From a virus (Duplodnaviria > Caudoviricetes), in the IMG/VR virus record IMGVR_UViG_3300030110_002923, positions 1 to 51,464 of that record: a DNA stretch of 51,464 bases; one strand, written 5' to 3'. Below are positions 1 to 51,464 of this stretch, in pieces; position 1 is the first letter of the stretch; the number at the start of each line of letters is the position of its first letter. A program made the translations under genes and the position numbers. The notes under the pieces are model-generated. The model worked only from the letters and a program-made list of their open reading frames with translations, was not told where the DNA came from and searched no databases.

Positions 1-101
1 GTAGATGACAGTATAAAACAAAAAGTAAAAGCAGAATGTATATTTTTGACACACAATAAAGAAATGCATGAGTACAATATTAAAAATGAAATAAAAGGCG
101 A
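1..101. repeat. Terminal direct repeat / circular assembly overlap (copy 1)
   Basis: 1-101 equals 51364-51464 except position 99 (c) vs 51462 (t), a synonymous GGC/GGT change. Confidence 0.95.
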
Positions 102-261
102 GGAACTGTTATGGAATCCAGAATATCAAGAAGATAAAACTTCTGAATATGGTGGAGAAAATATAAGATATAATCGCTTTTATAAGAATAAGTGTATTAC
201 AGCGTTTAAATTTTTACATAATGAAAATGTAAGTTGGCAAAAAATACGTTACATATTTTAA
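1..261 (+). CDS. splB: C-terminal part of spore photoproduct lyase-like radical SAM protein (continues from 50761 across the junction)
   Basis: Frame 1 reads VDDSIKQKVKAECIFLTHN...YGGENIRY...IRYIF*, continuous with the ORF at the window end. The 46..261 ORF call is a fragment of it. Confidence 0.85.
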   Translation, partial: VDDSIKQKVKAECIFLTHNKEMHEYNIKNEIKGEELLWNPEYQEDKTSEYGGENIRYNRFYKNKCITAFKFLHNENVSWQKIRYIF

Positions 262-265
262 ACAA

Positions 266-370
266 TTTGGTGGTGGTATAAAAACTCTAAATATATATCA
301 TAGTTAGATAGGCTGATAAGCTATTAAAAAGCACAACATTGCCTGGCTGGAAGTTGCAGGAACCACTAAA
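266..370 (+). other. Stem-closed intergenic structured element
   Basis: tttggtggt (266-274) can pair with accactaaa (362-370) using one G-U pair. It fills the gap between the splB-like stop and the next RBS. Confidence 0.4.
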
Positions 371-384
371 AAACGGAGAAAAAG

Positions 385-546
385 ATGAAACATATTAGAA
401 ATATAGAAGCAGTATACGATATACTCGTAGAAGTAAGAAAAGTTTTTAAAGCATTAAATGGAGATACTATAGTTGCACTAAACAGAATGAGTGCACTTGT
501 CACAAGAATTGATAGAATACTGGAGGATAATAAAGATGAAAAGTAA
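385..546 (+). CDS. Hypothetical protein (53 aa, not in ORF track)
   Basis: GGAGA RBS then ATG; MKHIRNIEAVYDILVEVRK...EDNKDEK*. Confidence 0.65.
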   Translation: MKHIRNIEAVYDILVEVRKVFKALNGDTIVALNRMSALVTRIDRILEDNKDEK

Positions 547-679
547 TAATATGAATAGTCAAGAACTTAAATCAAGAAGAATCTTGGCTATTAAAGAAAA
601 ATCTAATAAATTTGACGCTAAAAAGTATCAAAAAGAGCGTTATGCTAAAATCAAAAAAGATAGGGAGTGGTGGTTGTAA
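536..679 (+). CDS. Small basic hypothetical protein
   Basis: GGAGGA RBS at ~522 favours the ATG at 536 over the GTG at 491. Its stop overlaps the next ATG (TAATG). Confidence 0.6.
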   Translation: MKSNNMNSQELKSRRILAIKEKSNKFDAKKYQKERYAKIKKDREWWL

Positions 680-810
680 TGGGAAGACCTAAAAAAATAC
701 GTAGTAAATTTTGGTTACTATGGTATAAAAAAGTAAGAGGCAAATCAGTCGATTGGATTGCAAAAAGATACAAAGTATCTAAAAGAACTGTATGGAGACA
801 TTTAAAGTGA
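679..810 (+). CDS. Stand-alone Hin/resolvase-type HTH DNA-binding protein (43 aa, not in ORF track)
   Basis: MGRPKKIRSKFWLLWYKKVRGKSVDWIAKRYKVSKRTVWRHLK: N-terminal GRP arm and GxSxxxIAxxYxVSxxTVxRxL HTH pattern. Confidence 0.7.
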   Translation: MGRPKKIRSKFWLLWYKKVRGKSVDWIAKRYKVSKRTVWRHLK

Positions 811-1250
811 TAAACGGAGGGGCTATGGAAGCAGCTGAAAAACTAAGAGAATACCAAGTAAAAACTAATAAAAACAATAAGTTTGACATTGACCTTGACT
901 TTGGTGTTCAGTATGAAAAAAGCCTAGCTAAAACACTAGCTATGGGCAAAATAGAGGTAAAGACAGAAAGAGATAAATGGAAAGCTACTGGAAATATAGC
1001 AGTAGAACTTGCTTGCAGAGGTAAATTAAGTGGCTTAAACGTTACTGAAGCAGAGTGGTGGGCTCATATTTTAACTTACAAAGGTGAGATAATAACAACG
1101 TTGTTAATACCTGTAAGCAAATTAAAAGTATTAGTCAAAGAAATAGTTATGGAGGGGAAAGGGAAGATGGTAATGGGAGGAGATGACAATCAGAGCGAAA
1201 TTGCATTAATCCCTTTAAAGGAGCTAATGAGTGGAATTCAAGAAAAATAA
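792..1250 (+). CDS. Putative PD-(D/E)XK-fold nuclease-like protein
   Basis: FDIDLDFG...E, IEVKTE and TGNIAVE...SGLNVTEAEWW motifs. The real start is probably the ATG at 825 after GGAGGGG. Confidence 0.6.
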   Translation: METFKVINGGAMEAAEKLREYQVKTNKNNKFDIDLDFGVQYEKSLAKTLAMGKIEVKTERDKWKATGNIAVELACRGKLSGLNVTEAEWWAHILTYKGEIITTLLIPVSKLKVLVKEIVMEGKGKMVMGGDDNQSEIALIPLKELMSGIQEK

Positions 1251-1530
1251 GAAGTATTACTCTAGCTTAACAGAGATAGAAGACTGCTATTGGCTATGTG
1301 AAAACCCTTTATTTTTGTGCGGAGATAAAGGGTTATTCCCTGTTTATAGAGCAGAGAAAAGATATGGTATATTAAATAAAAACTATCATGAGTTAGTGTT
1401 AAAAGATATACCTAAAAGTAAAATGAAAGAATTAGGTATAAAAGCAACGCCTGGAAATAAATACGCTGAAAATGTACTAAATTTTGAAAAGGAGGTAAAT
1501 AAAAAAGATGAATTATTCAAAAAATTATAA
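1231..1530 (+). CDS. Hypothetical protein
   Basis: Overlapping, co-oriented ORF with AAGGAG upstream. Confidence 0.65.
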   Translation: MEFKKNKKYYSSLTEIEDCYWLCENPLFLCGDKGLFPVYRAEKRYGILNKNYHELVLKDIPKSKMKELGIKATPGNKYAENVLNFEKEVNKKDELFKKL

Positions 1531-1804
1531 GGATATAAAAGTTATTATAGACGAAATAATTGGAGTTGAAACACAGCAAGGCAAAAACTTAAAAAAAGCT
1601 ATAAAAAAATACTTTGAATTAGAAGCATTTAATGTTAAATTAGTGACTAGTAATCCAAATATGTCTGAAACAAAGTATGTTAAAATTTCTAAACTTGTAT
1701 ATGATGAAGAGATGAAAAATGCAATGAATAAGTATACTGACAAAATTAAAATAGATTTGGATAAAATTAAAGCAAAAGGAGATTATTGCGGTATAAACGG
1801 TTGA
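1508..1804 (+). CDS. Hypothetical protein
   Basis: AGGAGGT RBS; part of a packed co-oriented run. Confidence 0.7.
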   Translation: MNYSKNYKDIKVIIDEIIGVETQQGKNLKKAIKKYFELEAFNVKLVTSNPNMSETKYVKISKLVYDEEMKNAMNKYTDKIKIDLDKIKAKGDYCGING

Positions 1805-1816
1805 GATACCTAAATA

Positions 1817-2143
1817 TTGCAGTTTGCAAATGATATGAGTGATGGATTTAGAGTCAAGAAAAAGCCTACAATTAAAGAGATAACTTCTAGTGTATTAGAA
1901 TTAAACAGTAGAATTAATTCTTTGATGGGTTTATTAAGTGAGCTTGAAAAAGCATTTAGCTTATATATTGAAATGAAAAATGATAATGAGAACTTTACAA
2001 AATTTATAGATGAAAAAGTCAAACAATACGAAAAATCCCAATCTGACCCAAAACCAAATGAAGCTGTTACTGGACAAAATATTCCAGCAGATTCAAATGA
2101 TGAGGGAAGCGGGACAGAAAGAGTACGCAAGAAAGGAAAATAA
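1817..2143 (+). CDS. Hypothetical coiled-coil protein
   Basis: Heptad-like segment; its 3' end overlaps the next gene. Start uncertain (ATG at 1834-1837 region). Confidence 0.6.
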   Translation: MQFANDMSDGFRVKKKPTIKEITSSVLELNSRINSLMGLLSELEKAFSLYIEMKNDNENFTKFIDEKVKQYEKSQSDPKPNEAVTGQNIPADSNDEGSGTERVRKKGK

Positions 2144-2348
2144 CGCATTCGGAAACTTTGAAAGAGTTGCTGAAAACCTTGATTTAGACAGAAAGGAAGT
2201 TTTACTTGTCTATTTATTAAAGCATATAGACGGTATTTGTTCTTACGTAAAAGGCCATAAAAGCCAAAGAGAAGATATTAGAGGTAGATTAACAGATTCT
2301 ATAGTTTATTTGTGTCTTCTTTGGGGAATGGTAGATTGCGATGATTAA
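2010..2348 (+). CDS. DUF1599/Nmad1-like all-alpha (MazG-like) nucleotide-related protein
   Basis: KEYA...AFGNFE...YLLKHID...EDIRGRLTDSIVYLCLL pattern. The true start is probably downstream (~2043-2058). Confidence 0.6.
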   Translation: MKKSNNTKNPNLTQNQMKLLLDKIFQQIQMMREAGQKEYARKENNAFGNFERVAENLDLDRKEVLLVYLLKHIDGICSYVKGHKSQREDIRGRLTDSIVYLCLLWGMVDCDD

Positions 2349-2529
2349 ATGCCCAGTTTGTAAAGAGTTGATTAGTCCTTCATCAGTAGCGTATAAAGCC
2401 TCTTGTGGTTTTGTTAACGAAGATGGAAGTTTTCATGAGCAAGAGTCTGTATTAATTCACAGAGAATGTCATTACGATTATACATACAATCCTTTTAGCG
2501 AATTAGAAGAACTTTTAAAAAACGGTTAA
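2341..2529 (+). CDS. Small Zn-finger protein
   Basis: CPVC...HREC metal ligands. It is the last gene of the + arm. Confidence 0.65.
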   Translation: MIKCPVCKELISPSSVAYKASCGFVNEDGSFHEQESVLIHRECHYDYTYNPFSELEELLKNG

Positions 2530-3503
2530 CGAAATGGGTCTGGAGATATTTTTGTTCTTCCCCAAAATCCTGTTGCAGGTAACCTGCTAAATAAACCTGA
2601 CATACCAGTATCTCCTGTCTCTCTTCTTGTTTGTAATATCAATCTAATTAAATCATCATGATATTTTTTTACTTCTTGTAAATTTTTAGGATTTACAGGC
2701 CCTGTTCCAAAATCTCCTAAATAAGTAGCAACAACATCATTAGGCCTACCAGGCTTAGGCATTAATCTAGCGTCAAATGCACCTTTTTGGCCATGAACCA
2801 TTCCTCTGTATTTATAATCACCTCCTAAAGCTTTGTCTGTAGCAAAAGTATTTCGATTAGGAGTAGTTCTTCTGGATATATCAAAAATTCTCATACCAGC
2901 GCTAGTATCATATACTCTAAATTTTGCTTTTTTATTATTTTTAGTATATTCAACCATATTATTAATTGCCATTCTTCTTGCTTGTTCTTTAGGACCTTTG
3001 AATACAACTTGTTCAGGAACGTGTGATTTAACGTCTTCAAAATCAATATCTATCATTGGAGTTTTTTTGAACCTTGCCCAATAAGATGGACTTGCTTTAT
3101 CATATGCTGGATTATAAAAAACACCTTTTCTTAATGCTACATTTGCAGTAGGTTGTTTTATTTGTTCTGCAGACATATCGCCTAGCTGACCCCATAAAAT
3201 TTCTGAATCTTTTTTCTTAAAAACACCCGTTTGGTCCATAAAATCAAGGTCTCTTTCTACTTTAAATGCTTGCCCTCTACTATCAACGCCTTGTACATTA
3301 AATCTTCTATTATTTTTAAATATATTTAAATTAGGATTAATGTTTGTTATTCTAGCGGCAATACCAGGGGCTGAATTCATTGCGCTTTTATTTGTAGGAT
3401 TAGCTAAAGCTCTGATTAATTTCATTCCAAGGTCACGAGTTTCAGGGTCTCGCAAAGCAGCTTTCCCTGTAATTTTAAATAAACGTATCATCCAACTTTG
3501 CAT
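2526..3503 (-). CDS. AEP-superfamily (All3500-like) nucleotidyltransferase-fold protein
   Basis: MIDID (motif I), FRVYDTSAGMR (motif II with R in place of H), LGGDYKY, FDARLMPKPGR and late HD. Coupled to the vRNAP gene (TAATG). Confidence 0.6.
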   Translation of the reverse strand: MQSWMIRLFKITGKAALRDPETRDLGMKLIRALANPTNKSAMNSAPGIAARITNINPNLNIFKNNRRFNVQGVDSRGQAFKVERDLDFMDQTGVFKKKDSEILWGQLGDMSAEQIKQPTANVALRKGVFYNPAYDKASPSYWARFKKTPMIDIDFEDVKSHVPEQVVFKGPKEQARRMAINNMVEYTKNNKKAKFRVYDTSAGMRIFDISRRTTPNRNTFATDKALGGDYKYRGMVHGQKGAFDARLMPKPGRPNDVVATYLGDFGTGPVNPKNLQEVKKYHDDLIRLILQTRRETGDTGMSGLFSRLPATGFWGRTKISPDPFR

Positions 3504-6500
3504 TAAAAACCTACCTTAGGTTGATTATACCTAACACCTTCTTCAATCTTTTTCTTTCTTTCTGTAGAAAACTTTTGTAAATCTCTTAGAGGCATACCAG
3601 CCATTTTTTCTAATAGTCTAGAAGGATTTTCTATTAAACCTTTACCTGGTTGAACTAAATCTCTAACTATTCTGCCAAATGGAAACATTGTATATACTTG
3701 ATAATCACTAAATTTAGTGTAATCATCTTTTGCCCACTCCATTATACCTGCTATAGGAAATCTTGTAATAGGAGGAGTAATCATTTGCAACGGAGCAATA
3801 GCTGTAGGTAATACTCCAAAGAAAGCTCTTTCTCTATCTCTTTCATTTCCAAATAGCCAATCAGCTGTGTCTTGAAACCAGCTTAAAGGCTGTGGCAATG
3901 CATTGTCAAACAAACTATACATAAACATATTGCCTAAAGCCAATACTAATAAATCAATTGTCATAGTTCTTTCAAATTTTTCATATGCTGAAGTACCAGG
4001 TTTAAAACCGTATCTAGCAGCTTCTCTTATGATATCATTACGAAAACGTGTCGAATTCCACGCATATAATTGAAACCTAGACATAACCTTGCCTAGAGCA
4101 GTTCTCGCAAACATAGGCCTTTGTGGAGCTTCATATAAGAATTGCGTAGCTTTTACACCTTTTTTACCCATCTCTATTAAAAACGGATGCTCAGGGTCTG
4201 TTATAGCTCCTCCGAACCTTTCCCAAGCTCTTATATAATGTGCCATAAAAGCATCTCTTCTTAAAGTTCTTTCAGGTATAGACATAAATTTAGAAGCTAC
4301 AGACATCATTCTATCACTTAACTTATACTTTTTACCTAAAGATAATACTTCTTTTCTTTCTATAGGCTCTTTTGAATTAATCTTCGAAGACAATTCTCCT
4401 ATAAAACTCTCAATACTTCTTTTTGTAGTAGCATCTTGACCCAAACCTAATTCGTGAATCATAAACTCTGGAACAACACCTTTTTTAACTACCCAATTTT
4501 CTACATCTTGCAAACTATTAAAATTAGGATTAATTCTTTTTAAATATTTCATATCTCTAGCTTTCATAAACGCACCATGACCTGCTGATTGTATTGTATG
4601 TAAACTACCACCAAATATATTAGTAACAGCCGATTTAGGATGCGCAAGTAAAGAAGCTAACTCAAACTTTGCTTCCATATTTGACCAATGCTTTATATCT
4701 TGAAACGTAAAATCTTTTAATTCTTTAGGCAAATCACTTTCTCTTATACCTAGTTTTTCTCTAACTTTATTAACTCTATCTAATACTGTGCTATCTGCAA
4801 ACCAAGCATATGGAGTACCTTTCAGTTTCATATCAGGGTCGTCATACCATTTCTTAGGAATAACATCTGGTTGTCCCATAGCACCTTGTACGTAAAGTTT
4901 AAAATATTTTTCCCATTTACTAGCTAATTTATTTCCAAATTTCTTTGTCATTCTTTCTTTAGCATCATGAATAGTTTTTCTTGACATAATTTGATTCATT
5001 TGTTTAAAATAAGTAGATGTAAGGTTTCTAACATATGCATTCATTACACTTAAATCTTTAGACCATCCGCCTACATGCCCTTCTCTTTGCATCATGGAGC
5101 CAAAGCTAGTATTCATATCTGTCCATTTAACAGTTTCAGTAGCTTTGCCTCTTTTTTTAGCAATATCTTTTAAACCTTCAGTTATTTCAATTACATCTAC
5201 CTTGTCAAAATCTTGTATATTTTGAAACTCCCACTCTCCTGTAATAGTATTGTGTCTCATTAACAAACTTTGTATTCTAGATTTTTTTTGCTTTTCATTT
5301 AAATTAGGATTATTCCTTATAAAGTCTAAAGTTCTTTTTACGTTTAATTCAGACGTTCTTTTGTCAAAAAACATATGAGGCCAGTAATAAGTATAGTCCA
5401 TAGGCCTTGTAGCTTTAATTTTCCAGCTTTTATACGTTGCTTTTTGTTCAGGAGTTTTAGCCAAATCATACATCATTGAACGCTGTATATTTCTCATTCC
5501 ATCAATACCCAAATTAATAGGTATATCATCTCCTCTTTCAAGAGATTTAGTCATATCTTCTACAAATAATTTCCAATTCATTCTAGGCTGTGTTTTGTTA
5601 GCGTCAAAATATTTTCCAGTCTTATACCTATTAATTGATGTCCCGTCACCAGCCATTAAAGGAAACAATGATTCAAATCTTTGAGCAACTTTATTTTTAA
5701 TACCAGTTAAACTCTTTTCTTTGTTTCCATTTACAATTTCCTGGCCAGTAGCTTGTATTCTTTTATTATTATCATTCAATAAAGTAAACTCTTTGTCCTT
5801 TAATTTAGGCCAATTAAACTCTTTTTCTGTTGCTGCTCTAGATTCATCATAATTAAGCTTGTAATGCTCTTTCATATCAGATTCTAAATTTCTTCTTTTA
5901 TCAATACTTTGTTTCATTCCTAACTCTGCTTGACCTACAGCTATTTGGAATAAAGCATTTCCTTCTTTAAGTTCAGATATATTTACAAATTGATTTTCAA
6001 TATCTTTTGCTAAAACTTCAGCTTTACCAATAGCCAAACTATTTGCTTCGTGTGCTTGGTTCATCAGCATTTCTAAAAAATAAGTAGGTCTTCTAACATA
6101 ACCTTCTTTAATTCTTCCGCTTTTAGTTAGATACCATTGTTTTTGTTTTAACCATTTAATATCATAAGCCATTAACTCTCTATTAACAGTTGTTGGAAAC
6201 ATTCCATAGTATCTTTTCATAATATCTGGAGTAGGATTTTTTCTAAGATTTTGAAACCAAGTCCCAGATTCTGCTTCTCTTAAAAAGTTTCTCACTTGAA
6301 CAAAGTCTTGCTTAGTAAAAGTGTTTAAATCTTTACCCATTCCTTCGGGGTCTACTTCAGCCGAAATACCTCTCATTTGCTCATTTAAATCTGGAATATT
6401 ATTTCCTAATTTATTATTATATCTTTTTAATATAGTGGCTATTTCAGTAATAACAGCTTTGTCCTCTGCATTAACTTCTCCCTTTTTAATGCCAGCATAC

Positions 6501-9500
6501 CCTTCACCTTTATGAGCAGACATAACTAAATCATCAGCTAAATTTTGTTCATTTATAGGATTTCTATCTAAAACATTTTCTACTCCCATAGTAGTAGCTT
6601 TAAATGTAGGTTTGTCTAAAGGAGTCCAAATCTTATTAAAAACATTATTCATAGATTTTAAATGATTTTGTATAGCTATAGGAGATATTTCTTCAGAGTT
6701 AAACGCTAATCTACTTTGAGTAGTTCGTGAAGTTTCTTTTATTATTTTGTTCATTAACTCTCTAAATACAGGACTTGCTTTTTTCTGAGGTAACGCTTTT
6801 ATTAATCTGTTTACCTTACTCATATCACCTCTGTCTAAAGTGCCTATAAATAAATGGTCAAACAACTCTCTTTGTGCATCATTTTTTAATCCATCTTTAT
6901 ATTGCCTTATTTTAGCATCTAATTGCTTTTGGTCCCAAACAGTAGACCTTTTATCTCCTTGTATATCTTGCAAGTTTTTCTTGATACCTAGCAATGCATT
7001 TACAAATTCTATATGTTCTTTGTCTTTAGCAGTTCCAGCAATAGCATCATAATCTAATTGTACTCTTTCTTTTCTAGACAAATAGCTTCTAGCTTTAAAT
7101 TTAGCTACTGCATTACTAATGCTTTTCAAATCTTTAATCGGCATTCTTTCTTTTTCAAGTATTCTTTTAACAGATTTTATTGTAGCCATAGTAGCAACAT
7201 CATTAGATAAAAAATCTTCTGCTTGTCTATTCATTTGCTCTAATATAGAAAGCCTTTCTTTATAAGTATATAATTTAGCTAATCTAGCTTCTTTTCCTCC
7301 ATATCCTTCAAATTCTTTGCCCCAGACAGAATGCTTAACAATATTTAAAAACTCTTTTAAACTTGCAGGGTCATCTCTTAATGCTATTTTTCTTCTAACG
7401 GCAGGGTCATGTAGCTCATGAGCTAAATTTGCTTTTATATGTTCATTATAAGTAACTGTAAAGGTACTTCTATTCATAGCATCTTTAAGCCAGTTACCAA
7501 ATTTTCCTTTTTTATCAGTAACTATATCGTTTATTTCTGCATATGTTTGCTCTATAGCACCTCTATCAACTCTTCTAAATAAATTGTCACTCCAATCTAA
7601 TCCTTCTAATGTATCAACTATTTTTGGCAATATAGTATTTTTTTGTTTCTCACTAAGCATTCCTATATCAGAAGCCAAATGATTTACTTCATCCATAGAA
7701 TAGTTTCTACCTTCACTCCAATTTCTTCCAAAATAAGCACTATTCATATTTTTAAATGCACCTAGCAAAGAAGGAGCTTTATTATAATCACTCCTATCTC
7801 CATAGTAATCTCCTTGAGACCAATTTTTAGGTTCTTTGTCTAGTTTAAAGTATTTTTTACTTTTAGGATTATATTTTTCAAACTTAACATTAAAATATGA
7901 ATCATACATAGTTTTAAAAAAGTGACTAGGTTCTCTTAATCCAGCCTCATCCATAGGGTCTGATGCAAAAGCTGTTTGAGCTCTTACCATTTCTCTCTGA
8001 TATGCTAAATCTTTTTTACCAAACTTAGGAGTAACAGTTACTCTAAAAGTACCACCATTTTTTCCTCTTTTAAATACAGTAAATACATCTTTTTTACCAT
8101 CTGCTTCCATTAAAGCGTTAAATGTAGACTTCATTACTTGAGATTGAGATACAGCTAATCCAAGCATATCTCTACCTTTTACAGCTCCTTGAGAAGCCAT
8201 TATTCTTGCTAAGGGAGAATAGTATAAAGCTTTACTTTCTTTTAAAGGATTACCTTTTCCAGCTCCTACTGTCAATACTTGTGCAAATGTTTGTCCTTTG
8301 TACGGACCATGTTGTATAACTGCATTTTTATTATCTTCAACGTGTGTTTGAGCTTTATTGTAATACTCGTTTTTATTTGCGTCTATTGCATTTAACCAAG
8401 CTTCTTTCATGCCATAGCCAGAATTATCTTTATTCTTTCCTCCTAAATAGACAAATGCTTCATCTCCATCAAGGTCAGCACCACCTAGTGCTCTCATAGT
8501 TTTAGAATTAAGCATTATCCCATGACCTTTTCTTCCTGTAAAGCCTTTAAATTGCAGTTTATGTGCTCCAGATATACTATCCATAGGAACACGTAAAACT
8601 AATGCATTAAAGTATTTTGCAAAATCTGGATTATTTTGTTCTTTGTCCCACAACTTTCCAAGTTCTTTATACTTTCCATTATCTAACCTTATTTTAGTAT
8701 TTCTATAAGCATCGTCTAAATAAAATATAGTATCATTTGTATCTAATTCTTTAAAATCTTTTTGCATCCATTTGTCATAAGGTCTCATCCTAGCTAATAA
8801 AGAGTTTTCTATTTTAGGTCTAGTAACTGATTTGACAAAGTAATTGTGTAATACTGATGCTTTATAATCTCTTACAAATTTATGCATAAAAGCAGGGTAT
8901 CCTGTTTCTCCAGCAGCATTAGCTTCTTCGCCTACTATAGCTGAATTTTTTAACAGTCTGTCTATAGGAGACACTGCTTCTGTGAATTGCCTTATTCTTT
9001 CAGCTCTTTGTTCTGCAGTTGTTTCCCCGTCTTGAAAAGACATTTCAATATCTTTCTCTACTATTCTTAACATTCTTTGCAATGCTAATTCTGCAAATCT
9101 TTCAGCCCCAGGAGTCTTTAAAGTTTTAATCAGTTTAGGTGTAGATAATTCTTCTAAATTTTCTACTAAAAAATCTATTTTGTCTTCAGATTTAGTTAAT
9201 CTGTATTCTTCTAATACTTTGTTATAAACTTCATTACCATCAAAATTCTTTTTAATAGTCTCTTGGAATATATCTTCTATTGTATACTTGTCAATTGGTG
9301 TACTAGCAAATTGATGTATATTTGTAAATAGCTGTTTAACCAATACTTGTTTTTGCTCCATATGAGGGTCTTGTATAACTGAAGTGCTGTATTTAACACT
9401 TTCTGGATTAAGTTCATATATTTTACCTCCAGTAAATTCTAAACCTCCTTGTTGAACTACGTTTAAAGGCTTAAAACTATCTGTTTTTTTATCATAAGTA

Positions 9501-12500
9501 TATCCTTTAGCTGCTGCAAATTCAGCTCTAGACCTGTAAGGGTCAAAATTAGGTATATCAATTCTTCTTACATTCTTTTTAGCTGTAGGAGAGTATACCA
9601 TATTATTTATAAAAACATCCCATTCTGCTTCTATTTGCTCTTCTGTTCTAAAAGTTCTTAATTGACCTTCTTTAACATTATAGTCGCCAATTAATCTTTC
9701 ACCAGTTTGTTTAGCTGCAGATTTGTATACAATCATATGCACACCAGCATCTTTCATTTGCTGAGTTGCTTCTGGCCCAACAGAATGCATCATATACTTG
9801 CCTAATAAAGCACCTTTATTAACTTCTCCTTTAGCAGTATATTCAGGCGTATTGTCTACAATAAAAGACTTTTGTTGTCCAGAAGCTGGATGACCTGCGT
9901 CTTTATTAATAACATCTATATAATCATCTCTTACTAGTATAGCTCCATCTTGGTCTTCGCCTAATTGAGTACTTCTTGCCTTTAATACAGATTTTTTTAA
10001 AGCATCTGGTAGTAGGGGGTCATCTACTAACATATATTTTACATTACCTCTAGGAGACAAATCATCTAATATAATTTTTCCATTTTTATCTACAGCATTT
10101 TTAATAAAATCTTTACTACCACCATATCCATTTGTCATCCATATTTGATGTCTTTTATTAAACGCTACTGCACTACCTATAAATCCATCGCCCATTATCT
10201 TATTTATGTTCTCAGGCGTAAATTTGTATCCATTTAAAGACAAATCATATCTCATGTTAGATACTACCATTCTTTCAAAATCCTCTGGTTTTACACCATA
10301 CCAAAACTCCATACGCTTTTTTTCACTATTTAAGTTAGCGAGAATATTCTTATCTTTAGTTCCTCTTCTTATAGCGTTTATTAGCTGTCTGTATTGCAAT
10401 TTAATACCTGTAGTATTCTCACCTTTTAAAGCTGGATGTAATTTGGCAAATACTATTCTACCTTTATCTCCTTGTCCACCAAAAGGATATAAATTGTCTG
10501 ACTTATAAACTTTTCTTATAATATCGCCTATAATATTATCTGCAGCTTTTTCAGCATCTTCTTCTGTATATCTTCTTTTTGTAATAGGGTCTATTTCATT
10601 AAATTGCAAGTGCTTTGCTAATCTATTTAAAGGAACGTCTATAGTAAAGTTTCGTTTACTTTTTCTAGCTACAGTATCAAATATAACAATAGGACTTTTG
10701 CTAGCTCCTTTCTCAAGCTTTCCGCCTTCATTTAAATAAACTTCTTCCAAAATCTTAGGAGATTCTACTTGTCTTATTGACATACCTGTAGCAGTTGTAG
10801 GCCTGTTAGGATTTGTAAAACCTGGAGCTTCATTTGCTCCCCCAGTAGTTTTAATTTTTATAACTTGTTTGCCTAGGTTAGCTTCTCTAATCCATTTCCT
10901 TAATTCTAATTTTCCTTTTTCAGATAACTCGAATTTCTTATTATTTGTACTAAAAACTCTTTCCATAACTTTAACAGCTTGGTCTATATTTACATTTTTA
11001 TCACCTTTTTTAGAGTATTTTCTAACAATAGTATCTACTACTTTACCCATATCTAGCATACTATTTCTTTTACTCTGCCCAACACCATCTTTGTCCCATA
11101 GTTCTTTCAGATGATTATTAGAAAACATTTCTCCTTTTTTCATTAAAGTATTGTTTTGAGGAGTAGAACCTGTGTCAATATCATTTATAATAATACCACT
11201 TGTCATATCAATATACTGTGTAGATTCTAACCCTTTATGTTTAAACTGTATATCTTTATATATATCATCTATTTCTTTAGATAATTCTTTTTCTTGTTGG
11301 GCAAGCTCTCTTGTTCTAACTTTTCCTAAACTAGCATCTTTTAAATCAGCTCTTACGTCTTTTAAAAGAAGTTTCTTTTTATCTATTTGTCTATTTAACT
11401 CACCTACATTTTCTAAAGTTCTTTGATGCATTAACTTAGTTTCTTCTTCAGTCAAGCCTTTATCTTTAGTAGGAGTTTTCTTTTTTCCAAAAGTTGCATC
11501 AGCTACAGCTATCATAGCTTTATGTTCAGGGGACCCTGCTCGTATTTCTCTACTTCCTATTACAGCAGGATTTCTTCTTAATTTAGGGGTGTAGTTTATA
11601 GCCTTAAATCTATTGACTTCAGGAGTCCATCTAAACCAACTTTTTTCTGGAGGGTGATATACATAAACTTCTTGCAATCCTTTGTCTAAAGCCATTTGAA
11701 CAGCCCAACCAGTACCACCTTTTACTGTCCTTTTATTTCCTTCTAATTCAGCAACAGCGTATACAGAATTAGCACCTTTTATTTGAAAATAGTTTCTAGC
11801 TATTAATTCATAAGCCCAATCACCATATTTGGTTATTTCGCCTCTTTTTAAAGTTCTATTAGCTTCTTCTAATGCTGAACCAGCTTCTAATAATTCTTTG
11901 CTACTAACTCCTCTATCAACACCTTTTACATTGCCTTTTTTTAAAGCTTCAAAAAACTCTGGTATTGTTTTTCTATGAGCAGTAGTTTCTGGCATCATAT
12001 GTATAGTTGCAAAACCTTTTTTACTTAAAACGGTACTCCATAGTCTATCAGCCCCTTTAGCTCCTCCAGACAAAGCTACTCCTAAAGTATCATCAGCTTT
12101 ATATTTAGTTCTTTTTTGTATACCTCTTCTAATAGCAGACAAAGCTTTATACCCATCTGTAGTTAAATTTTCTTTAGGTATTTGGTCTTTTATGCCATGC
12201 AAGTCCATAAGAAGTTCTGCTTGAGCTAAGTTACTTTTTCTAGTACCATGCTCTATTTTGCCTAACTCTACCATTTCTTTTCTTACAATTTCAGGAAACT
12301 CTTCAAACCTTTCCCAATCTTTTACTTGTCTTTCATTATCAAGTTTAGGGTCTTTTCTCATAGCCTTCCTAAACTCTTTCATATTATTTACAGCTTGCAT
12401 TTTAAACCAAGGCATTTCTTTAGAGCCAAAATATGCCCCAGCCAAATACTCATATATTTGTTCGGGTGTTGTAGCTCCCCTAGCTGTAGTAGGAAGTCCC

Positions 12501-13270
12501 ATAAACAATGAACCAGCCAAACCTTTTATAAATTTATCTCCAGTAGTAGTACCAGGCACCACATTACCAATTATTCTAAAAACACCACCAGCAGCAGCGC
12601 CACCCATAAAACTATGCATCATTTGGTCAACGCCATCCCACACAGAAGATACTGCACTAGCAGCTCCTAAATGAAAAGCTCCTTCCATTATATGTGCGGC
12701 TTTGTCTTTTAAAAAGAATTTAGAAGCCTCATCTGCTGCTTTCCATCTAGAATTCCTAGCTCCTTGTAAAACAGGTCTAACAATATTCTTCTTTGCAAGT
12801 TTAGTTATTTTATCAGCGGCTAGCATAGGAATAGATTTTAGTTGAGTAAGGCCAACAGCAGTTCTAGCAAGCTGACTACCACGTTGAGCAGCTTTCATTA
12901 CGCCTAATGCTTTAAGTGGAGAACTTAGTATACCTGGAACAAATCCAGCCAAATGACCTATATTTCTAGCTACTGCTTCATATTCGTTATCAGGTGGGTC
13001 TGCTATTCTTAATGTTGTAAAACCTTCTATAAAGCCACCACCAGCTTGTTGTAGTGCTTCTAATATAGAAAAGTCCCCTTCATAAAAAGGAACATTATGA
13101 TACATAGCGTGATTTCTAAGTTCGTCTAATTGTTGTTCTTGGAATCTCTGAGGAGTTCTATCATAAGCTTTTATAAGCTCACGAGTTCTTTTAGCATCGT
13201 AAGTAGGCTGCCATTGCTGTTGTTGCTGATTTACCTGTTGCTGAGGTATTTGCTGTTGTGGTATAGCCAC
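3503..13270 (-). CDS. Large virion/ejection polyprotein with two-barrel (DPBB) DNA-dependent RNA polymerase and SLOG-like domain
   Basis: GGADLDGDE catalytic loop (nt 8462-8476, ~aa 1599) preceded by VLRVP. Upstream DQDGAILVR, LLGKY and IVYKSAAK motifs. SGGAKGAD...RNYFQ...GGTGWAV SLOG-like block at ~aa 400-590. Sits at the end of the ejection cluster. Confidence 0.8.
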   Translation of the reverse strand: MAIPQQQIPQQQVNQQQQQWQPTYDAKRTRELIKAYDRTPQRFQEQQLDELRNHAMYHNVPFYEGDFSILEALQQAGGGFIEGFTTLRIADPPDNEYEAVARNIGHLAGFVPGILSSPLKALGVMKAAQRGSQLARTAVGLTQLKSIPMLAADKITKLAKKNIVRPVLQGARNSRWKAADEASKFFLKDKAAHIMEGAFHLGAASAVSSVWDGVDQMMHSFMGGAAAGGVFRIIGNVVPGTTTGDKFIKGLAGSLFMGLPTTARGATTPEQIYEYLAGAYFGSKEMPWFKMQAVNNMKEFRKAMRKDPKLDNERQVKDWERFEEFPEIVRKEMVELGKIEHGTRKSNLAQAELLMDLHGIKDQIPKENLTTDGYKALSAIRRGIQKRTKYKADDTLGVALSGGAKGADRLWSTVLSKKGFATIHMMPETTAHRKTIPEFFEALKKGNVKGVDRGVSSKELLEAGSALEEANRTLKRGEITKYGDWAYELIARNYFQIKGANSVYAVAELEGNKRTVKGGTGWAVQMALDKGLQEVYVYHPPEKSWFRWTPEVNRFKAINYTPKLRRNPAVIGSREIRAGSPEHKAMIAVADATFGKKKTPTKDKGLTEEETKLMHQRTLENVGELNRQIDKKKLLLKDVRADLKDASLGKVRTRELAQQEKELSKEIDDIYKDIQFKHKGLESTQYIDMTSGIIINDIDTGSTPQNNTLMKKGEMFSNNHLKELWDKDGVGQSKRNSMLDMGKVVDTIVRKYSKKGDKNVNIDQAVKVMERVFSTNNKKFELSEKGKLELRKWIREANLGKQVIKIKTTGGANEAPGFTNPNRPTTATGMSIRQVESPKILEEVYLNEGGKLEKGASKSPIVIFDTVARKSKRNFTIDVPLNRLAKHLQFNEIDPITKRRYTEEDAEKAADNIIGDIIRKVYKSDNLYPFGGQGDKGRIVFAKLHPALKGENTTGIKLQYRQLINAIRRGTKDKNILANLNSEKKRMEFWYGVKPEDFERMVVSNMRYDLSLNGYKFTPENINKIMGDGFIGSAVAFNKRHQIWMTNGYGGSKDFIKNAVDKNGKIILDDLSPRGNVKYMLVDDPLLPDALKKSVLKARSTQLGEDQDGAILVRDDYIDVINKDAGHPASGQQKSFIVDNTPEYTAKGEVNKGALLGKYMMHSVGPEATQQMKDAGVHMIVYKSAAKQTGERLIGDYNVKEGQLRTFRTEEQIEAEWDVFINNMVYSPTAKKNVRRIDIPNFDPYRSRAEFAAAKGYTYDKKTDSFKPLNVVQQGGLEFTGGKIYELNPESVKYSTSVIQDPHMEQKQVLVKQLFTNIHQFASTPIDKYTIEDIFQETIKKNFDGNEVYNKVLEEYRLTKSEDKIDFLVENLEELSTPKLIKTLKTPGAERFAELALQRMLRIVEKDIEMSFQDGETTAEQRAERIRQFTEAVSPIDRLLKNSAIVGEEANAAGETGYPAFMHKFVRDYKASVLHNYFVKSVTRPKIENSLLARMRPYDKWMQKDFKELDTNDTIFYLDDAYRNTKIRLDNGKYKELGKLWDKEQNNPDFAKYFNALVLRVPMDSISGAHKLQFKGFTGRKGHGIMLNSKTMRALGGADLDGDEAFVYLGGKNKDNSGYGMKEAWLNAIDANKNEYYNKAQTHVEDNKNAVIQHGPYKGQTFAQVLTVGAGKGNPLKESKALYYSPLARIMASQGAVKGRDMLGLAVSQSQVMKSTFNALMEADGKKDVFTVFKRGKNGGTFRVTVTPKFGKKDLAYQREMVRAQTAFASDPMDEAGLREPSHFFKTMYDSYFNVKFEKYNPKSKKYFKLDKEPKNWSQGDYYGDRSDYNKAPSLLGAFKNMNSAYFGRNWSEGRNYSMDEVNHLASDIGMLSEKQKNTILPKIVDTLEGLDWSDNLFRRVDRGAIEQTYAEINDIVTDKKGKFGNWLKDAMNRSTFTVTYNEHIKANLAHELHDPAVRRKIALRDDPASLKEFLNIVKHSVWGKEFEGYGGKEARLAKLYTYKERLSILEQMNRQAEDFLSNDVATMATIKSVKRILEKERMPIKDLKSISNAVAKFKARSYLSRKERVQLDYDAIAGTAKDKEHIEFVNALLGIKKNLQDIQGDKRSTVWDQKQLDAKIRQYKDGLKNDAQRELFDHLFIGTLDRGDMSKVNRLIKALPQKKASPVFRELMNKIIKETSRTTQSRLAFNSEEISPIAIQNHLKSMNNVFNKIWTPLDKPTFKATTMGVENVLDRNPINEQNLADDLVMSAHKGEGYAGIKKGEVNAEDKAVITEIATILKRYNNKLGNNIPDLNEQMRGISAEVDPEGMGKDLNTFTKQDFVQVRNFLREAESGTWFQNLRKNPTPDIMKRYYGMFPTTVNRELMAYDIKWLKQKQWYLTKSGRIKEGYVRRPTYFLEMLMNQAHEANSLAIGKAEVLAKDIENQFVNISELKEGNALFQIAVGQAELGMKQSIDKRRNLESDMKEHYKLNYDESRAATEKEFNWPKLKDKEFTLLNDNNKRIQATGQEIVNGNKEKSLTGIKNKVAQRFESLFPLMAGDGTSINRYKTGKYFDANKTQPRMNWKLFVEDMTKSLERGDDIPINLGIDGMRNIQRSMMYDLAKTPEQKATYKSWKIKATRPMDYTYYWPHMFFDKRTSELNVKRTLDFIRNNPNLNEKQKKSRIQSLLMRHNTITGEWEFQNIQDFDKVDVIEITEGLKDIAKKRGKATETVKWTDMNTSFGSMMQREGHVGGWSKDLSVMNAYVRNLTSTYFKQMNQIMSRKTIHDAKERMTKKFGNKLASKWEKYFKLYVQGAMGQPDVIPKKWYDDPDMKLKGTPYAWFADSTVLDRVNKVREKLGIRESDLPKELKDFTFQDIKHWSNMEAKFELASLLAHPKSAVTNIFGGSLHTIQSAGHGAFMKARDMKYLKRINPNFNSLQDVENWVVKKGVVPEFMIHELGLGQDATTKRSIESFIGELSSKINSKEPIERKEVLSLGKKYKLSDRMMSVASKFMSIPERTLRRDAFMAHYIRAWERFGGAITDPEHPFLIEMGKKGVKATQFLYEAPQRPMFARTALGKVMSRFQLYAWNSTRFRNDIIREAARYGFKPGTSAYEKFERTMTIDLLVLALGNMFMYSLFDNALPQPLSWFQDTADWLFGNERDRERAFFGVLPTAIAPLQMITPPITRFPIAGIMEWAKDDYTKFSDYQVYTMFPFGRIVRDLVQPGKGLIENPSRLLEKMAGMPLRDLQKFSTERKKKIEEGVRYNQPKVGF

Positions 13271-13271
13271 A

Positions 13272-14744
13272 TTATCTTCCTCCGAATACCATCTTATCTG
13301 GTCTTCTTATGCCTCCAGTTTCTTCTAAAGCATTTTTAGCAATCATTCCTAATTGATATATCGTATAAGCATTCATAGCCAATCCAAGGCCTGTGCCTAA
13401 TCCTCCAGTAAAACCAGTAAGAGCTCCTCCAGCTAACATTCTAGCTCCCATCATTGCCGCTGTTCTTGCTGGTAATTTAGTTGCTAGTAATTTTACTAAT
13501 TGTCCTCTTCCGTGTATTTGGGCATATCTAGTTAAGTATTTCATTGAGCTTTTTGCTCCTTTAGTAACAGCTTTGTTATTTGCCGAAGTAAGACCCTTAG
13601 TAGCAGTTTTAACAGACTTGCTTGCTGTCTTAACTTTTGCACCAGCTTTTTTAGCTTTTTCAAGCAAACTTTTACCTAATTCAGTATTATTGAATTTAGC
13701 TTTAGTAACTTCACTAGGACTTCTATGTAATGATTTAAATTTATTAAAAGCTTTGTCATACTTTTTACTTGCCGATGCTACACTTGGTTTAGTTTTTTTA
13801 AGATTTTCTTGTGCTTTCTTAAGTATATCTTGAGCTGTTTTTATTCTTTTTCTATCAGCTTTTCTTGATTTTTTACCAGTAAAATCAGCCTTACCTTTCA
13901 TTTTTTTAAGAGTGTCTGCTAATGCTTTTTGCCCTTTAGCTGATTTAATCCATTCAGAACGTCCAGCTCTACCGCTTTGAACCTTAAAAGGATTTATATC
14001 TTTTTCAAATTTTGAAAGAGCTGTTCTTAATATATCGCTTTCACCTCTATATCTTGCGAGTCCAGCTCCAGCTGCTCTTATTGCAGCAGTACCCCCAACT
14101 AATTCTGGCAAACCACTTCCCATTGCACCTGACACTGCTCCTCTTATAAATCCTTCAGGAGCATAACTTTGAGCTGCCATTTGCAAAGGACTTCCTTCTG
14201 GAGCATAAGTTGCTAAAAAGTTTTTTAAATGTGGATTATTATTGACAAACATTTGCATTTCTCTAGCAGATAATCCTTTATCTTCTTGATACTGCTCCAT
14301 CTTTTTCATAATTTGAGGCAAGTAACTTGCAAACATTTCATCGTATTGTTGTTTATAAGCTATAGGATTTAAAAATGGAGAAGATTGTATTTCTTTTTGC
14401 TCTTTTTTGGTTAATCCTGCCGTAGAAGCTAATCTATTACCCTCTGCATCAGTACCTCCTAAAAAATGCTGTCTTGCATTTAAATAAGCTCTTCCAGCAG
14501 TTCCGAAAGGCTTTGATAACAAACCACCTGGCATAAGCAATTGGTCTAAATCTTTATAAGCCAAATCTTCAAATGTATTTAATTGAGACTCCATGTGCTT
14601 ATTCCATTTTGCTTGTATATTAGCTTTTCTAGCCTCACCATGAGCGTCTACTATTCTACTTAAGTTCTCACCTATACCTCTTAAATCAGGAGCGCCTCCT
14701 GCATAACTTCTTGCATAACCTGAAAAATCTATACCATTTGACAT
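13272..14744 (-). CDS. Putative internal virion/ejection protein
   Basis: Helical and Lys/Ala-rich, with a Gly-rich hydrophobic C-terminus; lies between ejection-type genes. Confidence 0.6.
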   Translation of the reverse strand: MSNGIDFSGYARSYAGGAPDLRGIGENLSRIVDAHGEARKANIQAKWNKHMESQLNTFEDLAYKDLDQLLMPGGLLSKPFGTAGRAYLNARQHFLGGTDAEGNRLASTAGLTKKEQKEIQSSPFLNPIAYKQQYDEMFASYLPQIMKKMEQYQEDKGLSAREMQMFVNNNPHLKNFLATYAPEGSPLQMAAQSYAPEGFIRGAVSGAMGSGLPELVGGTAAIRAAGAGLARYRGESDILRTALSKFEKDINPFKVQSGRAGRSEWIKSAKGQKALADTLKKMKGKADFTGKKSRKADRKRIKTAQDILKKAQENLKKTKPSVASASKKYDKAFNKFKSLHRSPSEVTKAKFNNTELGKSLLEKAKKAGAKVKTASKSVKTATKGLTSANNKAVTKGAKSSMKYLTRYAQIHGRGQLVKLLATKLPARTAAMMGARMLAGGALTGFTGGLGTGLGLAMNAYTIYQLGMIAKNALEETGGIRRPDKMVFGGR

Positions 14745-15472
14745 TAACTTATCCTCTCACAATTTACATCTAATTTGTTATAATCTACCCATAAATAGCC
14801 ATCTTTATTTAAGAATGAAGCATTAGGTACTTCTTGAGCTATTACGCCTTTATAACGACCTTTTCCATAAGATTTATCTTTATAGTCAAATTCGTATATA
14901 TTTATACCTGAGGGTGATTTGTCTACTAATTCAATATTTTCTTTTAATGCAATATCACTACCCATTGCTGAACCAGCAGCACCTAATCCTGCTTCTATCA
15001 ATCCTGTTACTATGCCTACGTTTTGTTGACGTCTTTCATTTGCTGCATTTACTTGTTGCATATACATATTTGACTGTCTTTCTCCTTGGTCTCTTCTAGA
15101 TGCCATAGAATCTCCAAACATACTCATTCCAGTATTAAATTGAGAGTTTAATAATCCTTGCATCTGAGAACCTAATTGATTTCTTGAAGTACTCATATTA
15201 GCAGATTGTTGCATTGCTAACTGCCCTTGGGATACATTACCCATAGCAGCTGCAGACATCAGCCCTTGATTTTGAGCTGTAGCCATATCAAAATTTTGTT
15301 GTCTTACTTGGCTTTGTAGTTGCCTATTTCTTTGAGAATTAGGGTCCATAGCATCACGAGCAAACTTTTCTTGCTCATCAACCATTGAATCATATTTAGA
15401 CATATGACTATTAATTATATTGGGGTCCATCCTTTTTCTTTCCCCAAATAATGCATCACTAAACCAACCCAT
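14744..15472 (-). CDS. Putative ejection protein with C-terminal peptidase S74 (intramolecular chaperone) domain
   Basis: Gln/Met/Ala-rich N-terminus, Gly/Ala hydrophobic stretch, then SDIALKENI...IYEFDY...GVIAQEV...VDYNKL. Confidence 0.75.
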   Translation of the reverse strand: MGWFSDALFGERKRMDPNIINSHMSKYDSMVDEQEKFARDAMDPNSQRNRQLQSQVRQQNFDMATAQNQGLMSAAAMGNVSQGQLAMQQSANMSTSRNQLGSQMQGLLNSQFNTGMSMFGDSMASRRDQGERQSNMYMQQVNAANERRQQNVGIVTGLIEAGLGAAGSAMGSDIALKENIELVDKSPSGINIYEFDYKDKSYGKGRYKGVIAQEVPNASFLNKDGYLWVDYNKLDVNCERIS

Positions 15473-15489
15473 TAAATCCTCCTAGATTT

Positions 15490-15528
15490 TATCATTATAA
15501 TATACGCATATTTAATGCTGTAAAACAA
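15490..15528 (-). promoter_or_regulatory. Putative sigma70-like promoter for the ejection operon
   Basis: Minus strand TTGTTT-18-TATATT(ATAAT), followed by AGGAGG and the ATG at 15472. Confidence 0.4.
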
Positions 15529-15529
15529 G

Positions 15530-16279
15530 TTATTTCCATATCAAAACTCTTACACTTCCGTCTTGCCATTGCTCGCCATCGCAATTACTAGTAGCTGATG
15601 GCAATGGAATTGCTGCAAGAGAAGAACTGTCTCCTCCATAAAGATAAACTCTTGTATCGTCTACAAACAAACCTAAACCATCATTATAGTTATGGCCTCT
15701 TCCATTTTTTATAGGCGTAAAAAAAGTTACTGCGTTTGTAGCTTGGCCTGGTGCAAAATAGCCTATTATCATAGTAGGAAGAACTCCTAATCCATGCTCT
15801 ATTTTAAGAGGAGAATCTGCATTTGTATCATGGTCTGCTCTTGTCCATGTTTGCCAACCACTATCATAATCTGCTCTAGCCATTATAAATTTATCAGCTT
15901 TTTCATCATATATAGTTTGTTCTGCTAATTTATCACCTGTAGTAGTATCATTTGTTTCTATTTCGTCAATAGATTTATCTTGGTCTTTAAATGCAGGTTT
16001 GCTTTTAAACTTAACAGCACTATCCCCTATTACTGGAGTTTTCCAACCTTCTTCTGTTCTTATTTCAAAAGTATAGCTTTTATCTTTATTCTGAGTTATT
16101 TGAATATCACCAGTCTTTCCTTCTTCGTCTGATATTTCGGTCTCTGCTTTATTTGAAACAGATATAGTCAAATCATTTAATGCTTTTTCTATTTCTTGTA
16201 ATGACTTTTGAACATCGTCAAATGTTGATACTTTAGATAATATTCTTATTGCATTTTCGCTTTCTCGATTATTTATCAT
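15530..16279 (-). CDS. Putative tail fibre/tail-associated protein
   Basis: N-terminal coiled coil, then YDSGW...IEHGLGVLP...VRVLIWK beta-domain typical of tail appendages; coupled to the large tail gene. Confidence 0.55.
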   Translation of the reverse strand: MINNRESENAIRILSKVSTFDDVQKSLQEIEKALNDLTISVSNKAETEISDEEGKTGDIQITQNKDKSYTFEIRTEEGWKTPVIGDSAVKFKSKPAFKDQDKSIDEIETNDTTTGDKLAEQTIYDEKADKFIMARADYDSGWQTWTRADHDTNADSPLKIEHGLGVLPTMIIGYFAPGQATNAVTFFTPIKNGRGHNYNDGLGLFVDDTRVYLYGGDSSSLAAIPLPSATSNCDGEQWQDGSVRVLIWK

Positions 16280-19200
16280 TTAGTAGATTTCCTTCTATAA
16301 ATTATACCTATAGAGTCGATAGGCTTTGTCATATCTTCTAATTTAAATTGTATCCACCTGCCTTTCTTATTAGTGCTTTTAAGTCTATATTCTGAGTGAT
16401 TACCAGGTTTTGATTTGTAAGTTACATCAGAGCTAGATATATCCCCTTCACTTGTCTTAACAAGTAATCTATCGCTACTCTCTTTATAACTACCACCTAA
16501 ATTTAAATCATCTTGTATTCCATTGATTTTAACTTTATTATAAACTTTTAATATAGAATCTTCTTCCATAGTCATTTTCTTACTAAGCCAAGTATAATCT
16601 CTTTTAGTATTGCCACCTTTAAACTCGTATAATGCATTGTTTATAGGTATTAATACTGCTCCCTTGTCTGCTATTAATGGTACACCTACAGAAACATCTT
16701 CACCTACCTCCCATAAATCCCATCTATTTTTTCCTAAGTTATATGACCAGCAAAACTCTTTTTCTTTTGTTAAAGCTGTATTAGAATCATAGTCTATATG
16801 AGATACAAAGAATAAAACACTAGACGATGCAGAGTCATAAGATACATAAGGAATTTTAGAAAGCTCATTACCTACTACACTTTGCCAACTTATATCTTTA
16901 ATATTATCAGTACCGCCCCATTCATTATCTGTATCACCACCTTGTTCTATGGCTCCAGAAATCTTTTTAGGAGAGTTTCCATCATGAAAATAAGCTCCAT
17001 TTTTATCAGCAAAAAACATACCATATTCTGTTACTATAAGGCTATCTTTAGACAAACAACCTACTCCTTCGTATATGTCCTCAATGCTCATACTTCTTTG
17101 ATTTATTCTATATGTATTAACATTGTCAAACGCATACAACCTTCCACCAAAATTAACTAATGCAGTAGGCTTAGATTTTAATTGTAAAAAGTCAAATGCA
17201 TAGTCAAATACACTGAATTGCCCAGGCTTAGACCTAAATATCTGATTTTCAGCATTGTCTATATTTTCGTGAGAACAGTCTCCTGCAAATAAAAATCCAT
17301 CTATTTCTGCAGATATTCCATATTTTAATTTAATAGTATCTAAAACTTCGCTTCTACCTGTTCTTGCATTGTAACTTGCTTGTACAGGGCCTCTGTCTTC
17401 TATAGTTCTTTTATAAACTGTTCCATCATAATTCCATCCTGAAATAGTTGTGATTTGCTCTACTAATCTGAAAAAATCATTAGAATTATCTCTTCTATAC
17501 AAACATACTGCTGTTAATCTTCTGCTATAATTCAATACAGATATTTCTATGTTTAATGCTTTCCTTGTTTTATCTGTGTCTCTAAAGGACCAAGTAGAAT
17601 TTGACAAAGGACCTTCTTGATAACCGTCATACATTAAAGATATTTTATAATCATAACGATTGTTCTTTAAGAAGTAATCACCTGTCTCATCTCCTAAAGA
17701 AGGACTAGATATTTTAACAGCCGCATCTGTGCTATTAAGATATTTATTTGCTGCAGAAGCTGTATCATTATCAGTTCTAATTACATTACCTTGCGATTGT
17801 CCTGTATCCCAAGCATTAAATCCAGCTCTTATTTCAGCAGCTGCTCCAACACCAGATGTACTCATGACAATATTTTCCCATTGATTAGTAGTAACTGGAA
17901 TATCATCTGCATTATCGTCTGTTGAGTTAGCGTTTAATACATCAAACTGAACTCCTGTTACATCTTGTATTTTATAAATTCCGTCTAAAGTTCCTTCTCC
18001 AGCATTAATAGTGACTGTATCTCCATTTGCCATTAAATGATTTGCGTCTAAATAAACTCTAGCTTCTCCGCTAGAAACAGCAGCATCTATACCTGGATTT
18101 CCATCTCTTCCAACATAAGATTTTGTTTTTCTCATATCCAATCCGCCAAACGTAGATAATATTAAAGGTTGTGCTGAATCTACTTTAACAGGATTAGATA
18201 CAGAAGAATCGTTGTTTCCTAATTCTACTAAAGTCCATGTACCTGTTTCGTTAGCAGTGCCAGTATGACTAAATGTAAATTTCTTAGGGTCAGTTACAGT
18301 TACTTTAAACACATCGTTATAACTAGAACTACCACTTACTTCTATAACATCATTTGTTGATAAATTGTGTATAGCACTAGTAGTTACAGTTAGAACTGTG
18401 CCTGAGCCACTTGTACTTGCTATAGCTCCAGTACTTTTATATATAGGAGCACCTAATGTAGGGTCTGCTTTTAAAGCAACTGTATTGTCTCCATCTAAGT
18501 TAAAACTATAATCTAATTCTTTTTCTTTAAACAATCTAAGAGGAGATGTACAAGCATTTCTATGCGACCATATATAAAAGAAATCGTCATTTGCTGGAGC
18601 ATGTCCAAATGGAAAATGCACTCCTAAAAATAATGTTGTACTTACAACAGAAGATAGTATTTGTCTAGTTTGCATTGTACCTGTAACAGCGTCTACTATA
18701 GTAATCATTTGTCCAGAAAATCCATTCTCTACGCCACCCATCTCTATAAATTTATTCTTACCATGCAATTCGCATTCTGAGCCTGTAATCTCAATAACAG
18801 GGCAATTTGCTGCGTTTTTGTGTACATTAGTAGTAGTTGCTTGACTTGTTATATATGACGTTATTTTGCCTGATAATATCGGCTCAAATGAAGTATATTG
18901 CTCGTTAAACTCATTAGTAGTCAAAGTAGCACTAGAACCTCTTTTATAACTATTTTTTACTTCTTGTGATAATACATCAGGATATTCTAATGTAGGGTCA
19001 CATACATATAATCTACTTTTATTGCTTTCATCTTGAGTTTCTTCCATTGGAGAAGTAATAAATATTTTACTAGCAAATTGATTATTTACATTACCGCCTT
19101 GGTTGTTGTGAGTAGCACTACCATTTTCTACGTGATATATAGGATTAGGTCTTACAGGCGAATCTATATAAGTACCTCTACCTATTATTAAATCTTCAAA

Positions 19201-22200
19201 TGTATTTTCAGCCAAATCAAATGGTCTAATCATATAGCCAGCTCTGTAATTTAATCTTTCTACTCTATGTTTAATTGCTGACTCTGTATTACCTGAAGTA
19301 CTTAAAGTTCTATACGCTGCGTCATGTAAACTCCACCAGGTTTTAGAATAATGGCCACCACCTTGTTCTCCATCTGTAAATATTTCTCCATCTAATGGTT
19401 CTTCTTGATTAAATGCAAAATGATAATGTTGGTACTTTATTCCACTTCTAGTCCCTACTGCACCAGTTGAATCATAATAATTAAATGTAAAAGGGTATAC
19501 ATCTGCAGCTGAGCTATCTTTTGCAGCATCATATGCTGTAGTTATAATAATTTGGTCGTCATCTAATATTTGAGTAATAGTTCCAGTGCCTAAACCTCCT
19601 ATATATACTAAATCTCCAGGTTTTAATCCTTTTGTACTAGGAATTTCTACCTTTGTTCCTGAAGTAGCTGTTCCAGAAACTAATTCATGAGCATCTATAA
19701 AACTATTTTCAACTTGTATAACACCTGCTGCTGCTGATATTTTTTTATCTCCAAAATGCACATCAGAACATATAAATAAAACTTTTTCTGCTTTCATATT
19801 TTCAGGAGCTCTACCAGGAACTCCTTTAAAATAACTACTTGCTCTACCAGTAACGCAACCCCAATCTTTAACCCAAGGTATGTCAGAACCTCCTATTAAA
19901 CCTACAGCATGAGAACAGACTTGTTCATGTTCGTAGCCATATGGACCTACATTCTGAGCACTTGCATCTCCAGTATGAGTTACCGTTCCTGTCAATGATT
20001 GATTACTGCAAGTAACTAAACCTGTTCCGTCTATAACTCCATCGCAATTATTATCAGCCATTCCTACTAATCCATATTTAGCAACTCTTATAGATGCTAA
20101 CTTTCCTCCTTCTCCTTCCCAGCTAACATTGCTGCCAAAGTCATAATTAGGTGCAAGTAGATTAATGTTTGTGACTACACCTGTATCAGGATTAGTATAT
20201 GGAAAACTTCCATCTATATCTGCTTCACTTGTATAATCATCTTCACTTGTTCTGACACTATAATTGTAAAATTTTTCTCTTTTATATCCTACTGAATGAG
20301 AGCCTCCATGCCTTACTCCTCTATATAAAGAATGTTTTTGAAGTAAATCTGTGTCAAAATCCCCCATATCAGAGCCACTGTCATAGCTAGAAGAAGTAGT
20401 CCACAATCCTGGCCCACAGTGAAACATATGGTCATTTTCAAACGAACTTTTTATCCATCTAGTTCTTTTAGGAAAAGTAACTCCTGTAGGAGGAGTTCTG
20501 TCACCAAAATTTATAGTGCTTGATGCATCTGTGTTTGTACTGTTGCTTAAACCACAAAATAAAAATCTATCACCTGATGTAAAAGTTTCATCACTCGCAG
20601 GTCTAAACTGAATCCACAATCTTGTATCAAAATGGTCTAAATCTTGTTGACCTGTAGCATCATAATCAAAATCTTTTGTAGTACCTTTTGTTTCTATTAT
20701 ATCAGATATCATCCCTTTAGGAGCAATTGTAGGTGTACTTTCAGAAGCTAATGATTCATACACAGCAGTATCACCTCCAATATTTCCATTTATATTATCA
20801 TTTGACCATTTATAAGATTTGTATTCTGGAGTTATTGTTGCAATTCCTGTTAAAACTTCCTTGCTCCATTTGTTATAAGCTAATTCTATATTTACAACTC
20901 TTATTTCTCCAGATAAAGTTAAAATATATACCCTTCCCCCGCCAATACCATTAGATGTATCTTTGTTATAGCAAGTAGCTATTGATGTAGGTACATACGC
21001 TAAAGGTAGTGATTTTTCTATCATCCCCCTAACATATACTGTTGATACAGTACTAGCATCTGTATATACATCATCTGGTATAATTCTATATAAGTGAGAA
21101 TCGCCATCTCTTATTCCATAGTAATAATAAGGTCTGTAAGATATCTTATTACCAGCAGGTCCACTGCCTGGGTCTTTGTCTAAAGTATCAATTCTTTTAC
21201 ATTCAAATGAATTAGTAGCACTTGCATCAGTAATTACCCATACTCCATTTCCATCCCAACTATTATCTGTATCCAACCATTCTCTTACAACTATATTATT
21301 ACCATTTGACAAACCATGTCTAGTGTGAGTTATAGTTAGCACGTCACTAGATAAACTGCAAGTTAGATTCTCATGTTCTCCAGCTAATGCTATTTTAGAC
21401 ATTGATGTTAATCCAACACTATCATAAGAATGTACAGTGTCTTCATCTTGATATAAAACATTATCATTACTAATGCCAAATGTCTTGTGATTTAAGTAAC
21501 CTAGCCATTGTGGAGAAGTATCGTCAGAACCTGAGCCAAACCCAACATGAACTTCTCTATTCCTAGAAATAAAGCTAGCTTTTCCATCTCTAGATATAAT
21601 TTCAGAAGATGCATAAACAGATTTTTCTATATCATCTTCTATTGAAAATGGAAGAGAGTTGTTTTGGTTATAGTTCTTTATAGTTTTTAATCTTTTTTCT
21701 TTACTGTCAAATAATACTAATTCTTTATTTCCAGAGTTATCTATAACTCCCATTGACTCTACTTTAGATGAATTATTTACAACAGATATATGATTTACTT
21801 CTGATAAATCAGTTAAATCTATACCTATTTGTGTTCCATCTGCTCCTCTAGATGTGAACTCTATTGTTAAATCAGTATTTAAATCAATGTTTTTTGGCAA
21901 GATAATAGGCAGTTGAAACATTCTCCATGTTGTATCTAATCCTGAATCTGATATAGTGTCATCAGCATTAAACGCAGAATCAGTATTAGGCTTTTCTATG
22001 TCTTTAAAATTTATCCATCTATTTTCTTGCATTACATTCTGTGGGTTAGTTACATACCCCATATTAGCATCTGAACTACTTGATTTCCAATTACCACTTT
22101 TTTCTATATATCCGCCATTTATTTGTACAGAAACAGCTCCGTGTCCTACAACAGAACCATTATATAAATCTTTTGCGTGAAAGGTTAAGTTGTAAAATTG

Positions 22201-24216
22201 TCCTGATTTTAAATTGTCTTTTGATATGCTTTGACTTATTAAAGGATTAATACTTTTATGTACATCATCAGATGCGCTATGTGCTGCTATAGTACTTCCT
22301 AAAAAGCCTCTTTCTACAAATATTTTATTATTAGTCATAGATAGTACTTTCATATATTCACTATTGACTTTTAGTATATCATTAACTGCTATTTTAGATA
22401 AATCTCCTGCTGGTATAAAGTTATCATCTATTGTAACTGCTGTGCTTAAATTTAAAGTAGTATCTTTATACTCTGCTTCTATTCTTACATATGCATCATC
22501 TGTGCTAAAAGGGTAGTATGACGCTGCATTATCTGCGCCATGGTCTGCAGTAGTATCTTCCCAATAACCTCCAGTATTTACTCTTGCAATTAAACTAGTT
22601 CCTGCAGTAGTATAAAGATTGTTCATACTAGCAGATTCTCCTCCACCAGCATCTGAATAAGAATATCTTTTAGATGCCCAATTGTTGACTACATAAGACA
22701 AACCACTACCTACATTTACAGTGGGATTAACCTCGTCAGATGCGTGATGAAATGTATGATTCTTAATAAGATTAGCTTCTATGTATACTGTGTCTGCAGT
22801 TTCAGTATCATCTGTAGGAGCAGTATCTAATGTCCAAGTCCAATCAGCATTACTATCTGTTCTTTCACTCTTTAATATTTTAAATGATTTGCCATTATTA
22901 GGCTCGTCTTCACCATCTGCTCCATAATAAAAGTTTACAATATCGCCTTCGTTGAATGCAAGTGTATTACCGCCACCTAAATTATTAAACGATACAGTTT
23001 TCGCAGAATTAGAAAATGTAATAGTTTGAGTACTTGCACTAGTATCTATTACACCTAAATTCTCTTTATCATTAGCTGTACCTGCTTTGTTTATCCAGTT
23101 ACCATTACCACCTATATTATTACTAGAGTAATCGCTCCAATTGTATAAAGATACTATTGCTCTTTGAGTTCTTAATTGTCGTCCATCAATAGTTATCCTA
23201 TTAGCCCAAAGCTGGTAAGATGTTGAAGTTGTGTATGATTTTAAAGAAGTTCCAAACACATTTCTTTTTACATATATAAGTTTATTTGTTTCATCTATAC
23301 TTGTCACTTTCATAAATTCGTCTGCAGACGCATCTAGAGTTGTAGTTGGTAGGGCTAAAAAATCTCCTTCATTAACATACTCGTTTAATCCTTTTTGAAG
23401 ATAAGTCAAAGTACATATATCTGCAGCAGTACTAACAGCAATTTTTCCAGCAAATCCATTAGCATGTTCTATTCCAATTTCTATTTCAGCAGCTATTTCA
23501 TCATCTGTATCGTGACTTGTTGCAGTAGGACAAAATATTTGCACTTGGTCACTTCCGTCTACTGTGCCAGTTGTTCCAGAAGAATTTTTTATTATAAATG
23601 TTTTAGTAGTATTATCAGGAGTTGTTATAATAATAGTTTTATTTGCTAATGTAGAAGGGTCGTCTGTATCTACTTGTATAGTAGCTGTACCATCTGTAAA
23701 TCCTGATATAGTTGTATTACCTGCTGCTGCATTGCCTCCAATAGCATTAGTCTGTGTTAAATAAGGTATTGTATCTTGAGTAGCCGTAACTGCAGATGTA
23801 GGTGTAAAAGAAGCGCTTAATGAAGCTGACATTGTAATACGCTCCCACCAAGGAGATACTCCTAATATTTTCAATCTTTCTTTTCTGCCTTTGCTTCCTA
23901 TAAAAGCTAAATCCGAAGTTTCATATCCAGTATCAAATATGTTTATATCGGGCAATATAACAGAAGACCTGTTATAATTAGCACTAGCTTCATGTTGATT
24001 TGTAGAACCCCAGTTTACTGGGTATAAAGAGTTGGTCAATTTATTATCAGTAGATGCAATCATCTTGTCATTTTTAATTGCATCAAGAGTACCATTTTCT
24101 GACATAGGGTCTATATTAAGAGAAAACGAAGCTGTATCATCTGATATATCTCTTTCAGATGCATTATGTATCGTTCCTGATTGAAAAGCCTTTATCTCTT
24201 TAAGTTTTCTTGGCAT
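16276..24216 (-). CDS. Large tail protein (nozzle/stabilisation-like termini with a large inserted beta-rich region)
   Basis: N-terminal F.SG...ERDI...NID and C-terminal beta-propeller-like region (GVGCLSKDS, WLSKKM, KGRWIQFKL). Thr/Ser/Asp-rich middle with repeated modules. Confidence 0.65.
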   Translation of the reverse strand: MPRKLKEIKAFQSGTIHNASERDISDDTASFSLNIDPMSENGTLDAIKNDKMIASTDNKLTNSLYPVNWGSTNQHEASANYNRSSVILPDINIFDTGYETSDLAFIGSKGRKERLKILGVSPWWERITMSASLSASFTPTSAVTATQDTIPYLTQTNAIGGNAAAGNTTISGFTDGTATIQVDTDDPSTLANKTIIITTPDNTTKTFIIKNSSGTTGTVDGSDQVQIFCPTATSHDTDDEIAAEIEIGIEHANGFAGKIAVSTAADICTLTYLQKGLNEYVNEGDFLALPTTTLDASADEFMKVTSIDETNKLIYVKRNVFGTSLKSYTTSTSYQLWANRITIDGRQLRTQRAIVSLYNWSDYSSNNIGGNGNWINKAGTANDKENLGVIDTSASTQTITFSNSAKTVSFNNLGGGNTLAFNEGDIVNFYYGADGEDEPNNGKSFKILKSERTDSNADWTWTLDTAPTDDTETADTVYIEANLIKNHTFHHASDEVNPTVNVGSGLSYVVNNWASKRYSYSDAGGGESASMNNLYTTAGTSLIARVNTGGYWEDTTADHGADNAASYYPFSTDDAYVRIEAEYKDTTLNLSTAVTIDDNFIPAGDLSKIAVNDILKVNSEYMKVLSMTNNKIFVERGFLGSTIAAHSASDDVHKSINPLISQSISKDNLKSGQFYNLTFHAKDLYNGSVVGHGAVSVQINGGYIEKSGNWKSSSSDANMGYVTNPQNVMQENRWINFKDIEKPNTDSAFNADDTISDSGLDTTWRMFQLPIILPKNIDLNTDLTIEFTSRGADGTQIGIDLTDLSEVNHISVVNNSSKVESMGVIDNSGNKELVLFDSKEKRLKTIKNYNQNNSLPFSIEDDIEKSVYASSEIISRDGKASFISRNREVHVGFGSGSDDTSPQWLGYLNHKTFGISNDNVLYQDEDTVHSYDSVGLTSMSKIALAGEHENLTCSLSSDVLTITHTRHGLSNGNNIVVREWLDTDNSWDGNGVWVITDASATNSFECKRIDTLDKDPGSGPAGNKISYRPYYYYGIRDGDSHLYRIIPDDVYTDASTVSTVYVRGMIEKSLPLAYVPTSIATCYNKDTSNGIGGGRVYILTLSGEIRVVNIELAYNKWSKEVLTGIATITPEYKSYKWSNDNINGNIGGDTAVYESLASESTPTIAPKGMISDIIETKGTTKDFDYDATGQQDLDHFDTRLWIQFRPASDETFTSGDRFLFCGLSNSTNTDASSTINFGDRTPPTGVTFPKRTRWIKSSFENDHMFHCGPGLWTTSSSYDSGSDMGDFDTDLLQKHSLYRGVRHGGSHSVGYKREKFYNYSVRTSEDDYTSEADIDGSFPYTNPDTGVVTNINLLAPNYDFGSNVSWEGEGGKLASIRVAKYGLVGMADNNCDGVIDGTGLVTCSNQSLTGTVTHTGDASAQNVGPYGYEHEQVCSHAVGLIGGSDIPWVKDWGCVTGRASSYFKGVPGRAPENMKAEKVLFICSDVHFGDKKISAAAGVIQVENSFIDAHELVSGTATSGTKVEIPSTKGLKPGDLVYIGGLGTGTITQILDDDQIIITTAYDAAKDSSAADVYPFTFNYYDSTGAVGTRSGIKYQHYHFAFNQEEPLDGEIFTDGEQGGGHYSKTWWSLHDAAYRTLSTSGNTESAIKHRVERLNYRAGYMIRPFDLAENTFEDLIIGRGTYIDSPVRPNPIYHVENGSATHNNQGGNVNNQFASKIFITSPMEETQDESNKSRLYVCDPTLEYPDVLSQEVKNSYKRGSSATLTTNEFNEQYTSFEPILSGKITSYITSQATTTNVHKNAANCPVIEITGSECELHGKNKFIEMGGVENGFSGQMITIVDAVTGTMQTRQILSSVVSTTLFLGVHFPFGHAPANDDFFYIWSHRNACTSPLRLFKEKELDYSFNLDGDNTVALKADPTLGAPIYKSTGAIASTSGSGTVLTVTTSAIHNLSTNDVIEVSGSSSYNDVFKVTVTDPKKFTFSHTGTANETGTWTLVELGNNDSSVSNPVKVDSAQPLILSTFGGLDMRKTKSYVGRDGNPGIDAAVSSGEARVYLDANHLMANGDTVTINAGEGTLDGIYKIQDVTGVQFDVLNANSTDDNADDIPVTTNQWENIVMSTSGVGAAAEIRAGFNAWDTGQSQGNVIRTDNDTASAANKYLNSTDAAVKISSPSLGDETGDYFLKNNRYDYKISLMYDGYQEGPLSNSTWSFRDTDKTRKALNIEISVLNYSRRLTAVCLYRRDNSNDFFRLVEQITTISGWNYDGTVYKRTIEDRGPVQASYNARTGRSEVLDTIKLKYGISAEIDGFLFAGDCSHENIDNAENQIFRSKPGQFSVFDYAFDFLQLKSKPTALVNFGGRLYAFDNVNTYRINQRSMSIEDIYEGVGCLSKDSLIVTEYGMFFADKNGAYFHDGNSPKKISGAIEQGGDTDNEWGGTDNIKDISWQSVVGNELSKIPYVSYDSASSSVLFFVSHIDYDSNTALTKEKEFCWSYNLGKNRWDLWEVGEDVSVGVPLIADKGAVLIPINNALYEFKGGNTKRDYTWLSKKMTMEEDSILKVYNKVKINGIQDDLNLGGSYKESSDRLLVKTSEGDISSSDVTYKSKPGNHSEYRLKSTNKKGRWIQFKLEDMTKPIDSIGIIYRRKSTK

Positions 24217-24234
24217 TTTTCTCCTTTACTACCC

Positions 24235-24263
24235 ATTTTATATTAGACAAAGTACTTGTCCAA
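24235..24263 (-). promoter_or_regulatory. Putative sigma70-like promoter for tail genes
   Basis: Minus strand TTGGAC-17-TAAAAT, then AAGGAG RBS before 24216. Confidence 0.4.
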
Positions 24264-24282
24264 TAATCTTCTGGTACTATTA

Positions 24283-25068
24283 TTATTTGTTCCCGTCTAG
24301 TAGTTTTCCCCATACTGCTGCTTTCCCATCTATTATTTGTACTATATCTACGGTAAATTTACCGCCCTTATAAAAATCTACTATCGCAAAAGCATGTGCC
24401 CATTTATGCTGTCTTCCACCCAGCCATGCGTTCTTTTCTGAACTCATATCCTTTAAGCATCCTAACGACCATGCTGACTTAGGTCCATCCATAAAAGTCA
24501 CACTATCTTGCTGCAGGGAATGATGATGGCCGTATATTATATTGGCACCTAATTTTCTAAGATGATTCGCTGCGTGGTATTGACCACCAAAATGATGCCC
24601 GTGATAAAAATAGAGCTTTCCTATTTTAAGATACTCACCTGGTGGGTGATATTTGTATCCTCGTTCCTTGAACTTACATGCTTGTTCAAAACGATATCCC
24701 TTTAAGTAAGGATGCTCTTCTACGAATCTATCTAACCATTCATCGTGATTCCCTGCACAAATGTGTCTTTCTTTACATTTGACTTTGTCTAAAGACTTGT
24801 CAATTTCATCTAATAAAGCATTCACTCCCGCTATGTCTTTATCTACTTTAGGCATAATGTACTCTAATGGTGGTTTTTTCTTACGTTTCCATTGCCAATG
24901 CGATACACTACCAAACTCACCTAAATCGCCCAAATCAACGTATATTTCGGGCTTTACGAGCTCTATAGCCTGTTTGACTACATTTATAGCTGCCTTATCG
25001 TGTATAGGCGCATGCTTATCTGGAGTTACTATAGCTCGCTTTAGCACTCCGCTTTTAGTTTTTTTCAT
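24283..25068 (-). CDS. Calcineurin-like metallophosphoesterase
   Basis: TPDKH, DLGD, GNHD, HGH and GHHH motifs. Confidence 0.9.
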   Translation of the reverse strand: MKKTKSGVLKRAIVTPDKHAPIHDKAAINVVKQAIELVKPEIYVDLGDLGEFGSVSHWQWKRKKKPPLEYIMPKVDKDIAGVNALLDEIDKSLDKVKCKERHICAGNHDEWLDRFVEEHPYLKGYRFEQACKFKERGYKYHPPGEYLKIGKLYFYHGHHFGGQYHAANHLRKLGANIIYGHHHSLQQDSVTFMDGPKSAWSLGCLKDMSSEKNAWLGGRQHKWAHAFAIVDFYKGGKFTVDIVQIIDGKAAVWGKLLDGNK

Positions 25069-25082
25069 ATATCAAAAAACTC

Positions 25083-25430
25083 CTAGTTAAATTTAGAACG
25101 AGGAACATAACCCCAATCTTCGGGGTTAGTCCATAATCCTTTCGCTAACTGAAGATATTTCTCAGTTATTTCTTCTTTAAATCGAAGAATTGTATGCTCG
25201 CAGACATCGCATTCCCAAAACAATATGCCATCATAAGCTCCTATAATTTCAACTCCTAATACTTCTGGAGATTCACATTTAGGACATGAAGATGGTTTTT
25301 GTTTGCAAACATGCTTTGAATTTCCGCCAGACAAATCAAGCAAGTTCTCTACTAATTTGCCATCAGTAGATATAACATCCTCGAGCATAACTAGTCTAGT
25401 ACTATCTTTAGATAAACCAGGTTTAAGCAT
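25083..25430 (-). CDS. Zn-ribbon protein
   Basis: CPKC...WECDVC. Confidence 0.7.
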   Translation of the reverse strand: MLKPGLSKDSTRLVMLEDVISTDGKLVENLLDLSGGNSKHVCKQKPSSCPKCESPEVLGVEIIGAYDGILFWECDVCEHTILRFKEEITEKYLQLAKGLWTNPEDWGYVPRSKFN

Positions 25431-25584
25431 TTTCCTCTAAAGCTTTGCTTACTTCTGCCCAGATTTTATCATCTAAGTCATTAGAACTTCTTTTGACTAA
25501 CCAGTCTCCAAGTTTCATGACTATAGCTATTAATACTTTTTCACTAAGTAACTTAGTTGCAATTGCTCCTAATAATTTACCCAT
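25423..25584 (-). CDS. Small amphipathic protein (possible lysis accessory)
   Basis: MGKLLGAIATKLLSEK...SNDLDDKIWAEV. AGGAGA RBS favours the start at 25584 over 25629. Confidence 0.6.
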   Translation of the reverse strand: MGKLLGAIATKLLSEKVLIAIVMKLGDWLVKRSSNDLDDKIWAEVSKALEENA

Positions 25585-25783
25585 TCTTTCTCCTAGTTGG
25601 TTTTTCCACTTTCTTTGCTTTGCATCCACAATCCATACAAACCCAATCAGCTCTTGGATGTGAATTCTTTTCTAACTTTTTAATTCTTTTCTCATGGTTT
25701 TTTGCAATACGTTTGTCATCAGCTTCTTCAATTGCTTGCATTATTTTTCCTATAATTGCCTTTACTATAATTGCTTGTATCAT
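25577..25783 (-). CDS. Small hypothetical protein
   Basis: Hydrophobic N-terminus, short coiled coil, CMDC; overlaps its neighbours. Confidence 0.6.
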   Translation of the reverse strand: MIQAIIVKAIIGKIMQAIEEADDKRIAKNHEKRIKKLEKNSHPRADWVCMDCGCKAKKVEKPTRRKNG

Positions 25784-25869
25784 TTGTCATCCTTATAGAG
25801 CATATATCCTAAGCAGAATGTTGTCATAAAACCTGCCATAAAATATAATAAGTCTCTAAAGTGTTCCAT
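25780..25869 (-). CDS. 29-aa hydrophobic peptide (not in ORF track)
   Basis: MEHFRDLLYFMAGFMTTFCLGYMLYKDDK*; exactly fills the gap, with TGATG and ATGA coupling at the two ends. Confidence 0.6.
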   Translation of the reverse strand: MEHFRDLLYFMAGFMTTFCLGYMLYKDDK

Positions 25870-26081
25870 CATTGAAGAACGCCTATTAAACTAATTGCTA
25901 TTGTTAACAATGAAAATAATGTCAAGCCTACTGTTTTTAACTTTACTATATCATTTTCAGCTTTATTTAGCCTTCCATTAACTCTTTCTAAATGTTCAAA
26001 ATTTGCATTAACCTTCTCTTTAATATAACTAAGGTGCGTCATTACCGCACCTCTATACTCATCAGTATTTTTTGTTTTCAT
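25869..26081 (-). CDS. Small membrane protein (coiled coil + C-terminal TM; holin-like candidate)
   Basis: HLERVNGRLNKAE coiled coil, then hydrophobic VGLTLFSLLTIAISLIGVL. Confidence 0.6.
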   Translation of the reverse strand: MKTKNTDEYRGAVMTHLSYIKEKVNANFEHLERVNGRLNKAENDIVKLKTVGLTLFSLLTIAISLIGVLQ

Positions 26082-26370
26082 TTTTTTCCTGCATTCTTAA
26101 AAATTTATCTCTTAACCCATTGCCCGACAGTTTTGCAATTACTTCAACAAGAGTTCTATAACTTTGTTCAATTCCTTTTTGCTCTAGTTGCATCTTTTTT
26201 TGCTGGTCTATAAGCTTAACAATAATGCCTTCAACTCTTGTAAATGACTCTCTTAATTCTTTTTGAAGCTCGTCTTGTATAAACTTGTTCTGCTTTTGAA
26301 TAAACATCCAAAATGCAACTGCTACTACCAAAGGAACTCCATATCTTTCTAATAACTCTATCCAATCCAA
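26062..26370 (-). CDS. Putative holin-like protein (N-terminal TM + coiled coil)
   Basis: YGVPLVVAVAFWMFI TM followed by a coiled coil (BhlA/UviB-like architecture). Confidence 0.55.
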   Translation of the reverse strand: MDWIELLERYGVPLVVAVAFWMFIQKQNKFIQDELQKELRESFTRVEGIIVKLIDQQKKMQLEQKGIEQSYRTLVEVIAKLSGNGLRDKFLRMQEKNENKKY

Positions 26371-26386
26371 TGCTAACTCCTATTAA

Positions 26387-26785
26387 CTAAAAATCTTGAG
26401 GTCTAATAAATCCTGTTGATTGATAGTTACTTCTTGCAAACTTCTTTGCTCTTTTTAAAACTTTGAAAAATTCATTCTCAAAATAACTAGCCATTTCAGG
26501 CTCTAGGTGTCTAGGGTCTTTATACCCTATAGCTATAGCTTTATTTACTACACCTTCATGAAACCTTGAAGGTATATTAGAATAAGTACCTGTCATTGCA
26601 TTAGTAGACAAATCATCATCTAAATAAGAACCTCTAATTCTAACAGCATCAGTCATAGTTAATTGAATAGTCTTATATTCAGAAGACCAACCATTTCTAG
26701 TAACTGACCCTTTTTCAACAAAAGCTATTTGCTCACTGCCTACATAACTATCTATAAAATAAAAATATTCTTTTCTATCTGCCAT
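26387..26785 (-). CDS. Putative head-tail adaptor protein (C-terminal-type half)
   Basis: IPSRFHEGVVNKAIA motif typical of podovirus adaptors. Confidence 0.55.
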   Translation of the reverse strand: MADRKEYFYFIDSYVGSEQIAFVEKGSVTRNGWSSEYKTIQLTMTDAVRIRGSYLDDDLSTNAMTGTYSNIPSRFHEGVVNKAIAIGYKDPRHLEPEMASYFENEFFKVLKRAKKFARSNYQSTGFIRPQDF

Positions 26786-26787
26786 AT

Positions 26788-27051
26788 TTAACTCTCATCA
26801 TTTATTTTTGGATTGCCTTGCAATCTGCCTATTTTAACATCATCGACATATACTTCTTCTATTTTTAATAAACCAGTAGGAAGAGCATACCACCTATGGT
26901 CAGCTGTAGTAGACATTGTAGCTGTTTTTTTAAAAATATCAGTTTCTTCACAAAATTCATCTTTTGCTCTGTTTAAAAGTTTTATAGCTTCAGTCTCTCC
27001 TATATGAGGATGATGTTGTTGTATTAATTCTATCATTTCTTTAGTAGTCAT
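26788..27051 (-). CDS. Putative head-tail adaptor protein (N-terminal-type half)
   Basis: MTTKEMIE...LLNRAKDEFC...YALPTGLLKIEEV. Confidence 0.55.
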   Translation of the reverse strand: MTTKEMIELIQQHHPHIGETEAIKLLNRAKDEFCEETDIFKKTATMSTTADHRWYALPTGLLKIEEVYVDDVKIGRLQGNPKINDES

Positions 27052-27722
27052 TATTCTCCTCTAGGTGTTGCTTCAGGCTGTTTAAACCTATTTATTTCTA
27101 CTGTATATAAAGCTCCTAATGATTGTATTTGTCCGTTAATCATAGCTTGCATTTCTTGGTCTTCTTCATCTTGAACAAAATCGCTTATGTAAGATTGCAA
27201 TATGTTTATACTAGCTTTTAATACTACTGCTTGATGCGCTTCTGCTGGAAATCCAGTAATAGCAGTTGACCCAGCTTGGTCACTTGTCAAATAAGCAAAA
27301 TAATAAACTTTCACATCTTCATGCACAATAGGCTCAGGAAGTATTGTTAAAGCTGTATTCCCTGCATCTGTTATATATGCATAAACAGGTGTATGCTTTG
27401 TAGCATAATAAATACTAGCAGAATCTTTGGCTTTTTCAAAATCTTGTATAGATACAGCTCTGCATTCCCTTGCTAACCTAGGACTAGAATCATCTAATCT
27501 TGTGACAAGTAAAACCTTTTTACCTTCTACTGTTGTCCAAGTAGTAGTGCTTTCATCTAAGTCCTGAGGATTTACTGCATATTTTAACAATAATTCAGCA
27601 GGTAGCATATCAGCTATTTCATTTATAGCTGCGTTTATCAAATCTGCTTTACTATTTGCTGGTATAGAGCTATAATCACTGCCTATTAAGTCGGTTATTC
27701 TATTACCTATAGTTGCTGCCAT
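27051..27722 (-). CDS. Putative head-tail adaptor protein
   Basis: LINAAINEI...TILPEP...FPAEAHQAVVLKA adaptor-like pattern; lies downstream of the capsid genes. Confidence 0.55.
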   Translation of the reverse strand: MAATIGNRITDLIGSDYSSIPANSKADLINAAINEIADMLPAELLLKYAVNPQDLDESTTTWTTVEGKKVLLVTRLDDSSPRLARECRAVSIQDFEKAKDSASIYYATKHTPVYAYITDAGNTALTILPEPIVHEDVKVYYFAYLTSDQAGSTAITGFPAEAHQAVVLKASINILQSYISDFVQDEEDQEMQAMINGQIQSLGALYTVEINRFKQPEATPRGE

Positions 27723-27841
27723 TATTTACCTTTTTTCTTTAAATTTAGCCTTCTACGAGTAGTAGGCTTAACATTACTATTCCAGGGATTTCCTGGGCTT
27801 GTGCTAAATATATTAGCTAATCTTTTCTTTTTAATTGACAC
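27722..27841 (-). CDS. 39-aa basic peptide (not in ORF track)
   Basis: GTG start; MSIKKKRLANIFSTSPGNPWNSNVKPTTRRRLNLKKKGK*; stop overlaps the next ATG. Confidence 0.55.
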   Translation of the reverse strand: MSIKKKRLANIFSTSPGNPWNSNVKPTTRRRLNLKKKGK

Positions 27842-27844
27842 TAA

Positions 27845-28024
27845 CTATCTACTAGTTCTAGCTACTCTTCTATCTTCAGTTTTAGTAGCTTTAGCTGACT
27901 TACCTCTACCCTTAGATTTATTTGTCATTACTTTCATGCCCTTTCTATCTCTAGATGGCAATCCAGTTGCTGTATCAGTAGTAAAGTTTGACATTGTCAT
28001 TTTTATCATTTTAAATATATCCAT
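27845..28024 (-). CDS. Small basic protein
   Basis: AGAGGA RBS before MDIFK...; K/R-rich C-terminus. Confidence 0.5.
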   Translation of the reverse strand: MDIFKMIKMTMSNFTTDTATGLPSRDRKGMKVMTNKSKGRGKSAKATKTEDRRVARTSR

Positions 28025-28041
28025 ACTTATTTCCTCTCTTA

Positions 28042-29040
28042 TTATCCTAAAATTATTGTTATTGGCCACCATTGATTGTGCGCCAATATTGATGAGCTTC
28101 CTGTAGAATTCATAAATTCTGCTTTTATTTTTCCGTAACCAGCCTTTCCTGACATTGTAGTAGCATTTACATTTGAATTATAATCAGCTGGAGTAACGTC
28201 ACTTGCTGGAGATTGTGCTACAACAGGCATTGGTGTATTTTGGTCCAAAGGATTTACATCATAAGCAAAAGTTGTACCTATCTGCCAAGTTTCATCAGCA
28301 GGTGGTGTTAAATCTGTACTAGCATCATCACTTTCAGCTCCATCTGCATCAGTATTCCATTCCATAGCAAATGTAACAGCAGTATTGCCTGTGGTGTCTT
28401 CATTTGAATTTACAGCTGTTAAGGGTAATATATCATTATACACAATACCTCCAGGCAAACCTGCTAAGCAAGTTATATTTACATTCTTTAAATTAGTTGG
28501 TATTATATCGGTTCTAAATACCTTTCCTTCTGTATAAGGCAATCTTATATAAGAACTATATCCTCCATGATAAATTCTTCTTCTTCTCATAGTTTCTACA
28601 CTAGGTGTATTTATTTTATAAATATCTCCATCATCAAAAGCACTTGTTGTATCAAATCTAACTATAATTCCAATATCTATTGTTAATACAGCAGTACTGC
28701 TATTCCAATATAAACCAGTGCTGCCTCCAGTAATAGTACTTGCATATATTATATCAGCAAGACTATCATTTAGTTTATTATACTTGCGAACTACCCAGTC
28801 ATCTGCACCGCTATTTGTTGTAAATTTAATAGTATAGTAAAAATCACAATTATATTCATCTACAACCGTAGCTTTAACAGTTCTATCAGAAGTTCCTGTT
28901 GTTTGAGTTATATAAATTTCTCCATCAGTAGAACCTGTTCCATCGGCTGTTTCTCCTAAATAAAAAGGCTGATGGTTATAAGGAAGCCATTTGCCTCCTC
29001 TGCCAGATGCATTTGTTGCTATAGTAACTTTATTAGCCAT
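28042..29040 (-). CDS. Putative virion structural protein
   Basis: Thr/Gly/Asp-rich beta protein in the capsid operon. Confidence 0.6.
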   Translation of the reverse strand: MANKVTIATNASGRGGKWLPYNHQPFYLGETADGTGSTDGEIYITQTTGTSDRTVKATVVDEYNCDFYYTIKFTTNSGADDWVVRKYNKLNDSLADIIYASTITGGSTGLYWNSSTAVLTIDIGIIVRFDTTSAFDDGDIYKINTPSVETMRRRRIYHGGYSSYIRLPYTEGKVFRTDIIPTNLKNVNITCLAGLPGGIVYNDILPLTAVNSNEDTTGNTAVTFAMEWNTDADGAESDDASTDLTPPADETWQIGTTFAYDVNPLDQNTPMPVVAQSPASDVTPADYNSNVNATTMSGKAGYGKIKAEFMNSTGSSSILAHNQWWPITIILG

Positions 29041-29506
29041 TATGTAATATAACTGTTAATTTAACATGATTAGCTGCGTCAGTGCAATTTGCATCACTTC
29101 CTGGCGTTAAAGCTAATCTCATAAAAGGGAATCTACCATTACTATCATAATCATATACGCCCATTGCAACGGTTTCTGCTTGAGCTCCACCACCTGCATT
29201 CCATGTTACTAAATCTTGTAGTTTTATATAGTTAGTTCCATCTAAAGAACCTTCTACGTCTACATCAACATTACCAGCATCTGCTGTTATTTCATTTAAT
29301 GTTCCATTTAAAACAACAGTAAAGTCTCCAGTAATTGGAAAATCAAAATTATTTGTAGGAATTTTAGCTGTAGCATCAAGCCACATTAAGCATTCATGCC
29401 TAACTTCTCCTGCTGTTCCTGCATTTACGGGGACATTCAAACCTTGGCCTGCAGGAGAGCCAGAATTTGTTCCTATTATCGTCCATTCACTTACAGCTGC
29501 CGCCAT
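29033..29506 (-). CDS. Putative capsid decoration/beta-sandwich protein
   Basis: VEGSLDGTNY...FMRL motif shared with 30159-30710. Confidence 0.55.
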   Translation of the reverse strand: MAAAVSEWTIIGTNSGSPAGQGLNVPVNAGTAGEVRHECLMWLDATAKIPTNNFDFPITGDFTVVLNGTLNEITADAGNVDVDVEGSLDGTNYIKLQDLVTWNAGGGAQAETVAMGVYDYDSNGRFPFMRLALTPGSDANCTDAANHVKLTVILHNG

Positions 29507-29515
29507 TTTTTCTCC

Positions 29516-30094
29516 TTAATCTAAATATTCTATATGCCAAACAAGAGTCAAATCATTTGCTCCAGCCAAATCTACTGCATCAGCTGCAGTTAAAGAAAAC
29601 CAAACACTTGTAGAATTTTCTGCACTTTGTATTAACATAGGCATTCTTTCATGATTTTCATCAGTCAAACCTGTCATTGTAAGACTAGCTCCACTACCAA
29701 TTTCAAAATCCATGTTAGTATCACTAAAAAAACCAGCTCCAGTAAATTTTGCTGCAGTAACAGCTGCATCATCCATACTAATTCCTCCGCTACTACCAGG
29801 GCTTATAGCGCTAATCATATTTGCTTGATTTTCTGATAGAAAAAATCTAAAACTGCCAGCACTACTATCTATTGTCCCAGATAAATCTATTACGGTTATA
29901 GCTAAAAGTTTAGATGTGCCACCTTTTACTCTTGTTGCATTTGGTATTTCAGTAGAAAGACACATAACATCTCCACTACTAAAAGCAGTTGCTGAAGAAA
30001 CAACTTGTGTTCTTATTATTCTACCCTTTCTTATATTTGTGCCTGACTTTGCTGTTTGGGCTACACCACCCTTTGTTATTGTCAAATCACTCAT
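29516..30094 (-). CDS. Putative virion structural protein
   Basis: Ser/Ala/Gly-rich beta protein. GGAGA RBS favours MSDLTI as the start. Confidence 0.55.
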   Translation of the reverse strand: MSDLTITKGGVAQTAKSGTNIRKGRIIRTQVVSSATAFSSGDVMCLSTEIPNATRVKGGTSKLLAITVIDLSGTIDSSAGSFRFFLSENQANMISAISPGSSGGISMDDAAVTAAKFTGAGFFSDTNMDFEIGSGASLTMTGLTDENHERMPMLIQSAENSTSVWFSLTAADAVDLAGANDLTLVWHIEYLD

Positions 30095-30111
30095 TAAAAT
30101 CTCCACGTTGT

Positions 30112-30136
30112 GTAGAAGGGGCCGAAGCCCCCTCTA
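30112..30136 (-). terminator. Hairpin (UUCG tetraloop) after the capsid/decoration genes; possible partial terminator or stabiliser
   Basis: Minus strand gtagaggggc-ttcg-gccccttctac; no clear U tract. Confidence 0.5.
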
Positions 30137-30158
30137 CTATTAATAAATCAACCACTTA

Positions 30159-30710
30159 CTATGATGGGTCAACTCCTACACCGCCAATAAACGAATCACT
30201 AACGCCTTCAATACCTAACCCTTCAGCATATTCTGAATTTATTCCAGAAACTAAAAAATTAAGTTTTATATTTGTTTGGTCATCAAGTCCGTCATTGTTC
30301 ACTAGTCTGTACCATGATAAAGTGTAATCAGACAAATCAGCTGTATACAGCTGAACTCCTGTACCATCTGGTTCAATATCGTCATCAAGAGATGAGCCTA
30401 TCATTACCCAGTTTTTACCATCCATAGAACCTTCGATATGAAAATCAGATGTAACATTAGCACCAGCCGTTGTAATATTAAAGCCAACTACAATCTTTTT
30501 TCCATTTACCCAAGTTCCTTTAATACCAGGACTAACTAACATAGCATCAGTGTCAGATGGGTCTAATTCACCATGATAAAGGTAAGATATACCTTCTTCA
30601 GTGGCCATAGTCCATTTGCCATAAACACCTACATTAGAAGCATGAGTAGTACCATCTGTAACTACTGAACCAACTAAAGCAGCTGCATTTCCTATTCCTA
30701 AAATAGCCAT
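30159..30710 (-). CDS. Putative capsid decoration/beta-sandwich protein
   Basis: Directly after the MCP with an AGGAGG RBS; IEGSMDGKNW...WYRL. Confidence 0.6.
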   Translation of the reverse strand: MAILGIGNAAALVGSVVTDGTTHASNVGVYGKWTMATEEGISYLYHGELDPSDTDAMLVSPGIKGTWVNGKKIVVGFNITTAGANVTSDFHIEGSMDGKNWVMIGSSLDDDIEPDGTGVQLYTADLSDYTLSWYRLVNNDGLDDQTNIKLNFLVSGINSEYAEGLGIEGVSDSFIGGVGVDPS

Positions 30711-30723
30711 AATCTACCTCCTA

Positions 30724-32106
30724 TTAAGAAAACTTAAGAATTGCGTGAGTTTCAGGAACGCTAATTTCCAATCCAGCTTCAGTAACGACTTGGTCTTGCC
30801 TGCCGTCAACTCCGTTGTCTTGTACGTTAGTTTCAATAAAGGTATCTCGACTAATACCGTTCCCCACTAGTGGTCTATAAGCTACATTCTTCATATCAAC
30901 TGCAACACAGTAGTCTTCCCAAGGACCTCTTAATAAAGGCTCTTGAACAAAGTGTAAATTACCAAATATAGTATTTACCATTGTTACTGTATGCCCGAAA
31001 GCACCAGGGATAGTTTCTACGTCAAGTCTATATTGAGAAGAACCTACAGAATTATTTAGAAAACTTCCACTTCCCAGTTTGTTTAAATAAGTAATAACTT
31101 TTCTTGAAGCTAATACTAATTTATCACCACTGTTACCAGATTCAGGAGCAAAGAAATCTTCCATTGCATCTAAGAAAGCATCATAACCAGATGAACTATA
31201 AGACATATTATAGACTTTACCATAAGTTTCAGTATAAGGTATAATACCCCATGAATATCTAGTTGGAGCAGTGCCCGCACTAGTTTCATTTGATGCTGCA
31301 CCCATTCCGAATAGCATAGCTTGTTCTATATCCATCTTATGTTCCATAAGTTTATCTTGCCAGATTCTTTGAAACTCATTAGCAATACCTCTGTATTCAG
31401 TAGCTAAAGCTGTTCCAGAAAAGATATTCATACCAGTTTTGAAGATTTGACAATATCCTTCTCTGTCAAATAATTTATCTTCCCAACCAAGTGCGCTATC
31501 AGTTCCTTCAGCCCATGCACTACCAACTACTTGGCATTTATTACCGATACTAAATACAGTACCATTAGGTATAGCTTTTCCAATAGCTGTTAAAGCAAGA
31601 CCTTCAATAGTTGTCTTATTATCGTCTGTATCATGACCGATAGTAGTACCAGCTAAAGTTGGGCTTGTTCCTGAAGCTACTGTTGCGCTAGAACTAATTT
31701 GTAAGTAGTAAACTACTCCATCATCAGCTTTTAGTGCAATCACTTGACCAGGTAATAAAAATGAGCATTCAGATGCACTTGCTATTTTGCCAAATTCGTC
31801 ATATTTGCAAGTAAAAACAATATCCTCTGCGTCATTTAAAACTTCTGCAACTGCAAATTCTTCACTAGCTGTAAAAGCAGTATGCATTTCAAAATTACGT
31901 CTCTGCCACTGATGTCTCTGTTCTAAAAACTTAAAAACAGGGTCATTAGTAGCTTTTTTTGCCACCTTCGATAAATATACGAAGAATGGACTTTGTTGTG
32001 GTGCCAGTTCAGCAACACGGTCTCCAAAGTTAAACTGACGTCTTGTATCGTCAAGAGAAACACCTTGGGCCGTATTATACTGGCTATTAGAATAAACGTT
32101 CGCCAT
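30724..32106 (-). CDS. Major capsid protein (SU10/DUF5309-like HK97 fold)
   Basis: Follows portal and scaffold; SPF, GSAWAEG, YCQIFKT, EHKMDIEQAMLFG and TEAGLEI...ETHA motifs. Confidence 0.85.
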   Translation of the reverse strand: MANVYSNSQYNTAQGVSLDDTRRQFNFGDRVAELAPQQSPFFVYLSKVAKKATNDPVFKFLEQRHQWQRRNFEMHTAFTASEEFAVAEVLNDAEDIVFTCKYDEFGKIASASECSFLLPGQVIALKADDGVVYYLQISSSATVASGTSPTLAGTTIGHDTDDNKTTIEGLALTAIGKAIPNGTVFSIGNKCQVVGSAWAEGTDSALGWEDKLFDREGYCQIFKTGMNIFSGTALATEYRGIANEFQRIWQDKLMEHKMDIEQAMLFGMGAASNETSAGTAPTRYSWGIIPYTETYGKVYNMSYSSSGYDAFLDAMEDFFAPESGNSGDKLVLASRKVITYLNKLGSGSFLNNSVGSSQYRLDVETIPGAFGHTVTMVNTIFGNLHFVQEPLLRGPWEDYCVAVDMKNVAYRPLVGNGISRDTFIETNVQDNGVDGRQDQVVTEAGLEISVPETHAILKFS

Positions 32107-32169
32107 TATTCCATTCCTATTTAGCCCTTCCTCAGCTGCATTAAATGCCTTTAGTTGGGCAGATTAAAA

Positions 32170-33120
32170 TTACTTCCAGGGATTTTTACTGTTAAAATTC
32201 CCTATCAAATTATCCATAATCTTATCTTCAAAACTTTGCGTATCAGCATTGCTTTGCCCAGAAGGCATCACTCCCATTGGTGATGGTATCTGCTGTGCTT
32301 TTTGCACTTGCTGAAAAGCTGTACTAGGCGCAGGTGTAGTTGGTTGCTGTGGAGCACCACCTTTCTGAATCCTATACAATTGGACAAGGTTATCGATGTT
32401 TAACGAATTAGGGTTTGACATTGTTTGCATGAAATCTGCAGTCTCAGTCTCGTTCATACCGTAATGCCCCATAACATGTTCTTTGATTTGATTAGCTTGA
32501 GCACTTTTTTGCTGAGCAGCTTGTTGTCTTTGAGCTGCCGCTATTCTATCATTTTCCATGCCTTGGAATTTTTCTTCCATAAGAGCACTTTGATATTGAG
32601 TCTTTAACGTATTATATTCATTTATGTTATCTCTCCATTCCTCTACTTCGTCTAAATACCTAGCACTTTCGCTATTAGAATCAGCATACGCTTCTTCTCT
32701 ATTAAAAGTTCTAGGTCTTTCTGGTTTATCAGGAGGTGCAGGAAACTCTTCAGAACTTTGGTCTACATACTGTTCAGGTTGTTGCAAGTCTTGCGGAGTT
32801 CTTGGTAAAGCCTCATTAAGACTTTGTTTAAGACTCGAATTCTCACTTTTTAACTTATCAGCTTGTGACTGCCAGTATTGATATCTTTTTTCATCATTAC
32901 TAGCTTCTTGTGTTTGAGTTGCTTCTTGTTGTACTTCTACAGGTTGTCCAGTTTCTGGAGCTGCTTGAGTATTACCTTCATTACCAGTTGTGAAAGCGTC
33001 ATTGATATTTGAAGAGCCTTCGTTCACCACATCATCACTGCCAAAGACAGCTTCTTCCAAACTTTGAAAAGTCTGTTCGTTACTTTGAGGGGTATCTTCT
33101 TGTATATTTTCTTGTGACAT
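32170..33120 (-). CDS. Putative capsid scaffolding protein
   Basis: Acidic, disordered N-terminus, coiled coil; lies between portal and MCP. Confidence 0.7.
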   Translation of the reverse strand: MSQENIQEDTPQSNEQTFQSLEEAVFGSDDVVNEGSSNINDAFTTGNEGNTQAAPETGQPVEVQQEATQTQEASNDEKRYQYWQSQADKLKSENSSLKQSLNEALPRTPQDLQQPEQYVDQSSEEFPAPPDKPERPRTFNREEAYADSNSESARYLDEVEEWRDNINEYNTLKTQYQSALMEEKFQGMENDRIAAAQRQQAAQQKSAQANQIKEHVMGHYGMNETETADFMQTMSNPNSLNIDNLVQLYRIQKGGAPQQPTTPAPSTAFQQVQKAQQIPSPMGVMPSGQSNADTQSFEDKIMDNLIGNFNSKNPWK

Positions 33121-33122
33121 TT

Positions 33123-35348
33123 TTATTTCTTTCTCCTTTTAGCTGCCTCTTTTCCACTACCAGAGGGTGAGCCTATTTTTTGCGCAGAATCTCTTATCTG
33201 CTGTTTTACAGTGGATAGACTGTCATCGAGTCGTTTTTCATAAATCGTACCTGCTGCTTTAGCTTTATTACTAACACCATCCATGTTCGATTTAAACTTC
33301 TCAACTTCAATCCTCTTTCTAAGGTTAACTGCTTCTCTATCTCTAGATTGCATATCGCCTTTAAGTTGTTTAATCTGCTGTTGAGCACCTTGAAGTTGTT
33401 GTTGCAATTGCTGTATTGTATCAGTTCTTTGCATAACTCCTTCCATATCAAATATCTCAGTCTTCTTAAGAACTTCTTGTCTATCAATAAGTCCTTTAGA
33501 AAAAGCGTCCATATAAAATTCAAGTTCCGCATATCTATTAGACGGAAGTGTTGAACCTGTTACTACTATGACATCATATTTCCCAACAGCTATATTATTA
33601 AAAATCTTTATTTCACCAGTCTTGTCGTCATACATTCTTTTATTAACCATATATTCACTCATAGAATTGTTAGGTTGAACAACTCTAAATATCTTTTGCT
33701 CAGTATATAACTGTTGCATTAAAGGAATAGCTACTTGACCTAAACGACTTAACGCTGCCTCTATATCGGCAAGCTTAGACTTCATTTTTCTTTGACCAAA
33801 CTCATCAATACTTATAGTAGCTTTATATGTTTGAGGCGCTGCTTGAGAATTACCCATCATCATCTCATATAAACCTAAAGCATGGTCAATATCATTCTTT
33901 GCAGTTGTTTCGTTTTGATATAACTCGTTAGGAAGAGGAGTGGGTTGAACTGGCATAGGTGCACCATCAGTTGGGTCATATGGTATTGCTACACCTGGTT
34001 GTGCCCACTTTTCTTCAAAGTCTTTCATATCAACACTACCTTCAGGGACAAGTATTTTTGTATTTGTACTAGTAGTAGCGTGTGCAATTATCAAAGAACG
34101 TGTTTTATTTATATATTCTTGCAAACCTTTAACAAGCCTTACGTCAGAAACTGGATAAGGAGTTCTTGTATGAATGTTCATTATAGGAACTAAAGGATAC
34201 TGCTCTATTGGCAATATTCTTGAATATAATTTTGTATCTCCTACAATAACACATTGTTTGACTTTTTTCATTGTTACTTGAACAACTTCTATTAAACCTT
34301 CTTTTAATAAATCGTGATATACCATTTTCAGCATAGTCACTTCTTGAGGACCTTTTTCTTCATACTCTTTAATACTAGCTTCATCATAACCAGCTTCTTT
34401 CATCATATTTAATTCTTGCAGATGTATTTGGTCCATCTTTGTTACTAATTGAGCATATATATTTAATGCCTTTTCTTCATCTGGTATTAATTCACCGTTT
34501 ATTCTATAAGCTGGTTTTTGTAAATATTGTCTAAATTCTTCTTCATCTAATAAATCTTCTTTTCCTGAAAACTTTTCAAATGTTCTAAATTGCTCTACAT
34601 CTACTTTATAATATCTTTCATAACCTCTAATGTATTCTTGATTATCTAATCTTCCTACATCTTCTGGAAATGTCACCTGACCATCATCTTCTCTAGTAGT
34701 TGCAGGTGCATTCCAGTCATTACTCCAGTTTCCTCCACCAGCGTTTTTAATTTTCTTTTCATACATAGGCCATAATTTAATAGCCTGCTCTTTTGTAAAA
34801 AGCTTTGATATAATAATATTTTCTGCATCATCAAAAAACCTACTTCTGCAGTTAGGGTCTACATAAACATCTAATGGGTCTACGTCATGAAAACATACTT
34901 CACCTTTCCCCATATCTTTAGTAGAATCTTGATATACGTGTAAATATCCAACACCCATAACGTAATAATCATCAACAGCTTGTCTAACTACTGTCCTTCC
35001 ATCTGATATGTCGTACATATAAGCTAACAAGTTACTCATAACTTGAGCTATCTTATTATCCGAATCTTCTCTAGGAGCGCATCTAAATGCTGGCCTATTA
35101 GAAGTTAACATAGCTTTAGCTGACTCAACAGCAGGATGTATTCTATTAATAACAATAGGTGCTTGACCTCTTGACTCTAAAACCTTTCGTTGTTCAGATG
35201 ACCATTGTTTGCCTAATCTAAACTCTTTATCTTCTTTGGCTTGAGCAGCCCAAGTATCTCTTTTAGAAGAATACTTTTGATACAAGTCCTGCGTTTCAGT
35301 GACTATATCTTCTGGATTTCCTAAATTGTCTTTTTTATTATATTCCAT
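33123..35348 (-). CDS. Portal protein (P22-like)
   Basis: GKQW...RGQAPIVINRI, DVYVDP and LQEYINK motifs; C-terminal Gln-rich coil; directly after TerL. Confidence 0.9.
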   Translation of the reverse strand: MEYNKKDNLGNPEDIVTETQDLYQKYSSKRDTWAAQAKEDKEFRLGKQWSSEQRKVLESRGQAPIVINRIHPAVESAKAMLTSNRPAFRCAPREDSDNKIAQVMSNLLAYMYDISDGRTVVRQAVDDYYVMGVGYLHVYQDSTKDMGKGEVCFHDVDPLDVYVDPNCRSRFFDDAENIIISKLFTKEQAIKLWPMYEKKIKNAGGGNWSNDWNAPATTREDDGQVTFPEDVGRLDNQEYIRGYERYYKVDVEQFRTFEKFSGKEDLLDEEEFRQYLQKPAYRINGELIPDEEKALNIYAQLVTKMDQIHLQELNMMKEAGYDEASIKEYEEKGPQEVTMLKMVYHDLLKEGLIEVVQVTMKKVKQCVIVGDTKLYSRILPIEQYPLVPIMNIHTRTPYPVSDVRLVKGLQEYINKTRSLIIAHATTSTNTKILVPEGSVDMKDFEEKWAQPGVAIPYDPTDGAPMPVQPTPLPNELYQNETTAKNDIDHALGLYEMMMGNSQAAPQTYKATISIDEFGQRKMKSKLADIEAALSRLGQVAIPLMQQLYTEQKIFRVVQPNNSMSEYMVNKRMYDDKTGEIKIFNNIAVGKYDVIVVTGSTLPSNRYAELEFYMDAFSKGLIDRQEVLKKTEIFDMEGVMQRTDTIQQLQQQLQGAQQQIKQLKGDMQSRDREAVNLRKRIEVEKFKSNMDGVSNKAKAAGTIYEKRLDDSLSTVKQQIRDSAQKIGSPSGSGKEAAKRRKK

Positions 35349-35364
35349 CTACGTAATTTACGAA

Positions 35365-36867
35365 TTATAAAGTCATCCAATCAAGACTTTTATTCGGTTT
35401 CCTCCATTCATCGTCTGAAATTCTTTCAAAATCTTTCTTTCTGCATGGTTTTGCACCATCTAATGCAGTCCATATAGAATCCATTATGTCATCATGCTTT
35501 CCTTTAGGATATGACAAAAACTCTCCTTGCGCATGCGTATCTTCTGCTCTAAAGTAAAATTGCCCTTTTGCAAATATAGGTACTAAAGACAAGAGTCTTT
35601 CTGATTTAGCATTCCTAGGCTTGACACCTGACTCTAAACCTGGTATATATAGATTTTCTTCTTTCATTATCTCTCTTACACCAGTTCTTAAAGCTTCTTG
35701 ATACCCCACTGTTTCTATTTTAACTCTTCTAGGTTTATATTTTTTATAATAATCTATAATTAATTTAGGCTGTTCGGCAGGAGATATCCTATTCCTGTAG
35801 ATGTCAATAACATACTTGTTATTTTCATTGTCAATACCGATAATACTAATAACGAAATAATCAGCCCTAGCACTAAGAGAAGATGCAGGGTCCACACCAG
35901 CATACAATTCAACAGGTTTAATTTTTTCATTTTCTTTGTCTCCATAATTTTGAACTAAACAATTCTGACCTTGTATTCTTTTATACTCCCAGTTGTGTAT
36001 TTTAATCCAAGCAGGTTGAAAGGGAGCATCATCAGGAGATTGAGCTATATTCATATACTCCTGGAAAAATCCGTTTATATTACCAACTGATTTAAATTCT
36101 TGTTTTATGCTAAGTATACGTTCTTTTGGAAATCTTTCTGGCCATATACTCTTTTCATTGTCGTCCCATATAGAAAACCATAGAACATTCCAAGCACTTG
36201 ACTCTTTTGCCCAGCATAAAAAGCAATCTTCTGATATAACTGTACCAATCATTGCTATCTTGCCTTCATCTGATAATGATGGTATTACAGCTTCTGTTAG
36301 CCATTTTCTATTTTTAGCTCTAGCTTCTGCTGTATACGCATTAAGCTCAGATTCAAAATCATCTACTATAATTAAGTTAGGACGTGTATCTCCTTGCAAA
36401 AACCCTCTAACTCTTTGTCCAGTACCAACAGCAACTATTCTAGTGTTATTAGCTAACACAATATCAGTATGAGTCCATTTACTTGCTGTTTCAGGACCTA
36501 AATTGCCAAATATTGATTTAAACTGAGTACTATAAGTCAAATGATATTTAATACGAGATAGGAAATTAATAGACTGTGCTTGTGATTCAGATATAATAAC
36601 TATAAATAGTTCTTCATCTGATTTTTTAAATGCTGCTCTCCATAGAGGGTATATAAGTGTAGTTACAGTAGATTTAGCCGTACCCCTAGGTGCAGCTATC
36701 AATACTCTTCTCTTTTCATCATTTGCTAAGTCTTTATAAATATTAGTATGAAAAGGAGGAGTACTTTTCTTTAAAGCTGTTGGAAAGCAATACTTTCCAA
36801 ATAAAGCCATATTATTCTTTAGCTTTTTAAGAGCTTGTAATTGCTCATACTTTTCTTCGTAGTCCAA
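35365..36867 (-). CDS. terL: Terminase large subunit
   Basis: APRGTAKST Walker A, IIVDDFE Walker B, GVDPAS and HDD nuclease motifs. Confidence 0.95.
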   Translation of the reverse strand: MDYEEKYEQLQALKKLKNNMALFGKYCFPTALKKSTPPFHTNIYKDLANDEKRRVLIAAPRGTAKSTVTTLIYPLWRAAFKKSDEELFIVIISESQAQSINFLSRIKYHLTYSTQFKSIFGNLGPETASKWTHTDIVLANNTRIVAVGTGQRVRGFLQGDTRPNLIIVDDFESELNAYTAEARAKNRKWLTEAVIPSLSDEGKIAMIGTVISEDCFLCWAKESSAWNVLWFSIWDDNEKSIWPERFPKERILSIKQEFKSVGNINGFFQEYMNIAQSPDDAPFQPAWIKIHNWEYKRIQGQNCLVQNYGDKENEKIKPVELYAGVDPASSLSARADYFVISIIGIDNENNKYVIDIYRNRISPAEQPKLIIDYYKKYKPRRVKIETVGYQEALRTGVREIMKEENLYIPGLESGVKPRNAKSERLLSLVPIFAKGQFYFRAEDTHAQGEFLSYPKGKHDDIMDSIWTALDGAKPCRKKDFERISDDEWRKPNKSLDWMTL

Positions 36868-36870
36868 GTA

Positions 36871-36996
36871 TTACTTCTTTTTTATTGTTTTTACTTTGCC
36901 GTTATGAGTTCTAGCGTATTTATGTGTTTTAGTCTCTCTTATAAGAGTACCACTATATCGCTTTCCTCCCCACATCCAACTTACTTTTTTACTCAT
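36871..36996 (-). CDS. 41-aa basic protein (not in ORF track)
   Basis: MSKKVSWMWGGKRYSGTLIRETKTHKYARTHNGKVKTIKKK*; fills the gap with TAATG coupling. Confidence 0.65.
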   Translation of the reverse strand: MSKKVSWMWGGKRYSGTLIRETKTHKYARTHNGKVKTIKKK

Positions 36997-37094
36997 TACT
37001 TCTTATTCTTCTTTTTCTTCTTCATTTTGTTTTTATTCTTTTTTCCAGGTGGTCTACCTCTTTTCTTTCCATATGTTCCTGGTCCGTATGCCAT
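36996..37094 (-). CDS. 32-aa Lys-rich AT-hook-like peptide (not in ORF track)
   Basis: MAYGPGTYGKKRGRPPGKKNKNKMKKKKKNKK*; GGAGGA RBS. Confidence 0.65.
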   Translation of the reverse strand: MAYGPGTYGKKRGRPPGKKNKNKMKKKKKNKK

Positions 37095-37096
37095 AA

Positions 37097-37843
37097 TTAT
37101 TCCTCCGTAATTGTAGTTTTAGTAGCTATTAGCTTATCTTCGGTTTCTCTTAACTCGTCAATAAGCTTGGTATTGCTAGTAGCTTCAATTTGCTCTGTAA
37201 CTTTAACTTGATGCTTTTCTTTCATTCCATGCATATCTTGCAAGTTATCTACAGCTCTCATTAAATTAGTAACATCACCTTTATCTTTGGCTTTCTTTAT
37301 AGTTTCTTCAAGTAATTCTAAAGTATAAGCCTCCGTTAAACCATGTTCTTGAAGTAGTTTTTGTAGTTCATCTCTAACCATATCGCTAAATTTCTCCTTC
37401 TTCATTCTTCTCTTCCACATAACTTTTTGATTGTTAGTAGGATTATCTAGAACGTGTTCTATTGCTTTATCGTAATCCATAGTCTGTGCATAGACCATAG
37501 CTAAGTTTTTCATTTTCTGCCCGTTAGACAAGACTTCCCATTGAGTCTTTCCCGAAATGGTCGTATTAGACTTGCGACCACTCGCCTTAAGACTAACAGA
37601 CTCATACTTAGGATTAAAAAAAGTGTAGCCATAAGGATAGCGAACATAAATGCTGGTAGGGTTATAAACGGACTTGGAGATGACTTTGGCAACGTAATTG
37701 TCGTCCGATATGCCGTATTCTCCCTCTCTCGCTTCTCTCCAGTATTTGTATTGAATATTCTCACTATCTGCTTCTTCTTTTTTAAATATTTTATATGTCG
37801 TAGGAGCATTGTCCCCCTTATGGTGTATATCTATAGTATACAT
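37097..37843 (-). CDS. Putative terminase small subunit
   Basis: Upstream of TerL; helical C-terminal oligomerisation-like region. Confidence 0.5.
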   Translation of the reverse strand: MYTIDIHHKGDNAPTTYKIFKKEEADSENIQYKYWREAREGEYGISDDNYVAKVISKSVYNPTSIYVRYPYGYTFFNPKYESVSLKASGRKSNTTISGKTQWEVLSNGQKMKNLAMVYAQTMDYDKAIEHVLDNPTNNQKVMWKRRMKKEKFSDMVRDELQKLLQEHGLTEAYTLELLEETIKKAKDKGDVTNLMRAVDNLQDMHGMKEKHQVKVTEQIEATSNTKLIDELRETEDKLIATKTTITEE

Positions 37844-38397
37844 TACTTACCGTATTTTTTTATATTTTCGTCTACGTTTCTTTGTAAGTTTGATGTAAAA
37901 TTTCTTGAAAGTTCAGGATTGTTGCTTATTTTGTCTATTTTTTCTTGTATTCTTTCACGTGGCGTTTTTATTTTATTTATATTCTGTATTTTCATAGGGT
38001 CAAACTTAGTAAACATTAAATGTTCTTTTCTTGATATATCACCTCTTTTCCACATTCTATAGACATCGTCATTAGTTAAGTTCTCACCTATTCCAAACTT
38101 AGAACTTACCTTAGCACCAGGATTGTATCCAATGCTTCCAGCAGGTGATTGCATTCTAAATGATTTAATATTAAGTTGATTTACTATCTTCATAGCTTCC
38201 TTATCTCCAGACGCTACACGTTTATAAAGACTAGCCATCGTTTCGTTTGGCAAATTACTTGGAGCCATGCCTTCAAGACCCTCTTCTGCTCCTTGTGATA
38301 TTAATCGCATATTTTTTGCAGCTTCATCATAAGCTTTACGACCTTTTGTTTTAAGGATTCTCATTAAATATTGTGTCATTTTACTGCTTATAGTCAT
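37843..38397 (-). CDS. Hypothetical protein
   Basis: GGAGGT RBS; coupled to the next gene. Confidence 0.7.
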   Translation of the reverse strand: MTISSKMTQYLMRILKTKGRKAYDEAAKNMRLISQGAEEGLEGMAPSNLPNETMASLYKRVASGDKEAMKIVNQLNIKSFRMQSPAGSIGYNPGAKVSSKFGIGENLTNDDVYRMWKRGDISRKEHLMFTKFDPMKIQNINKIKTPRERIQEKIDKISNNPELSRNFTSNLQRNVDENIKKYGK

Positions 38398-38412
38398 TAT
38401 ACCTCCATAATT

Positions 38413-39069
38413 TTATTTACTTTTTAATCCTCTTATAAATCTTCTATTGCTAACTTTTTTATCAAATTTTTTCTTAGCATCTTTTATAATCCCATCAATC
38501 TTAGAAGAAGCAGAGCCATACTTTTCGGCAAATCCTCCTCGAACACCACCAACTCCTATAAGATTATCTCCACCTATATAATCAGTATAAAGAGTTTCAA
38601 TCCATTCAGGAAAAGTTTCACCTCTTTGAGGATGTCCTTCTTTTCTGTATCCATATAATTGTTTTAAAAGACCATGACCTGCTTCATGCCACAAACTGCT
38701 CCTCCAAGTACTAGGATTAAAAGTATCGTCAGAAATATTTTTAATACCTTGCTTACGATATTCTCCAGGATAACTCCAATCAGGAGCTCTTGTTGTATCT
38801 ATACCAATTTCATTTTTATGAGGAAAATGCCGAGCATTAGGCCCTTCTAATTCATAATCAAGAGAATAATCCATAACTTTAGAAAAAGCATCTCCTACTT
38901 TATTTGGGTCCTCTTTTAATACTTTTGCAACATTATCAACATAATGAGAACTATCAGCTTTAGTAAAATGTCTTCCTACTTTATTAATATCGCTTCTAAG
39001 ACCTTTTTTATAGCCGTCATCATCAGTATTATTCCACATATTTTTAAACCATTGCATAAAATCGTTCAT
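38413..39069 (-). CDS. Putative zincin-like metallopeptidase
   Basis: SLWHEAGHGL (HExxH) followed by a later His (EGHP). Confidence 0.5.
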   Translation of the reverse strand: MNDFMQWFKNMWNNTDDDGYKKGLRSDINKVGRHFTKADSSHYVDNVAKVLKEDPNKVGDAFSKVMDYSLDYELEGPNARHFPHKNEIGIDTTRAPDWSYPGEYRKQGIKNISDDTFNPSTWRSSLWHEAGHGLLKQLYGYRKEGHPQRGETFPEWIETLYTDYIGGDNLIGVGGVRGGFAEKYGSASSKIDGIIKDAKKKFDKKVSNRRFIRGLKSK

Positions 39070-39521
39070 ATCATTAGTTTTTCTACTCTTTTAATAGTAG
39101 CCTTATCTGGGTCTGTGTGGTGAAACTTGTAATATGCCTCTTTCATAGCATCTAAGTCTCCATAAGCTACTTTACTTAATAATTTATCAGAACCTCTCTG
39201 AGCAAACATATTAGCTAAAAACATGCAATCTGCCTGTTCATCGTTCCATTCTTGAGGATTACTAGGTATTGCCCTTATATCCTCTTTAAAAAATCCCATA
39301 TTAAACATTCTGTTCTTTGCTGTTTGTACAGAATCATCTGTAAATTGATAAACACCCTTAGCACTAGTTGTTTTAGCTGCAGCCATAGGATTGTTATCCG
39401 ATTCGATTTCTCGTACCATTCTAGACCATTTGTAGATAAAAAGACAAGATGCCTTAATATCTACGACTTTTAATCTATTAAGCTGTAATTTTAAAAAGCG
39501 TAAAGCTTTTCCAGTAAACAT
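39066..39521 (-). CDS. Lysozyme-like / lytic transglycosylase (SLT) protein
   Basis: EIESDNNPMA...TSAKGVYQFT catalytic motif. Confidence 0.75.
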   Translation of the reverse strand: MFTGKALRFLKLQLNRLKVVDIKASCLFIYKWSRMVREIESDNNPMAAAKTTSAKGVYQFTDDSVQTAKNRMFNMGFFKEDIRAIPSNPQEWNDEQADCMFLANMFAQRGSDKLLSKVAYGDLDAMKEAYYKFHHTDPDKATIKRVEKLMI

Positions 39522-40129
39522 TAGCTATTAATTCCCTTTCCAAATATTGAAGCTGAGTCATATAGATATGGGTCTCTTAAATCACTTCTCATCTTACCAA
39601 AAGCATCACTAAACGCACTTAAAACTGCTCCAGTCTTTTGCTTTTTATCATTTTGAGCTTTATTATGCTTTTCTAAATTAAGCTTTGCAACATCACCAAG
39701 GTTGTCAGTACCATATCTTCCTATGTTTTCTGCTCTATGTTGCATTTCTTCATCTCTATCCATCTCATCTTGCCAATCTTCTTCAAACTTTTCATCCATT
39801 TTCTTTTCAACTTGATTATAGCCAGTATATTTAGAGGGTCCTCCAGGTACATTAAAATTATTGAGTGCTCCATCTAAAAGGCTATGTTTGCCATCAGTAA
39901 CTGCCGCTTTAAACTCATCCGACTTAATATTATTTTGGTCTAAAGCGTCTATTGAGTTGCCACCTCCTTCTGAGGAGTTTCCAAAACCAACCTCTTTATT
40001 ATCAAATGAATAACTGCTTTCTTCAGGTAGCATTGTATCTTTTGAATTCATAAGATTGTCATATCCTTCGCCTAAGGTATTTTTAATCCAGCTGCCTGCA
40101 TTACTTATTACACCCATAAGACCGTCCAA
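39521..40129 (-). CDS. Hypothetical protein
   Basis: Packed co-oriented ORF; acidic. Confidence 0.65.
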   Translation of the reverse strand: MDGLMGVISNAGSWIKNTLGEGYDNLMNSKDTMLPEESSYSFDNKEVGFGNSSEGGGNSIDALDQNNIKSDEFKAAVTDGKHSLLDGALNNFNVPGGPSKYTGYNQVEKKMDEKFEEDWQDEMDRDEEMQHRAENIGRYGTDNLGDVAKLNLEKHNKAQNDKKQKTGAVLSAFSDAFGKMRSDLRDPYLYDSASIFGKGINS

Positions 40130-40744
40130 CTACTTCTCCCACCAATTTTTCCAAGAATCTCTGAAATAGTTCATAGCACTACCCATAGTATCTTGCAGAC
40201 TATCCATCATATCATAATCTTGTGGTATTTCGCCTTCATAAGGATTAACTTCTCCTTGTTCTTGTATTAACTGGTCAATTACTCTTGCATCAGGCTTTCC
40301 TTCTTCATCAACCATTTGAAACATTTCTGGTGCTTGTCCAGGTTGTCTGTATTGTTCTAAGCCTTCTCCAGCTCTTTGTCCAGCTACATATTGTCTAAAT
40401 CTTTCAGTAGTCTTGGGTCCCATCATTCCATAGCCTGAATCACCTTCTTTCATTCCCATAAACTGTTTTTGAAAGTCTGCTACCGCTTCAGGGTCGTTAA
40501 CATCAAAATTCGCTGTATCAAATCTAGGCATATTTCTTTCGAAAGGTGTTGGTCCTTGTATACCATACGCTTCTGGTGGCATACCTGCTTCTTCAAAGCT
40601 CTGAGGCACCATTTGTCCAGTTGCTGTGTTAAATTTGTAAGGTATCTCCTTTCTTCCACCTGCAGGACCTTGAGTTGTATTGAAATTAGCGTTTGGGTTT
40701 GTCCCCCCATAAGGCTTGTATAATGGCGGTTTTCTGTTTGCCAT
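40130..40744 (-). CDS. Hypothetical protein with possible peptidoglycan-binding-like helical motif
   Basis: First gene of the minus arm, AGGAGA RBS; AVADFQ...GMMGPKTTERF resembles PG_binding_1. Confidence 0.5.
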   Translation of the reverse strand: MANRKPPLYKPYGGTNPNANFNTTQGPAGGRKEIPYKFNTATGQMVPQSFEEAGMPPEAYGIQGPTPFERNMPRFDTANFDVNDPEAVADFQKQFMGMKEGDSGYGMMGPKTTERFRQYVAGQRAGEGLEQYRQPGQAPEMFQMVDEEGKPDARVIDQLIQEQGEVNPYEGEIPQDYDMMDSLQDTMGSAMNYFRDSWKNWWEK

Positions 40745-41211
40745 GTGATTCTCCTAATTATTAAAAATTTTACGTAAAATACACTATAATATAGCTCTAA
40801 ACTAAGCTATAATCCAAACAAAAAGATTATATATAGCCTGTATATATCGATTCTTTGTCTTTTATCTAGAATACACTAAGTATCGTTACTTACTATCTAT
40901 TACTTACTACGTAGTAAAATACACCAAAAAATATATTTTGCAAGTGTTTTTTAAAAAAGGTGCCTAAATCACTGAAAAACAACGATTTACGTTGAATTTT
41001 AAAAAAATATAACAAGAATGTTTACACGAGATATATACGATGCGGTACCCGCCCGTTTTTACGGCCCTCGGGGGTGCCGAGCCGTTAAAAACTGTAAGTA
41101 AGAACCACTTACACGGGTACTATCGCATCCAGTTCCCCTTATCGCTTTGCGATACAAATCATTTTGATTTGTTGTTTATATTTACATTTCATAACATAAG
41201 GAGTATTAATC
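40745..41211. promoter_or_regulatory. Divergent control region between the late (minus) and early (plus) arms
   Basis: No credible CDS. Minus-strand sigma70-like elements (TTGCAA-16-TATTTT near 40916-40943; TATATTATA near 40786-40794) and a GC-rich inverted-repeat cluster at 41045-41154. Confidence 0.7.
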
Positions 41212-41481
41212 ATGTCAACAGAAACACCAAAACAAAAACTAATTTCTTACATCAATTCAGCAAAAATCGTGCTGAATAAATGCAAGAAAGGAGTTATGAT
41301 TTGGGATACGTCCAAAGTCACTAATCTTCAGCATCTAACGCAGTTAGTGGAAGATTGTGATTGGACAGTATACGAATTGCCTAAGTCATTCCACCCTACC
41401 ACTGGCCAAGTACAGGGTGGTGGAATTTGGTTAGGCCCTAGAAAAGTCACATCTGCAGAGGAAGCACTCGCAGATATGTAA
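41212..41481 (+). CDS. Hypothetical protein (first gene of the + arm)
   Basis: TAAGGAG RBS. Confidence 0.75.
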   Translation: MSTETPKQKLISYINSAKIVLNKCKKGVMIWDTSKVTNLQHLTQLVEDCDWTVYELPKSFHPTTGQVQGGGIWLGPRKVTSAEEALADM

Positions 41482-41600
41482 CCACTTTTCAAGCCACAGT
41501 GTACTATGGGAGCAAAACGACCATAGTATTGCTGTGGTTTTTTATTAGTTAAGTAATACATAATGGTAAATGTTAAAGATAATTTATTTAATTATAAATA

Positions 41601-42007
41601 GTCCTAGGAGAATGGTGGAGGACTCTAAACAAAGCTACCGTTGTGATAGTATATTAGGTTTGCTAGTACCTAATAGAATTCATATTCTCCCGAAGGAGTA
41701 GCCGATAACACAGGGGGTTTAATGCTGTGTAACTAGCAAATAATTTAATTTAGAGAGGTATATTAAACGCCTGCAGTGCACAAAAATGTCGAGATAAAAG
41801 CAGATAATGGCCCAGGTCTCTTGACAGTTGGCTGATGGACTATACAGCATCAGATACCTCTCTAATTATAATTAATTAATTTAATTGTGTCTTGGAAATG
41901 CTTAGAAACGCAGTATTTAGCTAGTATACATAGCTATTTATTGTAATCTATTAATATTTTTACACTCGATGTTAAAGTAGCATTTTACACCAAACAAGGC
42001 ACAATTA
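41601..42007 (+). ncRNA. Candidate cluster of structured non-coding RNA elements
   Basis: ORF-free ~550 nt gap with several nested stems and possible pseudoknots (see findings); no family recognised. Confidence 0.45.
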
Positions 42008-42038
42008 TCAGTTTAAAAATAACAAGGAGTAATAAATA

Positions 42039-42167
42039 ATGAAGGAATATTATATTAAAAATATGTTAAATAACATAGTAACAGTAGTAGTATCTAAGAA
42101 TAGATATAATGCTATTGAAAAAGGGATAAAATATTTTGGTGTTAATCAAGTTAGAATTATCCAGTAG
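42039..42167 (+). CDS. Hypothetical protein (42 aa, not in ORF track)
   Basis: AAGGAG RBS; MKEYYIKNMLNN...QVRIIQ*. Confidence 0.6.
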   Translation: MKEYYIKNMLNNIVTVVVSKNRYNAIEKGIKYFGVNQVRIIQ

Positions 42168-42288
42168 GTAATGCATTGCCTATTAAAAATACACAAATGA
42201 TAACTATAATTGAGCGGAGTTTAGTGTGTTCTTCGCTCATTTTATTAACTAAATATAAGACAAAGAAATTAATTAAAGGAGCATATAA

Positions 42289-42522
42289 ATGCAGAAAGAA
42301 GTAGATAGATTTGAAGAAGATTTAAAAGGTATTATAGATGTTAAGTTATACAAATTAATAGCTTATTTAGAGATATTAAGAGAGCAAATTGGCTCAGGTA
42401 ATAGTACAGATGATTTAAATCATTATTATCAAATACTAGGTAATGCTAGGTATGAGATAAAGAAATTGTTAGGTCATAATATGGTTTCTACAACTTATAA
42501 AGTTAGTGGAGATGAATTATGA
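42289..42522 (+). CDS. Hypothetical protein
   Basis: AAGGAG RBS. Confidence 0.7.
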   Translation: MQKEVDRFEEDLKGIIDVKLYKLIAYLEILREQIGSGNSTDDLNHYYQILGNARYEIKKLLGHNMVSTTYKVSGDEL

Positions 42523-42686
42523 AGAATAAAATAAAGAATTATTTAAAGGATTTAGGATTAAATATGACTCTTTATAGTGGATATTTTACAACTGATACAA
42601 AGATAGTAGCAAAGATAGACAATACTATAATTTATATCAATTATGATTTTAAAGGTCATAGAGCATATCCACTAAGTAGTCAATAA
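42519..42686 (+). CDS. Hypothetical protein (55 aa, not in ORF track)
   Basis: ATGA overlap, GGAGA RBS; MKNKIKNYLKDLG...AYPLSSQ*. Confidence 0.6.
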   Translation: MKNKIKNYLKDLGLNMTLYSGYFTTDTKIVAKIDNTIIYINYDFKGHRAYPLSSQ

Positions 42687-42815
42687 GATATTCCTTGAGG
42701 AGCGAGCATTATTCAGCCTATTCCTTGGCTATGTTTACCTCTTATTAATACAGAGGGTTTCGGCTTATTAGGTAGCTCGCTCCTAAATTTATAATTATTA
42801 ATTAATGGAGATATT

Positions 42816-43088
42816 ATGGGAAGAGTTAAAGAAACTGATGATGATGATAGTGTATTTAAAAAAGCTATAGATGAAAGAGCTTTTATAAATATGGAAGAAA
42901 TAGAATGGATGTCTAATTGTTGTTTTGAACCGCCATACAGAGATATACTTGATACTGGCGAATATGACAAAGGATTAGATATTGGTAGAGAATTTGATAC
43001 ACAACCAATCGGTTTATGTAGTAAATGTAAAGAAGGCGCTATATTTTATATGGTAGAGGAGGACAGTGATGAATTTCTCGGAAGATAA
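42816..43088 (+). CDS. Small acidic Zn-binding protein
   Basis: SNCC...GLCSKCKE. Confidence 0.65.
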   Translation: MGRVKETDDDDSVFKKAIDERAFINMEEIEWMSNCCFEPPYRDILDTGEYDKGLDIGREFDTQPIGLCSKCKEGAIFYMVEEDSDEFLGR

Positions 43089-43197
43089 AATAGAATTATA
43101 CATTGAAAACATAATAAAGTGTAGAAAACAGAAAAAAGCGATATTGCAAAATAAAAAGGCTAAGGAGGCCAAAATAAAATGGCAAATGATACAATAA
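43069..43197 (+). CDS. Possible 42-aa basic ORF bridging to the Ubl gene
   Basis: GAGGAGG RBS; overlaps both neighbours. Confidence 0.4.
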   Translation: MNFSEDKIELYIENIIKCRKQKKAILQNKKAKEAKIKWQMIQ

Positions 43198-43391
43198 CAA
43201 TCAACTTGTTACAAAACGGAGAGTTCAGTCCTAGAGATACAGCATCTACAACAGTAGGTGAGTTAAGGAACGAACTAGAAATACCAGCAGATGCAAATGT
43301 GATGGTAGGTGGAACTATCAGGCAGAACGACTTTGTTCTGGAAGATGGTGCGTTAGTTGCTTATGCAAGCAATAATAAAGTTGGTGGATAA
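43179..43391 (+). CDS. Ubiquitin-like (beta-grasp, ThiS/MoaD-like) protein with C-terminal GG
   Basis: 70 aa; TTVGELR...VMVGG...FVLEDGALVAY...KVGG*, double stop TAA TAG, TAAGGAGG RBS. Confidence 0.85.
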   Translation: MANDTITINLLQNGEFSPRDTASTTVGELRNELEIPADANVMVGGTIRQNDFVLEDGALVAYASNNKVGG

Positions 43392-43489
43392 TAGATAATA
43401 ATATAAAGCCCTGTGAGTCTCACGTGAGTATGGAATACGACTACCGAGCATGGGCTTTATACGATAAAATAGATAGCGAAGGAGAATAT

Positions 43490-44956
43490 ATGATAGAAAT
43501 ATATGACGGTAGAACAGAAAGAAAAGTAAATGAAATAGATTTTATTAAGAATTTAAGTCAAGAGCAACTAAACAAAGTAGCTGTTGGCCCTCAAGATAAA
43601 TTATTAGATTTAATTAAATACTTTAATGATGTATTCAGACATCAAGGTATTGAAAGTCAAATAGATGTTACTAATAAATGGTCTTGGAAACGTGGCTCTT
43701 ATGATATTATGAAAAACTATTTAACTAATAAATTAGAATTAAACAAAAAAGCTATGTCAATGTCTAAAATAATAGAAAGAGCTCAACATAATGCTAGTTT
43801 CTTAGGTTATATGCGTAAGAAAACATATCAATTAGAATCAGAAAGACGCAAACTTATAAATATGGGTATTCCTAGAGATGTAGATACTGATAAATTTCAA
43901 AGTATGTGCATAGATATGGCAGAGAAAATAGAAAATGCTTGCAATAATGCTAATAACATTATAGAAAATGTAAACTTAAAGCCATGGATAGGTCTAAATA
44001 ACTGCGATGAAATAATACTTTATCTGGATATTATGCTAACAGGCTTGAATATGAGTATAGTTCAAGATTCAACAGTGATAGAAACTAACAAATTAAAACC
44101 AATTAGAATAATGGTAAATGTTGATTTTAGGAAACTATTAAATAATCAAAGATATGATTTGAATTTTAAAGGCAAATATATAGATGATTATCATATGTTT
44201 CCTTATTTAAATTCAGAAACTTATTATCGTAATTGGGGTAATGTATGCTTAGATAGACATCACGATGATTTTAGAAGAGCATTCAAAAAGTTAGACTTTG
44301 TTAGTATGTCAATGATATTGATACAATGGGCTCAATATTATAATGTTGGACACTCTAATCCATATAGTCAACCATTTCTTACACACTATGGTATGCCTAA
44401 AGACAAAAGTCAATCTTATAAGCAATTGTTTGTAGCTGGTACAGTTCAAAGTGCTTGCCAAACAACTCAGAAAAAGATGACTCAAGATTCTTCTGGAATA
44501 GATAGGCTTGTATCTAGCAAAAAGTTATGTCAAGATATTGAATGTCAATATATAGGTAATTGTGAATTTTACGAAATATATAATCGAAAAATAAATCTAT
44601 ATAATAAACATAGATATTTAGGCGATGCTATATATATGGAACTTGCAAATTATGTGACAAATAATGATTTTGACCAACAAACAATATCAAATATGTTTGA
44701 AACAATAACTGGACAATATATTTCTTATACCACTGATGAAGGTGTACTTTCAAAAGAAGAATATCTAAATAGTTGGTATGATAAGTTTATGATATATTTT
44801 GCAACAACATACGAAAAAAACGCTAATGCTTATTTATATGATTATTTAGTAAATAATGGATTGTTAGAGAAAGCAGAAATAAAAACAGAGAATATAGACA
44901 CAGATAATATAAAACAGCAAATGATGGCTTGGGCAGCATCAGAAGGAGTAAGGTAA
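43490..44956 (+). CDS. Putative prokaryotic E2-like conjugating protein (multidomain)
   Basis: HMFPYL...WGNVCLD (Cys codon 44246-44248) resembles the E2 HPNxxxxGxxCL flap/catalytic Cys, followed by QW..YYN...SNPY. It lies between Ubl and JAB. AAGGAG RBS supports the start at 43490. Confidence 0.6.
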   Translation: MIEIYDGRTERKVNEIDFIKNLSQEQLNKVAVGPQDKLLDLIKYFNDVFRHQGIESQIDVTNKWSWKRGSYDIMKNYLTNKLELNKKAMSMSKIIERAQHNASFLGYMRKKTYQLESERRKLINMGIPRDVDTDKFQSMCIDMAEKIENACNNANNIIENVNLKPWIGLNNCDEIILYLDIMLTGLNMSIVQDSTVIETNKLKPIRIMVNVDFRKLLNNQRYDLNFKGKYIDDYHMFPYLNSETYYRNWGNVCLDRHHDDFRRAFKKLDFVSMSMILIQWAQYYNVGHSNPYSQPFLTHYGMPKDKSQSYKQLFVAGTVQSACQTTQKKMTQDSSGIDRLVSSKKLCQDIECQYIGNCEFYEIYNRKINLYNKHRYLGDAIYMELANYVTNNDFDQQTISNMFETITGQYISYTTDEGVLSKEEYLNSWYDKFMIYFATTYEKNANAYLYDYLVNNGLLEKAEIKTENIDTDNIKQQMMAWAASEGVR

Positions 44957-45894
44957 TGAAGTTAGAAGAAGTGTTTTACATAAAAGAAAAAGACTGGTAT
45001 CAGTTACAAGGTTGGGCTACAATAGCTTATGAAGAAGATAAAAACGAAATATCTGGATTAATGACAGCAGTACCACAAGAAGACGGCAGATTCAAATTAG
45101 GAGATGTAAGGATTCTTAAACAAAAGAACTCTGGTACTAATACTGAATTAGATGCAGATGCTGTTGCTGAATATACTATGAAGTTTGGTATGAAGTATAA
45201 TAATCCAAATATGAAGTTTGTTTGGTGGCATTCACATCATACTATGGGAGCATTCTGGTCAGGAACTGATGAAAATGAGATAGATGAATGGAAGAACAAT
45301 AGTTTTTCTTTGGCTTTAGTTATAAATCTTAAGGAGGAGTATAAATTCAGAGTTAGTGTATGGAATAACAATGGATTGCCAATAGAAGAACATTTTGATA
45401 CCACTCTTACTATTGAAAGACCTCAGCCTAAAGTTAAAATAACAGATGCTATGAAAGTAGAGTATGAAAATCTTTGTTCTAATCTTCATCAAACTGTTGT
45501 TGGAAATGCAAATATATGGGGAGGTCATTGGGGTTATAACAGAATTAACACAAACCCTAGACAGCTAACATTAGGACAAGACAAAGAGTTAGAATATGAA
45601 AAAGCATATGCAAAAGCTTATGAATTATTAGAGTCAATGCAAGATGATTTCATAAACGGAACTCTTAAATTAAAAGAATACAAAAAAGAAATAAAATCTT
45701 TTAATAAAGAATGTTCTAATAGAAAATACCCATTTAAAGCTAAAGTTATAAAAGGTAATAGTACTGCAATAATGAATAAGCTTATGACTTTAATGCCAAA
45801 CGAATTGTTCGAATGGGATGATAATAGGATAAAAGATAAGTATGAAGAACGTGAATTTCAAAGAAACTATGGAGGATATGCAGAATGGCTATAA
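44956..45894 (+). CDS. JAB/MPN+ (JAMM) metallo-isopeptidase
   Basis: NEISGL upstream Glu and WWHSHHTMGAFWSGTD = HxH-x7-SxxD; TAATG coupling gives the start at 44956. Confidence 0.9.
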   Translation: MKLEEVFYIKEKDWYQLQGWATIAYEEDKNEISGLMTAVPQEDGRFKLGDVRILKQKNSGTNTELDADAVAEYTMKFGMKYNNPNMKFVWWHSHHTMGAFWSGTDENEIDEWKNNSFSLALVINLKEEYKFRVSVWNNNGLPIEEHFDTTLTIERPQPKVKITDAMKVEYENLCSNLHQTVVGNANIWGGHWGYNRINTNPRQLTLGQDKELEYEKAYAKAYELLESMQDDFINGTLKLKEYKKEIKSFNKECSNRKYPFKAKVIKGNSTAIMNKLMTLMPNELFEWDDNRIKDKYEEREFQRNYGGYAEWL

Positions 45895-46553
45895 ATATGA
45901 GAAGTAGAGGACTTGTAGATAACTTAAACAAATTCAACTTTCATATATTGGGTTGCGGTGCTATAGGTAGTGCCGCAGCTATCCAATTATGTAGGATGGG
46001 TGCAACTAATTTTGCTTTATATGATAATGACAAAGTAGATACAGCTAACATAGGCGTATCACAGTACACAATGTACGATGTAGATTATCCTAAAGTAGAT
46101 ATGTTACACGGAAAGTTAAAAGATATAAGTATTGATTTAAAAGTTCAATGTGTTGATGAAAAGTTTATCAATTATATACATATGAACAATGATGACATAA
46201 TTATATTAGGTTTTGACAGTATGCAATCTAGAATGGATGCAGTAAAAGCTATAAACAACTGGCAAGGATGTAAACCATATGCTTTAATAGATGGTCGTAT
46301 GGGTGCAGAACATTATCAACAATATGTTCTATTAAGACCTACGTTAAAAGACTATAAAAAGATATGGTATTCTGACGAGAATGGCAGTGAAGAACCTTGC
46401 AATATGAAAGCTACTAGTTATTGTAGTAATATGAGTGGTAGTTTTATAGCAAATGCAGTAAGAAAAATAGTCAAAGAACAACCTTACGAGGATTTTGTCT
46501 CTTTTCATTTTCCTACTATGTCGATAGAAAAAAATAGTTGTATATTTAAATAA
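45885..46553 (+). CDS. E1/ThiF-family Ubl-activating enzyme
   Basis: N-terminal Arg (MRSRGL), ILGCGAIGS, YDNDKVDTANIGVSQY, PKVD, GFDS and DGRMG motifs; candidate catalytic Cys in EEPC (aa 172). Confidence 0.92.
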   Translation: MAINMRSRGLVDNLNKFNFHILGCGAIGSAAAIQLCRMGATNFALYDNDKVDTANIGVSQYTMYDVDYPKVDMLHGKLKDISIDLKVQCVDEKFINYIHMNNDDIIILGFDSMQSRMDAVKAINNWQGCKPYALIDGRMGAEHYQQYVLLRPTLKDYKKIWYSDENGSEEPCNMKATSYCSNMSGSFIANAVRKIVKEQPYEDFVSFHFPTMSIEKNSCIFK

Positions 46554-46566
46554 TAAGTATTAACTT
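46538..46566 (+). promoter_or_regulatory. Putative sigma70 promoter for the replication operon
   Basis: TTGTAT-17-TAACTT, followed by a GCAA-tetraloop hairpin (46577-46598) and an AAGGAGGT RBS. Confidence 0.5.
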
Positions 46567-46632
46567 AGTAAGCTTGAGGGAGTTAGCAATAACTCTCTTG
46601 AGCCCTTTCGTTAACTAAAAGAAGGAGGTGCA

Positions 46633-47304
46633 ATGTCACTAAAAAAAGTAAAAAGAAAAGCTATATCAAACGACCCTAAAGTAATGTTATTATATGGAGC
46701 TCCTAAAGTAGGTAAAACTACTATTTTGAGTCAATTAGAAGATTGTTTAATAATTGATACAGAGCAAGGTGCTAATATGATAGAAGGCTATATAGAGTCT
46801 GTAAACAATAGAGAAGATTTGATTACGCTTTTAAGAAAGGCTCAAGAAGGCCACGACTATAAGTATGTAGCAATAGATACTATAGATAAAGTAGCTGAAT
46901 GGGCAGAAGAAGCTGTATGTAGCGAAGAACAAGTATCAGCTGTACAAGACTTAGCATTTGGCAAAGGCTTTGCAATGGTAAGAGAAAAAGTTCTGAATAC
47001 AGTAAAAGCAGTCAAACAAATATTTCCTCATGTAATTATCATCGGACATAGGAAATGGGCGAGAGCCGTGGTAGACAGTAAAGCTATAGTAGAACCAGAA
47101 AGTCTAGATTTAACAGGTAAGTTAAAGAATATGTTAATGGCAGACTGTGATGCTATAGGCTATGTTTATCGAGATGATGAAAAAGGCAAGCTAATGATAT
47201 CATTTAAAGCAAATGAAGCGTTAGAAGCTGGTAGTAGAAGTCCTCATCTGAGAGGCAAAGACATCGAGTTAAAATGGAAAAGTATCTACAAAGGAGATAA
47301 ATAA
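46633..47304 (+). CDS. AAA_24 / Sak4-like P-loop ATPase (recombination)
   Basis: LYGAPKVGKTT, IIDTEQG, IDTIDK, IIGH, CDAIGY. Confidence 0.85.
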   Translation: MSLKKVKRKAISNDPKVMLLYGAPKVGKTTILSQLEDCLIIDTEQGANMIEGYIESVNNREDLITLLRKAQEGHDYKYVAIDTIDKVAEWAEEAVCSEEQVSAVQDLAFGKGFAMVREKVLNTVKAVKQIFPHVIIIGHRKWARAVVDSKAIVEPESLDLTGKLKNMLMADCDAIGYVYRDDEKGKLMISFKANEALEAGSRSPHLRGKDIELKWKSIYKGDK

Positions 47305-47915
47305 TGGCGATATTCAAACCCGAAGTTGCAGAATTTAGCAACGATAACAATAAGTTCTTAGGCATAAATAAATTTGCTATAATGCATTTCGAAAATAAGT
47401 CAGGTATGTTTGATTGGGCTGACCTATACATAGAAGTGGAAGTTAAACAAGAACACAGTGATTACAATAGAAAGTTACAAATAAAAGGCTCATTCGAGAA
47501 AGATTCATCAGGCAATATAACTGGAGGTAGTGTATTAAAAAGACTATATACTTTCTTTGAAGCTATAGGTTGCACTGCTGGAATCAATGTAAAAGGCGAA
47601 TGGGAAGATGCAGAAGGCAATAAAATAGAGGATATATGTGATTATTTATCAACTAGATTTATAGCTAGCTCTAATTCAGATTATGAGCCTACATCATATG
47701 ACTATATTGCTTATTTCTATAAAGAACAACCTAAAAAGCCTGGTGCTAAAGCTTATACTACGGTATGGCCTAAAGTATATAGGTATAGCGAAGACAATCA
47801 AAAGAAATTACAAAGTGATATCGATTGGTTGAAAGGCAAAGGTTATCTTAAAGAGTTAACAGATGAAGTTAAAACTGCTCCAGAAATGAATGGTAATGGT
47901 TTAGCTAATCTATGA
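47304..47915 (+). CDS. Putative ssDNA-binding protein
   Basis: Lies between the Sak4-like ATPase and the primase-helicase; aromatic beta-rich. Called by position only. Confidence 0.45.
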   Translation: MAIFKPEVAEFSNDNNKFLGINKFAIMHFENKSGMFDWADLYIEVEVKQEHSDYNRKLQIKGSFEKDSSGNITGGSVLKRLYTFFEAIGCTAGINVKGEWEDAEGNKIEDICDYLSTRFIASSNSDYEPTSYDYIAYFYKEQPKKPGAKAYTTVWPKVYRYSEDNQKKLQSDIDWLKGKGYLKELTDEVKTAPEMNGNGLANL

Positions 47916-49678
47916 ATTATGTAGAGATAGCTAGAGGCACACCTTTTAATAGAGGTATGATTATTCCTGTAAACAAATTGCATGCATATATGAATCCAAA
48001 TGAGGCTTTATATCGCAGTGTATATCTGTATGATGAATCAGCTGTTGAATATGTAAAAGACAAAGGTAGTTTGAAGAATTACTTTGGTGTTAGATATATT
48101 GACAAGATTCCTGTAGATATAGACAAGCAAGACAGGAGCAATGAAAGAACTTTAGATATCTTGAGAGGTACTATCCTAGAGCTAGAAGAAGCTGACATTA
48201 GCAGTCGGAGCTATCAAGCTTACTTTTCTGGCTCTGGATATCACCTTATTCTTTCTGGGGAGTTGTTTAATTTTAAGTCTGGTACAGATTTACCATTTAT
48301 AGTCAAACAAACTATGAAGAAGTTGTTGCCTGGAATAGATTCTAGTATTTACATGAGAACTGGAATCTATAGGCTTCAACATACGTTAAATCAAAAAACA
48401 GATTTATTTAAAATACCTTTGACAAATGATGAGGTATTAAACAAAGACCCTAAAGAAATCTTTGAGTTAGCTAAAAGTTCTAGATTAGATTTTCAATATC
48501 ATATATTAGAAGCTAATGGAGAGCTAGAAAAAAGAGTAGTAACTGAGGTTCCAGATATTAGAGTATTTAACAAAGTATCAGAACCTAACAAAATAATACC
48601 TTGTGTTCAATCTATGCTTAATAATGGAGCAAGAGAAGGCAGTAGGCATCTTACAGCTATGAGAATCATTAGCCATTTTAAAAGACACGGTATACCTAGT
48701 CATTATGCAAAAGTATCTATGTTGCATTGGAATAACAAAAGTATGCCAGAATCAGCTATTATGGAGATGGTAGAGAATGTTTATAATAGAAATTATAAAT
48801 ATGGTTGTCAAGATACTATTATGCTAGAGCATTGCAAAACACAATGTATACACTTTTCTAGAAAAGATTATTTAGTAGATATTAAATCATCTGATGAAAT
48901 GCAAGGAGAGTTGCAAGAAAGATTAACTACTGATTTTAGTGGTAAAACAATAGATTTGGGAAGAGCATTAGGCTTAGACGTAGAATCTACTATTTATCCA
49001 GGCGAGTTAGTAACAATCTTTGGTCCAACTGGTTCTAACAAGACTACATTTGCACAAAACTTAGCATTAGGCGTAGATTTTGTAAATGATAAAATTGTCA
49101 AAGAATGGCAAATACCTACGTTATTCTTAAGTTTAGAGCTATCTTCTTGGTATATGCACAGAAGACATTTGCAAATAGTTTCTAGCAAAAGTAAAGAAGA
49201 AGTAAACAACAATCATGAAGCTTTATATCAGTCTCATAAAGACGAATTAGAGCATATTATGATACAAACAATATCTCCAACTTTAGATAAGATTTATGAA
49301 AAAGTCAGAGAATTGCAGCCACAATTAGTAATCGTAGATTATATAGATTTAGTAGACACACCTGTTAGTTACAGAGGTGAATACGAAAAAATAAAATATA
49401 TATCTCACGGATTGTCTAATATGGCTGTAAATAATGACTTGATTGTAATACAGATATCTCAAGTAAGTAGAGAATATAGCCGAAACGAAGTGTTAGATTT
49501 ATATGCTGGTAAGGGTAGTGGTGCAATAGAAAATGCATCAAGAAAAGTTATTGGATTAAATGGTCAATCAAAGACTCCTAAAAGAGCTGTGAAACTATTT
49601 AAAAATACTGATGGCGAACTATTTGACACACATGTAGAATGGACACCTAGTTTCAGATTAAGGAGAGTGAATGCGTAA
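47912..49678 (+). CDS. AEP primase(-polymerase) fused to a RecA-type SF4-like helicase
   Basis: PVDID, FSGSGYH, IDSSIY..GIYRL; Cys-rich linker; GPTGSNKTT, FLSLE, IVDYID, ISQVSR, GSGAIE. Confidence 0.88.
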   Translation: MNYVEIARGTPFNRGMIIPVNKLHAYMNPNEALYRSVYLYDESAVEYVKDKGSLKNYFGVRYIDKIPVDIDKQDRSNERTLDILRGTILELEEADISSRSYQAYFSGSGYHLILSGELFNFKSGTDLPFIVKQTMKKLLPGIDSSIYMRTGIYRLQHTLNQKTDLFKIPLTNDEVLNKDPKEIFELAKSSRLDFQYHILEANGELEKRVVTEVPDIRVFNKVSEPNKIIPCVQSMLNNGAREGSRHLTAMRIISHFKRHGIPSHYAKVSMLHWNNKSMPESAIMEMVENVYNRNYKYGCQDTIMLEHCKTQCIHFSRKDYLVDIKSSDEMQGELQERLTTDFSGKTIDLGRALGLDVESTIYPGELVTIFGPTGSNKTTFAQNLALGVDFVNDKIVKEWQIPTLFLSLELSSWYMHRRHLQIVSSKSKEEVNNNHEALYQSHKDELEHIMIQTISPTLDKIYEKVRELQPQLVIVDYIDLVDTPVSYRGEYEKIKYISHGLSNMAVNNDLIVIQISQVSREYSRNEVLDLYAGKGSGAIENASRKVIGLNGQSKTPKRAVKLFKNTDGELFDTHVEWTPSFRLRRVNA

Positions 49679-49883
49679 TTTACTTGCTATATATGCACTA
49701 GACGATGTAACTTTTATTCGTTTCTTGTATATATTTAAACTTGGGTTTTTGCACCCAAGCGATGTACCTGGAAAATTAACAGGATTGATAATTGGAATAT
49801 GGCGATTTGAGATTCAATTAATATTAGGATTCTGGGACAAAGGAAAGCAACATAGTGTACAAGAGAGTAAAGCTAGTGCTTAA
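49671..49883 (+). CDS. Small hydrophobic hypothetical protein
   Basis: AAGGAG RBS; overlaps the helicase stop. Confidence 0.6.
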   Translation: MRNLLAIYALDDVTFIRFLYIFKLGFLHPSDVPGKLTGLIIGIWRFEIQLILGFWDKGKQHSVQESKASA

Positions 49884-49942
49884 ACAAACAACAAACAAAG
49901 TTCTTTGTTTTGTAAAAAAGAACTATAAGAGGAGTTAATACT

Positions 49943-50449
49943 TTGAAAGCCAATGGCAATAAAGTGAAACGCTACTCAAAGCCTAAAAGGGGACGCAAGT
50001 CCCCTAAGGGCCTAACGATTTGGGAAGAAAAGTTTAATAAAAAATTAAAGAAGCATCATAAACACTTTGCTAAAAAAGTGTTTCATCGATTAATGAAAAA
50101 GTCGTCAACATTAAGAACGACTTTGAAGAGAAGGAGTAAAGAGTATGAAGTCGAATTTGATATATCTCTTACACAGGTTAGAGAGATGCTTTACAAATCT
50201 TATGGACGGAAGTGTAGGTATTGCAATACGAATTTACTTGTCAATAATATGGCATGTGACCATATCCATCCTCTTTCTTTGGGTGGTGTATCTACTCCTG
50301 ATAACCTTCAAATGATTTGTATGCGTTGTAATACAAGAAAAGGCCCTCTAACAGACAAAGATTATGGAAAGTTATTAAAATGGCTTTCTAGACAAAAAGA
50401 AGACTTAACGAAATACGTATTAAGAAAATTATCAAGTAGAGATTTTTAA
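49943..50449 (+). CDS. HNH endonuclease
   Basis: CRYC...DHIHPLSLGG...NLQMICMRCNTRKG. Confidence 0.9.
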   Translation: MKANGNKVKRYSKPKRGRKSPKGLTIWEEKFNKKLKKHHKHFAKKVFHRLMKKSSTLRTTLKRRSKEYEVEFDISLTQVREMLYKSYGRKCRYCNTNLLVNNMACDHIHPLSLGGVSTPDNLQMICMRCNTRKGPLTDKDYGKLLKWLSRQKEDLTKYVLRKLSSRDF

Positions 50450-50453
50450 TTAT

Positions 50454-50641
50454 TGAGAGGGTCCTCGTATCGTGAGAGCGAGGGGGTTCTTTGACATAGT
50501 CCTATGTCTCCTTATGACCTAGTTAGCCCTCTCATAAACTTAGGGCAAACGACACGGCAACGGTGAGCAGTTGCAATTAGATTGTTACAGACCCTGGAAA
50601 ACAAAGTAACAATGTTAATCTCTTAACAAATGTTTGCCCTA
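50454..50641 (+). other. Two tandem stem-closed structured elements
   Basis: tgagaggg (50454-61)/ccctctca (50527-34) and tagggcaaac (50541-50)/gtttgcccta (50632-41), each with internal hairpins. Confidence 0.55.
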
Positions 50642-50657
50642 TTAAATTGGAGGAAGT

Positions 50658-50759
50658 ATGGAAGTATGGAAAATAATTTTAGGAATTTCATTAATTACAG
50701 GAGCTATGACAGTAGCTATTGTAGCATATGAATATTTTAAAGATAACTATAAAGGATAG
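50658..50759 (+). CDS. 33-aa single-TM peptide (not in ORF track)
   Basis: GGAGGA RBS; MEVWKIILGISLITGAMTVAIVAYEYFKDNYKG*. Confidence 0.6.
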   Translation: MEVWKIILGISLITGAMTVAIVAYEYFKDNYKG

Positions 50760-50760
50760 A

Positions 50761-51464
50761 ATGATAAAAAAAGTAAATAGAAAATCTATGATTATTAGAG
50801 ATTCTGGACGTAGTAGTGACTTTATTACACCTAGCTTTGGCTATGGATGTCTGTATAAATGTAACTATTGTTATATGCGTAGACGTGTAAAAAAAGGTGT
50901 TACAATAGCATCAAATGCACACGAAATACTTGACGCTTTGGATAGGCACTTATGGCTATTAAAATGGCCTAAAATACCTAATCAAACGCACGAAAAGTAT
51001 TATACATACGATTTTAGTTGTAATGAAGATTATGTCTTGCACTTAAAGTACCATCAATGGGAGTATTTGTTTGATTATTTCAAAGATAATCCTAAAGCTA
51101 TGGGTACAGCTGCAACAAAATATGTTAATAAAAATATGTTGAGCTATGATGCAAATAGAAAAGTTCGTATAAGGTTTAGTATTATGCCTCAAGAACTATC
51201 AGACAAACTAGAACCTGGAACATCTAAGATTATAGATAGAATAAAAGCAGTAAATAACTTTTACGAAGCGGGTTATGATGTTCATTTAAATTACTCGCCT
51301 ATTATAGTATACGATAACTTTGTAGAAGGTTATACAAAGTTGTTTAAGCTAGTAGACGAAATAGTAGATGACAGTATAAAACAAAAAGTAAAAGCAGAAT
51401 GTATATTTTTGACACACAATAAAGAAATGCATGAGTACAATATTAAAAATGAAATAAAAGGTGA
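50761..51464 (+). CDS. splB: Spore photoproduct lyase-like radical SAM protein, N-terminal part (joins 1-261; ~287 aa in total; absent from ORF track)
   Basis: SSDFITPSFGYGCLYKCNYCYM (CxxxCxxC), YDFSCNED, ATKYVN, VRIRFSIMP, LEPGTSKIIDRI, GYDVHLNYSPII. Confidence 0.85.
   Translation, partial: MIKKVNRKSMIIRDSGRSSDFITPSFGYGCLYKCNYCYMRRRVKKGVTIASNAHEILDALDRHLWLLKWPKIPNQTHEKYYTYDFSCNEDYVLHLKYHQWEYLFDYFKDNPKAMGTAATKYVNKNMLSYDANRKVRIRFSIMPQELSDKLEPGTSKIIDRIKAVNNFYEAGYDVHLNYSPIIVYDNFVEGYTKLFKLVDEIVDDSIKQKVKAECIFLTHNKEMHEYNIKNEIKG
51364..51464. repeat. Terminal direct repeat / circular assembly overlap (copy 2)
   Basis: Matches 1-101 with one mismatch. Confidence 0.95.

Follow-up and report, generated by a model that had tools for sequence, protein, structure and literature searches.

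A putative ubiquitin-like conjugation cassette next to the replication genes of an uncultured marine phage

The phage represented by the window (the whole stretch of 51,464 nucleotides analysed here, IMG/VR record IMGVR_UViG_3300030110_002923) is an uncultured marine phage which has, immediately before its replication genes, a four-gene kit that probably serves to couple other molecules to a small ubiquitin-like tag. The genes encode a ubiquitin-like protein (Ubl), an E2-like protein, a JAB peptidase and an E1-like adenylating enzyme (Table 1). We consider it probable that together they make up a ubiquitin-like conjugation cascade, encoded by the phage and co-expressed with its replication genes. 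Established by computation are the identities of the four proteins, their strict co-inheritance, the invariance of the Gly-Gly, Cys and JAMM residues and the absence of genes for sulfur relay.

Table 1 Features of the cassette and its flanks in the window
Feature	Position	Strand	Basis and remarks
Small acidic CC...CxxC protein, 90 aa	42816..43088	+	Directly upstream of Ubl
Ubl	43179..43391	+	ORF, 70 aa, end ...SNNKVGG-TAA
E2-like protein	43490..44956	+	488 aa; start from homologues and AAGGAG
Putative E2 active-site stretch FPYL...GNVCLD (HMFPYL...GNVCLD)	44198..44254	+	Family conservation
JAB (JAMM/MPN+ metallopeptidase)	44956..45894	+	312 aa; motif and profile matches
E1-like adenylating enzyme	45885..46553	+	222 aa; Pfam ThiF
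Replication genes: AAA_24/Sak4-like ATPase, 203-aa protein, primase-DnaB helicase fusion	46633..49678	+	Pfam, PHROGs

Gene layout and the four proteins

A first-pass annotation, made from the letters of the DNA, had described four co-oriented genes, the last three coupled or overlapping. All four ORFs are indeed present on the plus strand; the JAB start and the E2-like stop have one base in common (TAATG), and the E1 start overlaps the JAB stop by 10 nt. The E2-like ORF is open from a GTG at 43424 (510 aa). Since its homologues begin with MIEIYDG and an AAGGAG lies 6 nt 5' of the ATG at 43490, we placed the start at that ATG, in agreement with the gene coordinates 43490-44956 assumed earlier. 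The JAB gene starts at ATG 44956 and not at TTG 44929, its homologues opening with MK or MEL. A scan for promoters and terminators returned sites no commoner than in shuffled sequence (47 versus 39.4 +/- 6.0).

The Ubl terminates in NNKVGG-stop and has a sole lysine, K67, which makes Ubl chains unlikely. Its AlphaFold model (pLDDT 81.6) displays the element order strand-strand-helix-strand-strand-strand, and Foldseek matched this model best to Mth1743 (1.7e-4) and the Caldiarchaeum ubiquitin (4.6e-4), then to SUMO, NEDD8 and ThiS (3cwi). Both the β-grasp fold and the C-terminal Gly-Gly of ubiquitin-like modifiers are thus found in it, while no family match was obtained in Pfam, PHROG, PADLOC or NCBIfam. 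The KVGG end is kept in 21 of 21 tags, 18 of which stop at the Gly-Gly and three of which carry tails. These extensions in some relatives (2-13 aa), together with the GGSK end of distant relatives, suggest a maturation job for the JAMM peptidase.

The E1-like enzyme consists of a single ThiF-type domain (residues 11-174 of 222 aa) that matches Pfam ThiF at 4.4e-17, with 62.5 bits against a cut-off of 28.1. The Gly-rich loop expected of a Rossmann-type ThiF protein, GCGAIGS at residues 23-29, is invariant in 11 of 11 sequences, as are Cys172 and Cys180, both of which are kept in distant loci; D111 is also present. From the usual ThiF/MoeB layout, the two cysteines are presumably situated in the crossover loop. 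Searched against PDB, the E1 profile retrieved the ThiF-type 9egb, MccB, UBA5, TcdA, Cap2, Uba1, ThiF, MoeB and BubCD, and the enzyme has NIGVSQ at the site where its best PDB relative has NLNRQ. Among PADLOC models it matched 32 families of CBASS E1-E2 (Cap2) proteins (best 5.3e-15). Its best NCBIfam matches are ThiF equivalogs (2.2e-18 and 3.9e-15), all far below their cut-offs: 66.7 bits against 159 for PRK08644, 56.3 against 152.2 for thiF_fam2, 52.2 against 275 for adenyl_thiF and 24.4 against 376 for moeB. By these NCBIfam cut-offs the enzyme falls outside the ThiF/MoeB sulfur-carrier equivalogs.

The JAB protein carries the JAMM motif E31...H92-S-H94-x7-S102-xx-D105 in a catalytic domain made up of its first ~150 aa, and none of the motif's five residues (E31, H92, H94, S102 and D105) varies among the 14 sequences compared. 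It was matched to Pfam Prok-JAB below the cut-off (E 5.9e-4; 20.1 bits, cut-off 25), to the CBASS JAB models of PADLOC at 1.4e-4 and, by profile against PDB, to Rpn11 at 2.9e-4. The C-terminal ~160 aa match no known family.

In the E2-like protein, a conserved N-terminal domain precedes the UBC-like core (about nt 43892-44410), and four near-invariant Cys lie in the helical part that forms its C terminus. The predicted structure (pLDDT 72.7) appears to contain the N-terminal helix, β-meander, active-site loop and subsequent helices of the UBC fold, with UBC/UEV matches to residues 157-329 in the numbering of the 510-aa ORF; pLDDT is below 50 at residues 266-268, directly before the Cys, and at 312-336. 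The candidate catalytic residue is Cys253 (codon 44246-44248; Cys275 in the 510-aa numbering). The family numbers 309 cluster representatives, and in 74 diverse members, 13-35% identical to the window's protein, Cys253 and Pro291 are the sole invariant columns. Two motifs are conserved throughout the family, [H/F]PY, itself near-invariant, and G-x-V-C-[LF]-[DG], with Pro-Tyr ahead of the Cys in at least 90% of the 74. The FPYL...GNVCLD stretch is a putative counterpart of the HPN...Cys motif of classical E2s, with Tyr at the Asn site, His alternating with Phe (Phe in the window's own protein) and a longer, variable spacing to the Cys. A protein from a cassette in a Nitrospirota MAG (HPHVS...AVCLG) aligns at the same stretch (hhalign E 0.0012).

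By sequence profile, no E2 family was recognised for this protein in Pfam, PADLOC, NCBIfam or PHROGs, and it falls outside Pfam UQ_con and Prok-E2_A-E. Pfam scanning of the 74 members at E up to 1 gave scattered noise and no E2 family, and searching PDB with the family profile produced TPR and coiled-coil noise, again without an E2. The sole trace to E2 was an Atlas lead to Prok-E2_D (rank 22, score 0.85).

The four first-pass assignments, namely a 70-aa β-grasp protein ending KVGG, a JAMM protease with E...HSH-x7-SxxD, a ThiF/E1 protein with GxGxxG and a candidate catalytic Cys, and an E2-like 43490-44956 product with HxFPxL...GNVCL, have survived our tests, the last of them on a model that looks UBC-like.

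Co-inheritance and genomic setting

All 27 related viral loci examined show the gene order of the cassette, to the extent that their sequences reach, and it is found again in three loci that are far more distant; the arrangement is thus more than chance. JAB is present in all 27 and E1 in 25, the remaining two sequences ending before it; Ubl was found in 20, and the other seven sequences end at most 445 nt upstream. The first reading had named a lack of co-occurrence in related phages as a point that would count against it; the four genes do co-occur there. In L031 and L032 the E2-like protein is only 17% identical, yet all four genes are kept. L034, a contig binned in a Nisaea MAG, likewise has all four, and in the distant locus L033 no Ubl was detected in the 1029 nt upstream. 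In the Nitrospirota MAG an ArdA antirestriction gene (2.8e-34) is placed between JAB and E1, with an integrase adjoining.

Among phage records, blastn of the cassette and tblastn of the E2-like protein and of JAB gave no match; tblastn of E1 matched 81 records. Scanning 185,579 species genomes with the E2-like alignment revealed no relatives. The corresponding scan with E1 gave four loci, of which two are phage-like contigs assigned to the Nisaea MAG by binning, an assignment that we do not take as evidence of the host. For the Ubl, E2-like and JAB genes, two runs of one marine metatranscriptome study contain contigs that match at >=95%, a weak hint that the cassette is expressed, contigs of RNA libraries being no proof of transcription.

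Homologues of the small CC...CxxC protein lie upstream of Ubl in nine of the 27 related loci; the protein has no family match in Pfam or PHROGs. Directly downstream of the cassette, where the first-pass annotation had placed replication genes, are a Sak4-like ATPase and a primase-DnaB helicase (Pfam AAA_24 5.5e-26 and DnaB_C 3.4e-14; PHROGs Sak4-like, primase and helicase). Replication genes follow the cassette in 25 of the 27 loci, the other two sequences ending earlier; we regard them as its context and not as a part of it. Six-frame searches of the whole record found no rhodanese and no Aminotran_5 (cysteine desulfurase), as had been supposed for the vicinity of the cassette. SMODS/CD-NTase is likewise absent from the record; positive controls for the rhodanese, Aminotran_5 and SMODS searches were detected.

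Comparison with known systems and alternative readings

Among the closest parallels is Bil, composed of BilA (Ubl), BilB (E2), BilC (JAB) and BilD (E1) and corresponding to operon type 6d of Iyer et al. 2006 (PMC1779556); conjugation of its Ubl to proteins is reported in PMC11601596. Like Bil, the cassette specifies four separate proteins (a Ubl with C-terminal Gly, an E2-like protein with conserved Cys, a JAB and an E1) in one compact operon. Unlike Bil, which is a host anti-phage defence, it is phage-encoded beside replication genes, and its E2-like protein is, at 488 aa, furnished with extra domains. The relatives of this protein mostly keep His-Pro before the Cys, whereas the 6d E2s in Table 1 of PMC1779556 are without that His. 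BilD is described as having a mobile Cys domain besides two adenylation domains, one inactive and one active (PMC11601596), an architecture that the window's single-domain E1 does not share. PADLOC, which may or may not contain Bil models, returned nothing for Ubl or the E2-like protein and CBASS-type matches only for JAB and E1. In type II CBASS, Cap2 is an E2-E1 fusion that conjugates the CD-NTase itself and Cap3 is a JAB, whereas here E2 and E1 are separate and the Ubl is a dedicated one. We rejected membership of this type on account of the separate genes, the lack of SMODS in the record and the lack of fused relatives (no longer, fused relatives of E1 were found, which is weak evidence).

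Resemblance to other mobile modules is partial. PRTRC cassettes also bring a small Ubl together with JAB-like and ThiF-family proteins, and likewise sit on mobile elements; membership was rejected on NCBIfam scores (PRTRC_ThiF 24.8 versus 144.75 bits, PRTRC_A 15.7 versus 101.8), and neither ParB nor other PRTRC proteins were seen with the cassette. In lambda and T1, the tail-assembly TAPI (a Ubl with a conserved C-terminal Gly) adjoins TAPK (JAB-NlpC) (PMC1779556), which is likewise a phage-encoded Ubl next to a JAB peptidase, but belongs to a tail module without E1 or E2, whereas the window's cassette has both and occupies the replication arm. The crAss-like phage cr106_1, Flavobacterium phage FpV4 and their relatives possess co-oriented modules of a ~420-434-aa unknown protein, a JAB-like protein (Prok-JAB 1.1e-6 in cr106_1) and ThiF, adjoining primase and uracil-DNA-glycosylase genes and annotated as hypothetical, 'metalloprotease domain' or 'thiamine biosynthesis protein'. 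Identity to the window's cassette is below 35%, and no Ubl with a Gly-Gly end was found in them, only a weak Ubl-like candidate of 92 aa (hhalign E 0.057). Their 420-434-aa proteins were rejected for now as homologues of the E2-like protein (no match by iterated HMM; hhalign E 0.33). Between themselves, these upstream proteins of crAss and FpV4 have a conserved GYMHSH...C-x-G stretch in common.

Sulfur transfer instead of protein conjugation has precedents in ThiS-ThiF and in the JAMM-containing CysO-Mec-MoeZ and QbsCDE. Here E1 would adenylate the Ubl, a host persulfide would turn it into a thiocarboxylate, and the sulfur would pass to something that the phage needs, be it a nucleotide, a tRNA, a DNA base or a cofactor, with the 488-aa protein as a sulfur-accepting or sulfur-inserting enzyme and not an E2. 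We consider this unlikely. ThiS-ThiF and MoaD-MoeB do pair a small Gly-Gly β-grasp protein with a ThiF-type enzyme of about 220-250 aa, and the window's E1 is minimal, ThiF-sized and without a separate catalytic-Cys domain; the ThiF equivalogs as its best NCBIfam matches, the small archaeal Mth1743 and ThiS among matches of the Ubl model, and a position among replication genes, which would suit nucleic-acid modification, all favour it, and JAMM-trimmed Ubl tails occur in sulfur-carrier pathways too. However, every equivalog score is far below its cut-off, rhodanese and cysteine desulfurase are absent from the record, and, unlike these pairs and their JAMM variants, the cassette adds a UBC-like protein in which an HP-type motif is followed by a Cys invariant in the family, a protein for which we know of no role in sulfur relay. 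The earlier preference for protein conjugation is accordingly supported by the four assignments and the absence of sulfur-relay genes.

Two further readings concern purpose and chemistry. The cassette could mainly serve counter-defence, its JAB stripping host Bil-type Ubl or Cap2-made conjugates off phage or host proteins while E1, the E2-like protein and Ubl compete with host conjugation immunity or serve it as decoys instead of tagging their own targets, which we rate as improbable as sulfur transfer. The matches of E1 and JAB to CBASS models, the ArdA and integrase of the Nitrospirota MAG, which fit an anti-defence or establishment role, and the tagging of phage tail proteins reported for host Bil systems (PMC11601596; 10.1101/2023.09.04.556158) speak for it; deconjugation, however, needs the peptidase alone, and the invariant Ubl Gly-Gly, E1 Cys172 and E2-like Cys253, with co-inheritance of the four genes, argue for an active cascade. 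Since it addresses biological purpose, this reading is compatible with conjugation. Least probable of all is non-conjugative chemistry (nucleotidylation or cyclisation, as by MccB and PaaA) or a non-protein target such as a lipid, cell-wall or nucleic-acid amine. Of the solved structures, those of MccB (5.6e-9) and PaaA (8.4e-7) rank among the nearest to the E1 profile, E1 is nearer to non-canonical E1s (Cap2, UBA5) than to canonical ones, and the single Lys of the Ubl disfavours chains. Against this, the substrate is a folded β-grasp protein with a Gly-Gly end and not a short peptide with a terminal Asn or Glu, and a JAMM isopeptidase with a Cys-bearing UBC-like protein is a hallmark of thioester relay to amines.

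Proposed mechanism and significance

For the conjugation cascade we infer every chemical step, as well as a target among host or phage proteins early in infection. The 70-aa tag would first be readied, the JAMM peptidase trimming the tail of some relatives to expose the Gly-Gly. The ThiF-type E1 would adenylate the terminal Gly, probably take the Ubl onto Cys172 and hand it to the E2-like protein at Cys253. The N- and C-terminal domains of this protein evolve fast, and the C-terminal one has a possible four-Cys metal site; the two may replace an E3 and select the target amine, and the JAMM peptidase may also reverse the mark. Several observations speak against the cascade: no sequence profile ties the E2-like protein to an E2, its model has low pLDDT beside the Cys, its motif departs from HPN, the E1 is minimal, with NIGVSQ in place of NLNRQ and sulfur-carrier ThiF models as its best family matches, fused relatives were not found, and L033 showed no Ubl. 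Neither a target nor an E3 was identified for the cassette.

To our knowledge, prokaryotic Ubl-E1-E2-JAB cascades have been characterised only as host anti-phage weapons (Bil, CBASS Cap2/Cap3) and are otherwise uncharacterised bacterial operons. The first-pass annotation knew of no characterised phage-encoded system, and our literature search likewise found no description of a phage Ubl-E1-E2-JAB cassette.

More tentatively, with the odds slightly against us, we propose that marine lytic phages, and by extension those with the crAss-like and Flavobacterium JAB-ThiF modules, run their own E3-independent Ubl ligase early in infection, in which a new phage-restricted E2 family with its own target-recognition domains tags host or phage proteins, so that the cell is taken over or host immunity blunted. 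The system lends itself to testing: its genes are four and small, and its tag has a single lysine and would leave a distinctive Val-Gly-Gly remnant. It would also introduce a new E2 family, all cluster representatives of which are unannotated, and suggests a function for the unexplained JAB and ThiF genes in replication modules of crAss-like gut phages and phages of fish pathogens. If true, prokaryotic viruses would gain their first ubiquitin-like conjugation pathway, a mirror image of the bacterial Bil defence; a conserved, widespread phage cascade would show that ubiquitin-like tagging is used on both sides, by phage and host.

Genomic setting and gene boundaries

The window, 51,464 bp long, spans an entire IMG/VR virus record, classed as linear, with a CheckV completeness estimate of 100% and a GC content of ~30-37%. 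The sign of the GC skew flips near 41-42 kb, at the point of divergence of the two gene arms. Two giant ORFs among the virion genes occupy more than one-third of the genome; neither matched a Pfam family at E up to 1e-3, and they may encode ejected or virion-associated proteins. Tyrosine integrase was absent in a six-frame search of the whole record, which fits a lytic lifestyle. As the first-pass annotation had placed it, the cassette lies in the arm with the replication genes and just 5' of them, an AAA_24/Sak4-like ATPase and a primase-helicase coming next. No DNA polymerase was seen among the window ORFs scanned, despite the record being rated complete and encoding these two proteins; the polymerase may be among the ORFs without a family match, or be supplied by the host. 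The spore photoproduct lyase (SPL)-like ORF at the record end is a radical-SAM DNA-repair-type gene, unusual in a phage.

ORF calls on the window confirmed the four annotated cassette genes as real. The ubiquitin-like (Ubl) tag gene terminates in GTT GGT GGA TAA (Val-Gly-Gly-stop). The longest ORF for the E2-like protein begins at GTG 43424, but all homologues begin at the equivalent of ATG 43490, which is preceded 6 nt upstream by AAGGAG; the protein is thus 488 aa long and its original coordinates are upheld. Its stop codon TAA (44954-44956) shares the final base with the JAB start ATG 44956, and homologues begin at this Met, so that JAB comprises 312 aa rather than the 321 aa of the TTG-initiated ORF. 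The E1 start lies 10 nt ahead of the JAB stop.

The small acidic protein encoded directly 5' of Ubl has homologues at the equivalent position in 9 of 27 related loci, and could either act with the cassette as a zinc-ribbon protein or come from an early gene without relation to it. The palindrome in the Ubl/E2-like intergenic gap was not flagged in a terminator scan; it could set the tag:enzyme ratio.

Features of the window and of related loci
Feature	Record or locus	Coordinates	Strand	Remarks
Minus-strand arm	window	~2.5-40.7 kb	-	terminase, portal, major head protein genes; two giant ORFs
Giant ORF	window	3503-13270	-	3255 aa; among virion genes
Giant ORF	window	16276-24216	-	2646 aa; among virion genes
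Plus-strand arm	window	from ~42 kb	+	small ORFs, then cassette, then replication genes
Small acidic protein	window	42816-43088	+	W-x-S-x-C-C-x-A-P-P ... G-L-C-x-x-C
Ubl (tag)	window	43179-43391	+
Ubl/E2-like gap	window	43392-43489		98 nt; short palindrome GTGAG-T-CTCAC
E2-like	window	43490-44956	+
Cys cluster of E2-like	window	44456-44563	+	residues 323-358; Cys 323, 347, 352, 358
JAB/JAMM peptidase	window	44956-45894	+
E1 (ThiF-type)	window	45885-46553	+
Genes 3' of cassette, in order	window		+	AAA_24/Sak4-like ATPase, 203-aa protein, primase-DnaB helicase fusion, HNH/endonuclease VII-like protein
SPL-like ORF	window	50728-51462	+	Pfam 6.6e-22; truncated by record end
Divided E1	L011	4024-4727		two ORFs
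Protein 5' of JAB-ThiF, cr106_1	L002	2964-4265		434 aa
Protein 5' of JAB-ThiF, FpV4	L003	3536-4795		420 aa
Nitrospirota-MAG gene order	L035			di-Ubl, 512-aa protein, JAB, ArdA, E1, 131-aa ORF, integrase, RuvB-like gene
ArdA antirestriction gene	L035	5384-5917		2.8e-34; between JAB and E1
Anaerolineales MAG cassette	L036	1269-10130		two JAB, proteasomal-type AAA ATPase, 417-aa protein, E1, ThiS-like Ubl, AAA-Kelch protein

Components of the cassette

The assignment of the last gene as a ThiF/E1 with a GxGxxG motif holds: it matched Pfam ThiF over the cut-off (4.4e-17), and GCGAIGS is invariant among 11 phage E1s, together with D47, D49, D111, R116, C172 and C180. In PADLOC, 32 CBASS 'E1-E2' models matched across the N-terminal 100 residues (best 5.3e-15), and in NCBIfam the ThiF, MoeB, Cap2-type and PRTRC models matched, every score being far under cut-off. 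Against solved structures, the profile of the 11 phage E1s had its best match in the unnamed ThiF-type protein 9egb (3.5e-9), followed by MccB, UBA5, TcdA, PaaA, Cap2, Uba1, ThiF, MoeB and BubCD. The phage E1s carry NIGVSQ at the position of NLNRQ in 9egb. The Arg of NLNRQ touches the ATP phosphates in MoeB and ThiF, and its absence from the phage E1s is therefore a point of caution.

JAB possesses the complete JAMM signature described originally (E...HSH-x7-SxxD), invariant in 14/14 sequences. It scored 20.1 bits against Pfam Prok-JAB, slightly below the cut-off of 25, and its profile found Rpn11/PSMD14 as best relatives among solved structures (2.9e-4). No sequence-family match was detected for Ubl in Pfam, PADLOC, PHROGs or NCBIfam; its AlphaFold model (pLDDT 81.6) is a beta-grasp, for which Foldseek retrieved Mth1743 (1.7e-4, TM 0.68) and Caldiarchaeum ubiquitin (4.6e-4), then SUMO, NEDD8, Dsk2-UBL and ThiS, in agreement with the proposed beta-grasp tag ending in KVGG. 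All 21 close tags contain N-[ND]-K-V-G-G; the Gly-Gly is terminal in 18 of them, one having a 13-residue tail and two a Gln-Ala. Invariant Gly-Gly and occasional disposable tails form the pattern expected of a modifier matured by the adjacent peptidase. The sole lysine of the window's tag is K67, three residues before the C-terminus; trypsin, cleaving after it, would leave Val-Gly-Gly rather than di-Gly on a modified lysine.

The E2-like protein could not be linked to any family by sequence methods (Pfam, PADLOC, PHROGs, NCBIfam, tblastn of phage records, family profile against PDB), and a Pfam scan of 74 family members found no E2 family. A word-index search gave 12 close proteins, and an exhaustive profile search extended the family to 309 cluster representatives (E up to 1e-3; 167 at 1e-10). 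It is large and without any annotation: the members looked up are 'hypothetical' or nameless, and derive from marine and other metagenomes, with contigs reaching ~59 kb. No relatives were found in a scan of one genome per species across 185,579 species. Among the 74 members, 13-35% identical to the window's protein, Cys253 and Pro291 are the sole invariant columns, whereas a Pro-Tyr 15 residues ahead of Cys253, Trp280 and Cys 323, 347, 352 and 358 are conserved in at least 90%. The motif at Cys253, [H/F]-P-Y-[IL]-x(n)-G-x-V-C-[LF]-[DG], is strongly reminiscent of the active-site stretch of classical E2s, HPN...Cys-Leu-Asp.

The AlphaFold model, built on the 510-aa ORF (pLDDT 72.7), displays at residues ~155-305 a long helix, a beta-meander, the Cys loop and two helices. 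The order of elements is UBC-like, and E2 enzymes or Cap2 fill 10 of the 14 top Foldseek rows (E 0.12-0.5), but no Foldseek match reached E up to 1e-3 and a sequence-profile link to E2 is lacking. The C-terminal Cys cluster, modelled with a pLDDT of only 54-66, may be a metal site and possibly a built-in E3-like element.

Co-inheritance and wider relatives

Scanning viral contigs with the E2-like family alignment identified 27 loci, whose ORFs were called and searched with the window's proteins. Lack of co-occurrence of the four genes in related phages had been named as a point against the reading; the order Ubl, E2-like, JAB, E1, AAA_24, 203-aa protein and primase-helicase is kept in all 27 within the available sequence. 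JAB was found in every locus, E1 and AAA_24 in 25 (the remaining two end within or just past JAB), and Ubl in 20, the sequence of the other seven ending 0-445 nt 5' of the E2-like gene. In one locus (L011) the E1 is divided into two ORFs, which could reflect decay of the copy, a frameshift or a fault of assembly. Mean column identities were 83% (E1), 75% (Ubl), 65% (JAB) and 52% (E2-like), in overlapping, not identical, sequence sets; that the E2-like protein evolves fast would be in keeping with a role in target recognition.

Two distant loci (L031, L032) were found via a family member (P0090) that shares only 17% identity with the window's E2-like protein in the 74-member alignment; both retain the whole cassette as well as the replication genes, and their tags end NNKTGG-Ser-Lys. 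A third (L033) keeps E2-like, JAB and E1, with no Ubl in 1029 nt upstream. A genome scan with the E1 alignment gave four loci, two being phage-like contigs binned in a Nisaea MAG, with the full cassette, replication genes, a 660-aa E2-like protein and a tag copy ending NNKTGG.

Cassette words are present in marine and other aquatic metagenome runs from several studies, besides two possible source runs. Two marine metatranscriptome runs, both from one study, yielded five short contigs that match 42937-43424, 43764-43920 and 45133-45296 with ≥95% identity; as DNA contamination is possible in such libraries, this hints only weakly at transcription.

With tblastn, E1 matched 81 phage records, all at <60% identity, mostly crAss-like phages of Bacteroides and phages of Flavobacterium psychrophilum. 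In cr106_1 and FpV4, a protein of 420-434 aa without known family is followed by a JAB-like gene and a ThiF gene, and the module adjoins primase and uracil-DNA-glycosylase genes. Their JAB-like genes were recognised in single BLASTP comparisons (1e-4 and 2e-7), and that of cr106_1 matched Prok-JAB (1.1e-6). The 420-434-aa proteins, 26% identical to each other as aligned, have in common a GYMHSH...N...C-x-G stretch, possibly another divergent E2-like active site; considered as homologues of the window's E2-like protein, they showed no relationship detectable by sequence comparison. A 92-aa cr106_1 protein further upstream has a weak likeness to the tag (E 0.057).

Of the remaining two loci from the E1-alignment genome scan, the Nitrospirota-MAG one (L035) is situated on a 74-kb contig. 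Its di-Ubl (ThiS 1e-12, SAMP2 2.7e-6) ends EGG-Ile, its 131-aa ORF had no family match, and its 512-aa protein aligned with the E2-like profile precisely where the putative active-site stretch lies (QHPHVS...AVCLG; hhalign E 0.0012, probability 20%). The ArdA insertion, with the integrase and RuvB-like gene beyond it, points to a mobile element and to a role in establishment or anti-defence. In the other, the Anaerolineales MAG locus (L036), the 417-aa protein aligned at the same stretch with E of just 0.052; this larger bacterial cassette has a tag and AAA unfoldase-like layout, from which the phage cassette differs.

Chemistry and standing among known systems

The reading that we consider probable, with reservations, is a thioester relay: from E1 Cys172 the tag would move to Cys253 of the E2-like protein, which would hand it to an amine of the target. 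The JAMM peptidase would have two tasks, maturation of the tag and removal of the mark, and an E3 function would be built into the E2-like protein through its flanking domains. A sulfur-carrier system would accommodate the ThiF-like E1, and JAMM-containing sulfur pathways are known, but it leaves the UBC-like Cys protein without explanation. It equally fails to account for the absence of sulfur-relay genes, noted near the cassette in the first-pass annotation and now extended to the whole record: six-frame searches detected no rhodanese and no class-V aminotransferase/cysteine desulfurase. Such a search detected no SMODS/CD-NTase either; control genomes were positive each time. We regard a sulfur-carrier system as unlikely. 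Counter-defence, hinted at by the likeness to Cap2 and Cap3 and by the ArdA gene inserted in L035, relates mainly to purpose, less to chemistry, and appears similarly improbable as an explanation; non-protein or non-conjugative chemistry is less probable still.

Phage cases in the compared literature, as far as the available portions of the sources extend, are limited to the Ubl-JAB pair of lambda/T1 tail assembly (Iyer et al. 2006, PMC1779556). A phage-encoded E1-E2-JAB-Ubl set is not mentioned in those portions of PMC1779556 (including Table 1 rows 5 and 6a-6e), the Bub preprint (PMC11601596), the preprints of Hör et al. (10.1101/2023.09.04.556158) and Gong et al. (PMC11601603), or PMC8665760, a paper on proteasome homologues that proved to have no bearing. 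A full-text literature search, covering few subscription-journal papers, returned neither a description of a phage Ubl-E1-E2-JAB cassette, which could exist, nor a link of crAss-like phages with ThiF, JAB or E1.

Overall, the phage-encoded Ubl-E2-like-JAB-E1 cassette is real and conserved. Its putative working is like that of the bacterial Bil/6d defence operons, yet it is not a member of Bil, of Cap2/Cap3, of PRTRC or of the ThiF/MoeB equivalogs, and its E2-like protein represents a new family. In view of the crAss-like/FpV4, Nisaea, Nitrospirota and Anaerolineales loci, the combination of a Ubl, a large Cys-bearing UBC-like protein, a JAB and a small E1 seems to be a recurrent theme of mobile elements and phages, with middle proteins that diverge rapidly.
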